Shown: one piece after another, positions 1 to 64,000 of the stretch | How the letters are laid out: each line of letters opens with the position of its first letter | Position numbering within the stretch: position 1 is the first letter of the stretch | Assembly: GCA_016198755.1 (NCBI GenBank) | Contig: JACQIB010000002.1 | Coordinates: 1 to 64,000 of the forward strand | Length of the DNA stretch: 64,000 bases | Direction: 5' to 3' | DNA from: Candidatus Aenigmatarchaeota archaeon | Lineage (GTDB): Archaea > Aenigmatarchaeota > Aenigmatarchaeia > Aenigmatarchaeales > JACQIB01 | Program-made: the position numbers and the translations under genes | The notes under the pieces: model-generated | Told to the model about the DNA's origin: nothing | The model's database searches: none | The model's input: only the letters and a program-made list of their open reading frames with translations

Positions 1-181
1 ATCTATTGTATTATAATATTTATAATATATATAGGATAAAATAGAAACTATATACAATAGTTTATATTATATTGTTAGAAATAGTTGTATAGAAAAGAAT
101 ATTATATAACATATTGGATGGGCAGGTTAGGATTTTGTTATTTTGGGGTAATAACATGTGCTTAGAATAGAATTGGTATTG

Positions 182-541
182 CTATTCGCCAAGGGATTTT
201 ATGGAAGAGTGGAAATCGTCGAGGGTTTTGCGCATATAGCCATGGAAGGTGTCCGGAGAGAGGAAATATATTGTTTTATACTTCTTTGTATCCTGAGATA
301 TATACTCGCGCTTCTCTTTTATCAATTGAACCTTCTTTAGTGGGTTTACAACAAAGTAAAATGTCCTTTTAGGCTTCTGGTACTGATTAAGGCTTATGCC
401 TAAGATAGAGCAGAGTTCCTGATACTCCATGGGTTTTTTAGCTAAAAGGTTTATTGTCTTCTCTGCCATTAGTCTTATGTGGGCATTCCTTGCACTCTTA
501 CCATATAGCCAAATAAGCATTTCTTTCATTTCAAACATCAA
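182..541 (-). CDS. Small basic hypothetical protein, probable winged-helix DNA-binding protein
   Basis: 119-aa ORF; helix-turn-helix-like segment (YQELCSILGISL...TFYFVVNPLKKVQLI) followed by a beta-wing-like segment. Confidence 0.55.
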   Translation of the reverse strand: MMFEMKEMLIWLYGKSARNAHIRLMAEKTINLLAKKPMEYQELCSILGISLNQYQKPKRTFYFVVNPLKKVQLIKEKREYISQDTKKYKTIYFLSPDTFHGYMRKTLDDFHSSIKSLGE

Positions 542-759
542 ACCACTGAGATTAATAATAACTGTCCCTAAATATAAACTTGAGCAAAAGCCTGTCCAGA
601 GATATGTATATGGGACGTATATCTCTCTGCATGGGCATTATTATACGGTAAATGGGTTCTTTTCTATATAGATATACACTACAAATGTCTTTCTATTATT
701 TTCATATAAAAATCAAAGGAGTGATAATTGTATTGAATTGGGCTGGCCCAAATGGAAAA

Positions 760-1101
760 TTACTCGAGCTTTTCGAAAGGATCTTTGAACTGGTCTGCAA
801 CGCGGTAGAATTTTTTTGTTATTCCTTCGAAATCATGCGCTATTTCTTCGCCATCATTAGTAAGTTTAACTATTTTTACCCTTCCTTTCTTCTCAAATTT
901 TACAAGACCCATTTTTCTAAAGATATCCAGAACTTTTACTGTGTGGGAATAGGTGCAATCAACGTGTTTTGATACCTGTGTGGCATATCTTATGTCTTCC
1001 TTGTTCAGAGCAACTAACATTTTTACTGGTTTGCTGTGTAAAAACACGCTTTCTATAAAGAATTTGTTTGAATTTTCCTGTTTCATATGCAACACCCACA
1101 T
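760..1101 (-). CDS. Winged-helix (MarR/ArsR-like) transcription regulator
   Basis: YATQVSKHVDCTYSHTVKVL...GLVKFEKKGRVKIVKLTNDG is a typical wHTH signature; true start may be a few codons inside. Confidence 0.8.
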   Translation of the reverse strand: MWVLHMKQENSNKFFIESVFLHSKPVKMLVALNKEDIRYATQVSKHVDCTYSHTVKVLDIFRKMGLVKFEKKGRVKIVKLTNDGEEIAHDFEGITKKFYRVADQFKDPFEKLE

Positions 1102-1351
1102 ATTTTTTAGGCTTAACTCCTACTTAAACCTAATACTACTTTTACAATATATATTATGCTGTAACTACTAGTACATAGTATTAGTATAGAATATAGTTTG
1201 CTGAAAATATTTTATATTGATTGTTATATAATAATTGTATTGTAAAATGGTTTATTTAACATATAGTATTTTGTATATACTTCAAACTCTCCCAAAATTT
1301 TTAATTTATATGGGAGATAGGAATTTATACTGGGAAAATCAAAGGTGAGGT

Positions 1352-1558
1352 ATGGAGTTTCCATTATCTGCAGCTGAAAAGCTTCTGAAGAGAACTGGGC
1401 TGAGAGTTAGTGATGAAGCTGTAACTGAATTTACTGGACTTTTAGAGGAGATTGCATCTGATTTGGCTGCTGAGGCTGATGCAAATGCAAAGTCACTTCG
1501 CAGGAGAACAATAAAGCCTGATGATATAGAGGCTGCAAAGAGGGCTTTGCTGGGTTAG
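1352..1558 (+). CDS. Archaeal histone (HMf-type), variant
   Basis: 68 aa; aligns by eye with HMfB (RVSDEA...RRTIKPDDI); GGTGAGG ribosome-binding site upstream. Confidence 0.88.
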   Translation: MEFPLSAAEKLLKRTGLRVSDEAVTEFTGLLEEIASDLAAEADANAKSLRRRTIKPDDIEAAKRALLG

Positions 1559-1595
1559 GGTTGAAAATTTAAGCTTTCGATACAGTAAGTTTTGC

Positions 1596-2576
1596 ATGGA
1601 AGATGTTCTACAGAAGATAGTTGCTGCCACTGGCCTTGCTATGGAAGAAGTGGAAAGAAGGGTAGCTGAAAAACAAAGGGAACTTTCAGGATTTGTAAGT
1701 AAAGAGGGTGCTGCGTATATTGTAGCAAAAGAAATGGGATTAGATCTTATTGGAACAGGAAAAAAGAGAACTGTGAAGATTTCTGAAATTGTCAATGGAA
1801 ACAACAATGTTGCTTTTGATGCAAGAGTTTTGAGGGTTTTTGAGGCAAGGGAATTTGAGAAAAATGGGAGGAAATTCAGGGTTGGAAACCTGCTTCTTGG
1901 AGATGAAACCGGAACAGTAAGGCTTTCACTCTGGGATGAACAGATTGGGCTTGGAAGCAAGATAGCTGTTGGGGATTGTATAGAAGTTTCAGGAGCTTAT
2001 TCGAAGGAAGGACCTGTAAGCATTGAAGTTAGGCTTGGGAGGAGAGGGAATATAAAAAGAGCTGAAAATGTAGAACTGCCTTCTGCTGAAAATATTCTAA
2101 AAAAGGAAGGAAGCAGCAGGGTTTCTATAGAGGAACTGAAAGAAGGGAAGGTTTGTGAAATAAGAGCTGCACTTATGCAGATTTTTGAAACTGAAAACAT
2201 TTTTGATGTTTGTCCTGAATGTGGAGGGAAGATAAAGTATGAGGGTGGGAAATATTTGTGTGTGAAACACTCTGCTGTTGTGCCTAGGAAGAGTATGGTT
2301 GTGAATGGTGTGGCTGATGACGGCAGTGGGAACATCAGACTTGTAATGTTTGGGGATGTTGGACTGCATTTGCTTGGGTTGACAATGGATCAGGTAATGG
2401 AACGTAGGGGAAAGGTTTTTGACGGGCTGGATTTGATTGGAACAGAATTTGTATTTTCAGGTAGGGTAAGGAAGAATCAGATGTTTGACAGGTTGGAATT
2501 TGTTGTTTCTGGAATTGCAAAATTGGAAATGGAAAAGGAAATTTCCACTCTTATAAATGCTTTATCTGCGAAGTGA
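1596..2576 (+). CDS. rpa: Replication protein A (OB-folds plus Zn finger)
   Basis: OB-fold motifs GDETGTVRLSLW and DDGSGNIRLVMFG; CPEC...CVKH Zn site; upstream of radA. Confidence 0.88.
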   Translation: MEDVLQKIVAATGLAMEEVERRVAEKQRELSGFVSKEGAAYIVAKEMGLDLIGTGKKRTVKISEIVNGNNNVAFDARVLRVFEAREFEKNGRKFRVGNLLLGDETGTVRLSLWDEQIGLGSKIAVGDCIEVSGAYSKEGPVSIEVRLGRRGNIKRAENVELPSAENILKKEGSSRVSIEELKEGKVCEIRAALMQIFETENIFDVCPECGGKIKYEGGKYLCVKHSAVVPRKSMVVNGVADDGSGNIRLVMFGDVGLHLLGLTMDQVMERRGKVFDGLDLIGTEFVFSGRVRKNQMFDRLEFVVSGIAKLEMEKEISTLINALSAK

Positions 2577-2581
2577 GAAAT

Positions 2582-3532
2582 ATGGCAAAGAAAGAAATAG
2601 CTGATTTGACAGGAGTTGGGGAAAAGACTGCTGAAAAACTGAAAGAAGCAGGGTATATAGACATGATGGCTATTGCAGCTGCTTCTCCAGCTGAGCTTGC
2701 GGAAGCTGCTGCACTTGGGGAAGCTACTGCTGCGAAAATAATAGAAGGTGCAAGGGAAGAACTGGAAATAGGATTTGAAACTGCTGCGAAAGTTCTGGAA
2801 AAAAGGCAGAGTGTAATTAGAATAACAACTGGATGCAAGAGTCTTGATACATTGTTGGGAGGGGGGATAGAAACAGGCTCTACAACGGAATTTCATGGGG
2901 CTTTTGGATCCGGTAAAAGCCAGGTTGCACACCAACTTTCAGTTACTGTTCAGCTGCCTGTAGAAAGCGGCGGGGCTGGAGGAGCATGCCTGTATATTGA
3001 TACTGAAGGTACTTTCAGGCCTGAAAGGATTTTACAGATGGCAAAAGCTCTTAATATGGATGGGGATGAAGTTTTGAAAAATATACATGTAGGAAGAGTT
3101 TACAATTCAGATCATCAGTGTGTTATGATTGAAAAAGCTGGGGAGATAATAAGGGAAAAGAATATAAAATTGGTGATTGTGGATTCTGTTACAGCTTGTT
3201 TTAGGTCTGATTTTAGCGGGAGAGGAGAGTTAGCTGCACGCCAGCAGAAACTAAACAGGCATTTGCATACTTTGCAAAGGTTGGCTGATGTTTTTGGAGT
3301 TGCTGTGTATATAACAAACCAAGTAATGGCACGCCCTGATCTCATGTTTGGAGATCCAACTACAGCTATAGGTGGGCATATAATGGGACATTTTGCTGCT
3401 GTTAGAGCTTACTTAAGGAAGAGTAAGGGAGAATTGAGGGTTGCAAGAATTGTTGATAGTCCGAGTCTACCTGAGGGAGAAGCTGTTTTCAGAGTTTGTA
3501 CAGAAGGAGTAAGGGATACTGAAGAGGACTAA
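2582..3532 (+). CDS. radA: DNA repair and recombination protein RadA
   Basis: N-terminal HhH (LTGVGEKTAEKL), Walker A GAFGSGKS, YIDTEGTFRPER, GRGELAARQQ. Confidence 0.97.
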   Translation: MAKKEIADLTGVGEKTAEKLKEAGYIDMMAIAAASPAELAEAAALGEATAAKIIEGAREELEIGFETAAKVLEKRQSVIRITTGCKSLDTLLGGGIETGSTTEFHGAFGSGKSQVAHQLSVTVQLPVESGGAGGACLYIDTEGTFRPERILQMAKALNMDGDEVLKNIHVGRVYNSDHQCVMIEKAGEIIREKNIKLVIVDSVTACFRSDFSGRGELAARQQKLNRHLHTLQRLADVFGVAVYITNQVMARPDLMFGDPTTAIGGHIMGHFAAVRAYLRKSKGELRVARIVDSPSLPEGEAVFRVCTEGVRDTEED

Positions 3533-3580
3533 AATAGTAGTATGTCTATCTGGAAGGTATTTTGAAAGAGTTGTGACCTG

Positions 3581-3841
3581 TTAAGACACATCTTTCTCTG
3601 AGATTATAACAAAGTCTCCTACATTCTTTACAGCTGAAAATGGAACAAGATAATTCCCTGCATCATTTTCCTGTAAACCAAGCTCGCCAGCATTCTTTGT
3701 TGGCTCTGCTATTATAATGTTCATTAATTCTCCTGACTCTGCTATGAAGCTGACGTCACCTACAACTCCAAATCTTCTTCCTTCCTCGGAAACAACTACT
3801 TTTCCGAGCATCTCTCTTGTTGCTACTTTGTCTAATGCCAT
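3581..3841 (-). CDS. PRC-barrel domain protein (CdpB-like, possible cell-division role)
   Basis: GKVVVSEEGRRFGVVGDV...VPFSAVKNVGDFVII is the PRC-barrel pattern; GAGGTGG ribosome-binding site. Confidence 0.85.
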   Translation of the reverse strand: MALDKVATREMLGKVVVSEEGRRFGVVGDVSFIAESGELMNIIIAEPTKNAGELGLQENDAGNYLVPFSAVKNVGDFVIISEKDVS

Positions 3842-3919
3842 AAAACCACCTCAATTTATAGGAAAAGTAATGGTGGAGTAGATATTTATAGCTAATCCAT
3901 ATGCAAAGCTATTTATTAA

Positions 3920-4702
3920 TTGTATGATCCAATACGAGTTAGGGAGATAAATTTGCTTTATAATGATAACTATTTCGAAGAAAACTATGACCAAAGATTG
4001 GTTGATTTGTGGCACAAGGATTTTGGCAAGACACTTCCGATTTATATACACGATATATTTGCATTGGGAACGCCACGTAGAGGCGAAAAAGTACTAGATA
4101 TAGCTACAGGGTATGGACATTTAGCTCTTCATTCGGCGTTAGCAGGCGCACAAACTGTTGCTATAGATTATTCAGATACTAGCTTAAGGTTGGCAAGGCA
4201 GACATTTGAAAAAAACATGGTAGATATAAAACTTATTAAAATGGATGCAACGAAATTGGATTTTGATGATGAAACTTTCGATCTTATATATTGCGTTCAT
4301 TTGATAGAACATATATCACAACAATCTGTAACGGAATGTTTGGCTGAAATAAAACGTGTTTTGAAGCCTAACGGTAGGTTAGTTATAACTACCTGTAGCA
4401 ATAAGTGGCATGATACTATAGGATATAAATTTATTTGCCTATACAATAAAATTAATAATCGGACTATAATACCATTGGATAATATCCATTCTTCGGGTCA
4501 TATTACAAAACTTAACCCATTTACATTTAAACATATATTAAAACAGGCAGGATTTTTAACCACCTTGAAAATAGTATTTAATCCTTATGAGAGATTAAAT
4601 ACTATTCATAAAATAATTTTGGCTACTCCTCTCAAAAATATATTTTGTTCAAATGTATATGCTCTATGTACAAAACCTCGTGGCTCCGAGTTTCGACATT
4701 AA
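3920..4702 (+). CDS. Class I SAM-dependent methyltransferase
   Basis: VLDIATGYG motif I; FDDETFDLI...IEHI...RVLKPNGRL. Confidence 0.85.
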   Translation: MYDPIRVREINLLYNDNYFEENYDQRLVDLWHKDFGKTLPIYIHDIFALGTPRRGEKVLDIATGYGHLALHSALAGAQTVAIDYSDTSLRLARQTFEKNMVDIKLIKMDATKLDFDDETFDLIYCVHLIEHISQQSVTECLAEIKRVLKPNGRLVITTCSNKWHDTIGYKFICLYNKINNRTIIPLDNIHSSGHITKLNPFTFKHILKQAGFLTTLKIVFNPYERLNTIHKIILATPLKNIFCSNVYALCTKPRGSEFRH

Positions 4703-4715
4703 AATTGTCTTATGT

Positions 4716-5366
4716 TTATTTGTGTTTCTCCAACAGATAATACATTTCGCGAGCAAATAAACTAGGTATATTTTGTGCTAGATATTCCAATAGCGGTATT
4801 TTCTTCGTTGGTACAATTCTTTGATAATAGATTTTAACAAGTTTAAAATCTTTAAAGTTAGTTTCGATAAATTCTCTGGCAACTTCTATGTTGAACATAT
4901 AGTGGTGGCCACCTCTATTGTATCCCATTGTAGAATTGCCGAAAAGTAATCTTAATCTCTGAATTATATCTAGTTCATTCGGCAATCCGACTAAAATTAG
5001 GCCTTTTGTTATTCTTTTTGCTTCTTCTATTACTTTCTCTGGATAAAATAAATGCTCCAGTATTTGTGACATTATGACCAGACTAAACGAATTGTTTTCG
5101 AATGGTAACATATCAAAATCGTTCAAATCAATTTTAATATCATTTGTGTGTTTGTATGGATTTTTCATATTCTCTGGTTTTATGCGCTCCTTTATACCGT
5201 ACTTATCTATGTATATGCCCCCGAAATCCATATTTATATAGGTTTTACAATTCAACAATTTTTTGAATTCGCTCTCTCCACCTCCTATATCCAAAGCGCT
5301 TTCTATTTGTCTGTCTTTGAGCAGGTTATCAAATACAGCTCTTAAAACTATGTCTCTCCATATCAT
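4716..5366 (-). CDS. Class I SAM-dependent methyltransferase (Methyltransf_11-like)
   Basis: ALDIGGG; LPFENNSFSLVIMSQILEHL. Confidence 0.85.
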   Translation of the reverse strand: MIWRDIVLRAVFDNLLKDRQIESALDIGGGESEFKKLLNCKTYINMDFGGIYIDKYGIKERIKPENMKNPYKHTNDIKIDLNDFDMLPFENNSFSLVIMSQILEHLFYPEKVIEEAKRITKGLILVGLPNELDIIQRLRLLFGNSTMGYNRGGHHYMFNIEVAREFIETNFKDFKLVKIYYQRIVPTKKIPLLEYLAQNIPSLFAREMYYLLEKHK

Positions 5367-5442
5367 ATTATTTGATGTGATTCGGATCTTTAAATAACTG
5401 GCTATGCCTAACTTCTGATATCAATTGAATGGTATAATCTTA

Positions 5443-6531
5443 CTAGTTCTGCACAAGCATGGTCCTGACTTTTGGTGTTAGAGCATACATAAAGGCCTTT
5501 CCGCGTGCTTCTCTCTGCACATACCCTTCTCTCATCAAACGCAGAAGAATATTGTTTAAAGAGCGCACAGCATGCTGTTTGCTTGCATATCCTTCCAAAT
5601 CAATGCCATCAACGATTGCAGTCGGAGTTAGCCAATCCTGTTTTGTAAGGGACTCTAGAATCTGGCGCTGTCTATAAGGAAGGTTCTTTATATCAGATTC
5701 TGATGGGGGTTTAGGTGAGAAAACAACTACTGGCTGGTCTAATTTTTCCTCGACTTCCGGAACTTCTCTGTATTCATCTATGTTTTTAGCTTCTATAATA
5801 TCATAGTTTTTCTCTACAGCATCATAAACTAACTTGTCACAAAACTTCATTACCTCGCGTGGGAAGCCTCCTGTACGCTGGTAAATAATATCTACTGCAG
5901 AATCTGTAAAGGGCTTTATGCCGGTTCCGCCCGCGGCTTCTATTCTTTTTTGTATAAGCTTTCTTGTATCTTCTTTTGATAAGGATGTTAATGTTATTCT
6001 GGAAGTTACCCTCTGATCAAGTGTTTGCAGCTCATCTCTCACTTTTTGCTCAAGACTTGGAAGGCCGGCAAGAATTAAGCTAACAGAATCTATCTGGTCT
6101 ACCAGAACGCGCAGCCACTCAAGCACATCCCTGTTTGTTTCATGTGCTTCATCCAGCAAAAACAATAATTGATTTCCTTTAAGGTTCTTGTTTATGTATA
6201 ATTGCAAATTGTAAAGATTTGGGGAGCGTTTCATTATTCTGTCCCATAAACCTATACCAAAAGTATCTGTAAAGATTGTTACAAGCTCCTCTGGGTTTGT
6301 TGGAGGCTTGCTGACATAGAGTTTGCTTATATTTTCAGAAGTGTTTGCTTCAAGCCACTTAAGCATTGTTGTCTTTCCAGAGCCTGTTGGACCTACTATA
6401 ATAGCTATTTTGTGCTTGCTTTCAATATGGTTTAGGGCTGCCTTTACCTGTTCTTCATAGCCTGTGAAAAGCTTTGGATCTATACGTAGAACGAATGGAT
6501 CTTCATTCCAGCCAAATTTTTGATAGTTCAT
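5443..6531 (-). CDS. ExeA/GspA-like AAA+ ATPase with C-terminal winged helix
   Basis: N-terminal FGWNEDPF, Walker A GPTGSGKT, Walker B LLDEAH, TGGFPRE; C-terminal wHTH LLRLMREGYVQREARGKAFMYALT. Confidence 0.85.
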   Translation of the reverse strand: MNYQKFGWNEDPFVLRIDPKLFTGYEEQVKAALNHIESKHKIAIIVGPTGSGKTTMLKWLEANTSENISKLYVSKPPTNPEELVTIFTDTFGIGLWDRIMKRSPNLYNLQLYINKNLKGNQLLFLLDEAHETNRDVLEWLRVLVDQIDSVSLILAGLPSLEQKVRDELQTLDQRVTSRITLTSLSKEDTRKLIQKRIEAAGGTGIKPFTDSAVDIIYQRTGGFPREVMKFCDKLVYDAVEKNYDIIEAKNIDEYREVPEVEEKLDQPVVVFSPKPPSESDIKNLPYRQRQILESLTKQDWLTPTAIVDGIDLEGYASKQHAVRSLNNILLRLMREGYVQREARGKAFMYALTPKVRTMLVQN

Positions 6532-6555
6532 TTCATCACTTTTGCTTGAAAATCG

Positions 6556-6934
6556 TTCATATGAAGGTTTTGTGAAGATAGTGTGAAGTTCACGTGAAGA
6601 TTTTGTTTGTAAATTATAGTTTCCATAGGAAATGGCCCCTTATTCTATATGAATAGCAACAATTTAAAGGTTTTGGAATGCCTTAATTGAGCATTATTAA
6701 TTTAGTATATATAAAGGCATCTATTTTTGTTTGAATTTTAACTTTTGTGAGAATTGTGGGAGTGAAGGTTGTGAATGTGGTGTGAAGTTCATCAAATCTT
6801 CACATAATCTTCACACCTTCACGTCATCTTCACGCGTGAAGATATGAACTTCACGTGAAGGTTTTATATATTGTTAATATATGTGAGCCTAAAAGTGCTA
6901 TATTCACGTGAATGTCACGTGAAGTTCACGTGAA
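6556..6934. repeat. Array of TTCAC/GTGAA boxes and TTCACGTGAA palindromes, many in 11-bp phase
   Basis: RTGAAG at 6561/6572/6583/6594; TCACGTGA at 6590, 6851, 6904, 6915, 6926; 18-bp perfect palindrome ATCTTCACGCGTGAAGAT at 6826-6843. Confidence 0.9.
6619..6635. promoter_or_regulatory. Mini-ORB-like Orc1/Cdc6 binding site candidate
   Basis: GTTTCCATAGGAAATGG resembles the TTCCAnnGGAAA ORB core, without a G-string. Confidence 0.45.
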
Positions 6935-6990
6935 CATACATTGGCTATCTAGGCGGATTTCTATCCGGTATAGAACACTCACGGATTAAA

Positions 6991-7007
6991 ATATAACAGT
7001 GTTATAT
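6991..7007. promoter_or_regulatory. Palindromic operator ATATAACAGTGTTATAT
   Basis: 17-bp palindrome with one central base; the same 15-mer (reverse complement) occurs twice in oriC at 17542 and 17641. Confidence 0.7.
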
Positions 7008-7041
7008 CAGATTTTAATACTTGGACAACAAATATGCTCTC

Positions 7042-7599
7042 ATGCGCCTCTTTATTGGAATTGCCTTGCCAGAAGAACTCAAACCGAAGGCTTTGGAGGT
7101 TCAGAAAGCACTCGGAAGCACTGGAGAAAAAATAAAGCTGGTTGAACCAGAAAATTTACATATAACAGTAAAGTTTTTAGGAGAGGTTGAAAAAGAGCGT
7201 TTAGACGGTATAAAGACTGTTTTAAGTTCTATATTGAAAAAAAGAAGTGTTTTTAGCCTTAAAATACATGGAATATCATATCTTCCCAATAAAAAGTTCC
7301 TTCGTACTGTGGCACTATCTGTACTTGATGAAAACAACATTTTAAAACAAATAGTGGATGATATAAACTCTTATTTGGCTAAAATAGGTATAAAAGATGA
7401 TGTAAGAGATTATAAAGCTCATTTAACACTTGCAAGAGTTAAAGGCACAAAAGATAGAATAAATATATTGCTATCTTTAATGTCATTTGAAGATATTGAT
7501 ATCGGGGAGGTTGAAGTTACTACCTTTGATCTTATGGAATCGATGTTAACAGAATCTGGACCTATATACAATAAAATAGCATCTTTTACTATAAAATAG
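7042..7599 (+). CDS. thpR: RNA 2',3'-cyclic phosphodiesterase / 2'-5' RNA ligase (2H family)
   Basis: MRLFIGI N-terminus; two HxT motifs (NLHITVKFLG, AHLTLAR). Confidence 0.92.
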   Translation: MRLFIGIALPEELKPKALEVQKALGSTGEKIKLVEPENLHITVKFLGEVEKERLDGIKTVLSSILKKRSVFSLKIHGISYLPNKKFLRTVALSVLDENNILKQIVDDINSYLAKIGIKDDVRDYKAHLTLARVKGTKDRINILLSLMSFEDIDIGEVEVTTFDLMESMLTESGPIYNKIASFTIK

Positions 7600-7826
7600 G
7601 TTATTTTTCTAAATAAAAGAACAAAAATACTCTATTTTGCATTATTAGTCCTAGAATCTATATAAAAGCATAATATTCATTGTTTCACTCATAAATAAAA
7701 GTATACTTTGAGAATAGACGAATTTAATATAATATAAGCTATTTTTAGAGCTATTTTTATATATAGTAAAGTTTTATTGCTTTAAAGCTTAAAATAACTT
7801 GTTTTAATATGTTTTTATAACTATAT

Positions 7827-8123
7827 CTACTTATTATTCTTTATAGATTTTTTAATACTATATAAGGAAAGGATTTTTTCAATAGTAACGTTCTTTTTGT
7901 CATCGGGGAGCTTAATGATCTTTGCTCTTAATCCAAACTGGTTTATAGTCCTTATTTCAACAAAATAGGACATATACGTCTTTATTATTGTAGAAACGCG
8001 CTCTGGATGTAGGTTTAGGGCTCTGGCAATACCTCTTATATGTATGCCAGTGTCTCCTGCTTCTTTTAAAACTTCAAGTATCTTATAAATATTTCTCTTG
8101 GTTTGTGGCTGAATTGGCTTCAT
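7827..8123 (-). CDS. Small basic winged-helix/HTH protein
   Basis: GIHIRGIARALNLHPERVSTII HTH; GGAGG site before ATG at 8123. Confidence 0.7.
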   Translation of the reverse strand: MKPIQPQTKRNIYKILEVLKEAGDTGIHIRGIARALNLHPERVSTIIKTYMSYFVEIRTINQFGLRAKIIKLPDDKKNVTIEKILSLYSIKKSIKNNK

Positions 8124-8195
8124 ATTAAACCTCCTTCTGAAACTACTGAAATATATAACATAATAAAACACTTGTCATATTATGTTTGGCAAACT

Positions 8196-9920
8196 TTAAA
8201 AGCCTGTGTTTTTCGCGGAATTGCGCAGGTTTGCAGCGATTCCACGTTTAAACTCTCTAACCTCTGAGCTTGTTAACAAAGCCTCACCAACAGCTACTAT
8301 TCTCTTTCCATATTTAATGGAAATCTGTTCTCCTGCAAAGATTTTGTCTTTTGGTATAGCAAACTTGGAAATCAAATCCTTTCCGGCAGCAATTAACTCT
8401 GCAACTTCCTTATCCTTTACTGCATAGCTCTTTATTTTACCTTTTAACAGCTCTGCACCAGCAATTGTTGGTATAAAGAAGCCGTCTGAAGGGCGCATTG
8501 TACCTAACAGTTCTTTCCCTCTCCAAATCCTTCTTATCCTTCCAGTATTCCTCGAAACCTCTATTTCAGCTTTCTTAAATCGCTTATCAGAACCAGAACC
8601 AAACTGATAATTTAATGTTGCTGAAAGCACTTCATTTGGTTTTGTTTTTACTCTGGGCTCAGAAAACCCAGGTATAAGAGACTGGCCAAATGGATAAACT
8701 GTTTTAAGCCCTACTGGGATTTTTCCGAATGGAGGTTTAATGAAGGATTTTCCGCAAACTCTATGTAGCCAGTCCTGCGCTCTTAGTACCTCAGGTCTCC
8801 AGTCAGACTCTTCCCCAAGCCATTGAAAAGCTGATTTTTTGGAGACTGGCTCAAAATTTAACAGCCACTTTCCATGAGTTTTCAAAACAAACCTTAACGC
8901 TTCCAATAAAGCTGGATGAGCTCTGCAGCGCTGTTGAACCAGTTCCCAGAGCCATTTTCCACGTATTGCTTCCCTGACAGTTTTTATCTCAGCGAGTGTT
9001 ATATTCAAATTGTGTATAGTCAGCATATTTTCCAGCTCTTGTTTTTCAAGAGATTTTAGCTCTAAAGCTGTTATTCCTGAACAAACTTTGCAGGAACATG
9101 GCAATTCAGATAGTTCTGAGACCGGTAAAGTACCTGAAACTGTCAAAAAAGCTGAACGGCGCGCAGCTAAACTGTACATTGCTGAATCAAAAAGATCACA
9201 GCCAATTGCTGCTAAAAGAGAGAAAAGCATTGGATGACCAGCACCAAATGCATGAACAGGCTTTCCAACAGGAAGGTTTTGCTTGCAAGTTATTATAATG
9301 TCAGCTAGTTCTGCAAACCTATACTGTTCCATTAACGGAACTATTCCCCCTATAGCAAACAGGTCTGGCTGTTCTTTTACAGTAAGCTTACAGGAGAGCC
9401 TTCTCAAATCAGTAAATTTACCTCCCTGTATAGGGCCCACAAGAAACCTTTCTCCAACAAGACTTCTTGCTTTTCCAAGCCTTTCAGCTGTTTCCAGAAC
9501 CTTTTTCCTTGCTTCTGATTTTGTATCTGTTAAAAGCACAAACCTGTCAAGTGGTGTAATAATTTCTGAACCAAGCTCCATTTGGGTTTTTATAGAAAGC
9601 TCCTGTGTCCATTCAGAACTTTCTGTGCTATGTGAAAACTGCTGAAAAGTACCAGAATCCGTGTAAATCAATCCTGGCCACTTAAAGTAGTTGTGTAAAC
9701 CTCCGGAAGTTTTTATGTCTGAAATGGTCTGTGAATTCCTGTTTATTATGTAGGCATTTGTTATTAGCAGGTTTGGCTTTGCTCCTATAACATCATCTAT
9801 TTTCAGGGTTTTAATATTGGGATTTACAACAACAGCTATCTCTGGGGTTTTGATTTTCTTTTTTCCAACTGTGAGCGAGCATAGCCTGCCTGCTGCATCC
9901 CTGTCTAAAAGTTCTAGCAT
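8196..9920 (-). CDS. tgtA: Archaeosine tRNA-guanine(15) transglycosylase (arcTGT)
   Basis: YTDSGTFQ, GPIQGG, HAFGAGHP, DLFDSA, CSCKVC Zn site, C-terminal PUA-like region. Confidence 0.93.
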   Translation of the reverse strand: MLELLDRDAAGRLCSLTVGKKKIKTPEIAVVVNPNIKTLKIDDVIGAKPNLLITNAYIINRNSQTISDIKTSGGLHNYFKWPGLIYTDSGTFQQFSHSTESSEWTQELSIKTQMELGSEIITPLDRFVLLTDTKSEARKKVLETAERLGKARSLVGERFLVGPIQGGKFTDLRRLSCKLTVKEQPDLFAIGGIVPLMEQYRFAELADIIITCKQNLPVGKPVHAFGAGHPMLFSLLAAIGCDLFDSAMYSLAARRSAFLTVSGTLPVSELSELPCSCKVCSGITALELKSLEKQELENMLTIHNLNITLAEIKTVREAIRGKWLWELVQQRCRAHPALLEALRFVLKTHGKWLLNFEPVSKKSAFQWLGEESDWRPEVLRAQDWLHRVCGKSFIKPPFGKIPVGLKTVYPFGQSLIPGFSEPRVKTKPNEVLSATLNYQFGSGSDKRFKKAEIEVSRNTGRIRRIWRGKELLGTMRPSDGFFIPTIAGAELLKGKIKSYAVKDKEVAELIAAGKDLISKFAIPKDKIFAGEQISIKYGKRIVAVGEALLTSSEVREFKRGIAANLRNSAKNTGF

Positions 9921-9969
9921 CCCTAATCTTTACACTAGTTATTTAAAGAATGCGCTGTTAAGGGGGGAG

Positions 9970-11244
9970 ATGGAGGAACTTGTTATTGTACTTCCAAGCG
10001 GGAAGTGTGAATGGGGAGGCTGTGTATTTTGCGGCTGGGGTAGGATGAAAGCCAAACAAAAAACCATAAGGGAGCTTAAAGAGTTTTTTGATAGCAAATT
10101 AAAGGGTTTAAAAGCGGGGGAACTGGAGAGGTTAAAAGTTTTCTGCTCTGGCTGTTTTTTAGATCCTAAGCAGGTTGTGCCTGCTTTCCGCAGTTATCTT
10201 GTAAGAAAGTGCGAACAGCTGTGTATAAAGAGCCTTATCGTAGAGAGTTTTCCTAAGTTTATAACAGATGAGAACCTGGAAAACATGAGAAGCAATAAAG
10301 TAAAGATTTTAGCTGGTATCGGGCTGGAAGTTGCTGATGATGCAGCGCTGAAAAGAATAAATAAGGGGTTTACTTTAGAGGAGTTTGAAAAGGCTTCAGA
10401 AGTCTGCAAACGAAATGGCTGGGGTATAAGGGCGTATTTGCTCGTTAACTGTCCTGGAGCTGAGAATCTCCTGAAAAAGAGTGTGGAATACGCGAAAAAG
10501 TGGTCGGAAGAGGTTATATTGATTAACTGCCTGCCGCATTATGCTGCTCCAATAATGCAGTTTTATGTGACTGGAAAGTGGAAACCATTTAATGAAAAGG
10601 AGTTTATAGAAGCCACGAAAGAATTTGATGTAGAAAAGGATTTTCAAAATTTTTCATTCCGCCCTATGTTTCCGGATTTTATGAGAGAAAAGATACGCGG
10701 AGCCGGAGAAAAACAACTTTTGCATCCGCATTTCAGAATTTGGCAGGAATTTTTCAGGGATTTCTATAAACCTAAAAAAGATAAGGATATTTTGCTTTTT
10801 GTACCATGCTCTTTCAGGAAACCTTACACTGCTTCACATTTACATAAAGCAATTGATCCGGTTTTAACTGAAAATATACAGAGAGTTGTTGTAAGTACGC
10901 CCGGTGTGGTTCCGATAGAATACTGTAATGATTACCCGTTTAACAGTTATGATTGGCCTGAATGGGAAGAAACAAAGGAAATAAAGCAAAAGTATATTGA
11001 CGTTACTGAAAAGAGAGTTGAAGATTTCCTTCGGGCCCATGCTGCACATTATAAAAAAATACTTTGTTACTTAAAGCCTGACACTGAAAGTTTCAAAGCT
11101 GTTATGCTGGCAGCTGAAAAGCTGGGAATTAAGGTTGAAAGCTGCATTAGGGAAGAAGTTTATGAGAGTTTTAAGGATGAAAAGAACCCTCTTGCACACC
11201 CTTTGGCTGTGAAAGAACTTGAAAGGGTTGTTAAGAAGCTTTAG
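9970..11244 (+). CDS. Radical SAM (RaSEA/TIGR01210-like) domain fused to an ArcS-type (DUF5591-like) domain
   Basis: CEWGGCVFC cluster motif and GLEVADD...RINKG in the N-half; LLFVPCSFRKPYTASHLH and PFNSYDW in the C-half; divergent from arcTGT. Confidence 0.8.
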   Translation: MEELVIVLPSGKCEWGGCVFCGWGRMKAKQKTIRELKEFFDSKLKGLKAGELERLKVFCSGCFLDPKQVVPAFRSYLVRKCEQLCIKSLIVESFPKFITDENLENMRSNKVKILAGIGLEVADDAALKRINKGFTLEEFEKASEVCKRNGWGIRAYLLVNCPGAENLLKKSVEYAKKWSEEVILINCLPHYAAPIMQFYVTGKWKPFNEKEFIEATKEFDVEKDFQNFSFRPMFPDFMREKIRGAGEKQLLHPHFRIWQEFFRDFYKPKKDKDILLFVPCSFRKPYTASHLHKAIDPVLTENIQRVVVSTPGVVPIEYCNDYPFNSYDWPEWEETKEIKQKYIDVTEKRVEDFLRAHAAHYKKILCYLKPDTESFKAVMLAAEKLGIKVESCIREEVYESFKDEKNPLAHPLAVKELERVVKKL

Positions 11245-12592
11245 CAACAACATCCATGTTATCGAATTTTATATAGGGAAGAACAGCTGCTTCTGTAAGA
11301 CCTGTTGGAAACGGACTTGAAATAAATGTTTCCTTTGAGATTCCTGTTATCTTTTTTATAGCTTCGTATACAGAACCCACAACATTTCCCCATCTTACTG
11401 GTTCTGCAAGCTCGCCGTTCTTTATAGCAAAAGCATTGCGAATTTCCAGAGAAAATACTCCATTAGCAGAAGAACCGCGTGGCCATGCAACCTTTTCCAA
11501 GAGCAGTCCTTTCTTTGTTTCTGCTATTATTTTCTCCAGTGGAAGCTTGCCTGCTTGTACAACAATATTTGTATTTGTAACTGTGGGATTGAAAATAAAG
11601 TATTCGTCATAAGAAATTCCGCCGCGGCGGCCATTGCCTGTTGTTTTTTTGCCTGCTTTTGCACCGTATTTGCTGTCGAAAATAAAGTTTTTTAGTATTC
11701 CATTTTGTATAAGTGGGGTTTTTTGTGATGCTGTGCCTTCCTGATCTATACCGGTTGTTGCAACCCCAGCAGGATATGTTCCGTCATCGTATAGTGTAAA
11801 CTCCTTGGAAGCAACCTGCTTTCCTAGCTTGTCAAAATATGGTGTAGCTTTCATAAGAACAGTATTTCCTGACAGAGCTTCGCCCAGAGTTGTTGCAAAG
11901 AGTTCTGCCATTACCTTAGGGGAAATAATGACAGGATACTTTCCAACATCCACGGTTTTTGGATTTAGAGAACTTTGTATAAAGTTAATGGATTCGTTGG
12001 CTATTTTCTCTGGAGAGAATTGGGACAGCATTCTGAAACGTTCCATTGGTTCATATTCTATTATTCTTCCTTCATGTTTTTTAACAAGATTGGAATAGAA
12101 AAGTACGAATGTTCCATTCTCTGTCTTTTCAAGCCCTGTGCTGTTAGATACAGTATAAGAGAATGAAGTAAATTTCAGCCTGCCAAATGCTATATCAACT
12201 CCTTTCTCCTTCAACGCAGAAGTAAACCTCTTTGCTATTTCCAGCGCTTCTGGTTCTGAGATTTCAGCTATTTTGGGGTCAAAGGTATTTTTTACAGGTG
12301 TAGAACCTTTTTTGGAGGGAAAGGAAAATCCTTTTGGAATATCATCTCCAAATTTTGAGACTTTGGAAGCTGTCTCTATTACAGAATTTATTCCGTTATC
12401 TGAAAAATCATTCCCATAGGAAAAACCAAACTTTCCGTCTTTTACAACCCTTACAGCAAATCCTGATGTCTCCCCCCGCAGAATATTTGTTACTTTGTCT
12501 TTTTCTATGAAAAGATTAAGGTTTTTTGTGGTTGAAAGGAAGGTTTCCGCTGAGTCTGTTTTTCCTATTGCCAGTTTCAGAATTTTGTCCAC
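11231..12592 (-). CDS. pmbA: TldE/PmbA family protein
   Basis: TldD/PmbA fold motifs (DQEGT...LIQNGILKNF...TGNG); lacks HExxxH; follows tldD. Confidence 0.9.
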   Translation of the reverse strand: MDKILKLAIGKTDSAETFLSTTKNLNLFIEKDKVTNILRGETSGFAVRVVKDGKFGFSYGNDFSDNGINSVIETASKVSKFGDDIPKGFSFPSKKGSTPVKNTFDPKIAEISEPEALEIAKRFTSALKEKGVDIAFGRLKFTSFSYTVSNSTGLEKTENGTFVLFYSNLVKKHEGRIIEYEPMERFRMLSQFSPEKIANESINFIQSSLNPKTVDVGKYPVIISPKVMAELFATTLGEALSGNTVLMKATPYFDKLGKQVASKEFTLYDDGTYPAGVATTGIDQEGTASQKTPLIQNGILKNFIFDSKYGAKAGKKTTGNGRRGGISYDEYFIFNPTVTNTNIVVQAGKLPLEKIIAETKKGLLLEKVAWPRGSSANGVFSLEIRNAFAIKNGELAEPVRWGNVVGSVYEAIKKITGISKETFISSPFPTGLTEAAVLPYIKFDNMDVVAKAS

Positions 12593-13963
12593 TTAATCTC
12601 CCCCAACCAAAATCTTATCTATTCTCAAATGCGGACCCCCTGTTCCTGAAGGCACCCAATCCTCATGTCCCTTTCCGCATGCACCGGGGCTTGTTTCAAA
12701 ATCATTTGAAACTCCGGAAACAAGCTTTAGTATTTCAAGAACCTGAGAACCTGAAAGTACAATCTCGCCGCGTATTGGCTTTGTCAGTTCCCCATTCTCT
12801 ATCCAATAACCCATTGCACCGGAGACATAGAAACCTCCGCCTGCAGGATCTTCCATACCGCAGACATTTTTTATTATATACACTCCTTTTTTAATTCCCT
12901 CAAAAAGCTCTTCTGTTTTCATTTTACCTGGCTCAAAGAAAATGTTTGACATGCGCACGAAAACTTTCTTTCCAAACCCCTGCATTCTTCCATTTCCTGT
13001 TGATTCTGTTCCAAAGCGCAGAGCTGTTTCAACACTGTGCAAATGGCTTGAAAGTACTCCATCTTTAACCAAACCTGTTCTCTTTGCTAATGTTCCGTCA
13101 TGATCAAAAAAGTAAAAGCCTGAACTGGGAATTGTTGGTGTATCTGTTATGCTCACGAGAGGAGAAGCTATCTTTTCCCCTAATCTTCCGGCTAAAAATG
13201 AACGGCCATTTATTACAAAATCAGCTTCTGATGGGTGACCTATGCTCTCATGTGCTAACACACCGGCAAATGTTCCATCCAAAACAACTGGATAGTTTCC
13301 TTTTGGTGAAGCGCCTGCAGAGAGCTGTTCTATAGTCTTTTCCACGATATTGTCTGAAAATTCACCTATAGCATTCTTTGTTACTTCATATCCAACAGCT
13401 CCTCCTAGGCTGTCGTAAAAATCAACCATATTGTTCCCTTTTTTAGCAATTGTAAAAAGAAGTATTCTTGCCCGTTTCAGTGATTGTTCCATGTAACTGC
13501 CATTGGAATCAGCATAAACATGTTTTGTTGTGCCGTCTGAATAGCCTGCACGTATAGAAAGTATTTTCTTGTTTTTTGCTGCCGAAAACAGTTCGTTTAC
13601 AAAACCAACCTTTTCCTCAACTGAAACAGAATCCGGATCTGTTTTAATTGGGGTTGTAAATGTTTTTTTCAGTGATGGACGCTCAGGAAAAGATAGATTT
13701 CCTTTCTGGGAATTTGCTGCTTTCAGTGCGTTTGAAAGAGCTGTTAGAAGGTCTTTTTTCTCGAATGAATTTGTAAAACCGTATCCTATGCTTCCGTTTG
13801 CAAAAACCCTGAGAGAAACTCCTGAAAGAGAGTTCTGTTCAACTGTTTTGTCTATATTTGTTTTTGAAACAGATGTAGATTTGTTATTGAATATATTGGC
13901 ATCTGCGAATGTGGCTCCCTTATCCAAAGACAGTTGTAAGACTTTGAAAAGCAGGTCTTCCAT
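12593..13963 (-). CDS. tldD: TldD metalloprotease
   Basis: AHESIGHPSEAD metal motif; GACGKG...GGPHLRI C-terminus. Confidence 0.93.
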   Translation of the reverse strand: MEDLLFKVLQLSLDKGATFADANIFNNKSTSVSKTNIDKTVEQNSLSGVSLRVFANGSIGYGFTNSFEKKDLLTALSNALKAANSQKGNLSFPERPSLKKTFTTPIKTDPDSVSVEEKVGFVNELFSAAKNKKILSIRAGYSDGTTKHVYADSNGSYMEQSLKRARILLFTIAKKGNNMVDFYDSLGGAVGYEVTKNAIGEFSDNIVEKTIEQLSAGASPKGNYPVVLDGTFAGVLAHESIGHPSEADFVINGRSFLAGRLGEKIASPLVSITDTPTIPSSGFYFFDHDGTLAKRTGLVKDGVLSSHLHSVETALRFGTESTGNGRMQGFGKKVFVRMSNIFFEPGKMKTEELFEGIKKGVYIIKNVCGMEDPAGGGFYVSGAMGYWIENGELTKPIRGEIVLSGSQVLEILKLVSGVSNDFETSPGACGKGHEDWVPSGTGGPHLRIDKILVGGD

Positions 13964-13994
13964 CCTCTTAGGCTGGATCCTGAACTTAAAAAGC

Positions 13995-15200
13995 CTATTC
14001 CTGCAGGTCTTTTGTAAGCAAAACGCTCATAGACTCAGGAACTGACAATCTTGGCGCTGAACGCATGCCTATTATCCATTTTACCCCATGCTGGCTTGAA
14101 AAGCTCAGCAGTTTTTGATCAATTTCGCCGTCAAAAATCAGGGTTTCTGGCTTTATGTCTCTCATAGCATTGAACATTTCGCGCACAGGAACTTTTCCAA
14201 GCACGTTTCCTTCGGAATCCAATAGACATGCAGCACGTGTACCTGTTATTTCATTTACTATTTCCCTGAAAAATGCTGCTTTGTCTGGCTCTATAGATAC
14301 CTTTGGAAGCTGTGCTGGTTCTTGCCTTTCTATGTGTTCCGGGCGTTCAGTGTGCTCAACGCGCCTTTCACGTTTTTCAGCTGAAATTTCTTTTGCCTGA
14401 TTAAGCGGAACGCGTTCGCGCAGGGCTTTGAAAATCTCTTTCTTTGTTAATTCCTCTACTTCCTTTTCCTCAGGAGCGCGTGCTACAAAATCAACTTCTG
14501 CAACAGCTGTCAACTCCCTTAGTATAAGATCCCCACCCCTGTCTCCATCGAGGAATGCTGTTATTTCTTTTTCTTTTGCTAAATCAGCTACTTGTGGAGG
14601 TACAGATGTTCCCTCTATTGCAACCACGTTCTTTATTCCGCATCTTAATAGGTTGACAACATCTGCCCTGCCCTCTACAATGACAACATTGTCTGACTGG
14701 TTTACTGCTGGACCAGCCGGCAGACCTCTCCACTGAACAACTTCAGCAGACCGTATTGATTCCTTTATTTGATCTGTCATCTCTTGGGTTTCCATTGTGT
14801 CCTGGAACATTTTACCTAAGAGCTCTTTTGCACGCTCAATAACATATTTCCTCTTGGAAGCCCTTACATCTTCTATATTTTCTACTATAATTTTGGCGTT
14901 GCATGGACCAACTCTTTCTATGGTTTCTATGCAGGCTGCTATCAGGGCTGTTTCAGAACTATCAAGAGATGAAGGAATCGATATCTCACCTGATGCTTTG
15001 CCTGTTTTCATAACAAGCTCTACATCAATTCTTCCTATCCTCCCTGTTTTCTGAAGCTCCCTTAAATCCATATCCTGCCCTAACAACCCTTCAGTCTGTC
15101 CAAATAGAGCTCCAATAACGTCTGGTTTTTCTACTGTTCCCTCTGAATTGAATTTTGCTATTATTGTGTATTTTGAAGTTGACTGAGCTAGTTTTCCCAT
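13995..15200 (-). CDS. dnaG: Archaeal DnaG (TOPRIM; exosome-associated)
   Basis: VEKPDVIGALFGQTEGLLG, VVIVEGRADV, FLDGDRGG. Confidence 0.96.
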   Translation of the reverse strand: MGKLAQSTSKYTIIAKFNSEGTVEKPDVIGALFGQTEGLLGQDMDLRELQKTGRIGRIDVELVMKTGKASGEISIPSSLDSSETALIAACIETIERVGPCNAKIIVENIEDVRASKRKYVIERAKELLGKMFQDTMETQEMTDQIKESIRSAEVVQWRGLPAGPAVNQSDNVVIVEGRADVVNLLRCGIKNVVAIEGTSVPPQVADLAKEKEITAFLDGDRGGDLILRELTAVAEVDFVARAPEEKEVEELTKKEIFKALRERVPLNQAKEISAEKRERRVEHTERPEHIERQEPAQLPKVSIEPDKAAFFREIVNEITGTRAACLLDSEGNVLGKVPVREMFNAMRDIKPETLIFDGEIDQKLLSFSSQHGVKWIIGMRSAPRLSVPESMSVLLTKDLQE

Positions 15201-15236
15201 TATTATAACCTCCTTTTTGTATATTTTTATTTTATA

Positions 15237-15377
15237 GAAAAAGACTTACTACAGCTGGTATTCCTGAACTAAAGTGCTGTTAAATCAGCACATTTTCCAT
15301 TGCATACCCGTGTGAAACTTAATGAGCATGATGCTGTTTTCCCGAACTCCGGAACATACAGCTAGCAAGTCCTTTTC
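15237..15377 (-). ncRNA. Candidate structured RNA (dnaG leader or stand-alone sRNA), family unknown
   Basis: Long closing stem plus two internal hairpins; several mismatches resolve as G-U only on the minus strand; TATA-like CTTTAAAAAG ~25 nt upstream. Confidence 0.55.
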
Positions 15378-15426
15378 CTTTCCTATAGTTGCAAAGCAAC
15401 CTTTTTAAAGCTTCTGTCTCTGTGAA

Positions 15427-15978
15427 TCAAACACCAGAAGCTTCTTCCACACAAGTAGTACATACCCACTGATCGTTCACGTTCTTTAGCTCTTCTGAGA
15501 AATTGTTGCAAAGTTCGCACTCGCCTTGGGTTGGATTTTCTGAGAGATTTGAAGAATCATCCTTCATTAGCAGGCGCTCGCGCAGGATTTCTATAAGTGT
15601 TGGTGCAACTTTTAAAACTTCCCTGTCAGAAATAAGACCTACCAGCTTACCCATGGAAACCACTGGCAAACGCTCAAATCCATGCTTAACCATTGTGCGG
15701 GCTGCTGTTGACAGGTCTTCATCTGGGCTGCACATAACAACAGGAAAACTCATTATGTCCTTTAGTTTTATGGAAGATGGAAGTTTGTTTAGTGCTGTTA
15801 TTTTATTTACGATATCCTCTCTTGTTACAATTCCAACCGGTTTTTTGCTTTCCATAATAACAAGCATACCAACATCTTCTTCCTTCATTATTTTAGATCC
15901 CTGTTCAGCAGAATCAGACTGGTTTGCGGTTGCAACGCGGGAAATCATTGCATCCTTGACTTTGATGCCGGTTACCAT
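15427..15978 (-). CDS. CBS-pair protein with C-terminal Zn ribbon
   Basis: Two CBS repeats (VGIVTREDI, LVGLISDREV); CELC...CTTC. Confidence 0.9.
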   Translation of the reverse strand: MVTGIKVKDAMISRVATANQSDSAEQGSKIMKEEDVGMLVIMESKKPVGIVTREDIVNKITALNKLPSSIKLKDIMSFPVVMCSPDEDLSTAARTMVKHGFERLPVVSMGKLVGLISDREVLKVAPTLIEILRERLLMKDDSSNLSENPTQGECELCNNFSEELKNVNDQWVCTTCVEEASGV

Positions 15979-16020
15979 GTTTAAGTATTGGTGTGTAGAG
16001 TATAAATTGATTGCTGGAGA

Positions 16021-16734
16021 ATGAGACTTATGGGAGAAAATGTGGGATTTTTAAGAAAACTGTACAGGAAACTGCTTTATAGTGATTTGGACAAGGTTTA
16101 TAAGAGTTTTTTCTCTGCTGAGCAGAAACCTAAAAATAGAATGAAATTTTTAGATGTTGGTGCTGGTTTTGGGTTTGAAGTTATTAAACGCGGAAGAGAA
16201 GGATATTTTTCCGTTGGACTTGAATTTTTGCAGGAAAGAGCAGTAAAAACGTTGGGGGAATTCAGAAAAAGAAATGCAAATGGATTTGTTATTGTTGGGG
16301 ATGCACAGGATCTGCCTTTTAGGGAAGGGGTGTTTGATTTGATAAACTGCAACCATGTTATAGAACATGTTCCTGAAGATAGCAGAACTTTAGGTGAATT
16401 GAGCAGGGTTTTAAACAAAAAGGGGAAGCTTTTGTTAGCTGTTCCAAACGTAAAAAACCTTTATACTGCTTTTAGGAGCTTTTTGGGATTGAAAAACAGG
16501 TTCACAGATTCTACACACCTCAGAGAATATGAAGAAAATGAGTTAAGAAGGCTTATAGAGACAGCTGGGTTCAAGATTGAGGATTTGAAAAGAGTTGGTT
16601 TTAATCCTCCTATAGGGCTTAAGGTTGAGCTTTTGCTTGCACACTATATGCCAATAGATAAGGCGTTAAACAGCTTTGTTAGAATTTTCCCTAAAAGAGC
16701 TGCTGAATTCAGGGTTAAAGCCGGACATCGTTAA
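16021..16734 (+). CDS. Class I SAM-dependent methyltransferase
   Basis: FLDVGAGFG; LPFREGVFDLINCNHVIEHV. Confidence 0.87.
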   Translation: MRLMGENVGFLRKLYRKLLYSDLDKVYKSFFSAEQKPKNRMKFLDVGAGFGFEVIKRGREGYFSVGLEFLQERAVKTLGEFRKRNANGFVIVGDAQDLPFREGVFDLINCNHVIEHVPEDSRTLGELSRVLNKKGKLLLAVPNVKNLYTAFRSFLGLKNRFTDSTHLREYEENELRRLIETAGFKIEDLKRVGFNPPIGLKVELLLAHYMPIDKALNSFVRIFPKRAAEFRVKAGHR

Positions 16735-16755
16735 ATATATAAATGCAGTACGACA

Positions 16756-17493
16756 ATGTGGTGGATGATTGAGGTTGAGACTTTAGCTAAGGAAAGTGTT
16801 GGTAAAAGGATAGCAGGAGAGATTGTTCTAAGTCCGGATGCTGGTAAAACCATACAAAAATGGAGAAATATGTTTAAAATACCTCAAAGAATGTTAGCTG
16901 AAGAGATGAAGGTAATGCCTTCTGTTATTAGTGATTATGAAAACAGTAGGAGAAAAAGCCCTGGGATAAAGGTAATAAAGAGGATTGTGGATGCACTTAT
17001 CTCTATAGATGAGAAGAATGGGGGAAAGATTATAAAGGAGTTTTCAGAATTCCCTGCTAGGGCTGTGTTATCAGAAGCTGTAATAGATTTGAAGGAATTT
17101 TCATCTACAATGACAGTAAAGGAGTTTTGCAAGTCTATTGGAGCAAATGTTGTTGCAAGATCTGATTTAGCTGAAGGGAAAATACATGGTTATACGGTTA
17201 TTAACAGTATGAAGGCTATTATTGAGCTTCCTCCAACAGAACTTGTTAAATTGTATGGATTAACCAGTGAAAGAGCTCTGATCTTTACTGGAGCACATAG
17301 AGGAAGGAGTAGTATGGTGGCTTTGAAGGTTACAAACTTAAGGCCTGGAGTTGTTGTTTTACATGGTGTTAGTGGAGATGGGGTTGATGAACTTGCAAAA
17401 AGAATTGCAGAAATTGAAGGAATTCCATTGGCTTCTATAAAAGGTGGGGATTTAGACGAACTCATAAAGTCATTAAAATCTATATCTGCTTAG
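16756..17493 (+). CDS. XRE-type HTH transcription regulator (COG1709-like)
   Basis: IAGEIVLS...KWRNMF...SVISDYENSRRKSPG; GRSSMVALKV; start uncertain. Confidence 0.85.
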   Translation: MWWMIEVETLAKESVGKRIAGEIVLSPDAGKTIQKWRNMFKIPQRMLAEEMKVMPSVISDYENSRRKSPGIKVIKRIVDALISIDEKNGGKIIKEFSEFPARAVLSEAVIDLKEFSSTMTVKEFCKSIGANVVARSDLAEGKIHGYTVINSMKAIIELPPTELVKLYGLTSERALIFTGAHRGRSSMVALKVTNLRPGVVVLHGVSGDGVDELAKRIAEIEGIPLASIKGGDLDELIKSLKSISA

Positions 17494-17882
17494 ACTCCCC
17501 CCTTTAATTCTACTGGAAATGAGGTCTTTTATTATATTTAGTATAACACTGTTATATGAAGTAAAGGTTCTCTGCTGCAGAAATATAAAGATTTAAAAAC
17601 AATATCCATAAGAAACCATGGCGGGGGCAAAAACAATCAATATAACACTGTTATATTCCAGTTCACACACCAAAATATGAAGTAAATAGCTTCACATAAC
17701 CTTCATTAATGTTCACAAATAGAAAAATCGATTAAACCCCTCCGTTTCCAATGAAAACCATCAAAAACAGAACCCCCTTGTTTCACATGGAAATTTATAT
17801 ACCTTCATTTCCAATCCAGTTGTTCACGTTTGGTTAAGGTTAAATATGTTCACGTACTGGAATCATTGCACTAGAAATTGAG
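17494..17882. other. Replication origin oriC upstream of cdc6
   Basis: ORB-like elements with G-strings: 17497-17520 (-, ATTTCCAGTAGAATTAAAGGGGGG), 17605-17627 (+), 17737-17757 (-), 17773-17794 (-); AT-rich intervals between them. Confidence 0.88.
17542..17657. repeat. Two copies of palindrome TATAACACTGTTATA inside oriC
   Basis: Exact copies at 17542-17556 and 17641-17655; the second extends to 19 bp, 17639-17657. Confidence 0.85.
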
Positions 17883-17891
17883 GTGATTCCA

Positions 17892-19088
17892 ATGCCAGAG
17901 CTACAACAAATATTCAATCAATTTATTGAATCAAAACCAATCTTTGCAAACAGATCAATATTGTCTCTTTCCTTTACACCAATAACAATACCACATAGGG
18001 AAAATGAGATAGAAGGCCTAGGTAGAATCTTAGCTCCTGCATTAAAGGGAGGTAAACCAAGCAATGTATTTGTATACGGAAAGACAGGAACAGGCAAAAC
18101 CCTTGTTTCTAAGTATGTTACTGAAGAGCTAGAGAAAGCATCAAAAACAACAAACCAAAAGCTCAAGACAGTTTACATAAACTGTAAGTTAAGACATTCA
18201 GCTGACACGGAGTATAGGCTTTTAGCCTATATAATAAAGGAACTGGGGGGCGATGTACCCTTTACAGGACTTCCAACAGACAAGATATTCTCAACTTTCT
18301 ATGAGTTTGTTGAACGTGAATCACAATGCCTTATCCTTATAATAGATGAAATAGACTCTTTGATTAAAAAGACAGGAGACGGGGTTCTATACAGCCTTAC
18401 AAGAATGAATCAGGACCTAAAGAAGTCAAAAATATGCATTATAGGCATCACAAATGACCTGTCTTTTATAGAAACACTTGATCCAAGGGTAAGATCTTCC
18501 CTGAATGAAGAGGAAATTGTATTTTCTCCATATAATGCTTTCCAGCTGCAGGAAATACTCAGGCAGAGGGCAAATATAGCGTTTCCAAACAGTTCAATGG
18601 AAGCAGGCGTAATAGAAAAGTGTTCTGGTTTGGCAGCTCAGGAACATGGAGATGCACGCAGAGCACTTGATCTGTTAAGGGTTGCAGCAGAGATAGCTGA
18701 AAGGAGAGGGGAACCTGTAATAAAAATTTCCAATGTGGATGAAGCACAGGAAAAGATAGATACAGACAGGGTTACAGAAGCTGTTAAGATGCAGCCGCGT
18801 CAATCACAGGCTGTTTTGAACTCTTTAATGGAAGCTTCAGCAGGAAAAAAAGATGTGGAAACCGGAGACGTTTTTGAAAAATACACAAACTTCTGTTCTA
18901 TCCATCACATAAAACCCTTAACTCACAGAAGAATTTCAGACTTAATTGCAGAGCTTGAGCTCTTTGGAATAATAAGCTCAAAGGTGGTTTCTAAAGGGAG
19001 ATATGGCAGGACACGAGTTATTTCCCTTTCCATAAACGATGAGATAAAAGTAAAGGTGCAGACTATCCTAAAGGAAAGCTTTGGTTAA
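17892..19088 (+). CDS. cdc6: Orc1/Cdc6 replication initiator
   Basis: GKTGTGKT, IIDEID, LDPRVRSSL, HGDARRALDLLR, C-terminal wHTH SKGRYGRTR; GAGGTGA ribosome-binding site. Confidence 0.97.
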   Translation: MPELQQIFNQFIESKPIFANRSILSLSFTPITIPHRENEIEGLGRILAPALKGGKPSNVFVYGKTGTGKTLVSKYVTEELEKASKTTNQKLKTVYINCKLRHSADTEYRLLAYIIKELGGDVPFTGLPTDKIFSTFYEFVERESQCLILIIDEIDSLIKKTGDGVLYSLTRMNQDLKKSKICIIGITNDLSFIETLDPRVRSSLNEEEIVFSPYNAFQLQEILRQRANIAFPNSSMEAGVIEKCSGLAAQEHGDARRALDLLRVAAEIAERRGEPVIKISNVDEAQEKIDTDRVTEAVKMQPRQSQAVLNSLMEASAGKKDVETGDVFEKYTNFCSIHHIKPLTHRRISDLIAELELFGIISSKVVSKGRYGRTRVISLSINDEIKVKVQTILKESFG

Positions 19089-19097
19089 GGAGCTGTT

Positions 19098-20081
19098 ATG
19101 TCCAACATAGAAAGGCTTACAAAAGCAGGCATTTTAACAGACCCAGGCGTTGCTGAATTAGTTGAAAAACTATCTGAAAAACAGCTGGACTTTTTTATAA
19201 AATCAAAAAACAAGCCCCTAATCTTACAAAAAATTCATTTCAAATCATTTCAGCCAAAAATTGAAATAAAAACAGACATGGAAAAGAGGAAAAGTATACA
19301 GGATTTTATAAATATTCTAAACTCACGTTTTTCCCTCTTACAAAGAATACTAATGTCAAAATCAAAGGACAGCAACTTAGTTTCAATAAAAAGCGCTTCT
19401 GAAGGGAACATTTCCATTATAGGACTGATAAAAACCATATCGGAAAATAATGGAATTTTCAGGACAGAACTCGAAGATCAAACAGGCACAATAAAAGCTT
19501 CTGTCCCCAAAAATTTACCCGGAAAATTTGAAAGGTTTTTTCTGGATGAAGTTGTGCAGATTTCCGGAAGATTTTCATCAGGAGTTTTATACGCAGAAAA
19601 AATAGAATGGCCTGATATACAGTTAACAGAATATAAAAAACCAGACACAACTTCAACAGTCTTTATCTGTTTTTCCTCCTCTATTATTACACTTCCGGAA
19701 AAGGCAGATTCCTGCAATATTATAATATCAAACCAGCCTGTCCAAGCCACATTTCAGCAGGCAATAACTATAACCAACACATCCGCAGCCAAAATAAATG
19801 GCATAAATTTACTTTTCTATATGGAAAATGTAAAGGAAACAACTGATAAATTCAGCATAACAGAAAAAGAGTTTATTTTAGAATGTTTAAAGCGAAGGCA
19901 CTTCCTCAAGGAACCCTGCCTCCAATCAGGAATAATAGAAGAACAACCAGATTATTTCATTTTTCAAACACAAACACCTTTCACAGATTCCTACAGAGGA
20001 ACTATGATAATAGGTCTGCCAAAAGAAACATTTTGTTTACTTGATTTTGTTGACAGAAGTGCAGAATTCGGTACAATATAA
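19098..20081 (+). CDS. Degenerate DNA polymerase D small subunit (DP1)-like / B-subunit-like protein
   Basis: OB fold (IIGLIKTI...ELEDQTGTI), remnants CLKRRHF and IIEEQPDYF; position after cdc6; phosphoesterase metal motifs absent; only 327 aa. Confidence 0.72.
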   Translation: MSNIERLTKAGILTDPGVAELVEKLSEKQLDFFIKSKNKPLILQKIHFKSFQPKIEIKTDMEKRKSIQDFINILNSRFSLLQRILMSKSKDSNLVSIKSASEGNISIIGLIKTISENNGIFRTELEDQTGTIKASVPKNLPGKFERFFLDEVVQISGRFSSGVLYAEKIEWPDIQLTEYKKPDTTSTVFICFSSSIITLPEKADSCNIIISNQPVQATFQQAITITNTSAAKINGINLLFYMENVKETTDKFSITEKEFILECLKRRHFLKEPCLQSGIIEEQPDYFIFQTQTPFTDSYRGTMIIGLPKETFCLLDFVDRSAEFGTI

Positions 20082-20164
20082 GAAAAAATACCCTACACTG
20101 GAGGATAGAAAACCTCTTAAATAGTTTTCAACACCTATATTCGTCAGCTTCTTTGGTGGGGAAC

Positions 20165-22846
20165 ATGAAAGCTCAGGTATTAGATTGCGACTACACAATG
20201 CTGAACGGCAAACCTCTAATAAGGCTCTTTTGCAAAGATGAAAGCGGAGGCACAGTCTGTTTTTTCTATGAAAATTTCCTTCCATATTTTTATGTTCAGT
20301 CTGAAAATATTGAAACCGCAAAAAAGGAAATAGAAAAAACTGCAAAAGCAGAAGTTGTAGAAAAGTTTTTACCAATAGGATACGGCCCTAAAGTAAAACT
20401 ATTAAAAGTAATAGGCAAAGACCCCTCAAAAATACCTGACATTAAAGAAACTATTTCCAAGGTTTCAGGTATTTCGAAATTTTTCGAGTCTGATATTCTT
20501 TTCAAATACAGGTTCATGGTAGATAACAATATTAAAGGTATGGGATGGATTGATGTTGACTGCTCAAGAACTATAACAAAAACCGTAAAATGTCCCGCTT
20601 ATACTGCAAAATCATTCAAGCCGATAGAAGTCATAAAAAATGCTCCATTGCGCTATATGTCCATAGACATAGAATGTGTAAGCAAAACAGAAACAATACC
20701 AGATATGAATAAAGATCCTATAGTAATAATTTCACTCAATTTTTTCCCGGATTATAAGGGAGCAAAAAGTATGGTTATGGTTGCAAAGACATCACCCAAA
20801 TTTATAGAAAACCAGTTTAATTTTGTTTCAGAAGAGGAAATGATGAAGAGATTTTTAGAAATACTTGAGGATTATGATCCTGATGTTGTAACAGGCTATA
20901 ACATAAACAACTTCGACTTACCGTACATAATTACCCGCCTAGAAAAACTAAATATAAGAAAAGACCTTGGAAGAGCAGACAAGCCAGTAATGCTGAAAAA
21001 GATGCAAATGGGCTATACAGCCTCTGTACTTGGAAGGGTTATTGTAGATACTTATGAAATAATAAAGAAGGATGTTTACCTTCACCTTAAAAGATATGAT
21101 CTAGGTACTGTAGCAAGAAGCCTGCTTAAAATGGAAAAAATAGATATTGGAGGCATAAAGGAAATAACGAGGTACTGGAAAGGTGATCCTAAGGCAATGG
21201 GACCACTAATACAATATGCAAATGTTGACGCTGAGCTTGCAATGAGACTTTTAATAGATAAAGGAATATTGGACAAATTTTTTGAAATATCAAAACTTTC
21301 CGGTTTGACACTACAGGATTCCCTCGGTGGTCAGTCTCAGAGGCTTGAGTGCAGACTTTTGCATGAATTTAGAGACAGAGATTTTGTTATGCCAAGCAAG
21401 ACATCCGGCCCAGAATTAGAAGCACTAAAAGAAAAGAGAGAAAAATATGGACTTAAGGGAGCTCTTGTTCTGGAACCTGTTGTTGGTTTACATACAGACG
21501 GATCCATACTTGTTCTTGACTTTACTTCACTATACCCATCTATAATAAGAAAATTTAACATATGCCCCACAACAATGCTTGTTTCAGGCGATGAGAAATG
21601 CAATGTTTCTCCAACTGGAACGAAGTTTGTCCTTCCAGAAGTCAGGCAGGGCATACTCCCAAAAATTGTCCATGATCTCATTTCAACGCGAGCTGCAGTA
21701 AGGAAGCAATATAGAGCAGAAACAGATCCGGAAAAGAAAAGAATACTTGATGCAAAGCAATTTGCTCTTAAAGTCCTTGCGAACTCCCTTTACGGATACA
21801 CGGGATACCTTAAAGCCAGACTATACGTGATGGATATAGCAAACACAATAACAGGATACGGAAGAGATACAATAGTTAACACAACAAAACTCATAGAACA
21901 AACATATTCAACAAAAGTTATTTATTCTGATACAGATTCTGTCTTTGTCAAGACAGGTATAACTAATCTGGAAAAGGCTCAGGAAAAAGGCGAAGAAATG
22001 TCCAGATTTGTCACAGAAAAATTAAACGGATTAGAGCTGAAGTTCGAAAAAATATTCAAGAGTTTCTTAATTCTTACTAAAAAAAGATATGCCGGCTGGT
22101 ATTTTGAAAAGCAGGGAAACGACTGGAAAACAAAGGTTGATATGAAGGGTATAGAGACTGTGAGAAGGGATTGGTGTGAGCTTACATCAGAATCCATGGA
22201 AAAAACTATAGACATACTTCTAAAAGAGCAGGATATTAAAAAAGCTGCCCACTTTATACGCGGAATAATACAGGATTTGAATGATGGTAAAATACCTCTT
22301 GAGAAACTTACAATAGTTAAAGGTGTGTCAAAATCTTTGTCCAGTTATGATGGAATACAGCCTCATGTAGAGCTTGCGAAGAAGATAATGATGAGGGATC
22401 CAACACGCGGAAGTCTTGTTGGAGAGAGATTGGGATTTGTAATAATAAAAGGAAACCAGATGCTTTCCAAAAGGGCAGAAGAACCTTCTTTTGTGAAGGA
22501 ACATAATCTAGAGATTGATTCCCAGTATTATCTTGAAAATCAACTTCTTCCCCCACTACAAAGGATTTTTGAAGCATGCGGCGTTGAAAAAACAGAACTT
22601 ATCGAAGGTAACAGACAGAAAAATCTCACGGAAATACTTTCTGGCAGAATATTAACTCCAGCCCAGACAGTACTAGATACATGGGACAGCATATCCTGTT
22701 CAAAGTGTTCATGGAATTACAGAAGGCCACCCCTCTCAGGTTCATGTCCAAACTGCAACAGTCAGATATTTTTCCGTTCCAACGGTTCTATAGGAAAATT
22801 TGTTACAAATTTCTTCATTATAGACCAGCAAAAAACAGCATTGTAG
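20165..22846 (+). CDS. polB: Family B DNA polymerase, Pol delta-like, with C-terminal Zn finger
   Basis: Exo DIEC and GYNINNFD; DFTSLYPS, KVLANSLYGY, YSDTDS, KKRY, KGIETVRRD; CSKC...CPNC tail. Confidence 0.95.
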   Translation: MKAQVLDCDYTMLNGKPLIRLFCKDESGGTVCFFYENFLPYFYVQSENIETAKKEIEKTAKAEVVEKFLPIGYGPKVKLLKVIGKDPSKIPDIKETISKVSGISKFFESDILFKYRFMVDNNIKGMGWIDVDCSRTITKTVKCPAYTAKSFKPIEVIKNAPLRYMSIDIECVSKTETIPDMNKDPIVIISLNFFPDYKGAKSMVMVAKTSPKFIENQFNFVSEEEMMKRFLEILEDYDPDVVTGYNINNFDLPYIITRLEKLNIRKDLGRADKPVMLKKMQMGYTASVLGRVIVDTYEIIKKDVYLHLKRYDLGTVARSLLKMEKIDIGGIKEITRYWKGDPKAMGPLIQYANVDAELAMRLLIDKGILDKFFEISKLSGLTLQDSLGGQSQRLECRLLHEFRDRDFVMPSKTSGPELEALKEKREKYGLKGALVLEPVVGLHTDGSILVLDFTSLYPSIIRKFNICPTTMLVSGDEKCNVSPTGTKFVLPEVRQGILPKIVHDLISTRAAVRKQYRAETDPEKKRILDAKQFALKVLANSLYGYTGYLKARLYVMDIANTITGYGRDTIVNTTKLIEQTYSTKVIYSDTDSVFVKTGITNLEKAQEKGEEMSRFVTEKLNGLELKFEKIFKSFLILTKKRYAGWYFEKQGNDWKTKVDMKGIETVRRDWCELTSESMEKTIDILLKEQDIKKAAHFIRGIIQDLNDGKIPLEKLTIVKGVSKSLSSYDGIQPHVELAKKIMMRDPTRGSLVGERLGFVIIKGNQMLSKRAEEPSFVKEHNLEIDSQYYLENQLLPPLQRIFEACGVEKTELIEGNRQKNLTEILSGRILTPAQTVLDTWDSISCSKCSWNYRRPPLSGSCPNCNSQIFFRSNGSIGKFVTNFFIIDQQKTAL

Positions 22847-23987
22847 GTAGTATAAGACAACCCATACAGCTGCTTCTTCTTACCCCAGTAAAAGCTGCAG
22901 CAGCACCAACAGATGCAGCAGCTCCTGCTGCAACAAGACCATACACACCAGTTGTAATGGAAATAGCAGTAACAAGAAAAATCAAAACTATTCCGGAAAG
23001 CAGTCCATAATCTATTTTTTTCAGCATAACTTCAAACTTCCCAACCATTAACCTAACAATAAAATATCCTGCGAAAACAGCAGCCAATATTGAAGCAAGC
23101 AAAATAACCATATTCGAAATGTTTATTTCCAATATCTTCCCTACAGCAACAGCTATGCCTGAGCGCGGGTTTGAAACAATCCAGAGTGCCATGAAAGAAT
23201 AAATCATATCTGATATATTCAGGCTACCAAGAGCTGACAAAAATTCTTCTTCCTTAGGTTCAATACTCTCTATAATTACAGCAGCCTGCGATGACCCTAT
23301 ACCAGGCAACAACCCTGCAAATATTCCTGAAAGAGAACCAAGAATTGCAGGTTTCCAGCCTACATGTAACTTTTTTCCGCTTTCAAACTCACGTTTATCC
23401 TGTGGCCTAAAAATAGAAATAAACAGCATCGGAAGAGCAAAAAAACCAGTAAGCAGCGGAAAAAGCATTGTGTCCCCAAACCCTAAAAAACCTAGTCCAA
23501 TTAAACCTGAAAGTAAAAATATCAACGCTGAAATAATTCTTCCCCAGCCCTTTTCTGTTGCAAACATATATATCATAAAAAACAGCAAAAGCCAGTGCAT
23601 ACTCGGCCGAATGGTTTTGTATAGCATAGGAAATATAAAGGAAAAAACAGGCAGAAGAATCACAGAAAATATTCCGCCATAAACAGCCCCGTTTGCGCTG
23701 GCTAAAACAGCTTCAGTTCCCAATCCCTTTTTCAAGAGTCTATGGCCAGGCAAAACACTCATTACAGAGTCAGCCTCAGGTGCTCCAAGAAAAATTGATG
23801 GAATAAAACCTACAAGTACGTTAACTGCTCCTGCTGAAACAAGAAATACTCCGGCAGGTACAGGTCCGAAGAACAAAAGCAAAACAGGAAGCAAAAAAAC
23901 AAGATTATTGGGATGAAACCCAGGAGTAAGACCTGTAATAATACCTGCACCTACACCACACGCAAAAATCAAAAGCAGCTCCAACAC
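22818..23987 (-). CDS. TctA/DUF112 family membrane protein
   Basis: GLTPGFHPN, IPSIFLGAP, SVLPGHRLL; polytopic hydrophobic. Confidence 0.85.
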   Translation of the reverse strand: MLELLLIFACGVGAGIITGLTPGFHPNNLVFLLPVLLLFFGPVPAGVFLVSAGAVNVLVGFIPSIFLGAPEADSVMSVLPGHRLLKKGLGTEAVLASANGAVYGGIFSVILLPVFSFIFPMLYKTIRPSMHWLLLFFMIYMFATEKGWGRIISALIFLLSGLIGLGFLGFGDTMLFPLLTGFFALPMLFISIFRPQDKREFESGKKLHVGWKPAILGSLSGIFAGLLPGIGSSQAAVIIESIEPKEEEFLSALGSLNISDMIYSFMALWIVSNPRSGIAVAVGKILEINISNMVILLASILAAVFAGYFIVRLMVGKFEVMLKKIDYGLLSGIVLIFLVTAISITTGVYGLVAAGAAASVGAAAAFTGVRRSSCMGCLILPTMLFFAGL

Positions 23988-24050
23988 AGTGGATTTATTG
24001 AAAAATCCAGCTCTTAAAAACTATTTTATAAACAACGCGAATTAGCGTAT

Positions 24051-25724
24051 TTACTGTTTAACAGAAGTTTCCTGTGGTTTTTCTCCTTCTACTATATATT
24101 CCGCGATTTTACCAAATGCAGGCCTTGCTATTATGATTCCGATTAAAACTCCAAACATGGTTGTTATAGCAAATCCCCTTACGCCACCTATACCAACAAC
24201 CATAAGTGGTATCATGGCAGCCAGAACCGTGGATCCAGACCCCCAAATCATGAAAAACGCCTTTTTAATTTTCTGTTTAAACGTAAGCATTTCCTTATTT
24301 CCACGCTTAAGCTCATCAATAATCATTATCTGTGCATCTACTCCAGTTCCTATAGTAGCCATTATACCAGCCAATGCAGGAAGGTCTATTGTCCAGTTTA
24401 TCAAAATAGAAACTGCAAATATTATTACAACTTCAGCAAGGCTTGTAAACAATGCAGGCAAAACAACTTTAAAGTCTCTATACCTGATGAAAAGTATCAA
24501 ACCAACAGCAACAGCTCCAACTAACGCAGCAATAATAGCAGAACTTAAAAAACCTTCACCAAGCTTTGCTGAAACCTGATCTACTTTTACTATTTCAAGA
24601 GGAACAGGCAAAGCACCGGATTGTAGTATGGTTTGTAGAGACAGCTTTTCTGCATTTGCACTTTCAACATCAGGCCTCACACCAGTTATCTGAGGTTGTG
24701 TTAAAGCAACTCCAGCTAATCCAGAGTCTATATTCAAAATGCTAACTTCACCACCATCCAAAAACAACACAAGTCTGCTATCCAAACTTCCCCCAATTTT
24801 CTGAGCATCAGCTGTTGCTTTTGCAAATTTTTGTGCACCTTCATTTGTAACAAAAACCTGGAAAGTAAATTCAAACCCACCGGCAGGAAATGGCTGCACC
24901 CTGCTATAACACACTCCAGACTGTTCCTGTATACAAACATACTTTATGTCTGCACCAGTGTAAATGGATGCATAAAACAATGCTGATGAATTTGTAAAGT
25001 TTACAAGTTCAATACCAATATTATCCACAGTAATACTGTCATTAACTGCAAGAGCTTTTCCATCCACAAATACCGTGCCAGAAGAAAATGTTACATCCTT
25101 TCCAAGCAATTTCGCGGTTCCGTTTGAAAAACTCACGGGTTTTGTTACCTTGCCTTCAAACTTACCCTGCTTAGAAAGTATATCTTCTATATCTTTTCTT
25201 GACCCACCAGCCATTTCAACCTGTACATATTTATCTCCTGAAAATTCCTGTATTGGCTGGACTCGTGCTTCTTTCAGTCCATATGTGTTTATCCTTTTAT
25301 CCAATATACTAACCAGATTAGCAAGCGTTTCATCAGAAACCTTCTCCTTTGGTTTCAGCAATATCCTAGTCCCTCCTACAATATCCATACCCCAATGTAT
25401 TCTGCCCTGAGTTTTCTCCAAAACAGTTATATCAAGCCCAGGCTTTTCCACACCCAATATATCTATCTTTCCATTATGCAAAACTCTAAGCGCACCAGTA
25501 AAATTCTGGAATTTTGATACAGTATCCTGCCCTGTAACAGGCATATCATTCAGAGATTCAAGTTTTTCCCCAACACTTACCTTCCCATAGAAGGGAGAAG
25601 AAGTTTCGATGCTATTTACATATATACCATGACTGCCTCCTGAAAATCCTATTATCCCAACAGAGGCTACAATAATCAAAACAAAAAACAAAACCCTAAA
25701 ATCCTTCAAAATAGCAGGAATCAT
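24051..25724 (-). CDS. secD: Protein translocase subunit SecD
   Basis: GMDIVGGTR, LQSGALPV, IGTGVDAQIMIIDE, RGFAITT; ATG overlaps the secF stop. Confidence 0.93.
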   Translation of the reverse strand: MIPAILKDFRVLFFVLIIVASVGIIGFSGGSHGIYVNSIETSSPFYGKVSVGEKLESLNDMPVTGQDTVSKFQNFTGALRVLHNGKIDILGVEKPGLDITVLEKTQGRIHWGMDIVGGTRILLKPKEKVSDETLANLVSILDKRINTYGLKEARVQPIQEFSGDKYVQVEMAGGSRKDIEDILSKQGKFEGKVTKPVSFSNGTAKLLGKDVTFSSGTVFVDGKALAVNDSITVDNIGIELVNFTNSSALFYASIYTGADIKYVCIQEQSGVCYSRVQPFPAGGFEFTFQVFVTNEGAQKFAKATADAQKIGGSLDSRLVLFLDGGEVSILNIDSGLAGVALTQPQITGVRPDVESANAEKLSLQTILQSGALPVPLEIVKVDQVSAKLGEGFLSSAIIAALVGAVAVGLILFIRYRDFKVVLPALFTSLAEVVIIFAVSILINWTIDLPALAGIMATIGTGVDAQIMIIDELKRGNKEMLTFKQKIKKAFFMIWGSGSTVLAAMIPLMVVGIGGVRGFAITTMFGVLIGIIIARPAFGKIAEYIVEGEKPQETSVKQ

Positions 25725-26548
25725 ACCCCATACCTCCTTTTTACATAAACCTCCAGCAATTCTGAGTTTGTTATCCACGTGTTTATGACATCAAATAACA
25801 ATCCTATTAACAAAACAGCAGCTATCTGTCCTAGTATAACAGAACCTGAAAGGAAGAACATTGCAACAAGCACAGCAAATGCTGTACCAGTCATTGTAAT
25901 TCCAGTGCGGAATGCACCTCTAATCTTTTCCTGCAGAACTCCCTCACCTTTCAATACTCTTGAAGTAAGAAGAATATCAGTGTCAACAGAATATCCAAGC
26001 AACAATAAAAGAGCTGCGAATGTAGCTAACGAAAGCTTTATGCCCAAAATCTGCGAAAATGCCAATGCTTCCACTATATCAGCAAAACCAGCCAGAACCA
26101 CATACAAGCTTGGCATAAATGCCCTGAACATTATGAAAACTACAAGTGACATTGCAATAAATGCTGCTATAAGTGCAAATTGTGCCTGTTTCAGGAAAGA
26201 GCTTCCAAGAGCAGGACCTATTGTTTGCATGTTTATTTCAGAAACTTCAATACCATTGCTTTTCATATATGCTACAACCTTCTCAGTTTCTGCCTCTGGC
26301 GGCAAGTCTATTATATAAGTCTTCCCTGTAGCAGAAGAAGTTTCCATGACTATTGCAGAAAATTGTGAAAGTTTAGCTTCCAGCTCAGTTACGCTTATGC
26401 TGCCAAACTTTCCTGTTATCTGTGAACCGCCTTTAAAGTCTATATCCAAGTTAAGCGGAACAACAATGACATATATTATAGAAAATACCAAAAGTGCAGC
26501 AGGTAGAATAATAAGGTATTTTTTATAGCTCTTTTCAGTTTCTGACAT
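25721..26548 (-). CDS. secF: Protein translocase subunit SecF
   Basis: DIDFKGGS, IGPALG, GYSVDTDILLT. Confidence 0.93.
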   Translation of the reverse strand: MSETEKSYKKYLIILPAALLVFSIIYVIVVPLNLDIDFKGGSQITGKFGSISVTELEAKLSQFSAIVMETSSATGKTYIIDLPPEAETEKVVAYMKSNGIEVSEINMQTIGPALGSSFLKQAQFALIAAFIAMSLVVFIMFRAFMPSLYVVLAGFADIVEALAFSQILGIKLSLATFAALLLLLGYSVDTDILLTSRVLKGEGVLQEKIRGAFRTGITMTGTAFAVLVAMFFLSGSVILGQIAAVLLIGLLFDVINTWITNSELLEVYVKRRYGV

Positions 26549-26600
26549 GGACTAAAGATTACTATAAACATATATAAACCTTTTATTATAAGGAGAAAAC

Positions 26601-27575
26601 ATGAAAATTGCGGTTGTAGGTTCAAACACTATAGGAGCGTATATAGCAAGAAAGCTCTCAGAATCAGGCAATTCTGTGGATTTGTTCGAAAGAAAACCAC
26701 ATATAGGCAAGGAAGCCTGTTCAGGATTGTTCTCAGAAAGGATATGGAAGTACTTTCCAGAGAAAGTTTCTATTGTTAAAAATACAATAACCTCAGCAAC
26801 AGTCCACTTCCCAAAGAAAACAATGAAACTTGATCTAAGCCCTAAAATGCTGGTTTTTCACCGCGGTGATTTTGATTCTTATGCTACAGATTTAGCTGTG
26901 AAAGCAGGAGCAAAACTCCATTTAGGAGCATTTGCAAAGCTAAAATCACATGATAAAAATTTAGTTACTCTTGAAACAGATAAAAAAGAAATGGAATTTG
27001 ATTACCTCATAGCATGTGATGGCTCAGTTTCCACCATAAGACGCGAACTGAAACTTCCGGATCCGCATTTCAGGCTCGGAATATTTTTTTATAAGCCGGA
27101 AGAAAGCAACTCAAGCTTTTTTGATGTTTGGCCCACAAAAAAAGGTTTTATATGGAAACTGCCACGCGGTAAAACAACAGAATATGGCATAATAGAGGAG
27201 CCTGACACTGCCAGAAAGCTGTTTGATGTGTTTTGCGATAAAAATAGTATAAAACAGGAGAAATTGATATCAGCTATAATTCCAATGGGTCTTGTGAAGC
27301 CATTTTATGGCAGAATAGCTCTATGCGGAGATTCTATTGGACTGACAAAACCATGGTCCGGCGGAGGTGTTTTGTGGGGTCTAATAGCAGCAGATATACT
27401 AGTCAAAACCTTCCCAGACTTTAACATGTATCAAAAACAGCTAAAAAGCCTATTTTCCATGCGTATAGCCCGTTCAAACCTTTTACTAAAAGCCTTCCCT
27501 CTTGTACCTTACTTACAATATTTTGCACCAGCTCAAATACATTTCGATGCAGACTGGGGACCAAAACCATTTTAG
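26601..27575 (+). CDS. Geranylgeranyl reductase-family flavoprotein
   Basis: N-terminal Rossmann fold, ACSGLFS, ACDGSVS, GDSIGLTKPWSGGG. Confidence 0.8.
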   Translation: MKIAVVGSNTIGAYIARKLSESGNSVDLFERKPHIGKEACSGLFSERIWKYFPEKVSIVKNTITSATVHFPKKTMKLDLSPKMLVFHRGDFDSYATDLAVKAGAKLHLGAFAKLKSHDKNLVTLETDKKEMEFDYLIACDGSVSTIRRELKLPDPHFRLGIFFYKPEESNSSFFDVWPTKKGFIWKLPRGKTTEYGIIEEPDTARKLFDVFCDKNSIKQEKLISAIIPMGLVKPFYGRIALCGDSIGLTKPWSGGGVLWGLIAADILVKTFPDFNMYQKQLKSLFSMRIARSNLLLKAFPLVPYLQYFAPAQIHFDADWGPKPF

Positions 27576-27614
27576 ACCCCATACCCGAAGTACAGAGCAT
27601 TTAAATACCTTATT

Positions 27615-28523
27615 ATGCTCACTAAACACATGCCCGAAATAAAAACTGCTGTTATACCGGCTGCAGGTTTTGGAGTCAGATTTTTACCTGCTACAATGGA
27701 AGTTCCAAAGGAGATGCTATGTGTCGTAGACAGACCTATAATACATCATGTAGTAGATGAAGCAATGAAATCCGGAATAGAAAACTTCATTGTCATAGGC
27801 GGCAGGGGAAAAGAAAGCCTAACTAGATACTTTAATATTCATCCAGAACTTGAGCAGCATTTAGAAAGGAAAAATAATACAGAAGAACTAAAAAATGTAA
27901 AGGCAATAGGCGATCTTTCAGACAGATTCACTTTCGTAACTCAAAAGGAGCCAAAAGGCCTTGGGCATGCTATAAGCTGTGCAAAAAAGGCAGTCCAAAA
28001 TGAGAGCGCATTTACAGTTTTACTCGGCGATACTATATACAGCTCAGACAATATACCGGTAACAAAGCAATGTATAGAAGCTTTCAAAAAATACGGAAAA
28101 CCCATAATAGCAGTTGAAAAGGTAAAGAAAGATGACGTTAATAGATATGGTATAGTTGGAATGGAGCCAATAACAGGCAGTATTGGGAAAGTAACAAAGT
28201 TTGTCGAAAAACCTTCCCCAGAAACTGCTCCCACATTTAACGGTGAATTTTATGGAATAACAGGAACCTACATACTAACACCATCCATATTTGAACATCT
28301 GGAAAAAGTGCAGCCAGGAACAGGGGGCGAAATACAGCTTACTGATGCTTTAGCTGAGTTATCAAAACAAACTGACATATATTATCTTATAATAGACGGT
28401 GAGAGGTTTGATGTTTCAAATCCAACAGAACTTGTTAAAGTTTCATTGAGGTTGGCAATGAAAGATAAAAAAATGCGCAGCGAAATTTTAAACCTATTAT
28501 CAGATCTTAAGCTAACTTCTTAA
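27615..28523 (+). CDS. galU: UTP-glucose-1-phosphate uridylyltransferase
   Basis: AVIPAAGFGVRFLPAT...PKEML, QKEPKGLGHA, GEIQLTDA. Confidence 0.92.
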   Translation: MLTKHMPEIKTAVIPAAGFGVRFLPATMEVPKEMLCVVDRPIIHHVVDEAMKSGIENFIVIGGRGKESLTRYFNIHPELEQHLERKNNTEELKNVKAIGDLSDRFTFVTQKEPKGLGHAISCAKKAVQNESAFTVLLGDTIYSSDNIPVTKQCIEAFKKYGKPIIAVEKVKKDDVNRYGIVGMEPITGSIGKVTKFVEKPSPETAPTFNGEFYGITGTYILTPSIFEHLEKVQPGTGGEIQLTDALAELSKQTDIYYLIIDGERFDVSNPTELVKVSLRLAMKDKKMRSEILNLLSDLKLTS

Positions 28524-28546
28524 ATCTATAATTGTATTGATTTACC

Positions 28547-29671
28547 ATGAACATACTATTCGTACTTGAATATTTCCCCCCGCACATAGGCGGAGTCGAA
28601 AAGTTTTTTGACAACCTTTCAAAAGAGCTTGCAAAGCGCGGCCACTCAGTAAGTATTTACACAACACTTGTCCCAAATTCAGAAAGATACGAAGAATCCG
28701 AAGGAAGAAAGATATACAGGCAGCCTACACTCTCCCGCCATACATTCCCGCTCCGCGGCTTTGTTCCTATAGCCAAACTTGCAAAGCATGCAGACATAAT
28801 ACACACAACAACATACTCTGCCGCAGGTTCAACAGCATTATCAAGGATTTTCACATCAAAACCAACAGTTATTACAGTACATGAGATATGGGACAGACTA
28901 TGGTTTGAGTTTGAAAACCCAATATCTGCTGCAGTAAATTGGTTTTTAGAAACAATGATATGCATGGTTTTCAAAAAATCTTTTATAACATGTCCAAGCG
29001 AATATACAAAAATTGCTCTGATAAAGAAAAATGTACCTGAGAAAAATATAACTGTTATACCGCATGGTGTAGAGCACCAATTCTACCATTCCGGAGTAAA
29101 ACCATCTTATAACTGGGGGTTTCCAACATACTTCTATATGGGCAGGCCAGGAATATCAAAGGGAATTGAGTATCTGCTTAAAGCAGTACCGCTTATAACC
29201 AAGGAGATACCAGAAGCAAAACTTGTTATGAGGATGGGAAAAAGCCCCAAATCTATGTACACAAAATATATACAAATGATAAAGGATCTTGGAATAGAAA
29301 AAAACGTGGTTTTATTGGAGCCCATATACGACCAGAAAACAAATGCAGAAACATTCCGTTCAGTGGATTGTGTCTGCGTTCCTAGCCTTTCAGAAGGATT
29401 TTGTTTTTCTGCAGTAGAAGCACAGGCATGCGGAATACCCGTTATAGCCAGCCTCGCAGGAAGCTTACCAGAAGTTGTTGGTGGCGGAAGATTCGTTCCA
29501 CCAAGAAGTTCTGAAGCAATAGCAAAGGAAGTAGTAAGTTTATTGAAAGATGATCCTGAGAGAAAGGTTCTTGGAAAGGCAGGAGCGGATTTTGTTAAAA
29601 GGTTTACATGGGAATATTCAATTAAACAGTATATAACACTTTATGAAAAGATGATGGGTGAGAAAATATGA
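28547..29671 (+). CDS. GT4 glycosyltransferase
   Basis: PPHIGGVE; PSLSEGFCFSAVEAQACG. Confidence 0.9.
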   Translation: MNILFVLEYFPPHIGGVEKFFDNLSKELAKRGHSVSIYTTLVPNSERYEESEGRKIYRQPTLSRHTFPLRGFVPIAKLAKHADIIHTTTYSAAGSTALSRIFTSKPTVITVHEIWDRLWFEFENPISAAVNWFLETMICMVFKKSFITCPSEYTKIALIKKNVPEKNITVIPHGVEHQFYHSGVKPSYNWGFPTYFYMGRPGISKGIEYLLKAVPLITKEIPEAKLVMRMGKSPKSMYTKYIQMIKDLGIEKNVVLLEPIYDQKTNAETFRSVDCVCVPSLSEGFCFSAVEAQACGIPVIASLAGSLPEVVGGGRFVPPRSSEAIAKEVVSLLKDDPERKVLGKAGADFVKRFTWEYSIKQYITLYEKMMGEKI

Positions 29672-30603
29672 AATATAAAATAATTTCAATGGTTGTTGCT
29701 ATTGCAATATTGGCAGGATGGATATACTTTTCAGGTCCTGAAAAAATACTGGAAAACATATTGCGCGCAGATTACAGATTCCTTTTGCTCGGGATAGTAA
29801 TAAGCACAGGGCTTGTAGCACTAAGAGTTTACAGGTGGCAGTTTCTGCTTAAACGCAGCGGAATAAAACTTGGATTTTTTGATGTTGCCCCATCTTTCAT
29901 GGCTGGTTTGCTGATAAGCAACCTTACACCAGGAAAGATTGGAGAACCTGCAAGGAACCTCTTTCTTAGCAGATCAAAATCCGTTCCAATAACAGAAAGC
30001 ATATCCACAGTAATATTGGAAAGGGCAGTTGACATAATTTCTATAATGATATTCTCAGTGCTGGGTATACTTACCTATGGAATATTCATAGCCAAAAGCG
30101 GCACAACAATAGCAGCTGTGGTTTCAATATACATCGCAGGTATAGCAGCCGTATTTTTTCTTGCGTCTTCCAAAAACAGAATGAACAAAATATTTTCAAT
30201 ATTCCCATTCAACAGGGTAATAAAAGATCCTCAAAAAGCATCGGAAGCAATATCAAAAAGCTTCAATTCCCTAAAAGACTGGAATCTGGTTCTTCCGTTA
30301 TTGGGTATGTCACTGTTAGTATGGTTTATAGAAGCAATAATACTCTATCTCGCATTTTCTTCGTTGGGTGCTGATGTTCCATTTATGTTTTTGCTTTCTG
30401 CATTTTGCATAGCAATCTTAGCCAGTATATTGAGTTCCCTTCCAGGAGGCATAGGTTCCATGGAAGTTATACTAACATTCTTTATAACGGCTGTAGTTTC
30501 TATACCAGTTTCAACTATATCTTCTGCAATACTCCTAGAGAGATTAATTGCACTCTGGTACAACCTTTTACTGGGTGCAATTTCCTTCAAGTTTTTGAAG
30601 TGA
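29668..30603 (+). CDS. Lysylphosphatidylglycerol-synthase-TM / flippase-like membrane protein (UPF0104)
   Basis: RVYRWQFLL, NLTPGKIGE, ERAVD, LPGGIGSME. Confidence 0.87.
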   Translation: MKYKIISMVVAIAILAGWIYFSGPEKILENILRADYRFLLLGIVISTGLVALRVYRWQFLLKRSGIKLGFFDVAPSFMAGLLISNLTPGKIGEPARNLFLSRSKSVPITESISTVILERAVDIISIMIFSVLGILTYGIFIAKSGTTIAAVVSIYIAGIAAVFFLASSKNRMNKIFSIFPFNRVIKDPQKASEAISKSFNSLKDWNLVLPLLGMSLLVWFIEAIILYLAFSSLGADVPFMFLLSAFCIAILASILSSLPGGIGSMEVILTFFITAVVSIPVSTISSAILLERLIALWYNLLLGAISFKFLK

Positions 30604-30604
30604 T

Positions 30605-31927
30605 ATGATGGACAAACATTTAATAATAGTTATTCTTCTGAATCTGTTAATTATAGTTTCTGTATTTTCTTCATTCTATCCTGTTGGTTCGGATGAAGCT
30701 TTTTATGCAAACACAGCGCGCGATCTTTTGGCAGGAAAAGGCTATACAGGCAACATAATTGCCCCAGGGTTTTCCTATATACTATCTGTATTTTATGTTT
30801 TATTTGGCCAGAATGGTGTTGCAGAACGATTAATTGCTCCAATATTCACGATGCTATCTTCCATAGTTCTATATTTTCTTTCAAGGCGTCATTTAGAAGG
30901 CAAATGGTCTCTGTTATCTGTTATATTGTTTTTCACACTTCCACTAACAATACTTTTAAGCAGCAGGATGCTCACAGAGCCTGTTGCAATGTTTTTCTTT
31001 TTATTATCTCTTTACTTCTTTTCAAAATATACAGAAGGAAAAAACATAAACCTTATACCAGCAGCCATTTTCGCAGCAATAGCAGTCCTAATACGATATC
31101 CATCCGTACTTTTAATTGGAATATTTGCAATATATTTTGTTATTAACAGAAACAAAATCATACCTCTGCTAAAAGACAAGATATTTTATTTAGCAATTTT
31201 AGCCGGAATATTGGTTATTTCTCCCCTCCTTTTCCTCAGCCAAATAAATTATGCTTCACCATTACATATGATTTCAGCAGCTTTCACATCTTACTATACA
31301 AGCACAGGATTTAACCCCTTATTTTATTTACTCACTTTTCCATTGGTTTCCGCAGGATTATTTCCACTATTTATTTTGTCCATATATTCAGTTTACAGAA
31401 CAAGAGACAGGCGATATTTGTGGCTTATATTATCCGTTGCTTTTCTTGTTCTATATAGATCACTATTCCTTCCTATCCATGAAGAGCGATATTTGGTAGA
31501 CATTTTACCTTTTATATCCATACTTTCTGTTCTACCACTTATTCACCTTCAAAAATATATTAAAAAGTCATTTATGTTGCCAATTTTGTTAAGTATTATA
31601 ATCTTATTTAACACAATTTTCGGCATATTCATTTCAGATTATTATCATTCACTTCCGAGATATACAGAAGTGAAGTCTGGAATAGAATGGACAGAAAAAA
31701 ACTGTTCTGGACAGGATATTTTCACAAATGCTGCGCGTCATTACAAGTACTATACAGGCAAGGATGTGGAGGTTTTGAATTTAGATAAAATAAAGGTTTC
31801 TAAAAGCTATTGTTTGCTGTATACTTCATATGAGGGTAGCATAGGTTATATTGAAGAGTTTCTTAAAGGCAAAACACCATCAGTCAAGTTTGGTCAGGTA
31901 GAGATTTTCAGGGAGATAAACCAGTAG
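30605..31927 (+). CDS. GT-C fold (ArnT/PMT-like) membrane glycosyltransferase
   Basis: DEAFY in first loop; polytopic; EERYL. Confidence 0.8.
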   Translation: MMDKHLIIVILLNLLIIVSVFSSFYPVGSDEAFYANTARDLLAGKGYTGNIIAPGFSYILSVFYVLFGQNGVAERLIAPIFTMLSSIVLYFLSRRHLEGKWSLLSVILFFTLPLTILLSSRMLTEPVAMFFFLLSLYFFSKYTEGKNINLIPAAIFAAIAVLIRYPSVLLIGIFAIYFVINRNKIIPLLKDKIFYLAILAGILVISPLLFLSQINYASPLHMISAAFTSYYTSTGFNPLFYLLTFPLVSAGLFPLFILSIYSVYRTRDRRYLWLILSVAFLVLYRSLFLPIHEERYLVDILPFISILSVLPLIHLQKYIKKSFMLPILLSIIILFNTIFGIFISDYYHSLPRYTEVKSGIEWTEKNCSGQDIFTNAARHYKYYTGKDVEVLNLDKIKVSKSYCLLYTSYEGSIGYIEEFLKGKTPSVKFGQVEIFREINQ

Positions 31928-31975
31928 TACATTAAAGCTTTTAAAGCTTGTGAATTTCTATTTAAGAAGAGACAT

Positions 31976-32530
31976 ATGGAAAGTTCAAAGTTATCAAAAA
32001 CAGCCATAATAGGTGCAGATGTAAAGCTTGGAGACAGTGTTATTGTGAGTGATTTTGCAGTTTTAGCAGGAGCTGCAAAAATAGGCAATGGCGCAAATAT
32101 ATGGAGATATGCAAATCTATATGGATGTGAGATAGGTGACGGGACAAAAATAGGCACCTATGTTGAGGTACAGAAGGGTGCAATAATAGGAAAGAACTGC
32201 AAAATATCTACCCATTCATTTGTGTGTGAAGGCGTAAAAATTGAAGACGATGTATTTATTGGACATGGAGTAATGTTCATAAACGACAACTATCCGCGTG
32301 CTGTTAACAAGGACGGAAAAATGGAAACGGATTCTGATTGGATGGGAGAGCGGCTGTTATGTACTACAGTAAAGAAAAGCGCATCTATAGGTTCAAATGC
32401 AACAATTCTCGGCGGGGTTACAATAGGCGAAGGAGCTATTGTGGGTGCTGGTGCTGTTGTAACTGAAGATGTTCCGGATTTTACAGTTGTGGCTGGTGTG
32501 CCAGCAAAAATTTTAAGGAAGATAAAGTGA
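31976..32530 (+). CDS. Hexapeptide-repeat sugar N-acetyltransferase (WbpD/WlbB-like)
   Basis: Left-handed beta-helix repeats; [12 protein letters not shown]; VAGVPAK. Confidence 0.88.
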
Positions 32531-32534
32531 TATT

Positions 32535-33638
32535 ATGGACTATAAAATACCCCTAATGAAGCACGTTGTAAATGACGAAATGAAAGAAGCCGTTTTGCAG
32601 ATTTTGGAAGAACAAAAACCATTGGTTTTCGGTGATGAAGTATTCAAATTTGAAGAAGAGTTTGCAAGGTACATAGGCACAAAATACGCTGTTTCATTAA
32701 GTTCGGGAACAGATGCACTTAATCTTTCTGTAATAGCCTTAGGAGTTAAACAAAAAGATAAAGTTATAACAACTACAAATTCTTTCATAGCTTCTGCAAA
32801 TTGCATACAGCTTGCCGGTGCTGTACCAGTCCTTACAGACATAGAACCTAACACAGGTAATATAGACATTAAAAAAATGAAAACCAATGGAGCTAAAGGT
32901 ATAATACCTGTGCATTTGTATGGAAACCCCTGTAAGATTGAAGACATAATCAATATTGCGAAAGAAGAGGGAATGTTTGTAATAGAGGATGCATGTCAGT
33001 CCCATGGGTCTGCTATAAATGGAAAAAAACTTGGTTCTTTTGGTGACATAGCCTGTTTTTCTTTCTACCCCTCCAAAAACATAACTGTTGGAGGCGATGG
33101 TGGTATTGTTACTACAAATAATGATGATTTAGCAAATAAAATAGCTTCCCTTAGGGACGGCGGAAGAGAAACCAAAGGAACAAAGCGATCATCCCACTAC
33201 ATCCATACTGAAATAGGCATAAATGCAAGGCTCAACACAATAAACGCTGCAATAGGCAGGATACAGCTAAAGCATTTGGATGAATGGAATAATGAGAGGA
33301 GAAAGATTGCAGGACTTTACTCAAAATTTCTTCCGAAAGAAGTGCTTCTAAACACAGCTTCAGGTTCCTGTTTTTATATGTTTGCAATTAAAACTCCACT
33401 TAGGGACAAAGTAATGGCTCATTTAGCAGAAAATGGAATAAAGAGCGGTATACACTATCCAATACCAATCCATCTCCAGCCAATATATATGCGTTTATAC
33501 GGCTACAAAAAAGGTGATTTTCCAATTGCTGAACAATTCTGCAGCCAGATACTATCTATTCCACTCTTCCATGGTATAACTGAAGAACAAATAAAAATTG
33601 TTGCAGAAAAAATAAATGAGGTACTTGAAAATGCTTGA
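32535..33638 (+). CDS. DegT/DnrJ/EryC1/StrS aminotransferase (WbpE-like)
   Basis: PVHLYG, IEDACQSHG, FSFYPSKN. Confidence 0.92.
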   Translation: MDYKIPLMKHVVNDEMKEAVLQILEEQKPLVFGDEVFKFEEEFARYIGTKYAVSLSSGTDALNLSVIALGVKQKDKVITTTNSFIASANCIQLAGAVPVLTDIEPNTGNIDIKKMKTNGAKGIIPVHLYGNPCKIEDIINIAKEEGMFVIEDACQSHGSAINGKKLGSFGDIACFSFYPSKNITVGGDGGIVTTNNDDLANKIASLRDGGRETKGTKRSSHYIHTEIGINARLNTINAAIGRIQLKHLDEWNNERRKIAGLYSKFLPKEVLLNTASGSCFYMFAIKTPLRDKVMAHLAENGIKSGIHYPIPIHLQPIYMRLYGYKKGDFPIAEQFCSQILSIPLFHGITEEQIKIVAEKINEVLENA

Positions 33639-34554
33639 GAAAAGACTAATAGGTGTTATAGGAGCCGGCAGGCAGGGACAGAATCATATAAGAGATATCA
33701 TATCACTTGGATGTGATGTTATAGCAGCCGATATAAACGAAGCGACTTTGAAGCAGGCCAAAGAGAAGTTTAATTGCCAGACAACAATGGATTATAAGGA
33801 AATACTCAATAATACCAATATAACAGCTGTTAGCATATGCGCTCCAAACAGCGAACACTATAAGATAGCAAAAGAAGCGTTGGAAAGCGGAAAGAATATT
33901 TTAATAGAAAAACCAATGGCAGATACTTACTCTGATGCAAAATCCCTTATAGAAATATCCAAAAAAGCAGGCAAAAGTATTTGTGTAGGTCATGTTTTCA
34001 GGTTTAATGATGCCATAGTTGAATTAAAAAGACTTGTAGAACAGAAATATTTCGGAGATAATATATTTTTCATAAAGTTTGTATGGAACAATCTTGAGCC
34101 TATATGGAACAGGGACATAATTTTTGACTTAGCATCACATCCATACGACATATTACACTTTATTTTCAATAAAACACTTGAAAATCCCAGTTTTATAGGG
34201 GCTCCATGCAGAAGGGAAACTGGAAATGAAGTCGCCTTTATAACAGGTAACATAGGTAAAACCCTAGTCAGTATGGATTTAAGCTGGGTTTTTCCTGAAA
34301 AAATAAGGCAAATAGTTATTGTTGGGTCAGAAAAAGCAGCAACAATAGGGTGTGTGGAGCAAACAATAGACATTTATGATTTCAAAACAAAGTCAAAAAC
34401 AAGACTCTGGCATGAAGCAAACAATGCACTGCGTGCAGAGCTTGCCCACTTCATAAACATAGCTTATGCAAATATTCCAACACACAGTTCCGGAGAAGTT
34501 GGAGCAGAAATTGTAAAGTCACTTGAAGAGCTTAGGGAACTGTCTAAGAAATAA
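33631..34554 (+). CDS. Gfo/Idh/MocA oxidoreductase (WbpB-like)
   Basis: GVIGAGRQG, LIEKPMA, VGHVFRFN, DLASH. Confidence 0.88.
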   Translation: MLEKRLIGVIGAGRQGQNHIRDIISLGCDVIAADINEATLKQAKEKFNCQTTMDYKEILNNTNITAVSICAPNSEHYKIAKEALESGKNILIEKPMADTYSDAKSLIEISKKAGKSICVGHVFRFNDAIVELKRLVEQKYFGDNIFFIKFVWNNLEPIWNRDIIFDLASHPYDILHFIFNKTLENPSFIGAPCRRETGNEVAFITGNIGKTLVSMDLSWVFPEKIRQIVIVGSEKAATIGCVEQTIDIYDFKTKSKTRLWHEANNALRAELAHFINIAYANIPTHSSGEVGAEIVKSLEELRELSKK

Positions 34555-35650
34555 TATCCCTATAAATCCCAATTGTATTTTTTGTTATATTTTCCCACTC
34601 ATAATGTTTCATTGCCAGTTCTCTGCAGTTTCTAAATCTTTCAGGCGCATCTAAAACTTCCTTAATTGCATCTACCAAGTTCCCGTTTGGTATTGTGCCA
34701 ATTCCTGTCCATTCATCATTTGGAAAGTGAATGAGATTGGTGCTAACCATTGGGGTTCCACATGCTGCAGCTTCAACAGGCGCAATGCCTATTCCGCCCC
34801 ACTTCGCAATCATATCTGTTGCGTTTAAAATATAGGCATCAACAGCGCTATAATAAAGCGGCATCTGCTCCCTCGGAACAGGAGCCAGCGCTATTCCCCC
34901 CATCCTTTTTACTTCACTGAACATTTCATTTTCCCCCCTATCTATAAGCAACATATCAACATCGAATTTTTCTTTCAAAACTTTAACAGCATCCAGCATT
35001 TCTCTCCATTTTATTTTATAAGGAGCTCCAACATAGAGCAGCAATTTTTTATCTTGCGGCAAATTAAGTATTTTCCTAGCATGTTTTCTTTCTGTTGGCT
35101 GACAAAAATTAAAGTCCACACCCATTCCCTGGAGCAAAACTCTTTCTTTTGGCAATATTCTAGAAATATATTCTATCTCAGCCTTTGAAACTGCCAAAAC
35201 TTTTCTTACTTTTTTAAGTGTAAAAGGTTCGAAAAAAGTCTTTATTCTTGGAAACGGAGACTCTCCATGATGCTGTATAACTACAGGAAGAGAAGAAAAT
35301 ATTTTTGAGATAAGGCTTACAAAAGGATAATGGAGTCCATGAAGATGAAGAATTACCTTTTCCTGCTTTGAAACTCTTTTTATTTCCCTTAAAAGAGGTA
35401 GCGATATTTCATACCCAGAACGCAATGCAAAGGAAGGAAAAATTTTAAAAGTTATTCCACTCCCCTCCTTTATTTCCATGTTTTTAAAGCTTTTTTCTGG
35501 TGTAAAACACTCTATATCAAATTCATTCGTTTCTTTAAGAACCCTTTTTCCAACTCTTGCAGCCCAACTCTCGAATATTCCAATTTCCAGCCGTTCTTTC
35601 GGAAGGGCAAAAGATAATGAATGGTGTACTACATGTATAACTTTTGTCAA
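34544..35650 (-). CDS. GT4 glycosyltransferase
   Basis: GIGIAPVEAAACGTP; GT-B layout. Confidence 0.82.
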   Translation of the reverse strand: MTKVIHVVHHSLSFALPKERLEIGIFESWAARVGKRVLKETNEFDIECFTPEKSFKNMEIKEGSGITFKIFPSFALRSGYEISLPLLREIKRVSKQEKVILHLHGLHYPFVSLISKIFSSLPVVIQHHGESPFPRIKTFFEPFTLKKVRKVLAVSKAEIEYISRILPKERVLLQGMGVDFNFCQPTERKHARKILNLPQDKKLLLYVGAPYKIKWREMLDAVKVLKEKFDVDMLLIDRGENEMFSEVKRMGGIALAPVPREQMPLYYSAVDAYILNATDMIAKWGGIGIAPVEAAACGTPMVSTNLIHFPNDEWTGIGTIPNGNLVDAIKEVLDAPERFRNCRELAMKHYEWENITKNTIGIYRDIIS

Positions 35651-36699
35651 TTATGCACACCAGCCAATGGGCAGCCTGTGCAGTTTGGAGGGACACCTCC
35701 AGAAGCCAGATGCTTTCTAAAGGAAACAACCTGCCGGCTGTTTTTTAATTCTGAATAAGGAGTTTCAAGTACATTACCAAAATTAAAAGTCCTCGGATCA
35801 GGATTTACACAACAAGTCGCAATATACCCATCTGCAGTTATGAAAGGTCCCTGCCATGGATATCCACACACTCCCTTCGGAACATCCCTAGCAAACTCGA
35901 AACCCAATCCATACGACTTTGCAAGAGCTTCGGCTTCCTCTACAGCCTTATCATCTACTTTTATAGCCAAGGCGGAATGAAGTTCTTCCTTACCTGTGAA
36001 GTTTGGGTTTACAACACCTATACTCAATGTACTTACACCCAAGCCGTGAGCAAGATTCACTATTTCTTTCATTTGATGTGCATTCTTTTTCATTAAAACA
36101 AAACCCAAATGAACTATTATTTTACTTCCATATCTTTTTTTTGTCTCTACAAGAGTCTTAATATTAGCAAGTACCTTATCGTAATCAGCACCAGCCCTTA
36201 TGGAGTTATAAGTTTCCTTTGTAGCACCATCAAATGATATGGCAACTTTATCTATCCCAGAGTTTACAAACTTTTCACAAACTTCCCTGTTTAGAAGGGT
36301 TCCATTGGAAATTACGAAAATAAAATCAACTTTTTTCACATTTTTTGCATGATCCACTATCCTGAAAAAGTCCTTATTCATTATGCCTTCACCCAGACCA
36401 GTGAAAATTATGTTATTAAGGTACTTGAACTGTCCTATAATTTTCAAATACCTGTCAAAAGTAAGGTCCTGTATCCTCTGTTCATCATAATAAGTTCTTT
36501 TGCACATTGTGCATCGCAAGTTGCACTTTCCAGTAGGTTCAAGTTGTACTGTTATCGGTTCCCCCATAATTTTATCTTTATTTAATTTTAATGTCAGTCC
36601 ATAAAGTAGCATGTTATAAACTCCGGATATACCGTTCTTTAGAAGGCTCCTTTCCATAAGGAATTTTATTCTAGAGAACTTTGCGGTTATTTTTATCAT
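35647..36699 (-). CDS. Radical SAM/SPASM-type protein
   Basis: CNLRCTMC; ISFDGA...YNSIR; C-terminal CGYPW...CC...CTGC. Confidence 0.88.
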   Translation of the reverse strand: MIKITAKFSRIKFLMERSLLKNGISGVYNMLLYGLTLKLNKDKIMGEPITVQLEPTGKCNLRCTMCKRTYYDEQRIQDLTFDRYLKIIGQFKYLNNIIFTGLGEGIMNKDFFRIVDHAKNVKKVDFIFVISNGTLLNREVCEKFVNSGIDKVAISFDGATKETYNSIRAGADYDKVLANIKTLVETKKRYGSKIIVHLGFVLMKKNAHQMKEIVNLAHGLGVSTLSIGVVNPNFTGKEELHSALAIKVDDKAVEEAEALAKSYGLGFEFARDVPKGVCGYPWQGPFITADGYIATCCVNPDPRTFNFGNVLETPYSELKNSRQVVSFRKHLASGGVPPNCTGCPLAGVHN

Positions 36700-36809
36700 A
36701 CTATCTCCATGTTCATAACCTTTTAAATACCTTTCTACCGTTAGTTTTATAAAACATATGTATTTGTGGTTCATTCGTACCACATACAGTAAAATTAAAT
36801 AGTGATAAA

Positions 36810-37784
36810 ATGAGAGCTTTGATTACAGGTGGCGGTGGGTTCGTAGGCTCAAATCTAGCCTTATACCTACTTTCGAAAGGCCATGATGTTACTGTTTATG
36901 ATAATATGCAAAGGATGGGCAGCCATATAAATATTGGAAAAATAAAAGCAGCTTTTCCACAAGCCAAAATAGTGCCCAAGGAACTGGATGATATAAGGGA
37001 GTTTTTGCAAAATAATAGGTTTCATGTAATATTTCATTTCGCAGCCCAGGTTGCTGTTACGAGCAGCTATGAAAGTCCGCACAGTGATTTCAGGATAAAT
37101 GCTCTAGGAACATTTAATATTGTTTCGTCTACAGACACCCCAGTTATCTATGCCTCAACAAACAAAGTCTACGGAGATAATGTTAATCTTGTTCCCATAG
37201 AGGAGCATGAAACCAGATATGATTTTTCAGGCCCATTAAAAGGAGTTGGAATACCTGAAAGTTTCAGTATAGACTCCAAAAAGCATACTCCATATGGCTG
37301 TTCAAAGCTTGTTGGCGAGCTTTATGTCAGAGAATTCGACGGTGTTGCAAACAGGTTCTCCTGTATGTATGGTCCAAACCAGTTTGGCAATACAGATCAG
37401 GGCTGGCTGTCACATTTTGTTCAATATGCTCTATCAGGAAAACAACTCACTGTTTATGGTGATGGAAAACAGGTAAGGGACGCACTCTATATCGACGATG
37501 TTGTAAGACTTTTGGAGCTGCAGGCACTTAACATAGATAAAATACGCGGAGAGGTTTTCAATATAGGAGGTGGTTACAATAATGTAATTTCTCTGTTAGA
37601 ACTTTGCTCAAAACTTGGAGTAAAACCTAAATTTGAGGACTGGAGGCCTTCAGACCAGAAAGTTTACTATTCGGATATATCCAAAGCTAAAAAACTTTTA
37701 GGCTGGTCACCGGCAGTTTCTGTTGATGACGGACTTAAAAGACTTGTTGAATGGCACAAATCCCCAGAATCAAAGCTCCATTAA
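36810..37784 (+). CDS. NAD-dependent sugar epimerase (CDP-paratose 2-epimerase-like)
   Basis: GGGGFVG, AQVAVTSS, STNKVYG, YGCSK, GKQVRD. Confidence 0.88.
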   Translation: MRALITGGGGFVGSNLALYLLSKGHDVTVYDNMQRMGSHINIGKIKAAFPQAKIVPKELDDIREFLQNNRFHVIFHFAAQVAVTSSYESPHSDFRINALGTFNIVSSTDTPVIYASTNKVYGDNVNLVPIEEHETRYDFSGPLKGVGIPESFSIDSKKHTPYGCSKLVGELYVREFDGVANRFSCMYGPNQFGNTDQGWLSHFVQYALSGKQLTVYGDGKQVRDALYIDDVVRLLELQALNIDKIRGEVFNIGGGYNNVISLLELCSKLGVKPKFEDWRPSDQKVYYSDISKAKKLLGWSPAVSVDDGLKRLVEWHKSPESKLH

Positions 37785-37820
37785 GGTGCCTTTTAATCTT
37801 TTTCTATTCATGTTTTTCCA

Positions 37821-40076
37821 ATGGCAAATACCCTTAAAACAGACTTGATAAGCATAACCTTCATTTTCCTACTGTCTATTACACCATTCCTCCCATACTT
37901 AGTCCAATCAGGCAAAGTACTTGGTTCAGGTATATCAGACACAGTCTATATACTCCCGTTTATAGGTGAGTTATCCAGAAAAGAGCTCACAGAAACAGGT
38001 TTTTTCCCTACATGGGACAGCTATACATCCTCAGGTCGTCCATTTCTAGCAAACCCACAATCAGCTCCATTTTCCCTCTCAACACTTCTTTATCTCCTTT
38101 TTTCATTCAATTCCTTTGCTATTTCCACAGCTATTTACATGTTTCTTGCAGGTATTTTTACATACTTATTTTCCAGATTACTTGATCTAAAACAGCCCGA
38201 AGCCCTCTTCGCCTCAATTTCCTATATGTTCAGCAGTCTGTTCTTCCTCAGAATATTCGCAGGTCACACTCTGTTAATAGGTGCATTCGCTTTCTTCCCC
38301 CTTATACTTCTTATAGCAGAACTAAATGTAAGAAAAACCAGAAAACTTCATATAATATTGTTTGGTTCAATAGCATTCTTCCTCCAAATATCCACAGGCG
38401 GTTTGCAAATAGCCTTTTACACCACAATAGCATTCTTTCTTTACACCATCCTGCGCAGCGTACAGCGGTTCTTGCTTGAAAACTCAACTAAACAGCTCCT
38501 GAAAAATATTGTTGCACCGCTTTTAATGATAGCAATTTCAATTATGATGGTTTCATCTCAACTACTTCCTGCATTTGAGCTCCTTTCATTAAGCCCAAGG
38601 GCAAATTCTGATGGTACTTCAGTTTCCACCTCTTCCCACCCCCTGTTGTTATCCAATCTGTTTCTCCCAGAAATTTTATCCAGTTCCAACTATAACTTCG
38701 GTTTTACTAATTTTTGGGAATTCATACCATACATAGGTGCGATAACAGCTATCATGGCACTTTTAGGTTGCTTATTTTCCAGCAGAAAGATAAAATATCC
38801 GCTCATTATACTTGCTCTATTTTCAATATTATTTTCTCTTGGAACATACACGCCATTTTTCAGTTTATTCTCAAAAGTACTTCCGTTTATTAACAGCTTT
38901 AGATTTCCTTCGCGCATGATATTTGTTTTTCTCTTCTCCCTATCTATACTATCCTCACTCGGGTTTCACTCACTCCTGCAGAAAAGCACAAAAAAACTCT
39001 TTCATGTCCCACTTTTCATAGTATCCATTGTTTTTCTTTTAGTATCCATACTACTAACAAATCCAGCCTATATTATATTAAAAGAACAGTTTACACACAT
39101 ATCTGCTGTTATTGCCGGCAGTCTTCCATATGACTCTGCAATAATAAAAGCCAGTGCAATAGAACAGAACTTCCAGTTTATTTATGCTAATATAGTTTTC
39201 GGTTCTTATCATCTGCTTATTTTCTTAGTTCTCTTTCTCTGGGCATGTTCTTCTTTCATTAAAGGCAGACTTACACCGCGTATATTTTCTCTTGCAATAT
39301 TATTGCTTCTTCTATCAGATCTGCTTTTATTCGGTATTCCCTATATAAAGTATACAGACCAGAAGAGTTTAGAGCTGCCGCAGGATGCACTAAAATACAT
39401 AGATTCGGATTATAATGTATATCTGGACAAAGCAGTTTTCCCTCCTGTAGCATTAATAAAAAATAACTTAAAGACTCACCAGATATACGATCCTGCAACA
39501 CTAAAATCATATGAAGAATTTTTATCTATAAATAACTGCACAGAATATTGCTCTTCAGCCTCAAACCTGTTCTCTACAAAATACTACATAACAAACAAAA
39601 CCTTGGATATGGAGAAACTATATTCATTCTCCTATACTAACTATCTGACTGGAAAGCCTTCCATCGCCACAATTTACAGCATAAACTCTTCAGGTTTGGC
39701 AAGAATATCCTATAACTGGAGAGTAGACTCCTCATACCTAGGCGACGTTTATCTGGATAAACTAGAATTCTCAGATGATTCTAAAATAAACATAACTTAT
39801 CGTTCATCCAGCAAAATAAATATCTCAACCTATACTTCTCAGTCCGGAGTTCTCGTGCTTTCCCAGAATTATTATCCAGGATGGAAAGTTTTTATAGATG
39901 ATAAGGAAGCCAGAATTTTACAACCATATGCCAGCTATACCGGCGTTTTCCTTCCCAGAGGTCAGCATAACGTGGAGTTTGCTTTCAATCCATATTCAGG
40001 CCTGACTGTTACACTTATAGGAACTATAATTTCCTTAATATCGTTCTTTACTCTACTGCTTCTCTATATATTCTGA
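37821..40076 (+). CDS. YfhO-family membrane protein (GT-C-like)
   Basis: GRPFLANPQ, RFPSR, C-terminal NYYPGWKVFID...LPRGQHNVEF. Confidence 0.82.
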   Translation: MANTLKTDLISITFIFLLSITPFLPYLVQSGKVLGSGISDTVYILPFIGELSRKELTETGFFPTWDSYTSSGRPFLANPQSAPFSLSTLLYLLFSFNSFAISTAIYMFLAGIFTYLFSRLLDLKQPEALFASISYMFSSLFFLRIFAGHTLLIGAFAFFPLILLIAELNVRKTRKLHIILFGSIAFFLQISTGGLQIAFYTTIAFFLYTILRSVQRFLLENSTKQLLKNIVAPLLMIAISIMMVSSQLLPAFELLSLSPRANSDGTSVSTSSHPLLLSNLFLPEILSSSNYNFGFTNFWEFIPYIGAITAIMALLGCLFSSRKIKYPLIILALFSILFSLGTYTPFFSLFSKVLPFINSFRFPSRMIFVFLFSLSILSSLGFHSLLQKSTKKLFHVPLFIVSIVFLLVSILLTNPAYIILKEQFTHISAVIAGSLPYDSAIIKASAIEQNFQFIYANIVFGSYHLLIFLVLFLWACSSFIKGRLTPRIFSLAILLLLLSDLLLFGIPYIKYTDQKSLELPQDALKYIDSDYNVYLDKAVFPPVALIKNNLKTHQIYDPATLKSYEEFLSINNCTEYCSSASNLFSTKYYITNKTLDMEKLYSFSYTNYLTGKPSIATIYSINSSGLARISYNWRVDSSYLGDVYLDKLEFSDDSKINITYRSSSKINISTYTSQSGVLVLSQNYYPGWKVFIDDKEARILQPYASYTGVFLPRGQHNVEFAFNPYSGLTVTLIGTIISLISFFTLLLLYIF

Positions 40077-41154
40077 GAAGCTGTTCATTCCTAGCTTTTA
40101 TAGAAAACTTTCCATTCACAACTTCTTTCAACCCAGTTTCCCCCAGCTTCCGCCTTAATTTTGAATCCTGTATCAATAAACCAGCCTTTTCTATTATACC
40201 GCTTACTATTTCCGGTTTTTCTGTTGTTTCTACAAATCTGTTAAATTTTTCCCAATTATCCATGGAAAACAGGTAGTTCTTTCCATACCAAGAGTATTTT
40301 GAACTAGGTAGTGCAAATCCACAATTACCTATTATTTCCGGAACAGCAAATGTATCTGTTCCAATACACGGTTTTCCGGCAGCCATAGCCTCAAGAAAAA
40401 CCATGCCAAAAGTATCAGTATATGTTGGTAATATGAAAACATCTGAATTTGGAAAGAATTCTGTAAGAACCTTTTCCCTTGGCTGAAGCCCAGGAAATTT
40501 TACTTTAAACTTCCCAGAGTATTTCTCCACAATATCCTTTGGCACATCACTTATCATTGTAAGTTCAACATCATACTTTTTGCTTAGTGTCTCGAAAGCT
40601 TTCAGTACTTCCATCCCCCCCTTTATGTAAAACCCATAGCTTACAAACAAAAATCTCACAGAATCAGACTTGGTTTCCGCAACATTCCTTGGTGCTATAG
40701 CAGGGTATACAACTTCCAACTTTTCCTTAAATCCAGAGCAATCCAGACCATTTAGAATAGACATTTTTCCAGCCTCTGTCCAAGGCATTATTTTTTTACA
40801 GTTTTTCCCAGCTAAATACTTCTCAACCTTTTTCCTGACATTTTCCAGCCTTCCAGCCTGAAAACCAACAAAAGAAGCAGCATGTTCCAAATCCAATACC
40901 CAAGGCATATCATTTTTTACCAGAATCCCGCTGCATCCATGTATAAGCTCAGCTCCCATCGGATTAACTTTTAATGCATGTGGATTGTTTGTAAACCTCA
41001 GGTAAGACCTGAATAGTCCGCGTTTTATATTGTTTACAATTTTATTTTTCGACGGGACAACATAAGGCGGAAAGACATATTCTACACCCTTCGGAGGATA
41101 TTTTATCAAATCCTCAAAGACAGAATGGTAACCTTTCCTCAAACAAACTTTCAT
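40048..41154 (-). CDS. GT4 glycosyltransferase
   Basis: PTYTDTFGMVFLEAMAAG. Confidence 0.88.
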   Translation of the reverse strand: MKVCLRKGYHSVFEDLIKYPPKGVEYVFPPYVVPSKNKIVNNIKRGLFRSYLRFTNNPHALKVNPMGAELIHGCSGILVKNDMPWVLDLEHAASFVGFQAGRLENVRKKVEKYLAGKNCKKIMPWTEAGKMSILNGLDCSGFKEKLEVVYPAIAPRNVAETKSDSVRFLFVSYGFYIKGGMEVLKAFETLSKKYDVELTMISDVPKDIVEKYSGKFKVKFPGLQPREKVLTEFFPNSDVFILPTYTDTFGMVFLEAMAAGKPCIGTDTFAVPEIIGNCGFALPSSKYSWYGKNYLFSMDNWEKFNRFVETTEKPEIVSGIIEKAGLLIQDSKLRRKLGETGLKEVVNGKFSIKARNEQLLRIYREAVE

Positions 41155-41155
41155 T

Positions 41156-42235
41156 CTACCCACCCAGCAGACTTTTGTAAATAGCCATCATACCATTTGC
41201 ATGGTTTTCATATGTAAATACCTTTGCTCTTTCCAAGCTCAGTTTTGAATATTTCTGCCTCATATGCTCATCTTCTATCAGTGGCCTTAATCCAGCAGCC
41301 ATAGATTCTATATTCGGCTCTACTATAACCCCATACTTTTGTATTAACTCAGGAGACGTTGAAGCATTGCAAGCAACAACAGGCAATCCGCAGTGCATAG
41401 CTTCTGCTATCATGTTTCCAAAACCCTCACTCAGAGACGGAAATACAAATATATCAAGAGAGTTGTAAAATTTTGTAACATCTTTATTGTCTACAAATCC
41501 GTAGAAATGCGTACCATCAACTCCTAATTTTCTGAAAGCCTCCAGATTTTTACCCCCGCCACCAACATGAAGCTCTACTTTGTTTCCATATTCCTTTCTT
41601 AATTTTTCAAAGGCCTGTACGAGAAGTATAACATTCTTCCTCCCATCCAACCCACCAAGATACCCTATTTTCACGATGTCACTTTTTGTTTTTGGCAAAG
41701 GATGAAATATGCTAGTATCGCATCCATGATAAACGACCTTCAATTTTTCCCTTTCTATACCCAGTTTCACGGCTTCTTCTTTTGCAGAATTTGAAAAAAC
41801 TAAAAGTGCATCAGCTTTTCTTATTGTCCTAAAACAATACCTATACCATGCTGTTATTACCAAGTCCCTTAACTTCATATTTTTTAGAGCATAGTGAAAC
41901 GGTATAACATCGTGTATAGCCACAACAGAAGGCGTTTTATCGTTCCATATAAACGGTGCGCCAGTAGTTACATAATCCGAATGGTAAACATCAGCTTCAA
42001 GATTCTTTATCTTTTTCGAGAGATAAAGCGGATATGGTATCCAGCTGAATTTTGGTGCATGCACAGTTTCTATCCAAGGTTCAGATGGTGAGAAGTCATC
42101 TCTTATAAGCAGCTTCACATCATTATTGAGCTCCTTCAAGCTCTTCCCTAGATTGTATATATATCTGGAGAATCCTATGCTCATACCCCACACACCACTT
42201 TGCGGTACAGTGTGACCTGCAAGCAGTATTCTCAT
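41156..42235 (-). CDS. GT4 glycosyltransferase
   Basis: PSLSEGFGNMIAEAMHCG. Confidence 0.9.
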   Translation of the reverse strand: MRILLAGHTVPQSGVWGMSIGFSRYIYNLGKSLKELNNDVKLLIRDDFSPSEPWIETVHAPKFSWIPYPLYLSKKIKNLEADVYHSDYVTTGAPFIWNDKTPSVVAIHDVIPFHYALKNMKLRDLVITAWYRYCFRTIRKADALLVFSNSAKEEAVKLGIEREKLKVVYHGCDTSIFHPLPKTKSDIVKIGYLGGLDGRKNVILLVQAFEKLRKEYGNKVELHVGGGGKNLEAFRKLGVDGTHFYGFVDNKDVTKFYNSLDIFVFPSLSEGFGNMIAEAMHCGLPVVACNASTSPELIQKYGVIVEPNIESMAAGLRPLIEDEHMRQKYSKLSLERAKVFTYENHANGMMAIYKSLLGG

Positions 42236-42266
42236 AACATCACAAAAAGCTTGAAGTGAAAGGCTT

Positions 42267-43277
42267 TTATGCCTTTAGTAACCTATGAACCACATCTGCT
42301 ATACACTCTTTTCTCTGCCCGTAATTGAAAATTTCCTTTATCCTTTCCCTTCCTATATTTCCAAGTCTTTCAACTAGTTCCCCATTTTTAAGTACCTTTA
42401 GTATCGCTTCCGCCAGCTTCTTTGGATTTTTTACAGGCACATACAATCCAGCCCCGCCAGCTACCTCTGGAGTAGCCCCCTTTCTGCTAACAATAACTGG
42501 CAATCCACATGCCATTGCCTCTGCCATAGCTAATCCAAACCCCTCGTGCATTGAAGGCTGAACAAAAGCTACAGATTTGTTTACTAACCTTATTTTCTCC
42601 TTCTCTTTCATCTCCCTAGATTCATGGAACTCTACATTTCTTTCCAATCCAAGATTTTTTACCCTTTCCTTTACAGCCGGAAACCCGTCTATAAGCGTCC
42701 CAATAAGTACAAACTTCGCATCTGGAATATCATTAACTACGATTTTCATAGCATCCAATATGTCCATTATCCTTTTTCTCTCCACATTGTGTTTTGATAC
42801 ATGACTAACTAAAACCACACTTTTTTCCTTCTTAATTTTCAGTGGCTTATACTTTTCCGTATCTATTCCAAAATAACAAAGTTTAAGGTTTTTCCCTCCC
42901 AGCATTCTAGCCTGTTGTAAAACATGTTTTGAATCTACAAGAACAGCATTACTGTTTTTTAACGTCCATTTTATAATCTTTTTCTGCCAATACGGTCTCG
43001 CATCAAATCCAGTTGAAGTTTTATCACTCTTACACACATCACTGCCTGCAGCTACTAGTATGTTAGGCTTACCTATCATTTTGCTGTACATTATTGCTTT
43101 GGCTCCTGAAGAGGCCCAGTAGGCAAAATAAAGGTCAGCATTTTTTTCTATATTGCTAAAAGAATTAGAAACCTTAACTTCGAATCCCAGCTCTTCCAAA
43201 ATCCTTATATCGGTTTTGTAGAACTCTACAACCTTTATCAAGTCAAATGGAGCATTTGCAAAAAAACAAACTTTCAT
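42267..43277 (-). CDS. GT4 glycosyltransferase
   Basis: PSMHEGFGLAMAEAMACG. Confidence 0.9.
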   Translation of the reverse strand: MKVCFFANAPFDLIKVVEFYKTDIRILEELGFEVKVSNSFSNIEKNADLYFAYWASSGAKAIMYSKMIGKPNILVAAGSDVCKSDKTSTGFDARPYWQKKIIKWTLKNSNAVLVDSKHVLQQARMLGGKNLKLCYFGIDTEKYKPLKIKKEKSVVLVSHVSKHNVERKRIMDILDAMKIVVNDIPDAKFVLIGTLIDGFPAVKERVKNLGLERNVEFHESREMKEKEKIRLVNKSVAFVQPSMHEGFGLAMAEAMACGLPVIVSRKGATPEVAGGAGLYVPVKNPKKLAEAILKVLKNGELVERLGNIGRERIKEIFNYGQRKECIADVVHRLLKA

Positions 43278-44347
43278 TTTTCAAGCCCCCGCACAACTTC
43301 TATCGCTTTTTTCGTAAGATCAGGCTTAAATTCGATACTAACAGTCTTTATTTTCATCTTTTCTATCTTTTCTGCAGCTTCTAACATTCTATCACCATCT
43401 ACACCAGTAACAAATACCAACCCCTTATTTAAAAGCTCTCTGAACGGTGTAAATTTGTTTGTAACTATACATGGCTTTCCAAGAACATTACACTCCTCAA
43501 CAACTCCATTGCTGTCTGTTACAACTATATCAGCTGCTGCAATGAGTTTCAAATATTTCTCATAAATGACAGGTTCCACAACCATGACTTTTTCCTTATC
43601 CAAACCCAAAAAGAAGCCATACTTTTCCAGCATATTTCTTATGATAGGATTGGCAGAGAATATAACTCTTCCACTAACAGCAACGCAAAACTTTTTCATT
43701 TCTTCCACATCATTTCTGTTTTTTATGGATCTCACGCTATTTACCAGTACAAATCTCCCAGTAACAGTCTTCTTATTTCCCAATCCCAAAACATACGAAA
43801 CTACATCTGTCATTAAATTACCTACAAAAAAAATCCTGTTTTTTGATATACTTTCCTTTTTTAAATTTTCTTCAAAATCCCTATATTGTACAAACAAGTA
43901 GTTGCTCAAGTGGTCTGCTATCCAATACATTAAGTCCAGTGTATAGGAGCCAAAGGCTTTAGAGCGGAATCCGGATTCAAAATGTAAAACCTTTTTCCCC
44001 GTAAGTTTTCCTGCAAATACAGCAGCCAGTGATGACATTGTGTTACCATGCGAAATCACGATTCCTTTATTGTTTATAAAAACTTTTGCAAGCTTTATTG
44101 TTGTAAGAACAAACCAAAATATACCAAGAGCTGTAGATAAGGGAAACGGCAGCTTAGACCACACACTCCTATACGACCTGCCAAAATGAATATCCGGAGC
44201 AGGAATTTTCAATGCTTTCTGTAGTTCAGAATTATCATGTTGTCCTGTGTCTATTATAACATTATCTTCGTTTTCAGACTTAAGCAGCTTTATGAATACT
44301 GATAATTTTATCAGTTCAGCCCTTGTCCCGTATACAACAATAACCAT
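43274..44347 (-). CDS. UDP-N-acetylglucosamine 2-epimerase family (WecB/WbpI-like)
   Basis: GTRAELIK, TGQH, HFESGFRS, TDSNGVVEE. Confidence 0.85.
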   Translation of the reverse strand: MVIVVYGTRAELIKLSVFIKLLKSENEDNVIIDTGQHDNSELQKALKIPAPDIHFGRSYRSVWSKLPFPLSTALGIFWFVLTTIKLAKVFINNKGIVISHGNTMSSLAAVFAGKLTGKKVLHFESGFRSKAFGSYTLDLMYWIADHLSNYLFVQYRDFEENLKKESISKNRIFFVGNLMTDVVSYVLGLGNKKTVTGRFVLVNSVRSIKNRNDVEEMKKFCVAVSGRVIFSANPIIRNMLEKYGFFLGLDKEKVMVVEPVIYEKYLKLIAAADIVVTDSNGVVEECNVLGKPCIVTNKFTPFRELLNKGLVFVTGVDGDRMLEAAEKIEKMKIKTVSIEFKPDLTKKAIEVVRGLEK

Positions 44348-44360
44348 ATCAAACCCAATA

Positions 44361-45350
44361 TTAAACTTTTAAATTAACTCTCATTCTCTCTTCCCACCAT
44401 TTTAACATATCATTTAGCGTCTGGTCCATAGGAATTACAGGTTTCCAGCCAGTTTTTGATACAAATTTTAAATTGTCACCTGCAATAACCCTTTCATCAG
44501 CCGGTCTCAGGAGAGTTTTATCTTGAATCAGATCTGCCTTTACACCGCTTAATTCCATCATCCTTTTAACAATATCACCTATTTTATGAAGCTTGCCTGA
44601 ACATAAGTTATATGATTCTCCCCACTCACCAGAATCACCGGCAAGCCATATGGCTGCTGCCATATCCCTCCCGTCTGTAACATCCCTATAATTCTCCAAA
44701 TTCCCACACAATATTTTATTTCTTACTCCAAGTTTAACTTCTATTATACGTTTTGCATATGCAGAGCATGCATCCTTTGTTTTGCCTGGCCCAGTAGTAT
44801 TAAAAATCCTGCAAACAACAGTTTTTATACCATAATTTTTAAAGTACTGATAGGACAGTAAATCCTGTGCAACTTTACTCACCCCATATGGATGCAATGG
44901 CTTCAGCTGGTGGGTTTCTTTTGTTGGCAGATCTTTCTCCTCTACTATACCATATTCTGCCGAAGAACCGGCAACAACTACAATAGGATTTATTTTTAGG
45001 TCTCTTATAGATTCAAATATATTTATAGTTCCTATGACATTGGTTTGAATTGTTTCCTGTGGATATTGTAAGGAATATGTAGGGGATGCCTCTGCTGCCA
45101 AATGGAATATTTTGTCCGGTTTAAATTCTTCAATAAGCCTCCTGACAGCATAAAAATCCGCAACATTGCAATATACAAGCTTCATCTTTGTTTCTATATC
45201 ATCTATAAGATTTTTGTTCTGTATATCTTCTAGGTTGGCATAATCATCACTCTTCCAGTACACACCAATTACATTTTCTCCTTTATTCAAACAAAGTCTA
45301 GAAAGAAAACTACCTATAAACCCAGATGCTCCAGTGATGAGTACTGTCAT
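44361..45350 (-). CDS. GDP-sugar dehydratase/reductase (Gmd/Rmd-like SDR)
   Basis: TGASGFIG, GSSAEYG, PYGVSK, FNTTGP, LLRPAD. Confidence 0.85.
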   Translation of the reverse strand: MTVLITGASGFIGSFLSRLCLNKGENVIGVYWKSDDYANLEDIQNKNLIDDIETKMKLVYCNVADFYAVRRLIEEFKPDKIFHLAAEASPTYSLQYPQETIQTNVIGTINIFESIRDLKINPIVVVAGSSAEYGIVEEKDLPTKETHQLKPLHPYGVSKVAQDLLSYQYFKNYGIKTVVCRIFNTTGPGKTKDACSAYAKRIIEVKLGVRNKILCGNLENYRDVTDGRDMAAAIWLAGDSGEWGESYNLCSGKLHKIGDIVKRMMELSGVKADLIQDKTLLRPADERVIAGDNLKFVSKTGWKPVIPMDQTLNDMLKWWEERMRVNLKV

Positions 45351-45467
45351 AGAAAAGGGCTGGTCAGTTACAAATAAAAACCTATTGGTATCATTGCTAC
45401 ATATTATGCAGAGATCCTATACCCATTTAAATCCCAAAACAACCTCTGTAAATAGAAAGATGATATA

Positions 45468-46961
45468 ATGAGAACAATAGATAAGGCAATAAGCAATACA
45501 TTTTACCTTTTCTTGGACTGGTTGGGAGTTGCAGTTTCAGGTTACTTATACTGGGTTATTATAGGGAAGCTGTTGCAGCCTGCAGATGCTGGTGTTGTAT
45601 CAGCGTTTATAAACTTCTCGCTTCTAATAAGCGGTCTTTCCACTTTAGGATTATTGACTGCAGTCAGTAAGCTTTTGCCGGAATATGAAATAAAGGGACA
45701 GAAAGAAAAACTCGTTGGAACAATATGGTGGACATTCAAAATAATAATGTTACTGAATATTATAATCGGTATTTTGATTGTTGCCGCAAATCATATTTTT
45801 GGCTGGTTTGTCTATAGTACACAATACGATGCGATAGCACTTTCCCTCTTTTTAATAACTATGACAAGCTCTACACTGCTTTCAACTTATTTACAGAGTA
45901 TGCAGCAAATGAAAAGGATTTTTACTTCCAATCTTGTTTTAGCCATATCAAAAATAATTGCAACTCTGGCTTTTATGACGGTTTCTTTCAATTACATAGG
46001 TCCTTTAGCAGGTTTTATAGCAGCTTCCGCTTTAGTGACAGTTATAAGGTTTTTCTGGATGCCAAAGGGAAAGGGTGATATAGATACAAAGGGAATACGG
46101 GATCTTGCTATACCTTCTTTCATGACAATACCAGGAACTCTTTTAGTAAGCAATGGCAGTGTTATTGCCTTAACTGCAATAGCTACAGCCAGTGATGTAG
46201 GCTTATTTGGTTTTGCGCTCATTATAGCTTCTGTTATCCATATAATGCCCAATGTCTTATCCCGCTCTATTTTTCCAATTTCTTCCCAGCAATGGGCAAT
46301 GAAAACCACAGAAAGCCTTCGTCGCCTTCTTTCCCTCAGCCTAAAATATTCTATTTTAATAGCTCTTCCAATGGTAGCCTTTTCATTTATTTTCTCCAAC
46401 GAAATAATACTTTTGCTTTCAAAACAGAGCTATATAGAAGCAAAAAATATCGTGGGAATTTTAGCTGCATCATTCATGTTTTATGGAATATCAAGTATTT
46501 TCACAAATACTCTCTATTCGATGGGTGAAGCAAAAAGAAACAGGGATATATGGAGTGCTGCAGGTGCAATCAATATAGGGCTGACAATTTTACTTTATTC
46601 ACTATACGGCATATCCGGTGCTGCATTCGCTCTTTTAATATCTACAATATTTATAGCAAGTTTAACAATATATTTTTCCATAAAGAAGACCGGAAACTTC
46701 ATACATCCAAAGCCAATAATAAAAATTATAGTTTCCACATGCATTTCATTTATTATAACAATTATTTTAAAACAGTTTTTTCCAGGATACATTTATGCTA
46801 TTCCAATAGCATTAGCATTTCTTTTCATCTATTGCGTATCACTTCTTTTGACAAGGATTTTTGAAAAAGATGACAGCCTTCTTATAGAAAGACTTGAAAC
46901 TAAGATACCCTCCTATATTAAACCGATTTTTAACAAATTAGCCTCTTTTATACCCAAATAA
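45468..46961 (+). CDS. Wzx/MOP-family oligosaccharide flippase
   Basis: ~14 TM segments; YGISGAAFA; within glycan cluster. Confidence 0.85.
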   Translation: MRTIDKAISNTFYLFLDWLGVAVSGYLYWVIIGKLLQPADAGVVSAFINFSLLISGLSTLGLLTAVSKLLPEYEIKGQKEKLVGTIWWTFKIIMLLNIIIGILIVAANHIFGWFVYSTQYDAIALSLFLITMTSSTLLSTYLQSMQQMKRIFTSNLVLAISKIIATLAFMTVSFNYIGPLAGFIAASALVTVIRFFWMPKGKGDIDTKGIRDLAIPSFMTIPGTLLVSNGSVIALTAIATASDVGLFGFALIIASVIHIMPNVLSRSIFPISSQQWAMKTTESLRRLLSLSLKYSILIALPMVAFSFIFSNEIILLLSKQSYIEAKNIVGILAASFMFYGISSIFTNTLYSMGEAKRNRDIWSAAGAINIGLTILLYSLYGISGAAFALLISTIFIASLTIYFSIKKTGNFIHPKPIIKIIVSTCISFIITIILKQFFPGYIYAIPIALAFLFIYCVSLLLTRIFEKDDSLLIERLETKIPSYIKPIFNKLASFIPK

Positions 46962-46962
46962 T

Positions 46963-48006
46963 TCACAGTAATTTCATAAAGAAGAGTGCAAAACCCAGCA
47001 TACATAATATAATTTGTAGACCAACCAATCTATAGACAATTCCGCGTTCAGTATTCCTACCGTTCATGAAAACATGAGTTAGAGAATATATTTTATCATA
47101 CTTCGATTTCAAAGAGCCATCCTTCTGCAAAATACCAAAGCTCTGCGCTTTAAATCTAGATCTGGCTTTCAATGCAAATTCTATAAACCATGGGAGGAAA
47201 AGGAATGCTACAAATCTTTCCATATTCCCTATTATTGCTGCAGTTGCTATAACAGCTCCTATGGCATATGTAAGGCTGTCTCCAGGCATTATTTTTGCAG
47301 GATATTTATTATATAAAAAAAATGCAAACAAGCCAGCTGCAAATATCAATGCTATAGAAGCTGCCGGAATTTCACCTATTATAAGAGCAAAAATTCCTAT
47401 AGATCCAAGAGTTACTGCTCCAAGACCAGCTTCCAGTCCGTTCAACCCAGCCAACATGTTTGTTGCATTTGAAGCTCCAACTATAGCTATAGGTACTATC
47501 AATAGCGGGTAGAGTATACCCAGATCTACAGGTCCAAGAACCGGCAAATATAGGACTGTATTACCTGCTAATATTGCCATTAATGGTATTGCTGCAGGAA
47601 GAGTGAAAAGTGGTTTTTGCCACTGTTTCAGACCTATACGTTTTATGTTTCCAAAAACATCTTTTTTCATTTTTTTCTTTATCAATCTACCAAGGTCATC
47701 AAACATTCCTATCAAAACAACTATCAGTATAGTAGAAATTGAAATCAATATTTTTACCATTACAATATCCGCCTTCAAATCATAGAGGAAAACACGTGCT
47801 CCAATGAAAGCAAATATTCCTATTAAAAATCCTACAACAACAGCCGGTCCACCCATTTCAGCTATTTTCGGTTTTTCTATTTTCTGAACATCTATTCCAA
47901 CCATACCGCTTAATTTCAGGAATTCTATCAATCTGGGTAAAACAAGATAGGCTACTGCAAAGGCTATGAACATAGCTGTTGCGATTGTAACTGACAACTT
48001 ATACAC
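46963..48006 (-). CDS. UDP-GlcNAc:dolichyl-phosphate GlcNAc-1-P transferase (AglH/Alg7/MraY family)
   Basis: IGMFDD, NATNMLAGLNGLE, YNKYPAKIMPGDS. Confidence 0.92.
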   Translation of the reverse strand: MYKLSVTIATAMFIAFAVAYLVLPRLIEFLKLSGMVGIDVQKIEKPKIAEMGGPAVVVGFLIGIFAFIGARVFLYDLKADIVMVKILISISTILIVVLIGMFDDLGRLIKKKMKKDVFGNIKRIGLKQWQKPLFTLPAAIPLMAILAGNTVLYLPVLGPVDLGILYPLLIVPIAIVGASNATNMLAGLNGLEAGLGAVTLGSIGIFALIIGEIPAASIALIFAAGLFAFFLYNKYPAKIMPGDSLTYAIGAVIATAAIIGNMERFVAFLFLPWFIEFALKARSRFKAQSFGILQKDGSLKSKYDKIYSLTHVFMNGRNTERGIVYRLVGLQIILCMLGFALFFMKLL

Positions 48007-49600
48007 CTTCTGAATTTATTTTGTATATTATAGTACCATCATTCTCAAAAACTTTTGTGAAGTTCTTTGAGCCCTCCAAATATACAACAAACTTAATTGG
48101 GTAAGCCTGTGAATAGTCCTGTAATTGTATGGAAAATTTCGCTACAAGAATATAATCTATTCCATGTTTTTTCAAAATTGGCAGAACAGTATCATCTTTT
48201 CCTGACAACAATATATCATTCAATTCAGGCATACTCCATATAGCTTTCCTTCCAGAAAGATAAACAGTATGAGCTGTCCAGAGTGATAGTATTGTAGAAT
48301 CTATTGGAGTGTTTTGTCTTATCCAGTCGTTTGACTTTTCAAAATCAGGTGAAAAGGTTTTTACACCCTGCATAACGAAAACTTTTCCTGGCATGTTTAC
48401 ACCAGGTCCCGGAGGCCATATTGCTTGCGGTATTAGGAAGACAACGAAAATAGCTATGATAAAAAGAATTCCTACTTTATAGGCTATATTTTCCTTACCT
48501 TCTAATTTGTACGCTAAAAATGCAGGAAGTATTGAAAGAGGAATAGCAACAGGCAACACATATCTTGCAACGTCCTCTGACCTACCTGTAGAATACTGAT
48601 AAAGTGTTAGAGTAACAAGGAAAAATAACGCTATAATCCACGGTCCTTTATCTTTCCTATAAAATAAGGCAGCTAAGAATCCTGATATAGCAAGGAAAAC
48701 TATAAAGAAATTTCCATATGCAAATTCCATAAAAGCAGGCACTCCAATATTAAGTACATTATTCTCTGATCCTACATTTGCTGTTCTTCCTGCAAATTCC
48801 AAACCAGTAGATGATTGTGTTGTTCCAACATTGCAGCCTGAGTTGTTGAAAAACCTGCCCAAGAACGGATAGTTATCGCATATTGGACTTCCATATAACA
48901 GAGAATTCCTTACCAGCCACGGAGAAGCTATTAAAATCATACAGATAAACAAAATACCGGCTTTTTTCAACCCTTCTTTTTTCAGACCATCTAAAGCAAA
49001 ATATACTATAAAAAACAGAGGCATTATAATACCGCTAATCTTTGTTATTATTGCAAGTCCGCTGAATATACCTGAAAATATAAGGAAAGCTGTTCTGCCT
49101 GTTTTTACATGTTTATAGAAAGCATACAAGGCTATTGTTAGAATCATTATAAACAGCGAGTCACTGTACGCCAAAACACTATGTGTTATTACAGTTGGCA
49201 GCAACAAGAAAATCAGCATCGATAATATTCCTGCTAATCCTGATACAAGATTCCTTACAAGTAGGTATATTGTAAACGCTGTTATAAGCGAGAATATAGG
49301 CAACAGAATTTTTAACAAAGATTCATTCCATCCAAATATATTGAGTCCTGCAAATAAAGTGTGATGTAACGGAGGCCTAAGGTAGCCCATTTTGCTGTAT
49401 TCAGTTTCATAAAATAACGGAGTCCATTTCGGCAATATTTTATTTTCTGATATCCACTTAGACATTTCAGCATGATATCCTTCATCCCCAAACAGTATAT
49501 TTCCACCTACAGAAGCTATAGAATAAACAAACAACCAAAAAACGAAAACTATTATTATAGCAGCAACGTCAGTTCCAAGCAAAACCTTATTTTCTCTCAT
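47999..49600 (-). CDS. GT-C fold (ArnT/PMT-like) membrane glycosyltransferase
   Basis: GDEGYH first loop, RPPL, PWLVRN; soluble C-terminal domain. Confidence 0.82.
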   Translation of the reverse strand: MRENKVLLGTDVAAIIIVFVFWLFVYSIASVGGNILFGDEGYHAEMSKWISENKILPKWTPLFYETEYSKMGYLRPPLHHTLFAGLNIFGWNESLLKILLPIFSLITAFTIYLLVRNLVSGLAGILSMLIFLLLPTVITHSVLAYSDSLFIMILTIALYAFYKHVKTGRTAFLIFSGIFSGLAIITKISGIIMPLFFIVYFALDGLKKEGLKKAGILFICMILIASPWLVRNSLLYGSPICDNYPFLGRFFNNSGCNVGTTQSSTGLEFAGRTANVGSENNVLNIGVPAFMEFAYGNFFIVFLAISGFLAALFYRKDKGPWIIALFFLVTLTLYQYSTGRSEDVARYVLPVAIPLSILPAFLAYKLEGKENIAYKVGILFIIAIFVVFLIPQAIWPPGPGVNMPGKVFVMQGVKTFSPDFEKSNDWIRQNTPIDSTILSLWTAHTVYLSGRKAIWSMPELNDILLSGKDDTVLPILKKHGIDYILVAKFSIQLQDYSQAYPIKFVVYLEGSKNFTKVFENDGTIIYKINSEGV

Positions 49601-50307
49601 CTACCCACCTTAAATAATCTTCTAATTATTTCCCCCTTATACTTAAAAGCGAAGTTCATATACCCACTTGCCAACCTTACAAAATTTGGTTTTCTGCCAG
49701 TTTCATAGCTGCAAGAAACAGGAACTGTGGCAATCCTGTAGTTATTATCTACACAAAGCCTCAAAATCTCAGGTTCTATCCCAAAATCCACCACATTCAA
49801 TTTTTTTCCAACAGATTTTATAACATCCCTTGAATAGGCTCTATATCCGGAAGATACATCAGCAAAGAACTGCCCTGTGACAAGAAGCACAACTATATTT
49901 ACAATAACATTAAAAAATACCCTTATAGGAGGGAATTTATCCACACCCCTTCTGCTGTACCTAGATCCTATAACAACATCAGAAGCTCCACTTTCAACCA
50001 ATTCTGACAGGGACTCTATCTGCGTCGGATCATGCTGCCCGTCAGCATCCAACGTTATTAAAACATCGCCAGAACCATTCAAAAATTCCTCTAATCCGAC
50101 TTTTGTCGCATACCCCTTCCCTCTGTTTGGCTGGTAACTTATAACTGTAATGTCCTTTCCCTTTAGTTTTTTTAGTTTATCATAGGTTTTATCTCTGCTG
50201 CCATCATCCACGACTATAACTCTTTCTACCTCTTTCTTCGTTTCTTTCACAACTCTTACTATGTTTTTTTCTTCGTTGTATGCGCAAATCAGTGCAACCC
50301 TTCTCAT
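49597..50307 (-). CDS. GT2 dolichol-phosphate glycosyltransferase (DPM1-like)
   Basis: AYNEE, VDDGSRD, NRGKG, DADGQH, IGSR. Confidence 0.9.
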   Translation of the reverse strand: MRRVALICAYNEEKNIVRVVKETKKEVERVIVVDDGSRDKTYDKLKKLKGKDITVISYQPNRGKGYATKVGLEEFLNGSGDVLITLDADGQHDPTQIESLSELVESGASDVVIGSRYSRRGVDKFPPIRVFFNVIVNIVVLLVTGQFFADVSSGYRAYSRDVIKSVGKKLNVVDFGIEPEILRLCVDNNYRIATVPVSCSYETGRKPNFVRLASGYMNFAFKYKGEIIRRLFKVGR

Positions 50308-50350
50308 GAAATCACACAGCTTTATATTGAAAGCAACCATTTATATACAG

Positions 50351-51298
50351 ATGCGGCCGAAAGTCTCCATACTCATAATAGCAAGGAATGAAGAGCATAA
50401 CATCCCTAAACTTTTTAAATCTTTAAAAAGGCTTCGGTATCCGCGGGACAGCTATGAAATAGTTCTTATAGATGATAAATCTACAGATAATACAGGAAAG
50501 GTTGCAAAATCATTTGGTGCAAGAGTTGTAAGGAATGAAAATTGGGCAGGGCGCGGCAGAGCCCGCAATATAGCCCTGAAAAACGCAAAATATGATCATG
50601 TAGCCTGGATAGATGCTGATTGTGAGATTGTAAATGAAAACTGGCTTAATGACATGATTCCATACCTCAAGGGCAAGGTTGTTGGTGTTGCAGGTACACA
50701 TGTATTTCCTTCACATGGAAATTCTGTACAAAAAGCAATATGGTTCCTGCCAGGCATGCACATGGAAACAGATAAGCCAAAAGAATTTTCCCGTGCACCA
50801 ACAACAAGCAGCTTATTCCTGAAAAAACCACTAATTGATGTCGGAATGTTCAATGAAAAACTTGTTACAGGAGAGGATCTTGAAATTTGCATGCGATTAA
50901 GGAAAAACGGATATAAATTTATGTTAATACCATCTGCAAAAATTATAATAGGATACAGGAAAACAGCTTTCAGGTATATGGAGCAACAAATTGAATATGG
51001 CAGCGAAGGTGCAAAGATTCTTGCAAAGTATCATGGACGGGGAAAAATATTGCTTTCTATTCCAGTCTTAATTTTACTTTTTGCAGCGGCCTACCTTTTC
51101 CCACTTCTAATACCCGTGTATTTAGCTTCTTTATTTCTTCTCCACTTCACTCTATTGGGTCCTGAGATTGCTGTTCGTACATGGATTAGGTCATTGAAAG
51201 CCGGAGGTGCAAACGTATGTCTTGCCAATTTCTGCCTAACATTCCTTAGAAACATTTCCATTATTTGCGGTTTTTTGCGCGGTATTCTCAGAACTTAA
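50351..51298 (+). CDS. GT2 glycosyltransferase
   Basis: ARNEE, IDDKSTD, IDADC, GEDLE. Confidence 0.88.
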   Translation: MRPKVSILIIARNEEHNIPKLFKSLKRLRYPRDSYEIVLIDDKSTDNTGKVAKSFGARVVRNENWAGRGRARNIALKNAKYDHVAWIDADCEIVNENWLNDMIPYLKGKVVGVAGTHVFPSHGNSVQKAIWFLPGMHMETDKPKEFSRAPTTSSLFLKKPLIDVGMFNEKLVTGEDLEICMRLRKNGYKFMLIPSAKIIIGYRKTAFRYMEQQIEYGSEGAKILAKYHGRGKILLSIPVLILLFAAAYLFPLLIPVYLASLFLLHFTLLGPEIAVRTWIRSLKAGGANVCLANFCLTFLRNISIICGFLRGILRT

Positions 51299-53438
51299 CT
51301 TCGTATATCTTTACTTGAGAATTTCTGAAAACAAGCTTAAACTTTTCTAATCCAAATCCATCCAAAAAGAACATTCTCGTGAACATGCTATCTTCCAATA
51401 TATCCGGAATCATGACTAAATAACCATAATTGTCTTCTGCCCAAATGGCTCTCGGAATAGTCTGATTTACAATATTTATACCAAGCTGCGAAGTTATAGG
51501 ACTGACAACCGGTATAAGATTTTTCAATTCCTCATCTTTTATAGAGAAATCTGTTAGTCCGGTATCATTCCTGTATATTACATGACTAAAGAAAACAGCA
51601 TTATTTCCTTCACGATAAAGAACCAAAGGCACAGAGCCATGAAGCACAATAATCTCTTTATTCGGAGTACCTGATGGTTCTGGTAAATCATATATTCTCA
51701 TTCCCATCTTACCATCTGCCGTATATTTCGCAGAAGTCTGTGGCACATACATATACATTTCGCACTTAGGATCACCAGTCCTACCATCACATCCTGTTCC
51801 AAAGTATTGCAGCCACTGAAACTTTTGTATTAAGTCATCTGATGCTATCCAATATGCTGTGTCAGATGTACCCTTATATTTTTTCAGTATATCTATAGCT
51901 TTGTTTTCATCTGTTTCAAGGAAAACCTTTCCAAGATCAGATATCCTCTGATTAATACCATACAAACAGCTTTCATTTCCACAGTGTGCACCATCAGCAA
52001 TAACCCTTCTTTCACCCAATCCAGTAATCATATGCCCAGGATCCCACCAAGTTCCAACCAATGCATTTTCAGGTGTTTTTTCTTTAAGAAACTTCCAAGC
52101 TGCATCCCAGTTACCACTGTGATCTGGTCCAAGTCCAATAGAAAGTTGCAATCCTATAAACATTGTTGTAGCAGCTAAAAATAAAACAAGACCACTGCAT
52201 AAAACTGCCATTAAAGTCCTTCCGGCATTTTCACTTCCTTTCTGCCTAGACCAAAAATAGTCTATTAAATATCCTGTACCTGCTGCTACAGTAATTAAAA
52301 TGAAAATAGATGAAAATTCTGTAAATCTTGCACCACGTGTTGTAGTGTAAATACCAACTGAAACCAATGTTATAAGGAAAGCAGAATTTACAAATTCTTT
52401 TCTTTTTATTGACATAACAAAAGAACCAGCAATAAAAATCAGCATAAGAATAAAAATAGTTATATCTATAATACCATCTCCAGTCACAACTCTACCAAAT
52501 GCTACCAGCCAGTTTCCGATTTCCATAAGATTGACATTCTGCAATTCTGCTATGGATATGTTTACTATGAGTGCTTCTGGTTTTTGTGCCCAGCCCAAGA
52601 GGCTGACAAAAGCCCCAATTATATCAACTTTGCTAATTATACCAAATATCAAAATAGAAGCAATTATAACAAGAATCGAAACTATGAGCATTGTAGTTTC
52701 TTTAACAGATCCTTGGATAGATTTGCCAAAAACACCGGAAATAAGTGAAATTATAAAGAAAACCGGTATAGCAATCGCTGCTATAAAAATAACGTAGAAG
52801 AATGTGGTCCACATTAGCATGAATCCTACGAATGATGCAGCAGCGAAACAATAGCTAAAAATTGTCTTCCTTTTCATCGCATAAATTACTGAAAATAATG
52901 TCAAAAGAATAAAGAAAACCACAAGTTGATCTGTATCATAGCTGCCTCCAAATGTTCTTATAAGTATTTGCGGTGCTGAACCTATCAAAGCCGCAGATAT
53001 TAATCCTCCATATTTGTTTGAAAGTTCTCTCCCAAGAAAGAAAGCAGGTATTACAATCGCAGCTCCATACAAAGCCGAAAGCAAACTTGCTGTTGATAAG
53101 AGCGTAAATCCAAAGTTTTTCAAAATCCAGTAAATCAGAGCAGAAAGATAGAACATTATCGGAGGTGCGCTGTTTATGGTTATTTCCCTTCCAGGAGTAT
53201 AAGTCAATTCATCCCACTTAGGCAGTTCCCCATAGTCTGCAACATATTTCGTATATCTATATTCAAATACCGGATCAAATGACAGCAATTTATTTGGGTC
53301 TAAGTTTGCAGCTCTTATAGAGTAAGAAAAGCAAATTATGAATAAAAGAGCTAAAATCCACCAATGTTGTTTGGCTAAATCAGCTAATCTATAAGCTACT
53401 TTAAGATAGTTTGAAACGGGTACTTCCGTGCCTTCCAT
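51288..53438 (-). CDS. aglB: Oligosaccharyltransferase AglB (STT3)
   Basis: FDP loop, YDTD, SIAE, WWDPG (variant of WWDYG), DLIQK. Confidence 0.93.
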   Translation of the reverse strand: MEGTEVPVSNYLKVAYRLADLAKQHWWILALLFIICFSYSIRAANLDPNKLLSFDPVFEYRYTKYVADYGELPKWDELTYTPGREITINSAPPIMFYLSALIYWILKNFGFTLLSTASLLSALYGAAIVIPAFFLGRELSNKYGGLISAALIGSAPQILIRTFGGSYDTDQLVVFFILLTLFSVIYAMKRKTIFSYCFAAASFVGFMLMWTTFFYVIFIAAIAIPVFFIISLISGVFGKSIQGSVKETTMLIVSILVIIASILIFGIISKVDIIGAFVSLLGWAQKPEALIVNISIAELQNVNLMEIGNWLVAFGRVVTGDGIIDITIFILMLIFIAGSFVMSIKRKEFVNSAFLITLVSVGIYTTTRGARFTEFSSIFILITVAAGTGYLIDYFWSRQKGSENAGRTLMAVLCSGLVLFLAATTMFIGLQLSIGLGPDHSGNWDAAWKFLKEKTPENALVGTWWDPGHMITGLGERRVIADGAHCGNESCLYGINQRISDLGKVFLETDENKAIDILKKYKGTSDTAYWIASDDLIQKFQWLQYFGTGCDGRTGDPKCEMYMYVPQTSAKYTADGKMGMRIYDLPEPSGTPNKEIIVLHGSVPLVLYREGNNAVFFSHVIYRNDTGLTDFSIKDEELKNLIPVVSPITSQLGINIVNQTIPRAIWAEDNYGYLVMIPDILEDSMFTRMFFLDGFGLEKFKLVFRNSQVKIYEVKF

Positions 53439-53470
53439 AAAACCAACAATTGTACCTCAGGCTTATAAGC

Positions 53471-53608
53471 CTACCAGTCATCCTCATCTTCGTCCTCATC
53501 CTCTTCCTCAGTGTCCAGATCCTTGGATGAGGAGCTAGTATCTATTTCCTGCTCTTCGTGCCCTTCTGCGTTTTCTTCTAGTAACTTTTTTACTGGACGT
53601 TTTTGCAT
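53471..53608 (-). CDS. Small acidic hypothetical protein (45 aa)
   Basis: ATG at 53608 preceded by GGGGTGA; D/E-rich tail ending EDEDDW. Confidence 0.55.
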   Translation of the reverse strand: MQKRPVKKLLEENAEGHEEQEIDTSSSSKDLDTEEEDEDEDEDDW

Positions 53609-53691
53609 AAATTCACCCCCGAATTCATTTCTTAGGCATACAATTAGTAAGTATTTAAACTTTTCCTTCCTCCGCATTTAAGGCACTATAA

Positions 53692-54960
53692 TTATATTTC
53701 TCCAATATCCCCGTTTTTTGGTGCTGCAGAATCAAATCCCATGCCATTTAGCTCTGCTGCAAAATTTTCACACTGATCTCCGTGCATAACAAAAATCTTT
53801 TCAGGTGTTACCTTTTTTATGAATTCTAACAACTCTCCTCTGTCAGCATGCGCTGAAAAATCCAAAAATTCTGTTTTCATTTTCACTTTCTGATCAAATC
53901 CATTCTGCACAAACCTTCCAGTATCCTGCAAAACCTTACCTGCGGTCTCCGGTATCTGAAAACCAACAAAAATCAATGAGCATTCCGGTCTGTTATAGAG
54001 TTTTTTAATGTAGCTGGCAGAAGGCCCCCCATCCACACATCCTCCAGTTGTTATTATGGCGCATGGTTTTTTCAATGCTTCAGCTCTTTCTTCTTCTGTA
54101 TACAAAGGATAAACATCTTCCAGAGCTTTCTTCAGTGCAGCAGGATCTCTTAAGAATTCAGGATATCTCAAAGCTATATCAGTTGCTTCCCTAGCCATAC
54201 CATCCAAATAAACAGGTATACTTCCAGCTATTCTGTCTAAAATCATTGCAACTTCAGCAGCTCTTCCAACAGCAAATGATGGAATTATAGCTATTCCCCC
54301 ATTGCCTATGGTATCTTCCACAGCTTCTATCAGCTTTCTTTCTGTTTCAGCCCTATCTGGATGCAGTCTGTTAGAATATGTTGATTCTGTAAAAAGCACA
54401 TCCACCTTTTCCAAATTTTCTATCCTTGCTCCAGCCAGTAGTTGTGTTGGTTTAAGTTTTAGATCTCCAGTGTATAATATATTCTTTTTAAACAACTTTA
54501 CTAAAAACATGCAAGATCCAGGTATATGTCCTGCATCTATAACATCCACAAGAGCCTTTCCAACTTCAAACTGCTGTCCATAAGTTACTCTATGCTGGTT
54601 CATTTTCATCAGTTCAAGCTGTTTATCCCCAAAAAGCGGGCTTTTCCCATTGGCTTTTGCAACTTTTATGCTATCCTTTAAAATCAATTCCCCCAAATCA
54701 AATGTGGAAACAGTTGAAAATATGCTTGGAGTTCCAGAGAAAAAGAGTGATGGAACAGAACCTATATGGTCCAAGTGTGCATGTGAAACAAACACTGATT
54801 TTGGCTGTACTTTTATAGGTGGTGTCCCCTCTTCCACATTTAGTCCATAATCAAAAACTATTTCCTCTCCATTAGGGTCAATCAAAACTCCATTTCTTCC
54901 AACTTCCCCAAAACCACCCAAAGCCTTGAATTTCATACCTTTCAGTTCTATTTCCTTCAA
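53692..54960 (-). CDS. MBL-fold beta-CASP ribonuclease (aCPSF2-like)
   Basis: SHAHLDH, AGHIPGS, YTGD, ESTY, FSAHAD, MHGD. Confidence 0.9.
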   Translation of the reverse strand: MKEIELKGMKFKALGGFGEVGRNGVLIDPNGEEIVFDYGLNVEEGTPPIKVQPKSVFVSHAHLDHIGSVPSLFFSGTPSIFSTVSTFDLGELILKDSIKVAKANGKSPLFGDKQLELMKMNQHRVTYGQQFEVGKALVDVIDAGHIPGSCMFLVKLFKKNILYTGDLKLKPTQLLAGARIENLEKVDVLFTESTYSNRLHPDRAETERKLIEAVEDTIGNGGIAIIPSFAVGRAAEVAMILDRIAGSIPVYLDGMAREATDIALRYPEFLRDPAALKKALEDVYPLYTEEERAEALKKPCAIITTGGCVDGGPSASYIKKLYNRPECSLIFVGFQIPETAGKVLQDTGRFVQNGFDQKVKMKTEFLDFSAHADRGELLEFIKKVTPEKIFVMHGDQCENFAAELNGMGFDSAAPKNGDIGEI

Positions 54961-55027
54961 TAAATACTCTATACAGACCTGACTGGAAGGCTTTTTAACT
55001 TAAAAACAGAATCTGTTTCGTGATGAA

Positions 55028-56116
55028 ATGGACATAGAAAGGAGAATAGAGCTTATAACAAGAGCTCCAGTAGAGGAGGTTGTAACAATAGAAGAGCTGC
55101 GCGAGCTTTTACAGACCAAGGAACATCCATCTGCTTATGACGGATTCGAGCCCTCAGGTATAGCTCACTTGGGCTCAGGATTATTGAGGGCAATAAAGAT
55201 AGCCGACCTGCTCGAGGCAGGCGTAAAGTTCAAACTTTTTGTTGCTGATTGGCATGCTTGGTGCAACAATAAATTAGGAGGTTCTCTGGAAAATATACAA
55301 ACAGCCGGAAAATACCTTATAGAAGCCTGGAGAGCTTGTGGTGTAGATACAAAGAAAGTTGAAGTTGTTTGGGCAAGCGATGTTGTAAAAGATCCCGAAT
55401 ACTGGAAGACTGTACTAGCTTTTTCCAAGGCTTCTACAGTGGACAGGATAAAAAGATGCAGCACTATAATAGGAAGACGGGAGGGTGAGATGCAGTACAT
55501 GTCCATGTTTATTTACCCGTTAATGCAGGCTGTGGATCCATTTTTCCTTAAAACAGAGATATGCCAGCTTGGTATGGACCAAAGAAGAGTATACATGTTG
55601 TCAAGAGAACTGGGTCCAAAGCTTGGTTACAATAAACCCATAGTAATAAGCCATCATTTAATGATAGGATTACAGGGACCCTCAAAAATGGGCGGTTTTG
55701 ATACAAACAAAGCTGTTGACGAGGAAATAGCAAGCAAAATGAGCAAATCTATTCCAAATACAGCAATTTTTATCCATGACTCTCCGGAAGAAATAAAGAA
55801 AAAAATATCAGAAGCTTTCTGCCCTGCAAAACAAACAGAAGAAAATCCCATCCTTGAAATATGCAAGTACATTGTTTTCAGGAAACAGAAGTCCCTAAAT
55901 ATAGACAGACCAGCAAAGTTTGGAGGTCCACTTGAATTTAGCGGTTATGAGGAGCTTGAAAAAGCCTTCCGTGAAGGTTTACATCCTGCAGACTTGAAAA
56001 CTGCAGTTTCCGATTCTATAATAAAAATACTTGAACCTGTAAGAAAACACTTTGAAAAGGATAAAACAGCTAAAAAACTGCTGGAACAGGTAAAAGGATT
56101 CTCAGTAACGCGCTAA
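55028..56116 (+). CDS. tyrS: Tyrosyl-tRNA synthetase
   Basis: YDGFEPSG, HLGS, YPLMQAVD, GMDQ, KMSKS. Confidence 0.96.
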   Translation: MDIERRIELITRAPVEEVVTIEELRELLQTKEHPSAYDGFEPSGIAHLGSGLLRAIKIADLLEAGVKFKLFVADWHAWCNNKLGGSLENIQTAGKYLIEAWRACGVDTKKVEVVWASDVVKDPEYWKTVLAFSKASTVDRIKRCSTIIGRREGEMQYMSMFIYPLMQAVDPFFLKTEICQLGMDQRRVYMLSRELGPKLGYNKPIVISHHLMIGLQGPSKMGGFDTNKAVDEEIASKMSKSIPNTAIFIHDSPEEIKKKISEAFCPAKQTEENPILEICKYIVFRKQKSLNIDRPAKFGGPLEFSGYEELEKAFREGLHPADLKTAVSDSIIKILEPVRKHFEKDKTAKKLLEQVKGFSVTR

Positions 56117-56745
56117 GCCTTTCCAACCTTTAAAATAAACTGGTATGCAAGCAGGCTTGGCCAGATTTTTGTTATAAAATAAATAGCAGGTTTCCATGGT
56201 GTATAATCTTCTTTCAGTACTTTGAAACCAGAGTTCTCCAGTAGTTTCCTTGCGGTTTTCAATGTAAAAAACCTCAGGTGACCAGAATCCATTATTCCAG
56301 TTTCAGTATAGTCCCACTTTCCAAAAAGGTGCTTTAATCTCATAGTCCAATACCCGATATTAGGCAGGCTTACAACAATATATCCCTCAGGCTTCAAAAA
56401 CCCAGAAAGCTTTTTCAAAGTTATATCAGGTTCTTTCATATGCTCAAGCACATCAGCCAGAACAATAACATCAAACGATGCCTTCCCCATAGGCAGCTTT
56501 TCCATATCTTCTATATCCCCTCCAATAACCTCTATCCCAGCTTTCCTAGCAACTTCAGCTGCTTCATTTTCAATTTCAATTCCTACAACAGAGCATCCAT
56601 GTTCTTTCATTTTAGAAGAAAGATAGCCTGTTGCACAGCCAATTTCCAGCACCTTTTTATTGTTTCCGACAAGTTCTAGGACTTTTTCATGTGCTCCATG
56701 CTTTGTGCCGCTATATTTTGTATACTTTAAAACCATTGAAACCAA
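56113..56745 (-). CDS. Class I SAM-dependent methyltransferase
   Basis: VLEIGCATG; ADVLEH; GHLRFFT. Confidence 0.88.
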   Translation of the reverse strand: MVSMVLKYTKYSGTKHGAHEKVLELVGNNKKVLEIGCATGYLSSKMKEHGCSVVGIEIENEAAEVARKAGIEVIGGDIEDMEKLPMGKASFDVIVLADVLEHMKEPDITLKKLSGFLKPEGYIVVSLPNIGYWTMRLKHLFGKWDYTETGIMDSGHLRFFTLKTARKLLENSGFKVLKEDYTPWKPAIYFITKIWPSLLAYQFILKVGKA

Positions 56746-56819
56746 TTAATAAGAGATACGAAAGCCTTTAAATACTATGCCTATATTATATCCATCCGAG
56801 CATTCTAAGCGGTGAAATT

Positions 56820-59081
56820 GTGAGTACAATAATAATATGCGAAAAACCAGATGCAGCTGATCATATAGCCCATGCACTTGCGGAAAAAGATTTGAAGAAA
56901 AAGAAGAGTGAATTTGGGGTTGACTACTGGGAATTTACACGTGGTAACAAAAAATACCTTGCAGTTGCAGCTGTTGGTCACCTATTTAATCTAAAGCAGA
57001 AGGGCGGGAAAGGCTGGACATACCCGATTTTTGATGTTGAATGGGCACCTTCCTTTGAAATACGGAAAAAGGCAGAATTTTCTGCCAAATACTTCAAAAC
57101 CCTCCAGTCCCTCTCTAAGGATGGTTCTGATTTTGTGATAGCCTGCGATTTTGACAATGAGGGAACTGTTATAGGGTACAATATACTGCATTTTATTTTC
57201 GGGAAGAATGATGCAAAGAGAATGAAATTCTCAACTTTAACAAAGCAAGACCTTCAAAAATCTTTTGCTGAAATGAACTCACATTTAGATTTTCAAAACC
57301 TTGAAACAGGCCTTGCCCGCCATATGATAGATTTTTACTATGGAATAAACAGTTCCCGTGCCCTAACATTAGCAATAAAAAAATCTTCTACCCGTTTTAC
57401 TCTTCTTTCAGCAGGTCGTGTTCAGGGACCAGTACTTTACATGCTTGCAGAGCGCGAGGCAGAAATAAAATCCTTTAAGCCTGTTCCATACTGGCATTTG
57501 CAGGCTATAGTCTTGTTAGATGGAAAGGAAATGATAGCCGAACATTTGACAGATAAATACTGGAAGAAGGATGAGGCTGATGCAGCCCTGAAAAATTCAA
57601 AATCAGAAGTTGCAGTTGTTGATTCTGTTGAGAAAAAAGAACATAAAGAATCTCCTCCAGTTCCTTTTAACATAACAAGTCTTCAGACAGAAGCCTACAA
57701 ACTCTTTGGTTATAGCCCCCAGCAAACCTTGTCTATAGCTCAGGATCTTTACACTAAAGCTTACACAAGCTATCCGCGCACAAGCAGCGAAAAACTTCCT
57801 CCACAGATAAATTACAGAGAAATATTGGAAGCTGTTTCTAAAATTAGAAAGTACGAAAAACTCGCCAAAAAACTGCTTAGTTTGCAGGAACTAAAACCAA
57901 CAGAAGGAAAAAGAGATGATCCTGCACACGAAGCATTGCACCCAACAGTTGAGCCGCCAGATTATGAAAAGCTAAAAAGCATGCACAAGAATATTTACGA
58001 CCTTATAGTTCGCAGATTCTTTTCAGTTTTCGGCGAGCCAGCCATAAGAGAAGGTATGAAAATACTTTTCAATATAGGAAAGGAAAAATACAAAGTCAGC
58101 GGCAGGAGGACAATAAAACCCGGTTGGATAGAATTCTATGGACCACTTGCAAAGTTTGATGAAATAACTCTGCCGGATTTAAAGAACGGCGACAAAACAA
58201 AGGTTAAAGGGCTGAATATGCTTTCTAAAGAAACCCAGCCACCTGACCGTTATTCCCAAGCTTCTGTAATAAAAGAAATGGAAACGCGTGGTTTGGGCAC
58301 GCGTGCAACCCGTTCCGCAATACTTCAAACACTGTATGACAGAAGTTACATTACAGACAAAAGCGTAAAGGTAACTGAACTGGGGATTAAGGTTGCAGGA
58401 GTTTTGAAAAAGTATGTCCCTGATTTTGTTGATGAAAAGTTTACAAAGGAAATGGAAGAAGATTTGGAAAGAATTACAGAAGGCAAAGTAAAGAAGGAGA
58501 AGGTTCTGGAGGAAGCTAAAAAAGCCCTGATAAAGATATGCAAAGACTTCAAGGAAAACGAGGAAAAGATAGGGAAGGACATTGGAAAAGCTGTCATGAA
58601 TACACAGGAGGACAAAAATACTGTTGGCACATGCCCGAATTGCGGGGGAACACTGAAAGTTTTATTCAGTATTTTCACAAAGAAATCTTTCGTTGGCTGC
58701 TCAAGCTACAACCGCTGTTCAAAGTGTGAAATGACAAAGAAAGCCTGCAAATGCGAGTGTCCTATATGTAAGCAACCGAAGGGGAAGTGTGCAGACAGCT
58801 GGAAAGACAAAGTTTATTCTCCAAAATGTTCTACAGGTTATCCATTGCCTGCAGCTGCAACCATACAGAGGCTGGACAAGGTTTGTGAAAAGTGCAAAAC
58901 CCCGCTGATAATGGTTTATAGAAAGGGGAAAAGACCATTCAAGATGTGCCTTTCTCCGGAATGTCCAACAAAAGCTGAATGGGGCAAGCCTAAGTCAGGA
59001 GCCCAGAAACAAAAGAAAACACTCCCTTCAAAAAAGGTGCAAGCCAAAAAAGCGGAAAAGAAAATCCAGCCAAAAGCATAA
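56820..59081 (+). CDS. topA: DNA topoisomerase IA
   Basis: ICEKP, ACDFDNEG, SAGRVQ, SYPRT active Tyr, GLGTRATR, C-terminal Zn ribbons. Confidence 0.96.
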   Translation: MSTIIICEKPDAADHIAHALAEKDLKKKKSEFGVDYWEFTRGNKKYLAVAAVGHLFNLKQKGGKGWTYPIFDVEWAPSFEIRKKAEFSAKYFKTLQSLSKDGSDFVIACDFDNEGTVIGYNILHFIFGKNDAKRMKFSTLTKQDLQKSFAEMNSHLDFQNLETGLARHMIDFYYGINSSRALTLAIKKSSTRFTLLSAGRVQGPVLYMLAEREAEIKSFKPVPYWHLQAIVLLDGKEMIAEHLTDKYWKKDEADAALKNSKSEVAVVDSVEKKEHKESPPVPFNITSLQTEAYKLFGYSPQQTLSIAQDLYTKAYTSYPRTSSEKLPPQINYREILEAVSKIRKYEKLAKKLLSLQELKPTEGKRDDPAHEALHPTVEPPDYEKLKSMHKNIYDLIVRRFFSVFGEPAIREGMKILFNIGKEKYKVSGRRTIKPGWIEFYGPLAKFDEITLPDLKNGDKTKVKGLNMLSKETQPPDRYSQASVIKEMETRGLGTRATRSAILQTLYDRSYITDKSVKVTELGIKVAGVLKKYVPDFVDEKFTKEMEEDLERITEGKVKKEKVLEEAKKALIKICKDFKENEEKIGKDIGKAVMNTQEDKNTVGTCPNCGGTLKVLFSIFTKKSFVGCSSYNRCSKCEMTKKACKCECPICKQPKGKCADSWKDKVYSPKCSTGYPLPAAATIQRLDKVCEKCKTPLIMVYRKGKRPFKMCLSPECPTKAEWGKPKSGAQKQKKTLPSKKVQAKKAEKKIQPKA

Positions 59082-59280
59082 TACCAGCAGCCAAATCTAT
59101 TCCCCCAAGAATATCAAAGAAAAACCCTGACATAACACTTCCTCCCACCGAAAACAATCCTTTTACAAGCATTAACACAGCCACCCAAAAAACAATTTCC
59201 TGCCCGAAAAAATCAGGAAACAAAAATGATAGCCCAGCTAAAATATCCAATATACTTACAATAGGCAGGAAAATTCCCAT
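58990..59280 (-). CDS. Small hydrophobic membrane protein with an internal repeat
   Basis: 96 aa; repeated D(I/L)xAG...KG(L/V)FS halves; immediately downstream of radB. Confidence 0.65.
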   Translation of the reverse strand: MGIFLPIVSILDILAGLSFLFPDFFGQEIVFWVAVLMLVKGLFSVGGSVMSGFFFDILGGIDLAAGIMLLAGFSFPLFWLAPFLKGVFSFVSGLLT

Positions 59281-59282
59281 TG

Positions 59283-59954
59283 TTATCCCTTATAATCTCT
59301 TATTCCTTTTGAATAAATCTCAAATTCCACTCCCCTTTCCTCTGGCAGGCTTCTGGCCTTTTTTATAACTGCAAGCCTTCTTCCAGGTTTTCCAACATGA
59401 AACAGTTCTATAATATTCTTGCTCCACCATTTTACAATTGAGCTCCCGCTCATTTCCAGCCTGCCAGTCTTCGGGTTCTCATACACCTGATTTGTTATAA
59501 TAACAGGTATTTTGTTTGTTCGCGCTATTTTTGAGAGTACAGATAACTGAGTTGCCAGCTCCCTTATGGCTGTTTTTGCATTCTTTTCCTCTATATGAAC
59601 TCTCCATAAAGCTGCTATGCTATCCACTATAATAAGTCCTATATCCCTTTTCCTTGAAATAACTTCAGCCTTTTTCACGGCTTCCATTTGTTCCTCCCAT
59701 GTTTTTGGTTCAAGTAAAATTATCTTTTTTCCAACTTTCCCTCCATCTGCTATCTGATTTAATCTTTCCACTGAAAATCCCCCCTCAGTATCTATAAACA
59801 GTACTTTTTTCCCTCTTCCAACAGCAGAAACAGCACTAAGCATTGAAATCTGGCTCTTCCCAACAGCCGGAGGCCCGAAAAAGTTTGTAACACATCCATC
59901 TTCTACCCCACCCCCCAAAAGCCTGTCTATCGGAGTGCATACAGAAAGCCGCAT
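59283..59954 (-). CDS. radB: DNA repair protein RadB
   Basis: Short RecA core, GPPAVGKS, FIDTEGGFS, ITNQVY. Confidence 0.88.
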   Translation of the reverse strand: MRLSVCTPIDRLLGGGVEDGCVTNFFGPPAVGKSQISMLSAVSAVGRGKKVLFIDTEGGFSVERLNQIADGGKVGKKIILLEPKTWEEQMEAVKKAEVISRKRDIGLIIVDSIAALWRVHIEEKNAKTAIRELATQLSVLSKIARTNKIPVIITNQVYENPKTGRLEMSGSSIVKWWSKNIIELFHVGKPGRRLAVIKKARSLPEERGVEFEIYSKGIRDYKG

Positions 59955-60003
59955 ACTGCGGATTAGGTTTCAAGAATTTAAATAGACCGTGCAATCTATA
60001 CCT

Positions 60004-60453
60004 ATGGAAAGAGTAACTTATCGTCTTGTTGCAACAGGCATTATAAAGAAAGGAAATAAAGTTCTAATCAGTCTGAAGGGCTCAGAACCACGCCCAATAC
60101 GCAATCAGTGGTACTTTCCAGGAGGCAACGTGGAAGCCGGTGAAAATCCTTTCTATTCTGTGTTGAGAGAAATAAAGGAGGAGACAGGCCTACGCGTAAA
60201 AGTTCTGCGTGTTATAGACTTCTTTCCAGAGTTCCGCGACTTCAATCCCTGGAAGTTCAAAGGCTGGATGATGCATATTGTTTTCGAATGTGAATATACT
60301 TCAGGCAAGCCATTTGCAAAGGACGATATAGTGCAGGTAAAATGGGCTTCTAAAAAAGAAATTTTAGAATATACAAGAAAAAATTCACATACAAGACTTG
60401 CAAAGTTTCTCAAAAACAGCAAAAACCTTAAGTCATTCTTCCAGCGGATTTAA
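60004..60453 (+). CDS. NUDIX hydrolase
   Basis: Nudix box GGNVEAGE...REIKEETG. Confidence 0.9.
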   Translation: MERVTYRLVATGIIKKGNKVLISLKGSEPRPIRNQWYFPGGNVEAGENPFYSVLREIKEETGLRVKVLRVIDFFPEFRDFNPWKFKGWMMHIVFECEYTSGKPFAKDDIVQVKWASKKEILEYTRKNSHTRLAKFLKNSKNLKSFFQRI

Positions 60454-60477
60454 TCCATAACAGAAAGCTTTAAATAC

Positions 60478-60515
60478 TTAGTATGTATAATAACACAAAT
60501 AGTTAGTATGTATAA
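60478..60515 (+). promoter_or_regulatory. 13-bp direct repeat TTAGTATGTATAA just downstream of a TATA-like box
   Basis: Exact copies at 60478-60490 and 60503-60515; CTTTAAATA at 60468-60476. Confidence 0.6.
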
Positions 60516-60535
60516 GGATACCAAAAGTGAGGAAA

Positions 60536-60883
60536 ATGCAGATTGAAATAAGAAAGAAAGGACCGGAAACTGCCATTCTGATTAGTTTTGACACGAATAC
60601 TGAAAGCTTCAAGTCTCCGTATGAAAGGAACAAGTTCTTTTCCGAGCTTCATGGGAGAAAGCAAATTGTTATAAACCAGTCAGGTAGATATGTTTACCAT
60701 AGACCAGGGCTTATGGATGAAATACCGCATATAGACGTGGACAGGTCCGTTTTCATAGTTGCGATGGAACATATGAAAAGAATGGAAGAGTTTTTCCATG
60801 ACTGGCAGAAGAATGTAATGTTCAAAACATTCCCCGTTTTACTTAGCAGGGAAGAAGCAGAAGAACTAAAGGAGGAAGAATAA
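60536..60883 (+). CDS. Hypothetical protein, possibly Cas2/VapD-like ferredoxin fold
   Basis: ILISFDT...RNKFFSEL...SVFIV pattern; first gene of the cdc48 operon. Confidence 0.5.
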   Translation: MQIEIRKKGPETAILISFDTNTESFKSPYERNKFFSELHGRKQIVINQSGRYVYHRPGLMDEIPHIDVDRSVFIVAMEHMKRMEEFFHDWQKNVMFKTFPVLLSREEAEELKEEE

Positions 60884-60884
60884 T

Positions 60885-63170
60885 ATGTTAAAAGAACCGC
60901 AGCCAGAGGGAGTGAAGCTAAAGGTAGGAGAATTGACAGGAAGGGAGGATTTTGGAAGGGGTATTGCTAGATTGGATGCTAATACAATGAAAGCCATAAG
61001 TGTAAAAGAAGGGGATGTTATTGAGATTAGAGGAAAGAGAACAACAGCAGCAATAGCTGTGCGTTCTTATCCGGCGGATGTGGGTCTGAATATTGTAAGG
61101 ATTGACGGGCTTGTAAGGAAGAATTGCGGAACTTCTATCGGGGAAGGTGTTATTGTTGTCAAGGCAAATGCAAAGGAAGCAAAGAAAATTGTTTTGGCTC
61201 CGGCTGAAAAAGGGTATATACTCAGGGTTTCCCCCAACCTTTTGAAGCAAAATCTTTTCATGAGACCAATGGTAAAGGGAGATCTTATAATTGCAAATCC
61301 AGTTTTCCGCAGCCGCAGGGGAGGAGGAGATGTTTTTGAACAGTTTTTTGGCGTTCCAATGGAGGAAGTTTTCCTTCCTTTAGGAACAGAAACAAGGTTG
61401 GCTGTTGTTAAAACAGTTCCTGAAGGAGCAGTGCAAATAACTGAAATGACAGAGCTTGAGCTTTTGCCGGAAGCAACAGAACTTGAGGAGGGGAAAGTCC
61501 AGACAGTAACATATGAGGATATTGGAGGACTAGGAGAGATTGTGCCAAAAATCCGCGAGATGATAGAAGTTCCATTGCGTCACCCTGAAGTTTTTGAGCG
61601 TTTAGGAGTAGAACCTCCAAAGGGGGTTTTGCTGCATGGTCCGCCTGGTTCAGGAAAAACTTTGCTTGCAAAAGCAGTTGCAAATGAATCCGGTGCCTAT
61701 TTTATTTCAGTTGCAGGCCCAGAACTGGTGAGCAAATGGTATGGTGGTTCTGAGGAGAATCTTAGGAAAGTATTTGAAGAGGCTGAAAAGAATGCACCCA
61801 CAATTATTTTCTTTGACGAGATTGATGCTATAGCCCCAAAGAGGGAGGAGGTTTCAGGGGAGGTTGAAAGGAGAATGGTTTCTCAGTTACTAACTTTAAT
61901 GGACGGTCTAAAAAGCAGGGGAAGAACAATAGTAATTGCAGCTACTAACAGGCCAAATAGCTTGGATCCAGCTCTGAGAAGGGGAGGGAGGTTTGACAGG
62001 GAACTGGAGATACCAGTGCCTGATAAAAAGGGCAGGAAAGAGATTTTGCAGATTCACACACGCCATATGCCTATGGATGGAGTGGATCTTGATAAATTAG
62101 CTGAGATAACATATGGTTATGTGGGGGCTGACGTTTCAGCTCTTGTAAAGGAAGCTGCAATGCATGCTTTGCGAAGGGTTTTACCAGAGGTTTCTGCCTT
62201 AAAGGAGGATGAAGCACTTCCAAAAGAATTGCTGGAAAAACTAAAAGTTACAAGTGAGGACTTTGAATTTGCAATGCGCATGGTTCAGCCTTCTGCGATG
62301 AGGGAAGTTCTAATAGAGATACCTAAAGTTAAATGGGCTGATGTTGGAGGATTGGAAAATGTAAAGGAACTTCTGAAGGAAGCTGTTGACTGGCCGCTTA
62401 AAAATGCGGATGCTTTCAAACGCATTGGGATAAAGCCGCCAAAGGGAATAATGCTTTATGGTCCGCCCGGATGCGGGAAAACATTTATTGTGAAAGCTCT
62501 TGCAAACGAAGCTGGTGCAAACTTTATTTCAGTAAAGGGTCCTGAATTGCTTTCCAAATGGGTTGGGGAAAGTGAACAGCATTTAAGGGATGTTTTCCGC
62601 AGAGCAAAACAAGTCGCTCCATGTATAATTTTCTTTGATGAAATAGATTCTCTAGCTCCAAGAAGGGGGTCTGATGCAGGGAATAGAGTAACAGAACAGG
62701 TTGTTTCCCAGCTGCTTACAGAAATGAATGGAATAGAGAACATGGAAGGTGTAATGGTTATAGCAGCCACAAACAGGCCGGATATTATTGATCCAGCACT
62801 CCTAAGGCCAGGGAGGTTTGACAGGTTAATTTATGTCCCTGCACCAGATGAAAAAACAAGGCTGGAAATTTTAAAGGTTCATACAAAATCAATGCCGCTT
62901 TCGAAAGATTTATCTATGGAGAAACTGGCAAAACAGACAGACGGATACTCAGGAGCGGATTTGGAGGCTGTTGTGAGAGAAGCCGGATTAAATGCTTTGA
63001 GGGAAAATATGAAAGCAAAGGAAATAACGAAAAAACACTTTGACGAATCTCTGAAGGAAATAAAACCATCAATAACAGAAGATATATTCATGAAATACCA
63101 GAAAATAGTTGAAGATGTAAAGAAAACAAAGCTGGAAGAACATGAAAAATCAAGCAGATATATAGGGTGA
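60885..63170 (+). CDS. cdc48: CDC48/VAT AAA+ ATPase
   Basis: N-domain plus two AAA modules ([16 protein letters not shown]; FFDEID; RPGRFD). Confidence 0.97.
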
Positions 63171-63175
63171 TAAAA

Positions 63176-63520
63176 ATGGTAGAAAAAAGAATTAACGTAA
63201 GTATAGACCACACAGATCCAACATTTTTTTGTGACAGGGTAGTTGTTTCCCATAGTCCCACAAAATTTATACTGGATTTTACTCAAACAAGCCCAAGGTT
63301 CGATTTCAACGGTGAAAACCTTCAGGAAGCACTGGTTGTAAAACACAGGACCATAATGCTGGATCCCATGGTTGCTAAAGATTTTCTAAATGCTTTACAT
63401 GAAAATGTAGCAAAATTCGAGAAAGCTTTTAAGAAAATAGAAGTTCCAAAACAAAAGAAACATTCACATCCAATAAAGGAATTTCAGAGGCCAACAGAAC
63501 CCAGCAAATATATAGGATAA
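63176..63520 (+). CDS. DUF3467-like small protein
   Basis: FFCDRVVVSHSPTKFILDFTQ...IMLDPMVAKDFLNAL pattern. Confidence 0.65.
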   Translation: MVEKRINVSIDHTDPTFFCDRVVVSHSPTKFILDFTQTSPRFDFNGENLQEALVVKHRTIMLDPMVAKDFLNALHENVAKFEKAFKKIEVPKQKKHSHPIKEFQRPTEPSKYIG

Positions 63521-63523
63521 AAA

Positions 63524-63742
63524 TCAGGCAGCTTTTCTTGCGAGGAGCACATCCTCGCGTTTAATTGTTTTCCTACCGGCGTGCATTGCATACTTTAAGG
63601 AATCTTTTGCAACTTCCAGCCCCCTTTCCATTAGAATCTCTGAAAGGGCGCGTGCTGCACTATCAGAAACTCTCTGTGCTCCGGCCTGCTTGAAAATATC
63701 AACCATTGGAGCTGCTGCAATAATACTCCTCTTCCTTGGCAT
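63524..63742 (-). CDS. Archaeal histone with short basic N-terminal extension
   Basis: AGAQRVSDSA...HAGRKTIKREDV; N-terminus MPRKRS. Confidence 0.92.
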   Translation of the reverse strand: MPRKRSIIAAAPMVDIFKQAGAQRVSDSAARALSEILMERGLEVAKDSLKYAMHAGRKTIKREDVLLARKAA

Positions 63743-63791
63743 AACAAATAGTTTCTCAGGCTTGTATATAAACATTTGCTGCGCTCGTTAG

Positions 63792-64000
63792 TCAGAGCAA
63801 AGTTGTAACAAAAGGTTTCTCACCCACAATTATAGTGTGTTCAAACTGAGCAACCATTCCATTTCCTGTTTCTTTCAGTATCTTGTACGGATAAACTGAA
63901 ACAATAGATGAGAGCTCTTTCAGTGCAAGCTCTGTTTTAACAGAGCCAAATAGCTTCTGAAGCCAGCGTTTTGCAAACGGTAACCTTGCAAAGTCTGTTT
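63792..64000 (-). CDS. map: Methionine aminopeptidase type II, 3' end (partial)
   Basis: Manual translation LPFAKRWL...YKILKETGNGMVAQFEHTIIV; runs off the window end. Confidence 0.85.
   Translation of the reverse strand, partial: TDFARLPFAKRWLQKLFGSVKTELALKELSSIVSVYPYKILKETGNGMVAQFEHTIIVGEKPFVTTLL

Follow-up and report, generated by a model that had tools for sequence, protein, structure and literature searches.

In the stretch of DNA analyzed here (the window, 64,000 nucleotides), an AAA+ ATPase gene, an array of short sequence boxes and a small wHTH gene together occupy positions 5443–8123, with 11 kb between the array and oriC (Table 1). The host, a tiny groundwater archaeon, is represented by a MAG of the Aenigmatarchaeota (DPANN), G000 (0.89 Mb in 6 contigs, 89% complete). 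ORF-free DNA makes up 6.2% of this genome, and the region 6532–7020 ranks 11th in length among its 579 ORF-free stretches. The module is conserved in Aenigmatarchaeota, and no description of the ATPase/array/small wHTH combination was found in the published literature; judged from sequence comparisons, it appears to be conserved yet so far undescribed. The organisms are uncultivated, and the module is known here from sequence and predicted structure.

Table 1. Features of the ATPase locus and of the cdc6-linked origin (positions in the window).
Feature	Position	Strand	Details
AAA+ ATPase of the ExeA clade, C-terminal winged helix, 362 aa	5443..6531	-	Pfam AAA_22 8.3e-15, 55.7 bits
Promoter-proximal box cluster	6572..6599	.	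GTGAAG at 6572, 6583, 6594 (11-bp steps); TTCACGTGAA at 6589
Box-free spacer	6600..6761	.	73% A+T; contains ORB-like TTCCATAGGAAA at 6621
Distal box cluster	6762..6934	.	Two converging box runs; TTCACGTGAA at 6850, 6903, 6925; GTCACGTGAA at 6914
15-bp palindrome TATAACAGTGTTATA	6992..7006	.	Just upstream of LigT TATA-like TTTTAATA
LigT-type 2',5' RNA ligase/phosphoesterase gene	7021..7599	+	Divergent from ATPase
Small wHTH protein, 98 aa from ATG at 8123	7827..8123	-	Conserved partner gene of ATPase
cdc6-linked oriC	17494..17882	.	ORB-like elements, palindromes, boxes, TATA-like
Four ORB-like elements of oriC, with C/G strings	about 17497-17521, 17605-17627, 17737-17759, 17773-17794		
TTCAC/TTCAT boxes of oriC	17662, 17691, 17702, 17712		
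TTCACGT pair	17823, 17849		Brackets cdc6 TATA-like TTAAATAT (17840-17847)
Orc1/Cdc6 initiator gene	17883..19088	+	Pfam Cdc6_C 2.2e-24, Cdc6_lid 7.1e-23; probable ATG at 17892

The TTCAC/GTGAA boxes that a first-pass annotation had noted at 6.5–7.0 kb proved to be a very strong signal, and the positions it gave for individual motifs were correct (CTTCACATAA at 6798 and 17690; TGTTCACGT at 17821 and 17847). GTGAAG/CTTCAC hexamers occur 37 times in the window, 13 of them within 6532–7020 (span 6572–6924); when density was counted genome-wide in 400-bp windows, the array window held 13 and the runner-up only 3. All four copies of the TTCACGTGAA decamer in the 0.89-Mb genome are inside the array, as are all seven phased TTCAC-N6-TTCAC pairs, and the 14 TTCACGT/ACGTGAA 7-mers in ORF-free DNA are divided between the array (10), the flanks of the cdc6 TATA (2) and elsewhere (2). 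The 520 bp upstream of the ATPase gene contain 19 TTCAC/GTGAA boxes, spread over about 365 bp, compared with 1.44 per kb genome-wide. The boxes share an invariant TTCAC core and keep a strict helical register of ~10.7 bp on one face of the DNA helix: in 18 arrays, same-strand distances peaked at 11 (108 pairs), 21–22, 32–33, 43, and 53–54 bp, with near-empty troughs at 14–16 (1), 25–28 (4), and 35–38 bp (0). Large arrays comprise 16–28 strictly phased boxes over 400–470 bp. At large-array loci, and likewise at the compact 7-box loci of array-poor lineages, the BRE/TATA of the ATPase gene lies between boxes, and TATA-bracketing boxes were present in every lineage examined. No conserved AT-rich unwinding gap was found in the arrays, where the longest box-free gap measured 46–219 bp with an AT content no higher than that of its surroundings; the length of the G000 spacer is not conserved in relatives. 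The LigT gene, a divergent neighbor in 8 of 19 related loci, is probably a bystander.

Two further motif families had been proposed to be common to the array and oriC. The window contains three copies of the 15-bp palindrome (at 6992, 17542, and 17641) against 0.29 expected, and none of 100 shuffles reached three; the genome-wide scan, which confirmed that the boxes cluster at the array, revealed 11 perfect copies on four of the six contigs, mostly in short gaps between unrelated kinds of genes. Being dispersed, and retained by a relative lacking both the ATPase and the small wHTH, the palindrome is not specific to the two loci; it is probably the site of another factor. The ORB-like pattern TTCCANNNGAAA gave five matches in the window against 1.57 expected (1 of 100 shuffles reached five), and as written it fits just one of the four ORBs in oriC, which are named from what we take to be the ORB consensus. 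Of 18 orthologous arrays, only 3 contained a loose ORB-like core, its position differing among them, and the copy at 6621 is not conserved in relatives, leaving the boxes as the one shared family that stood.

The ATPase contains Walker A (GPTGSGKT), Walker B (LDEAHE), sensor-2-like (GGFPRE), and recognition-helix (HAVRSLNNIL) motifs. TIGR03015 matched it at 8.5e-31 (107 bits, below the family cut-off of 324.5 bits), and Cdc6_C and Cdc6_lid signatures were not found in the Pfam search. The closest sequence relatives of residues 1–255 are the ExeA/GspA and XrtA/PEP-CTERM-associated ATPases (COG3267-type, AAA_22); identity to ExeA-type proteins of 500–780 aa is about 30%, and bacterial ExeA-like models matched the ATPase in a structure search in Atlas. 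Unlike the ExeA type, the protein has a C-terminal winged helix in place of the peptidoglycan-binding domain, and secretion/exopolysaccharide genes were not found around it. Clustering of the homologs with secretion or pilus genes, which the annotation had named as evidence against its proposal, was not found in the annotated neighborhoods, and the proposal therefore came through this test. Structural comparison also bore out the claimed Orc1/Cdc6 initiator architecture: the AF2 model (pLDDT 84.7) aligned over its full length with Cdc6/Orc, from the AAA+ base through the lid to the C-terminal winged helix (Z 19.4–17), and its AAA+ part alone fit the DNA-filament formers TnsC and MuB equally well (Z 17.9 for each, rmsd 3.6–3.7 Å). 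MuB was the top match in a PDB sequence search (2.4e-4). In the ATPase alignment, the invariant residues of the recognition helix are H320, R323, S324, N326, and N327. Lineages with Asn in place of His320 lack a large array, with at least three phased pairs in 0 of 11, versus 35 of 49 for His; promoter boxes averaged 3.7 ATGAA versus 1.0 GTGAA per locus in Asn-type lineages, and 1.3 versus 1.9 in His-type lineages. This covariation probably reflects one or few evolutionary events, and family f12 combines a His-type ATPase with few boxes.

The ATPase gene, single copy in G000, was present in 37 of 41 relatives and in 204 of the 301 genomes of the phylum sample, counts in which genomes and loci share ancestry and are not independent samples. 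Orthologs are 40–70% identical across the class, with conserved neighbors and position; composition is unremarkable, and the gene is vertically inherited. Co-occurrence of ATPase and boxes in related genomes held up: the orthologous gene was preceded by the same array in 20 of 20 related loci (one array shifted by an inserted ORF, one truncated at a contig end), and no array was found where the ATPase is absent. In five ATPase-positive genomes from five families, phased-pair clusters occurred solely beside the ATPase gene, with 1–3 scattered pairs elsewhere in each, one of them upstream of cdc6 (G002); five ATPase-negative genomes had no phased-pair array and 0–2 scattered pairs, the control level. 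Both genomes of family f8 (G013 and G018) lacked an ATPase match; TTCACGTGAA was not found in G013, and G018 has four scattered copies, of which the two examined lay within or next to coding sequence and were not part of an array. By these comparisons, the ATPase and its upstream box array are a conserved and co-inherited module. The ATPase also persists in lineages with only 5–9 boxes, and its core job would therefore be independent of a large array.

The small wHTH gene, one of the nearby wHTH genes whose products the annotation had offered as possible binders of both loci, is a conserved partner of the ATPase gene: of 73 genomes with both genes on one contig, 69 have them no more than 3.5 kb apart. 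Across the class, 39 of these 73 have it upstream in the same orientation; it is divergent in 11 of 19 related loci, and tandem upstream in G131. Mean column identity is 52%, with five invariant columns. The family also occurs without the ATPase (50 of 58 genomes in f16, 16 of 17 in f19), and box clusters were not found in five genomes of these two families; f8 lacks both genes. By its position, the small wHTH protein is a candidate box reader placed equally to the ATPase.

cdc6 was found in 38 of 41 relatives, and the proximity of the ATPase to the cdc6 origin holds class-wide: of 56 genomes with the two genes on one contig, 55 have them at most 40 kb apart (median 15.6 kb) and 51 have them divergent, the distance ranging from 3.7 to 34 kb with linkage and orientation kept. 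Distant exceptions are the array-bearing copy of G276 (197 kb), G091 (58 kb), and G307 (no array; 294 kb). Gene order passed down from an ancestor could account for this proximity. The claim that the array boxes also occur at oriC proved weaker but real in this order. In G000, no non-coding locus apart from the array and the cdc6 promoter has two TTCACGT sites, and no further regulon-like loci were found. Upstream of cdc6, 30 relatives have 7.1 boxes per kb, compared with 1.7 per kb in flanking DNA; TTCACGT is present in 20 of these 30 upstream regions and phased pairs in 11, versus 0 pairs in 108.9 kb of flank. G018, the sole relative with cdc6 but without the ATPase, retains ORBs and palindrome in its oriC, where TTCAC/GTGAA was not found. 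Beyond this order, the link appears mostly to fail, being absent in most other large-array families: TTCACGT was located within 400 bp upstream of cdc6 in only 3 of 25 genomes from nine other families, and in 2 of the 10 among them with large arrays (at least four phased pairs).

Building on the observed conservation, co-occurrence, phasing, fold, and linkage of the module, we propose, with somewhat less than even confidence, that an autoregulated AAA+/wHTH protein polymerizes along the array and, in this genome, acts on the cdc6 promoter as well. We infer that the boxes would be read by the ATPase's own winged helix; since they bracket the TATA of its gene, the ATPase would regulate itself. 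Where boxes are multiplied, it may polymerize side by side, each turn of the helix being occupied by one protomer or one dimer. MuB, TnsC, and TniB, whose AAA+ module superposes on that of the ATPase, polymerize on DNA in an ATP-dependent manner, the behavior proposed here, but they do so without sequence specificity and are partnered with transposases, whereas the winged helix of the ATPase is putatively specific and its site on the chromosome is fixed. A second parallel is DnaA, in which an AAA+ module is joined to a DNA-binding domain and which has many short sites about one helical turn apart, converging arrays, autoregulation through boxes in the dnaA promoter, and an origin-proximal cluster (datA). 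The module likewise has phased converging boxes, an origin-proximal cluster, and proposed autoregulation; however, the ATPase has no sequence relation to DnaA, within oriC it would target the cdc6 promoter and not an unwinding element, and titration is something we infer only.

The array could instead be an origin-proximal centromere that doubles as operator, as parC does for ParR, with the small wHTH protein as adaptor and the AAA+ ATPase as the NTPase of a new segregation cassette. We regard this as unlikely, although the genes for an NTPase and a small DNA-binding protein come together with the repeat array as a single cassette, with one array per genome, and origin proximity extends to genomes without cdc6 boxes. 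In ParR-parC of plasmid R1 and further repeat-type centromeres, and in the archaeal systems AspA/pNOB8 and SegAB, phased short repeats similarly flank the cassette promoter beside genes for a small DNA-binding protein and an NTPase, and the 11-bp repeats of R1 parC have the same promoter-flanking, helically phased layout as the boxes. The palindromic box TTCACGTGAA is, moreover, what we take to be the central 10 bp of the bacterial parS consensus, and of 43 literature matches of the decamer, 12 of the 15 listed concern ParB/parS or related chromosome organization. Like the G000 array, parS is near the origin, but it consists of few dispersed 16-mers as opposed to dozens of clustered half-sites; a ParB N-terminal domain was not found in G000 (89% complete), and the likeness is probably convergent. 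Unlike the repeat-type and archaeal partition systems, the module is chromosomal and vertically inherited, and its NTPase is an AAA+ protein with its own winged helix, not actin-, tubulin-, or ParA-type. Further against a centromere, we know of no partition motor in this AAA+ clade, many lineages retain both genes with only 5–9 boxes, and the small wHTH family is common also where the ATPase is absent.

It is likewise improbable, in our judgment, that the array is no more than an expanded operator through which the ATPase-wHTH or the small wHTH, as an ordinary transcription factor under its own control, represses the divergent or tandem promoters of this intergenic region, the closeness to oriC being inherited gene order with no replication role. 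TATA bracketing in every lineage, including the compact 7-box versions, agrees with such a factor, as does the lack of cdc6 boxes in most other families, and Sulfolobus Orc1-2, an AAA+/wHTH protein of Orc1/Cdc6 type that regulates transcription, provides a precedent. Nevertheless, the large arrays far exceed the needs of repression in a genome with so little ORF-free DNA, linkage and orientation persist although the distance to cdc6 varies, and regulon-like members beyond cdc6 were not found in G000.

A less probable reading still has the small wHTH protein as box reader and the ATPase as loader, remodeler, or effector on the wHTH-coated array, its own winged helix being used otherwise. Placement of the small gene opposite the ATPase across the array in many loci, its frequent same-strand upstream position, and the joint absence of both genes from f8 favor this, but the family is wider than the boxes, its sequence is variable compared with the invariant TTCAC core, and the GTGAA/ATGAA change follows the His/Asn change in the ATPase helix. 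A second replication origin, where an ExeA-clade initiator would melt DNA beside phased boxes in the manner of DnaA, is very unlikely. The ATPase resembles Orc1/Cdc6 in domain layout, its gene adjoins an array of presumed sites, as is usual for archaeal initiators, and two converging arrays with an 11-bp step are also the arrangement of the low-affinity sites for DnaA in E. coli oriC. However, the ATPase belongs to the AAA_22/ExeA clade by sequence and lacks the Cdc6_C/Cdc6_lid signature, its boxes, TTCAC(GTGAA) units of 5–10 bp spaced on a ~10.7-bp lattice, are not ORBs, of which the array has none, the idea is weakened by the missing AT-rich unwinding gap, the gene is retained in array-poor lineages, and an origin 4–34 kb from the first would be redundant; G000 also has a canonical cdc6 with ORBs 11 kb away. 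A mobile-element remnant, with a TniB/TnsC/MuB-type transposition protein and transposase sites at an element end, is already disfavored and highly improbable: Pfam AAA_22, a fold as near TnsC/MuB as Cdc6, and the MuB match point that way, but the gene is single copy and conserved class-wide in sequence, neighbors, and position, its composition is unremarkable, and no transposase-like ORF was found among its annotated neighbors.

Under the preferred explanation, an autoregulated ATPase polymerizing on its own array, a large nucleoprotein complex that depends on ATP would form at a distance of 11 kb from oriC. Because the same boxes bracket the cdc6 TATA inside oriC, the ATPase would probably control initiator synthesis or origin use in G000 and its order, and the origin-proximal array may serve as a sink whose copy number doubles shortly after initiation, like DnaA/datA.

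A cluster of TTCAC/GTGAA boxes upstream of a single-copy gene for an ExeA-clade AAA+ ATPase with a C-terminal winged helix had been proposed in the first-pass annotation, and a check against the sequence upheld both its coordinates, without exception, and the cluster itself. GTGAAG/CTTCAC occurs 13 times in 400 bp of this array, compared with a genome mean of 0.3 per kb and 3 in the next best window. The palindromic decamer TTCACGTGAA (four copies in the genome) and the phased pair TTCAC-N6-TTCAC (seven copies) are found exclusively in the array. Outside it, four boxes per 120 bp were reached in only two windows, both within long ORFs, and these clusters were taken as chance. The repeat unit approximates TTCACGTGAAc. 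Spacings between same-strand boxes peak at 11, 21–22, 32–33, 43 and 53–54 bp with nearly empty troughs in between, and those between inverted boxes at 5, 16, 26–27 and 37 bp, which puts every box on the same side of the helix for at least 5 turns. The genome (0.89 Mb in six contigs, C1–C6, 89% complete, the window being the first 64 kb of C6) is only 6.2% ORF-free. Homologs of its proteins carry the name Candidatus Aenigmatarchaeota. A sequencing-run search located its DNA in groundwater metagenomes (five DNA runs from two studies, of which four may be its source) and listed no RNA run.

Features of the window, and related sites elsewhere in the genome
Feature	Position	Strand	Size	Remarks
Putative wHTH gene	182-541		119 aa	left end of window; weak HTH matches only; by BLAST unrelated to the 98-aa wHTH protein
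Putative wHTH gene	760-1101		113 aa	as preceding
ATPase gene	5443-6531	minus	362 aa	Pfam AAA_22
ORF-free region upstream of ATPase	6532-7020		489 bp	rank 11 by length among 579 ORF-free stretches
Box array	6572-6934
TATAACASTGTTATA copies in window	6992-7006, 17542-17556, 17641-17655		15 bp
Small wHTH gene	7827-8123	minus	98 aa	second candidate reader beside array
oriC	17494-17882
cdc6	17883-19088	plus		Orc1/Cdc6
Short DP1-like protein gene	19098-20081		327 aa	PolD small-subunit models 1e-20, residues 54-190; directly after cdc6
PolB gene	20153-22846		897 aa	Cys-rich C-terminal tail; after DP1-like gene
TATAACASTGTTATA copies elsewhere	C1:58823, C3:183425, C3:239762, C5:24038, C5:52767, C5:98181, C6:69627, C6:108047		15 bp
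HTH gene outside window	C6:107656-108054		132 aa	TATAACASTGTTATA overlaps the start as annotated and precedes an internal Met by about 20 bp

The array is conserved together with the gene. A box cluster was present upstream of the ATPase gene in all 20 loci examined, although in one an inserted ORF has displaced the array and in another the contig ends within it. Eighteen full arrays carried 16–28 TTCAC/GTGAA boxes within 520 bp; counted from the ATPase start, they begin at about -20/-64 and reach -386/-509. At three loci (L013 in genome G037, L087 and L088), an extra ORF lies between the gene and the array, which is shifted by about 0.8 kb or more upstream. Five genomes that have the ATPase, drawn from five families, showed clusters of phased pairs only beside its gene, and in genome G010 five of five TTCACGTGAA copies adjoin it. 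Five ATPase-negative genomes contained 0–2 scattered phased pairs, the same as the control pattern, and family f8 has neither the gene nor an intergenic array. Among relatives, boxes stand on either side of the ATPase gene's BRE/TATA, and often these are two TTCACGTGAA palindromes; lineages without a large array have a compact promoter, in which two TTCAC precede the TATA box and four or five RTGAA follow it. Boxes around the ATPase TATA are the sole feature common to every lineage examined.

The ATPase matches Pfam AAA_22 at 8.3e-15 (55.7 bits, above the gathering score of 27), a domain common to ExeA/GspA and PEP-CTERM ATPases. TIGR03015 (ExeA-like) matches residues 4–253 at 8.5e-31, but the score of 107.4 bits is far below the required 324.5, which leaves the protein outside this equivalog. 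Lower-ranked sequence matches have approximately 30% identity over residues 1–250 and belong to proteins of 500–780 aa; these unnamed matches fit bacterial ExeA-type proteins, a view supported by Atlas structural matches with a peptidoglycan-binding domain. In the ATPase this domain is replaced by a winged helix, and its neighbours (LigT, the small wHTH, nucleotide-kinase-like, PRC-barrel and OB-fold proteins) include no secretion or exopolysaccharide gene. Clustering of homologs with secretion or pilus genes had been named beforehand as evidence against a link to the origin.

The initiator-like architecture that had been suggested for the ATPase was borne out by fold comparison. Its model (pLDDT 84.7) runs from AAA+ base and lid through a disordered linker (255–271) to a winged helix (about residues 275–362), the arrangement of Orc1/Cdc6. 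Foldseek gave E values of 1.4e-12 to 1w5t and 3.4e-12 to 2qby, and VIA scored Drosophila Cdc6 (7jgr_G) at Z 19.4 and archaeal Cdc6/Orc1 (1fnn, 1w5t, 2qby, 2v1u) at 19.1–17.1, with full-length alignments of 315–325 residues. For the AAA+ part, the resemblance to TnsC 7plh and MuB 8xvc is just as close (both Z 17.9, rmsd 3.6–3.7 Å), and MuB is matched by sequence at 2.4e-4. As modelled, the ATPase over its full length most resembles Cdc6/Orc1. The signatures of that family, Cdc6_C (PF09079) and Cdc6_lid (PF22703), were not found in the ATPase at E up to 0.01, and ORC-CDC6-like matches it over a 30-residue P-loop only (20.6 bits, under the cut-off of 27), whereas the neighbouring true cdc6 scores 85.7 bits with Cdc6_C and 80.7 bits with Cdc6_lid. 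Twenty-five homologs show no variation in Walker A, Walker B, the recognition helix or conserved arginines. The ATPase was found in 37 of 41 relatives (48–67% identity) and in 204 of the 301 genomes of a phylum sample; together with its single copy, this distribution marks it as a core, vertically inherited gene that is not mobile. Clear orthologs also occur on four contigs (L088, L099, L101, L154) recorded as Aminicenantia bacterium, Nanoarchaeota and Nanohaloarchaea, names that are probably binning or labelling errors. Atlas look-alikes form clusters in Woesearchaeota, Nitrososphaerota and Thermoplasmatota, and are leads only.

Among 115 genomes with both genes among the matches listed, the ATPase and cdc6 shared a contig in 56. 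Their distance was at most 40 kb in 55 of these (median 15.6 kb), and they were divergent in 51. As exceptions, the distance is 58 kb in G091, 294 kb in G307, which has no array, and 197 kb for a second, array-bearing copy of the ATPase in G276. Apart from the array, the cdc6 promoter alone among the non-coding loci of the genome has two TTCACGT sites (17823–17855), which stand either side of the TATA-like TTAAATAT. In 30 relatives of the order, box density was 7.1 per kb upstream of cdc6 compared with 1.7 per kb in the flanks; TTCACGT was present upstream of cdc6 in 20, and phased pairs in 11 of the 30 regions versus none in 108.9 kb of flanks, with an 11-bp spacing peak. The oriC of G018, a genome with cdc6 and no ATPase, retains ORBs and the 15-bp palindrome TATAACASTGTTATA, and has no TTCAC or GTGAA. 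In genomes of nine other families, TTCACGT was found upstream of cdc6 in only 3 of 25, and in 2 of the 10 with large arrays. The expectation that the boxes would accompany the ATPase both upstream of its gene and at oriC thus held for the former and largely failed outside the order for the latter; the cdc6 target is therefore lineage-restricted, and the array and its proximity to the origin are more widespread.

Box content also varies with the ATPase itself. At least 3 phased pairs accompany 35 of 49 His320-type ATPases and 0 of 11 of the Asn320-type, which likewise lack TTCACGTGAA (0 of 11). ATGAA and GTGAA number 3.7 versus 1.0 per promoter for the Asn-type and 1.3 versus 1.9 for the His-type. 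The phased-pair tally used 78 of 80 fetched loci (two, N-terminally cut, were dropped); 15 were unclassified by residue pattern, and 3 were left out because their upstream sequence was short. The covariation, which probably represents few evolutionary events, favours the winged helix of the ATPase as the candidate reader of the boxes; family f12 is His-type yet has few. G276, a single contig, has two ATPase paralogs (G276:C1:255484-256512 and 461468-462580): the Asn-type copy has few boxes and lies 8 kb from cdc6, and the His-type copy, 197 kb away, has a large array of some 25 boxes, with 6 TTCACGTGAA. Assembly chimerism may be the source of this state; the genome would be a useful natural test case for mapping origins.

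The reading towards which we lean, tentatively, is that of an autoregulated, sequence-specific AAA+ protein. The ATPase would bind the boxes flanking its own promoter, thereby regulating its own expression, and polymerise along the phased array; in this order it would additionally occupy the cdc6 promoter, and the origin-proximal array would serve as a sink, as in DnaA/datA. That the protein is a plain autoregulator, as the boxes around its TATA might suggest, seems doubtful to us. So does a centromere-like cassette, although helically phased short repeats stand either side of the cassette promoter BRE/TATA as in parC/ParR-like plasmid centromeres. The latter use an RHH adaptor and an actin- or tubulin-like motor, whereas AAA+ and wHTH proteins are encoded here. 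TTCACGTGAA equals the core of the parS consensus; here it is part of a dense half-site array and not of 16-bp parS sites. ParB_N (PF02195) had no match in the 89% complete genome at E up to 0.01, and the identity with the parS core is therefore probably convergent; two ParA/MinD-like AAA_31 genes are present elsewhere in the genome.

The boxes could instead be read by the small wHTH protein. Its gene and that of the ATPase are no more than 3.5 kb apart in 69 of 73 same-contig genomes, and it often stands across the array from the ATPase gene. We regard this reading as unlikely: the family of the small protein is more widespread (256 of 301 genomes, ATPase-less families included) and much less conserved, and the His/Asn covariation favours the ATPase. 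A predicted complex of the two proteins scored 0.00 in two runs whose controls did not fold, and weighs on neither side. A second origin at the array is very improbable, because neither a conserved AT-rich gap nor an ORB was found on comparing orthologous arrays. The ORB-type core at 6621 is not beyond chance, and a loose match recurs in only 3 of 18 arrays. Cumulative GC skew, noisy and devoid of long monotonic arms on all six contigs, places no origin. A transposon remnant, recalling the AAA+ fold shared with TniB/TnsC/MuB, is extremely improbable, as no transposase-like ORF was seen among the annotated neighbours of the ATPase, its gene is single copy, and its orthologs keep their neighbours and position across the class.

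The remaining motif, TATAACASTGTTATA, had been presented as shared by the array region and oriC. It is a real motif (3 matches in the window versus 0.29 expected), but not special to these loci: 11 perfect copies are spread over four contigs, mostly in short intergenic gaps, two beside tRNA genes. Judged by eye from translations, adjoining genes encode surface proteins, a glycosyltransferase, and Trm1-like, Rieske and HTH proteins, kinds too unrelated for a nameable regulon. A relaxed form, ATAAC-N3-4-GTTAT, was present upstream of cdc6 in 27 of 30 genomes of the order, 4 of 5 from other orders and 14 of 25 from other families, and is a conserved origin motif that is also dispersed through the genome. 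Since it is dispersed, and persists in G018 where both ATPase and small wHTH are missing, the palindrome probably belongs to another factor, a global or origin-associated one. The 132-aa HTH gene has the layout of an autoregulated repressor, which makes its product a candidate reader. This second, unrelated origin motif is thereby set apart, and needs its own explanation.

General screens added little. Rfam had no match in 1–24000 (E up to 1), and the region is therefore not explained by any known RNA; a PADLOC defence-system search returned weak P-loop matches only. The DP1-like and PolB genes to the right of cdc6 fit the arrangement described for Aenigmatarchaeota in PMC12680538, where DP1 is retained, DP2 is lost and PolB has a DP2-derived C-terminus.

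We found no description of the ATPase–array module in the literature, supplements aside, on Aenigmatarchaeota origins and Cdc6, archaeal or DPANN ExeA-type ATPases, or archaeal segregation. To our knowledge, the timing of replication initiation and chromosome segregation in archaea is largely open, almost nothing is known for DPANN, and neither AAA+-driven centromere partition nor array-based replication-coupled titration has been described in archaea. It is possible, if somewhat speculative, that Aenigmatarchaeota have a new chromosome-maintenance system, in which an ExeA-clade AAA+ protein polymerising on its array would act as an AAA+-partition centromere or as a replication-coupled titration device timing cdc6 expression and origin firing. 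The module offers a sharply defined handle for in vitro work: one 362-aa protein with an invariant recognition helix, one 5–10 bp box on a strict helical lattice, a single array per genome and, in this order, the cdc6 promoter as a second, putative target. The module also shows the layout of Orc1/Cdc6 emerging within another AAA+ clade, which bears on the evolution of sequence-specific AAA+ DNA-binding machines.

Follow-up and report, generated by a model that had tools for sequence, protein, structure and literature searches.

The question raised by the locus described here is what an intergenic array of short boxes, repeated at 11-bp steps, may serve in the chromosome of an archaeon of the Aenigmatarchaeota, and which protein may read it. 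The window, i.e., the whole stretch of 64,000 nucleotides that was analyzed, had received a first-pass annotation in which the array was proposed to hold a parS-like core and to work as a cooperative loading platform for a DNA-binding polymer. To our knowledge, replication control and chromosome segregation are essentially unstudied in the DPANN archaea, and for most archaea we know of no factor in the role that DnaA-box clusters or parS/ParB have in bacteria. The host group consists of tiny groundwater archaea, and the ATPase encoded beside the array is conserved and uncharacterized.

Organization of the Array

The array lies in an intergenic region of 489 bp (6532-7020) that contains 19 strict GTGAA/TTCAC half-sites (Table 1). 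The repeat unit is the 5-bp half-site GTGAA, which is found in direct, inverted and tail-to-tail arrangements. All the boxes listed in the first-pass annotation (those of blocks A and D, the GTTCAT at 6787 and the four CTTCAC boxes of block C) are correctly placed, as is the perfect 18-bp palindrome ATCTTCACGCGTGAAGAT at 6826-6843 in block C, and to these can be added GTGAGA at 6747, GTGGGA at 6756, GTGAAG at 6762, GTGAAT at 6771, GTGAAG at 6782 and 6836, and a second perfect palindrome in block C, the 12-bp CTTCACGTGAAG at 6849-6860. The exact 11-bp series were also borne out: in 6532-7020, same-strand boxes are 11 bp apart in 8 pairs and 22 bp apart in 4.

Table 1. Features of the array, the neighboring genes and the origin region, in window coordinates.
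Feature	Coordinates	Strand	Description
ATPase gene	5443..6531	-	362 aa, AAA+ with C-terminal winged helix; array directly upstream
Block A	6561..6599	+	Direct boxes ATGAAG, GTGAAG, GTGAAG, GTGAAG at 6561, 6572, 6583, 6594; exact 11-bp steps
AT-rich spacer	6600..6746	.	GC 17-35% in 40-bp windows; boxes on both sides
Block B	6747..6787	+	GTGAGA, GTGGGA, GTGAAG, GTGAAT, GTGAAG
Block C	6798..6860	-	Four CTTCAC boxes at 6798 and 6809, 6817 and 6828
Short AT-rich segment	6861..6902	.	Family-conserved element TTGTTAAT-N-GTGAG
Block D	6903..6935	.	Tandem palindromic boxes TTCACGTGAA at 6903, GTCACGTGAA at 6914, TTCACGTGAA at 6925; 11-bp steps
Palindrome TATAACAGTGTTATA	6992..7006	.	15-36 nt upstream of LigT start; promoter-type element
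LigT-like 2'-5' RNA ligase/phosphoesterase gene	7021..7599	+	Pfam LigT_PEase 1.3e-22; divergent from ATPase
Small wHTH protein gene	7827..8171
Canonical oriC candidate	17494..17882	.	Four ORB elements with G-strings at 17499, 17603, 17737, 17773
Canonical Orc1/Cdc6 gene	17883..19088	+	TIGR02928 412 bits (cut-off 181); Pfam Cdc6_C, Cdc6_lid, AAA

The final two boxes of block A flank the palindrome TTCACGTGAA (6589-6598), and the block sits between the ATPase start codon and a TATA-like element (about 6611-6618), while the GTGAGA of block B is a conserved variant, TTTGTGAGA, found at the same place in relatives. In an alignment of six genomes of the same family, with ATPases 63-67% identical to that of the window, the invariant columns are the TTCAC/GTGAA cores: the box columns of block A show no change, the TTCAC columns of block C are invariant, and the three boxes of block D are kept in register. 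Judged from this alignment, purifying selection acts on the boxes and not on the spacers.

The array is unique in the genome. GTGAA/TTCAC pentamers occur 1284 times genome-wide, with a mean of 0.58 per 400 bp, and the densest 400-bp segments, C6:6601 and C6:6701, hold 15 each, followed by C6:17501/17601, upstream of orc1, with 6 per 400 bp. The enrichment of TCACGTGA pointed out in the first-pass annotation holds as well, given that its five copies in the window all lie at 6590-6933 (0.25 expected; five or more in 0 of 100 shuffles) and make up five of the six copies in the whole genome of 890,842 bp. The decamer TTCACGTGAA occurs four times in the genome, each time in the array. Hexamers with at most one mismatch from GTGAAG number 21 in 6532-7020 against 4.3 expected from the rate of the window itself, which is CpG-poor, as had been stated (observed/expected 0.48).

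Composite sites, defined as near-palindromes, 11-bp direct pairs or tail-to-tail pairs, are likewise concentrated here (14 of the 24 in the genome), and the other 10 are scattered, each a single near-palindrome, so that there is no box regulon beyond the array and orc1. Outside these regions, 5 half-sites per 400 bp are reached at C5:185801, the overlapping C1:58101/C1:58201, C5:32001 and C3:219601; the first two, which were the ones inspected, are coding sequence without such an arrangement and were rejected.

A repetitive peptide, which the first-pass annotation had named as something that would speak against its reading, is not encoded, since 6532-6998 has no ORF of 40 aa or more. No known RNA is present either, given that a scan of 6300-7200 against Rfam returned only RUF4 at chance level (E 0.92, at 17.5 bits where the gathering score is 55). 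The palindrome TATAACAGTGTTATA was considered as a link between the array and orc1, being present at the edge of the one and in the region of the other. Its 13-bp core ATAACAsTGTTAT, with a few flanking bases, has 13 sites in the genome, of which 11 are intergenic, and at most of the sites a distance of 16-60 nt separates the palindrome from the nearest flanking ORF, whereas at four the ORF abuts or overlaps it. As these sites are mostly at ordinary promoters, the link was rejected and the palindrome is not part of the box system.

The parS/ParB Proposal

The identity of 10 bp on which the parS-like reading was built is real. The decamer TTCACGTGAA is the central 10 bp of the parS consensus, the papers that contain it, among those listed, are mostly parS/ParB papers, and the array is origin-proximal, as parS sites are. 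However, no 16-mer with up to three mismatches to the full consensus (TGTTTCACGTGAAACA, as quoted in the first-pass annotation) was found in 6532-7020, the two in the window being at 1079 and 18308, and the unit that repeats is a 5-bp half-site in many arrangements. The earlier remark that no ParB is visible in the window was right, and it can be extended to the genome (89% complete), in which no ParB_N domain (PF02195) was found by a search that was positive in 10 of 14 known genomes used as a control. In the order, ParB_N was found in only 4 of 41 genomes, against an array in all 20 loci examined, and the two ParA-like genes of this genome are on contigs other than that of the array.

A ParB/parS-type centromere is thus largely refuted already, and we consider it extremely unlikely as the function of the array. 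What stands of the first-pass annotation is its more general suggestion of a cooperative platform for a DNA-binding polymer, which is in keeping with an array that is unique, phased, conserved and adjacent to the gene of an AAA+/winged-helix ATPase. That annotation had missed both this Orc-like ATPase and the canonical orc1 origin 11 kb away.

The Adjacent ATPase

By sequence, the ATPase is assigned to the broad AAA_22/ExeA superfamily only, with matches to Pfam AAA_22 (8.3e-15; 55.7 bits against a cut-off of 27), to TIGR03015 below the equivalog cut-off (8.5e-31; 107 bits against 324.5) and to MuB (9e-5). The gene is currently labeled either 'AAA family ATPase' or 'ExeA, type II secretion ATPase', and the latter name is almost certainly misleading. 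There is no match of TIGR02928 to the protein, this model matching only at 17940-19028 (with 412 bits) and, weakly, at 62436, and the Pfam domains Cdc6_C and Cdc6_lid are absent from it. A profile-profile comparison with the co-resident Orc1 family (hhalign) aligned the AAA+ core only (residues 14-199; probability 27%, E 7e-4).

The AF2 model (pLDDT 85) predicts an AAA+ base, a lid and a C-terminal winged helix, and its best matches in Foldseek and VIA are archaeal Orc1/Cdc6 proteins over the full length. The full-length structural matches to 1w5t, 2qby, 2v1u and 7jgr_G have Z-scores of 17.8-19.5, and that to 1fnn, which covers the AAA+ part only (residues 5-256), has 19.4. In VIA-align, Cdc6/Orc1 reached Z 18.2-19.5 with the winged helix included, against 17.9 for MuB and 17.7 for TnsC. 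By sequence the ATPase, a diverged AAA+ protein, falls outside the Orc1/Cdc6 family, though its modeled three-domain fold is Orc1/Cdc6-like. Its nearest structural relatives, Orc1/Cdc6, MuB and TnsC, are proteins that assemble on DNA.

Across 25 homologs the ATPase motifs are intact, with invariant Walker A and Walker B (DEAHE), a candidate arginine finger (DQR) and the GGFPRE of sensor 2, and the recognition helix of the winged helix, HA(I/V)RS(I/V)NNIL, is equally invariant. A wider view of the families shows that this helix starts with His where large GTGAA arrays occur and with Asn in f14, f15, f21, f24 and f30, families whose boxes are few or of the ATGAA(A)/GTGAAA type. The covariation may reflect a single clade, with a box change that is not clear-cut, and is therefore treated as no more than a lead.

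Orthologs are present in 36 of 40 relatives and in 177 of the 251 genomes of the phylum sample, with one full-length copy per genome and, in some genomes, weaker extra matches only. Within a class of archaea, the family is inherited vertically as a core gene. By tblastn, 19 loci, that of the window included, have the LigT-like gene across the array or intergenic region from the ATPase, and it is the ancestral neighbor on this side. The wider context is a replication and repair island with RadA, an OB-fold protein, a DnaG-like Toprim protein, Orc1 and PolB. A plasmid or viral iteron-Rep module was also considered and rejected, given that its patchy mobile-element distribution is not what is seen here, where the orthologs are widespread and the neighbors conserved.

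Conservation of the Array and Its Gene

Gene and array occur together in all 20 orthologous loci of the order, which is the conservation in relatives that the first-pass annotation had proposed to look for, and also in many distant families. In 19 of these loci, the 520 nt before the ATPase start hold 17-28 half-sites (in L018, which is among the 19, only 273 nt of upstream sequence is available), and in the remaining one, L015, a LAGLIDADG ORF is inserted between the gene and the array. The same-strand spacings of all 20 loci combined comprise 112 pairs at 11 bp and 49 at 22 bp, against 12 at 10 bp and 16 at 12 bp. Of the 71 TTCACGTGAA decamers in 16 genomes of the order, 64 (counted by hand from the listed positions) lie upstream of the ATPase gene at a distance below 1 kb. 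Among the distant families, arrays reach 24-26 half-sites per 600 nt in f18, 38 in f31, 32 in f27, 27 in f29, 23 in f22, 18 in both f20 and f17, and 14 in f26. The array-ATPase pair is present in most families of an archaeal class.

Absence follows the same pattern. In families f16 and f19, respectively, the ATPase was found in 1 of 50 and 0 of 14 genomes, the high-scoring Orc1 type in 0 of 50 and 0 of 14, and two or more copies of the decamer in 2 of 50 and 0 of 14, against three or more copies in 28 of the 32 genomes of the window's order. As relatives are not independent, these absences may amount to one or two events, or both families may simply be divergent. One genome, G018, was considered as a case of orc1 without the ATPase, and it is uninformative because the contig ends about 400 nt past the wHTH/arcTGT genes, where the ATPase would be expected.

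The size of the array varies. In f14, f21, f30, f12 and f23, represented by one or two genomes each, the spacer between ATPase and LigT measures only 85-160 nt, and those of f14 and f21, read base by base, hold about 3 boxes each, so that a large platform is not essential to the function of the gene everywhere. Such small sets of boxes, in several of the distant families sampled, would suit an ordinary operator field of another factor, for example the small wHTH protein, that controls the divergent promoters, with the ATPase as no more than the regulated gene. The boxes do bracket TATA elements: in 8 of 20 loci the ATPase start codon is immediately preceded by a strict box-TATA-box bracket, and most others show looser forms. 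In family f3 (9 loci), moreover, the array lies between the ATPase gene and a divergently oriented ortholog of the small wHTH gene. This gene is adjacent only in f3, however, LigT holding the place elsewhere; twenty to forty phased sites are far above what a simple operator needs, and the ATPase has a highly conserved winged helix of its own. We regard such an operator field as very unlikely.

Relationship to the Origin and orc1

The array is not the ORB-type chromosomal origin, which is at 17.5-17.9 kb. An ORB PWM, built from 30 sites taken from relatives only, gives 13 hits above 12 bits genome-wide, of which 4 are in the oriC candidate (17499-17793) and none in 6532-7020. The candidate also holds two ATAACACTGTTAT palindromes and six TTCAC half-sites, and lies with orc1 at 10.6-11.4 kb from the array, which is thus origin-proximal. 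Across genomes the distance from the ATPase to orc1 is usually 0.35-58 kb, and long contigs show the linkage to be broken in no fewer than three genomes (G050, >82 kb; G169, >116 kb; G141, >31 kb).

The array could be read as a second replication origin, with the ATPase as a dedicated initiator and the AT-rich spacer as the unwinding element, along the lines of the Sulfolobus pairs oriC2/Orc1-3 or oriC3/WhiP. Archaeal origins consist, in the available part of PMC4010727, of an AT-rich region with flanking repeats beside an initiator gene, repeats and initiators both being diverse. The layout of the present locus would fit this description, with boxes on both sides of a spacer of 17-35% GC, an adjoining gene for a protein predicted to have the Orc1/Cdc6 fold, and an arrangement kept across the class. 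The spacer also has a mini-ORB-like core, TTCCATAGGAAAT at 6621-6633, at +90 from the ATPase start, which scores 18.4 bits with the ORB-core PWM (p about 0.01 against shuffles) and has no proper G-string; as a comparable, significant core is found in 5 of 18 loci only, it is kept as a lead.

On the other hand, a well-formed ORB-type origin 11 kb away is very close for a genome of 0.9 Mb, and the ATPase is outside the Orc1/Cdc6 family by sequence. The sequence and length of the spacer vary among relatives, and it is missing in the five distant families in which an intergenic region of 85-160 nt is too short for an origin. The GC/AT skew (profiled over the window, and in 10-kb bins over all contigs of 50 kb or more) tracks gene orientation, without a replichore signal, and therefore speaks neither way. 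Both the second origin and its likening to the Sulfolobus pairs are, in our judgment, unlikely.

The boxes are not confined to the array. The last 260 nt upstream of orc1 have at least one half-site in 23 of 25 loci (mean 3.6, against about 0.37 expected), and in 12 of the 25 an ORB G-string is fused to a box; boxes are absent upstream of orc1 in two of these loci (L043 and L045) and in G124. Moreover, the local ORB core, TTCCAyrnGAAA, is similar to the box palindrome TTCACGTGAA and has in its right half (ATGAAA) the rTGAAr half-site of the box (GTGAAG), and the best match of the ORB-core PWM is a box in several arrays. Given these resemblances, Orc1 itself could be the binder, in which case the boxes would be variant mini-ORBs of canonical Orc1/Cdc6 and the array would either act as a sink for Orc1 or put the ATPase promoter under Orc1 control. 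The box-ORB fusions upstream of orc1 agree with this, as does the single phyletic pattern shared by the high-scoring Orc1 type, the enrichment of the decamer and the ATPase, and there is a precedent for Orc1 paralogs that bind adjacent, different sites at one origin (PMC3089459, in the part of the paper available).

However, no box of the array has the ORB G-string of this lineage, the full ORB PWM is empty in 6532-7020, and the array follows the ATPase rather than orc1. The clearest separation is in G124, where the array reaches at least 850 bp upstream of the ATPase and the ORB/AT-rich origin is a separate module downstream of this gene, in front of orc1 and without boxes. Orc1 as the reader of the array is thus distinctly improbable.

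A Model for the Array

The preferred reading, to which we give an even chance, treats the array as a phased platform to which its cognate protein, the Orc-like ATPase, would bind; this platform would wrap the promoter of the ATPase gene itself and be linked to orc1 and the origin. The ATPase is inferred to be the binder from adjacency and co-occurrence. Its winged helix, probably with help from the AAA+ domain as in Orc1, would read the half-site GTGAA, and, given that sites recur every 11 bp, successive protomers would share one face of the helix. Contacts through the ATP-dependent AAA+ interface might then lead to a cooperative nucleoprotein assembly over about 370 bp.

As the putative core promoter is inside the array, with boxes that bracket or follow the TATA element, such an assembly would control, and most likely repress, transcription of the ATPase itself. 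The boxes found in most relatives beside the TATA box of orc1 and the orc1-proximal ORB would, in turn, tie the ATPase to the expression of orc1 or to the neighboring origin.

A broader form of the preferred reading is rather unlikely as a whole. It would see here an undescribed, class-wide system of origin-proximal chromosome control in the Aenigmatarchaeota, in which the ATPase polymerizes on the array with one protomer per turn and either governs initiation, as a co-initiator or licensing factor beside Orc1 at the box-ORB sites or through a datA-like sink by which the availability of the initiator is set, or marks the origin region for segregation as an archaeal functional analogue of parS/ParB that is based on an ATPase of the initiator type.

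In the literature covered, which was partial, no paper describing the ATPase or the array was found. The locus offers a defined and testable pair, a conserved protein of 362 aa and a DNA target of 370 bp with a simple 5-bp code and strict helical phasing, which usually lies within tens of kilobases of orc1 and whose sites touch the orc1 promoter and ORB. It could show that an initiator-type AAA+ protein has been re-used for regulation, or as a second origin-associated machine.

Comparison with Known Systems

A close resemblance in layout is to Orc1/Cdc6 or WhiP with ORB/mini-ORB repeats at oriC (PMC4010727 and PMC3089459, as far as the available parts describe them), where short, partly dyad repeats in both orientations surround an AT-rich stretch. 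As in the replicator-initiator pairs described there, the repeats immediately precede a gene whose AAA+ product carries a winged helix at its C terminus, in an island of replication genes, and the core of the box resembles the local ORB core. Unlike in such pairs, the ATPase has no TIGR02928, Cdc6_C or Cdc6_lid match, the boxes lack G-strings and are strictly phased at 11 bp, an ORB origin of the canonical kind, with an orc1 of its own, is present at 11 kb, and the array is reduced to about 3 boxes in some families.

Orc1-2 acts at dispersed promoter motifs of a DNA-damage regulon, unlike the present case of one large phased array at the ATPase's own gene plus sites at orc1. This non-initiator Orc1 paralog of Sulfolobus/Saccharolobus is described as a global transcription regulator (PMC6061795 and PMC9738581, in the parts available) and, as a protein of the Orc1 type with AAA+, ISM and winged helix that serves gene control, it is a precedent for the regulatory reading, though it is a true member of Orc1/Cdc6 and the ATPase is not.

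With bacterial ParB-parS the array shares the 10-bp palindrome TTCACGTGAA and the clustering near the origin; it differs in that no ParB was found in the genome, the 16-bp parS is unmatched in the array and the half-sites form arrays phased at 11 bp. The ATPases of the ExeA/MuB/TnsC type are the closest by sequence (AAA_22, TIGR03015, MuB), and MuB and TnsC form filaments on DNA according to the titles of their structure entries. Unlike the ATPase of this locus, they have neither its C-terminal winged helix nor a cognate phased array of boxes.

Finally, DnaA is an AAA+ protein of the initiator clade with a C-terminal DNA-binding domain, whose box clusters at its own promoter and at origin-proximal loci other than the origin control the availability of the initiator; those outside oriC include the autoregulated dnaA promoter and the datA and DARS loci of E. 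coli. The domain of life, the protein family and the box are all different here, and titration and control by nucleotide state are known from the DnaA side of the analogy. By analogy, nevertheless, the array may be likened to these clusters, given an initiator-clade AAA+ fold with a C-terminal DNA-binding domain and boxes both at its own promoter and at origin-proximal sites outside the origin.

Anatomy of the array and its enrichment

The genome examined, assigned to the DPANN archaeal phylum Aenigmatarchaeota by the names that its close homologs bear, has 890,842 bp in six contigs and is 89% complete; the window is bases 1-64000 of contig C6, and the array lies between the genes of a AAA+/winged-helix ATPase and a LigT-like phosphoesterase. 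Its unit is the 5-bp half-site GTGAA, mostly as GTGAAG, which is organized in direct repeats spaced by exactly 11 bp, in palindromes of TTCAC followed directly by GTGAA, and in the tail-to-tail form GTGAA-G-TTCAC. There are 19 strict half-sites in this region, with eight same-strand pairs at 11 bp and four at 22 bp. Every box coordinate of the first-pass annotation, which had described a helically phased array, proved exact against the sequence, although its inventory was incomplete and extra boxes are present at 6747-6787, 6836 and 6849-6860. The variant box TTTGTGAGA (6743-6752) is kept at one fixed place of the array in the window's order.

The suspected enrichment of TCACGTGA was confirmed by five copies in the window against 0.25 expected, a number reached in 0 of 100 shuffles; genome-wide, five of its six copies are in the array, as are all four of TTCACGTGAA. 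The two 400-bp windows of the genome densest in GTGAA/TTCAC both fall in the array (15 each versus a mean of 0.58), the second-densest place is upstream of orc1, the canonical Orc1/Cdc6 gene (6 per 400 bp), and the array holds 14 of the 24 composite sites of the whole genome. Inside the array, no ORF of at least 40 aa and no RNA family match were found.

The boxes had also been read as carrying a parS-like core, but a ParB/parS centromere is extremely improbable, given that none of them fits the 16-bp parS and that ParB, the partner such a site would have, was not found in the window's genome and is present in just 4 of the 41 genomes of the order.

A separate palindrome of 13-15 bp, (T)ATAACA(C/G)TGTTAT(A), has 13 copies in the genome, 11 of them intergenic; the distance to the nearest flanking ORF is 16-60 nt at most of the 13 sites, and at four the ORF overlaps or abuts the palindrome. 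Most relatives keep one or two copies upstream of orc1, often followed by AAGAAATAAAGGT, and the palindrome may act as a separate promoter or regulator motif.

Coordinates of the array, the genes around it and the separate palindrome
Feature	Position	Strand	Remark
ATPase gene	5443-6531	minus	362 aa
Array-bearing intergenic region	6532-7020		489 bp, between ATPase and LigT-like genes
LigT-like phosphoesterase gene	7021-7599	plus	
Canonical Orc1/Cdc6 gene (orc1)	17883-19088		412 bits
ORF between orc1 and family B DNA polymerase	19098-20081	plus	327 aa
Replication/repair island genes (OB-fold protein, RadA, DnaG-like Toprim, family B DNA polymerase)	1596-3532, 13995-15200, 20153-22846		
Palindrome copies, window	6992-7006, 17542-17556, 17641-17655		
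Palindrome copies, elsewhere (contig:position)	C1:58824, C2:69541, C3:183426, C3:239763, C5:24039, C5:98182, C6:69628, C6:108048		

Conservation of the array with the ATPase gene

Of 40 relatives from the order, 36 have the ATPase (48-67% identity), as do 177 of the 251 genomes sampled across the phylum; it is scarce or missing in family f16 (1/50), in f19 (0/14) and in a few small families. The array is conserved in these relatives, which are not independent samples: 19 of 20 orthologous loci have 17-28 half-sites in the 520 nt before the ATPase start codon, L018 among them with just 273 nt of available upstream sequence. In the remaining locus, L015 (G037:C1), a LAGLIDADG endonuclease ORF lies between the ATPase start codon and the array; this homing-endonuclease ORF (255 aa, same strand, within 1-770 nt upstream of the start) separates both the array and the promoter from the start codon.

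The pooled same-strand spacings have a sharp maximum at 11 bp (112 pairs, compared with 12 pairs spaced by 10 bp, 16 by 12 bp and 49 by 22 bp), and in the alignment of six same-family genomes the box cores form invariant columns and the spacers have diverged. Several counts were taken by hand from result tables, among them that of the TTCACGTGAA decamers: 16 genomes of the order have 71 copies, 64 of them in the 1 kb that precedes the ATPase gene.

The distant families f17, f18, f20, f22, f26, f27, f29 and f31 have arrays as well, with 14-38 half-sites per 600 nt. The ATPase-LigT spacer has just 85-160 nt in f12, f14, f21, f23 and f30, and those of f14 and f21, the two inspected base by base, have about three boxes each, around TATA elements. 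LigT is the ancestral divergent neighbour of the ATPase, and a small wHTH gene replaces it in f3 only; that another factor, such as a small wHTH protein, binds the array is decidedly unlikely.

At L077 (G124:C16:6650-7500, family f11), the array extends over at least 850 bp, partly as higher-order tandem copies of a multi-box unit. At L052 (G139:C1), at least five TGTGAGAGTTT-like motifs stand in series past the GTGAA array, some 400-750 nt upstream of the ATPase; these motifs and TTTGTGAGA may represent a second class of site.

The neighbouring ATPase

The ATPase matches Pfam AAA_22 (8.3e-15) and the ExeA-like TIGR03015 (8.5e-31, under the cut-off of that model), and MuB is its best sequence match among solved structures (9e-5). 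The AlphaFold2 model, built with 25 homologs (pLDDT 85), presents an AAA+ base, a lid and a C-terminal winged helix, and the top Foldseek matches of the whole model are archaeal Orc1/Cdc6 proteins (1w5t, 2qby, 1fnn and 2v1u; E 1e-11 to 1e-10). VIA-align gave a Z of 18.2-19.5 with Cdc6/Orc1 over residues 4-362, and 17.9 with MuB, 17.7 with TnsC and about 16 with RFC.

By sequence, on the other hand, the ATPase is not an Orc1/Cdc6: TIGR02928 gave no match to it, its C-terminal domain has just weak, generic winged-helix matches, and when its profile was compared with that of the co-resident Orc1 family, the AAA+ core alone aligned (probability 27%). Its family has 99 representatives at 50% clustering (E 1e-30 or better), within an ExeA-like superfamily of 9,390 (E 1e-10 or better, same clustering). 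The Walker A, Walker B, GGFPRE and DQR motifs, the last an arginine-finger candidate, are invariant across the 25 homologs, and the recognition helix, HA(I/V)RS(I/V)NNIL, is likewise unchanged.

In families with large GTGAA arrays, the first residue of this helix motif is His (HAxRSxNN). In f14, f15, f21, f24 and f30, whose boxes are few or of the ATGAA(A)/GTGAAA type, it is Asn, a difference that may reflect protein-DNA covariation or a single-clade effect.

The predicted canonical origin and the links to orc1

An ORB weight matrix, built from 30 ORBs of relatives with the window's own genome left out, has 13 matches above 12 bits in the genome, four of them at 17499-17793, upstream of the single canonical Orc1/Cdc6 gene, and none in the array. 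Given this cluster, and the same cluster with an AT-rich stretch upstream of orc1 in relatives, the predicted ORB-type oriC is outside the array, at 17.5-17.9 kb; skew gave no informative replication signal in the window or the contigs. A second origin, with the ATPase as its dedicated initiator, would agree with the usual description of archaeal origins (PMC4010727), but this reading of the array is rather unlikely in the face of a complete ORB origin just 11 kb away and of the short ATPase-LigT intergenic regions of several families.

In G124 (family f11), the ATPase gene immediately precedes the ORB origin and orc1, 350 nt from the latter, and the two modules are apart: the ORB/AT-rich origin, between the ATPase 3' end and orc1, has no boxes, and the box array is upstream of the ATPase, at the opposite end from the origin. 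This layout, together with the lack of G-strings in the array boxes, argues against binding of the array by Orc1 itself, which is unlikely even though box and ORB core resemble each other.

Half-sites are enriched about 10-fold in the last 260 nt before orc1, with at least one in 23 of 25 loci (mean 3.6), and in 12 of the 25 upstream regions the ORB G-string runs directly into a box (GGGGTT-CAyGTGAAG), followed by a TATA box and then often by CTTCAC. The ATPase and orc1 share a contig in 16 genomes of the order, 11.2-22.9 kb apart and divergent in 15 of them, and, by hand comparison, in 45 more genomes outside the order (0.35-58 kb apart); the linkage is broken in at least three long-contig genomes (G050, G169 and G141). 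The genes around them form a replication and repair island that encodes Orc1, RadA and PolB together with an OB-fold protein and a DnaG-like Toprim protein; Pfam gave no match (E 1e-5 or better) to the ORF that separates orc1 from the polymerase gene.

The decamer enrichment has the same phyletic pattern as the ATPase and the high-scoring Orc1 type, an agreement that may represent just one or two evolutionary events. The 64 genomes sampled from f16 and f19, with their one ATPase, lack the high-scoring Orc1 type, and in the five checked the sole Orc1/Cdc6 match is divergent (156-262 bits), so that these lineages may have a different initiation set-up.

A candidate docking platform

The ATPase gene has its core promoter within the array, and in the window four phased boxes lie between a TATA-like element and the ATG. 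In f3 genomes, two TTCACGTGAA palindromes flank AAGCTTAAATAT, one on each side, and the proximal copy follows the TATA box and precedes the start codon; this strict bracket is found in 8 of 20 loci, with looser forms visible in most of the rest. The array is therefore proposed as a docking platform of the adjacent ATPase, forming a self-shutting promoter coupled to orc1, a reading from sequence that we hold to be about evenly balanced.

From this anatomy, we infer that the ATPase would bind and oligomerise on the array, with GTGAA read jointly by its winged helix and AAA+ domain, a mode described for Orc1 (PMC3089459). The 11-bp phasing would place the protomers on one DNA face, where AAA+ contacts could make the binding cooperative, and an occupied array would then shut the promoter of the ATPase gene itself. 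The sites at orc1 may couple the ATPase to the expression of the initiator or to the origin.

Comparison with known systems

No published account of the ATPase or the array was found in the part of the literature that the search covered. Among the closest known systems are clusters of DnaA boxes outside oriC and archaeal replicator-initiator pairs. Another is Orc1-2, a regulator that does not act as an initiator (PMC6061795 and PMC9738581). The array and its ATPase differ from all three in the protein family, in the strict phasing and half-site grammar of the array, and in their coexistence with a canonical origin nearby.
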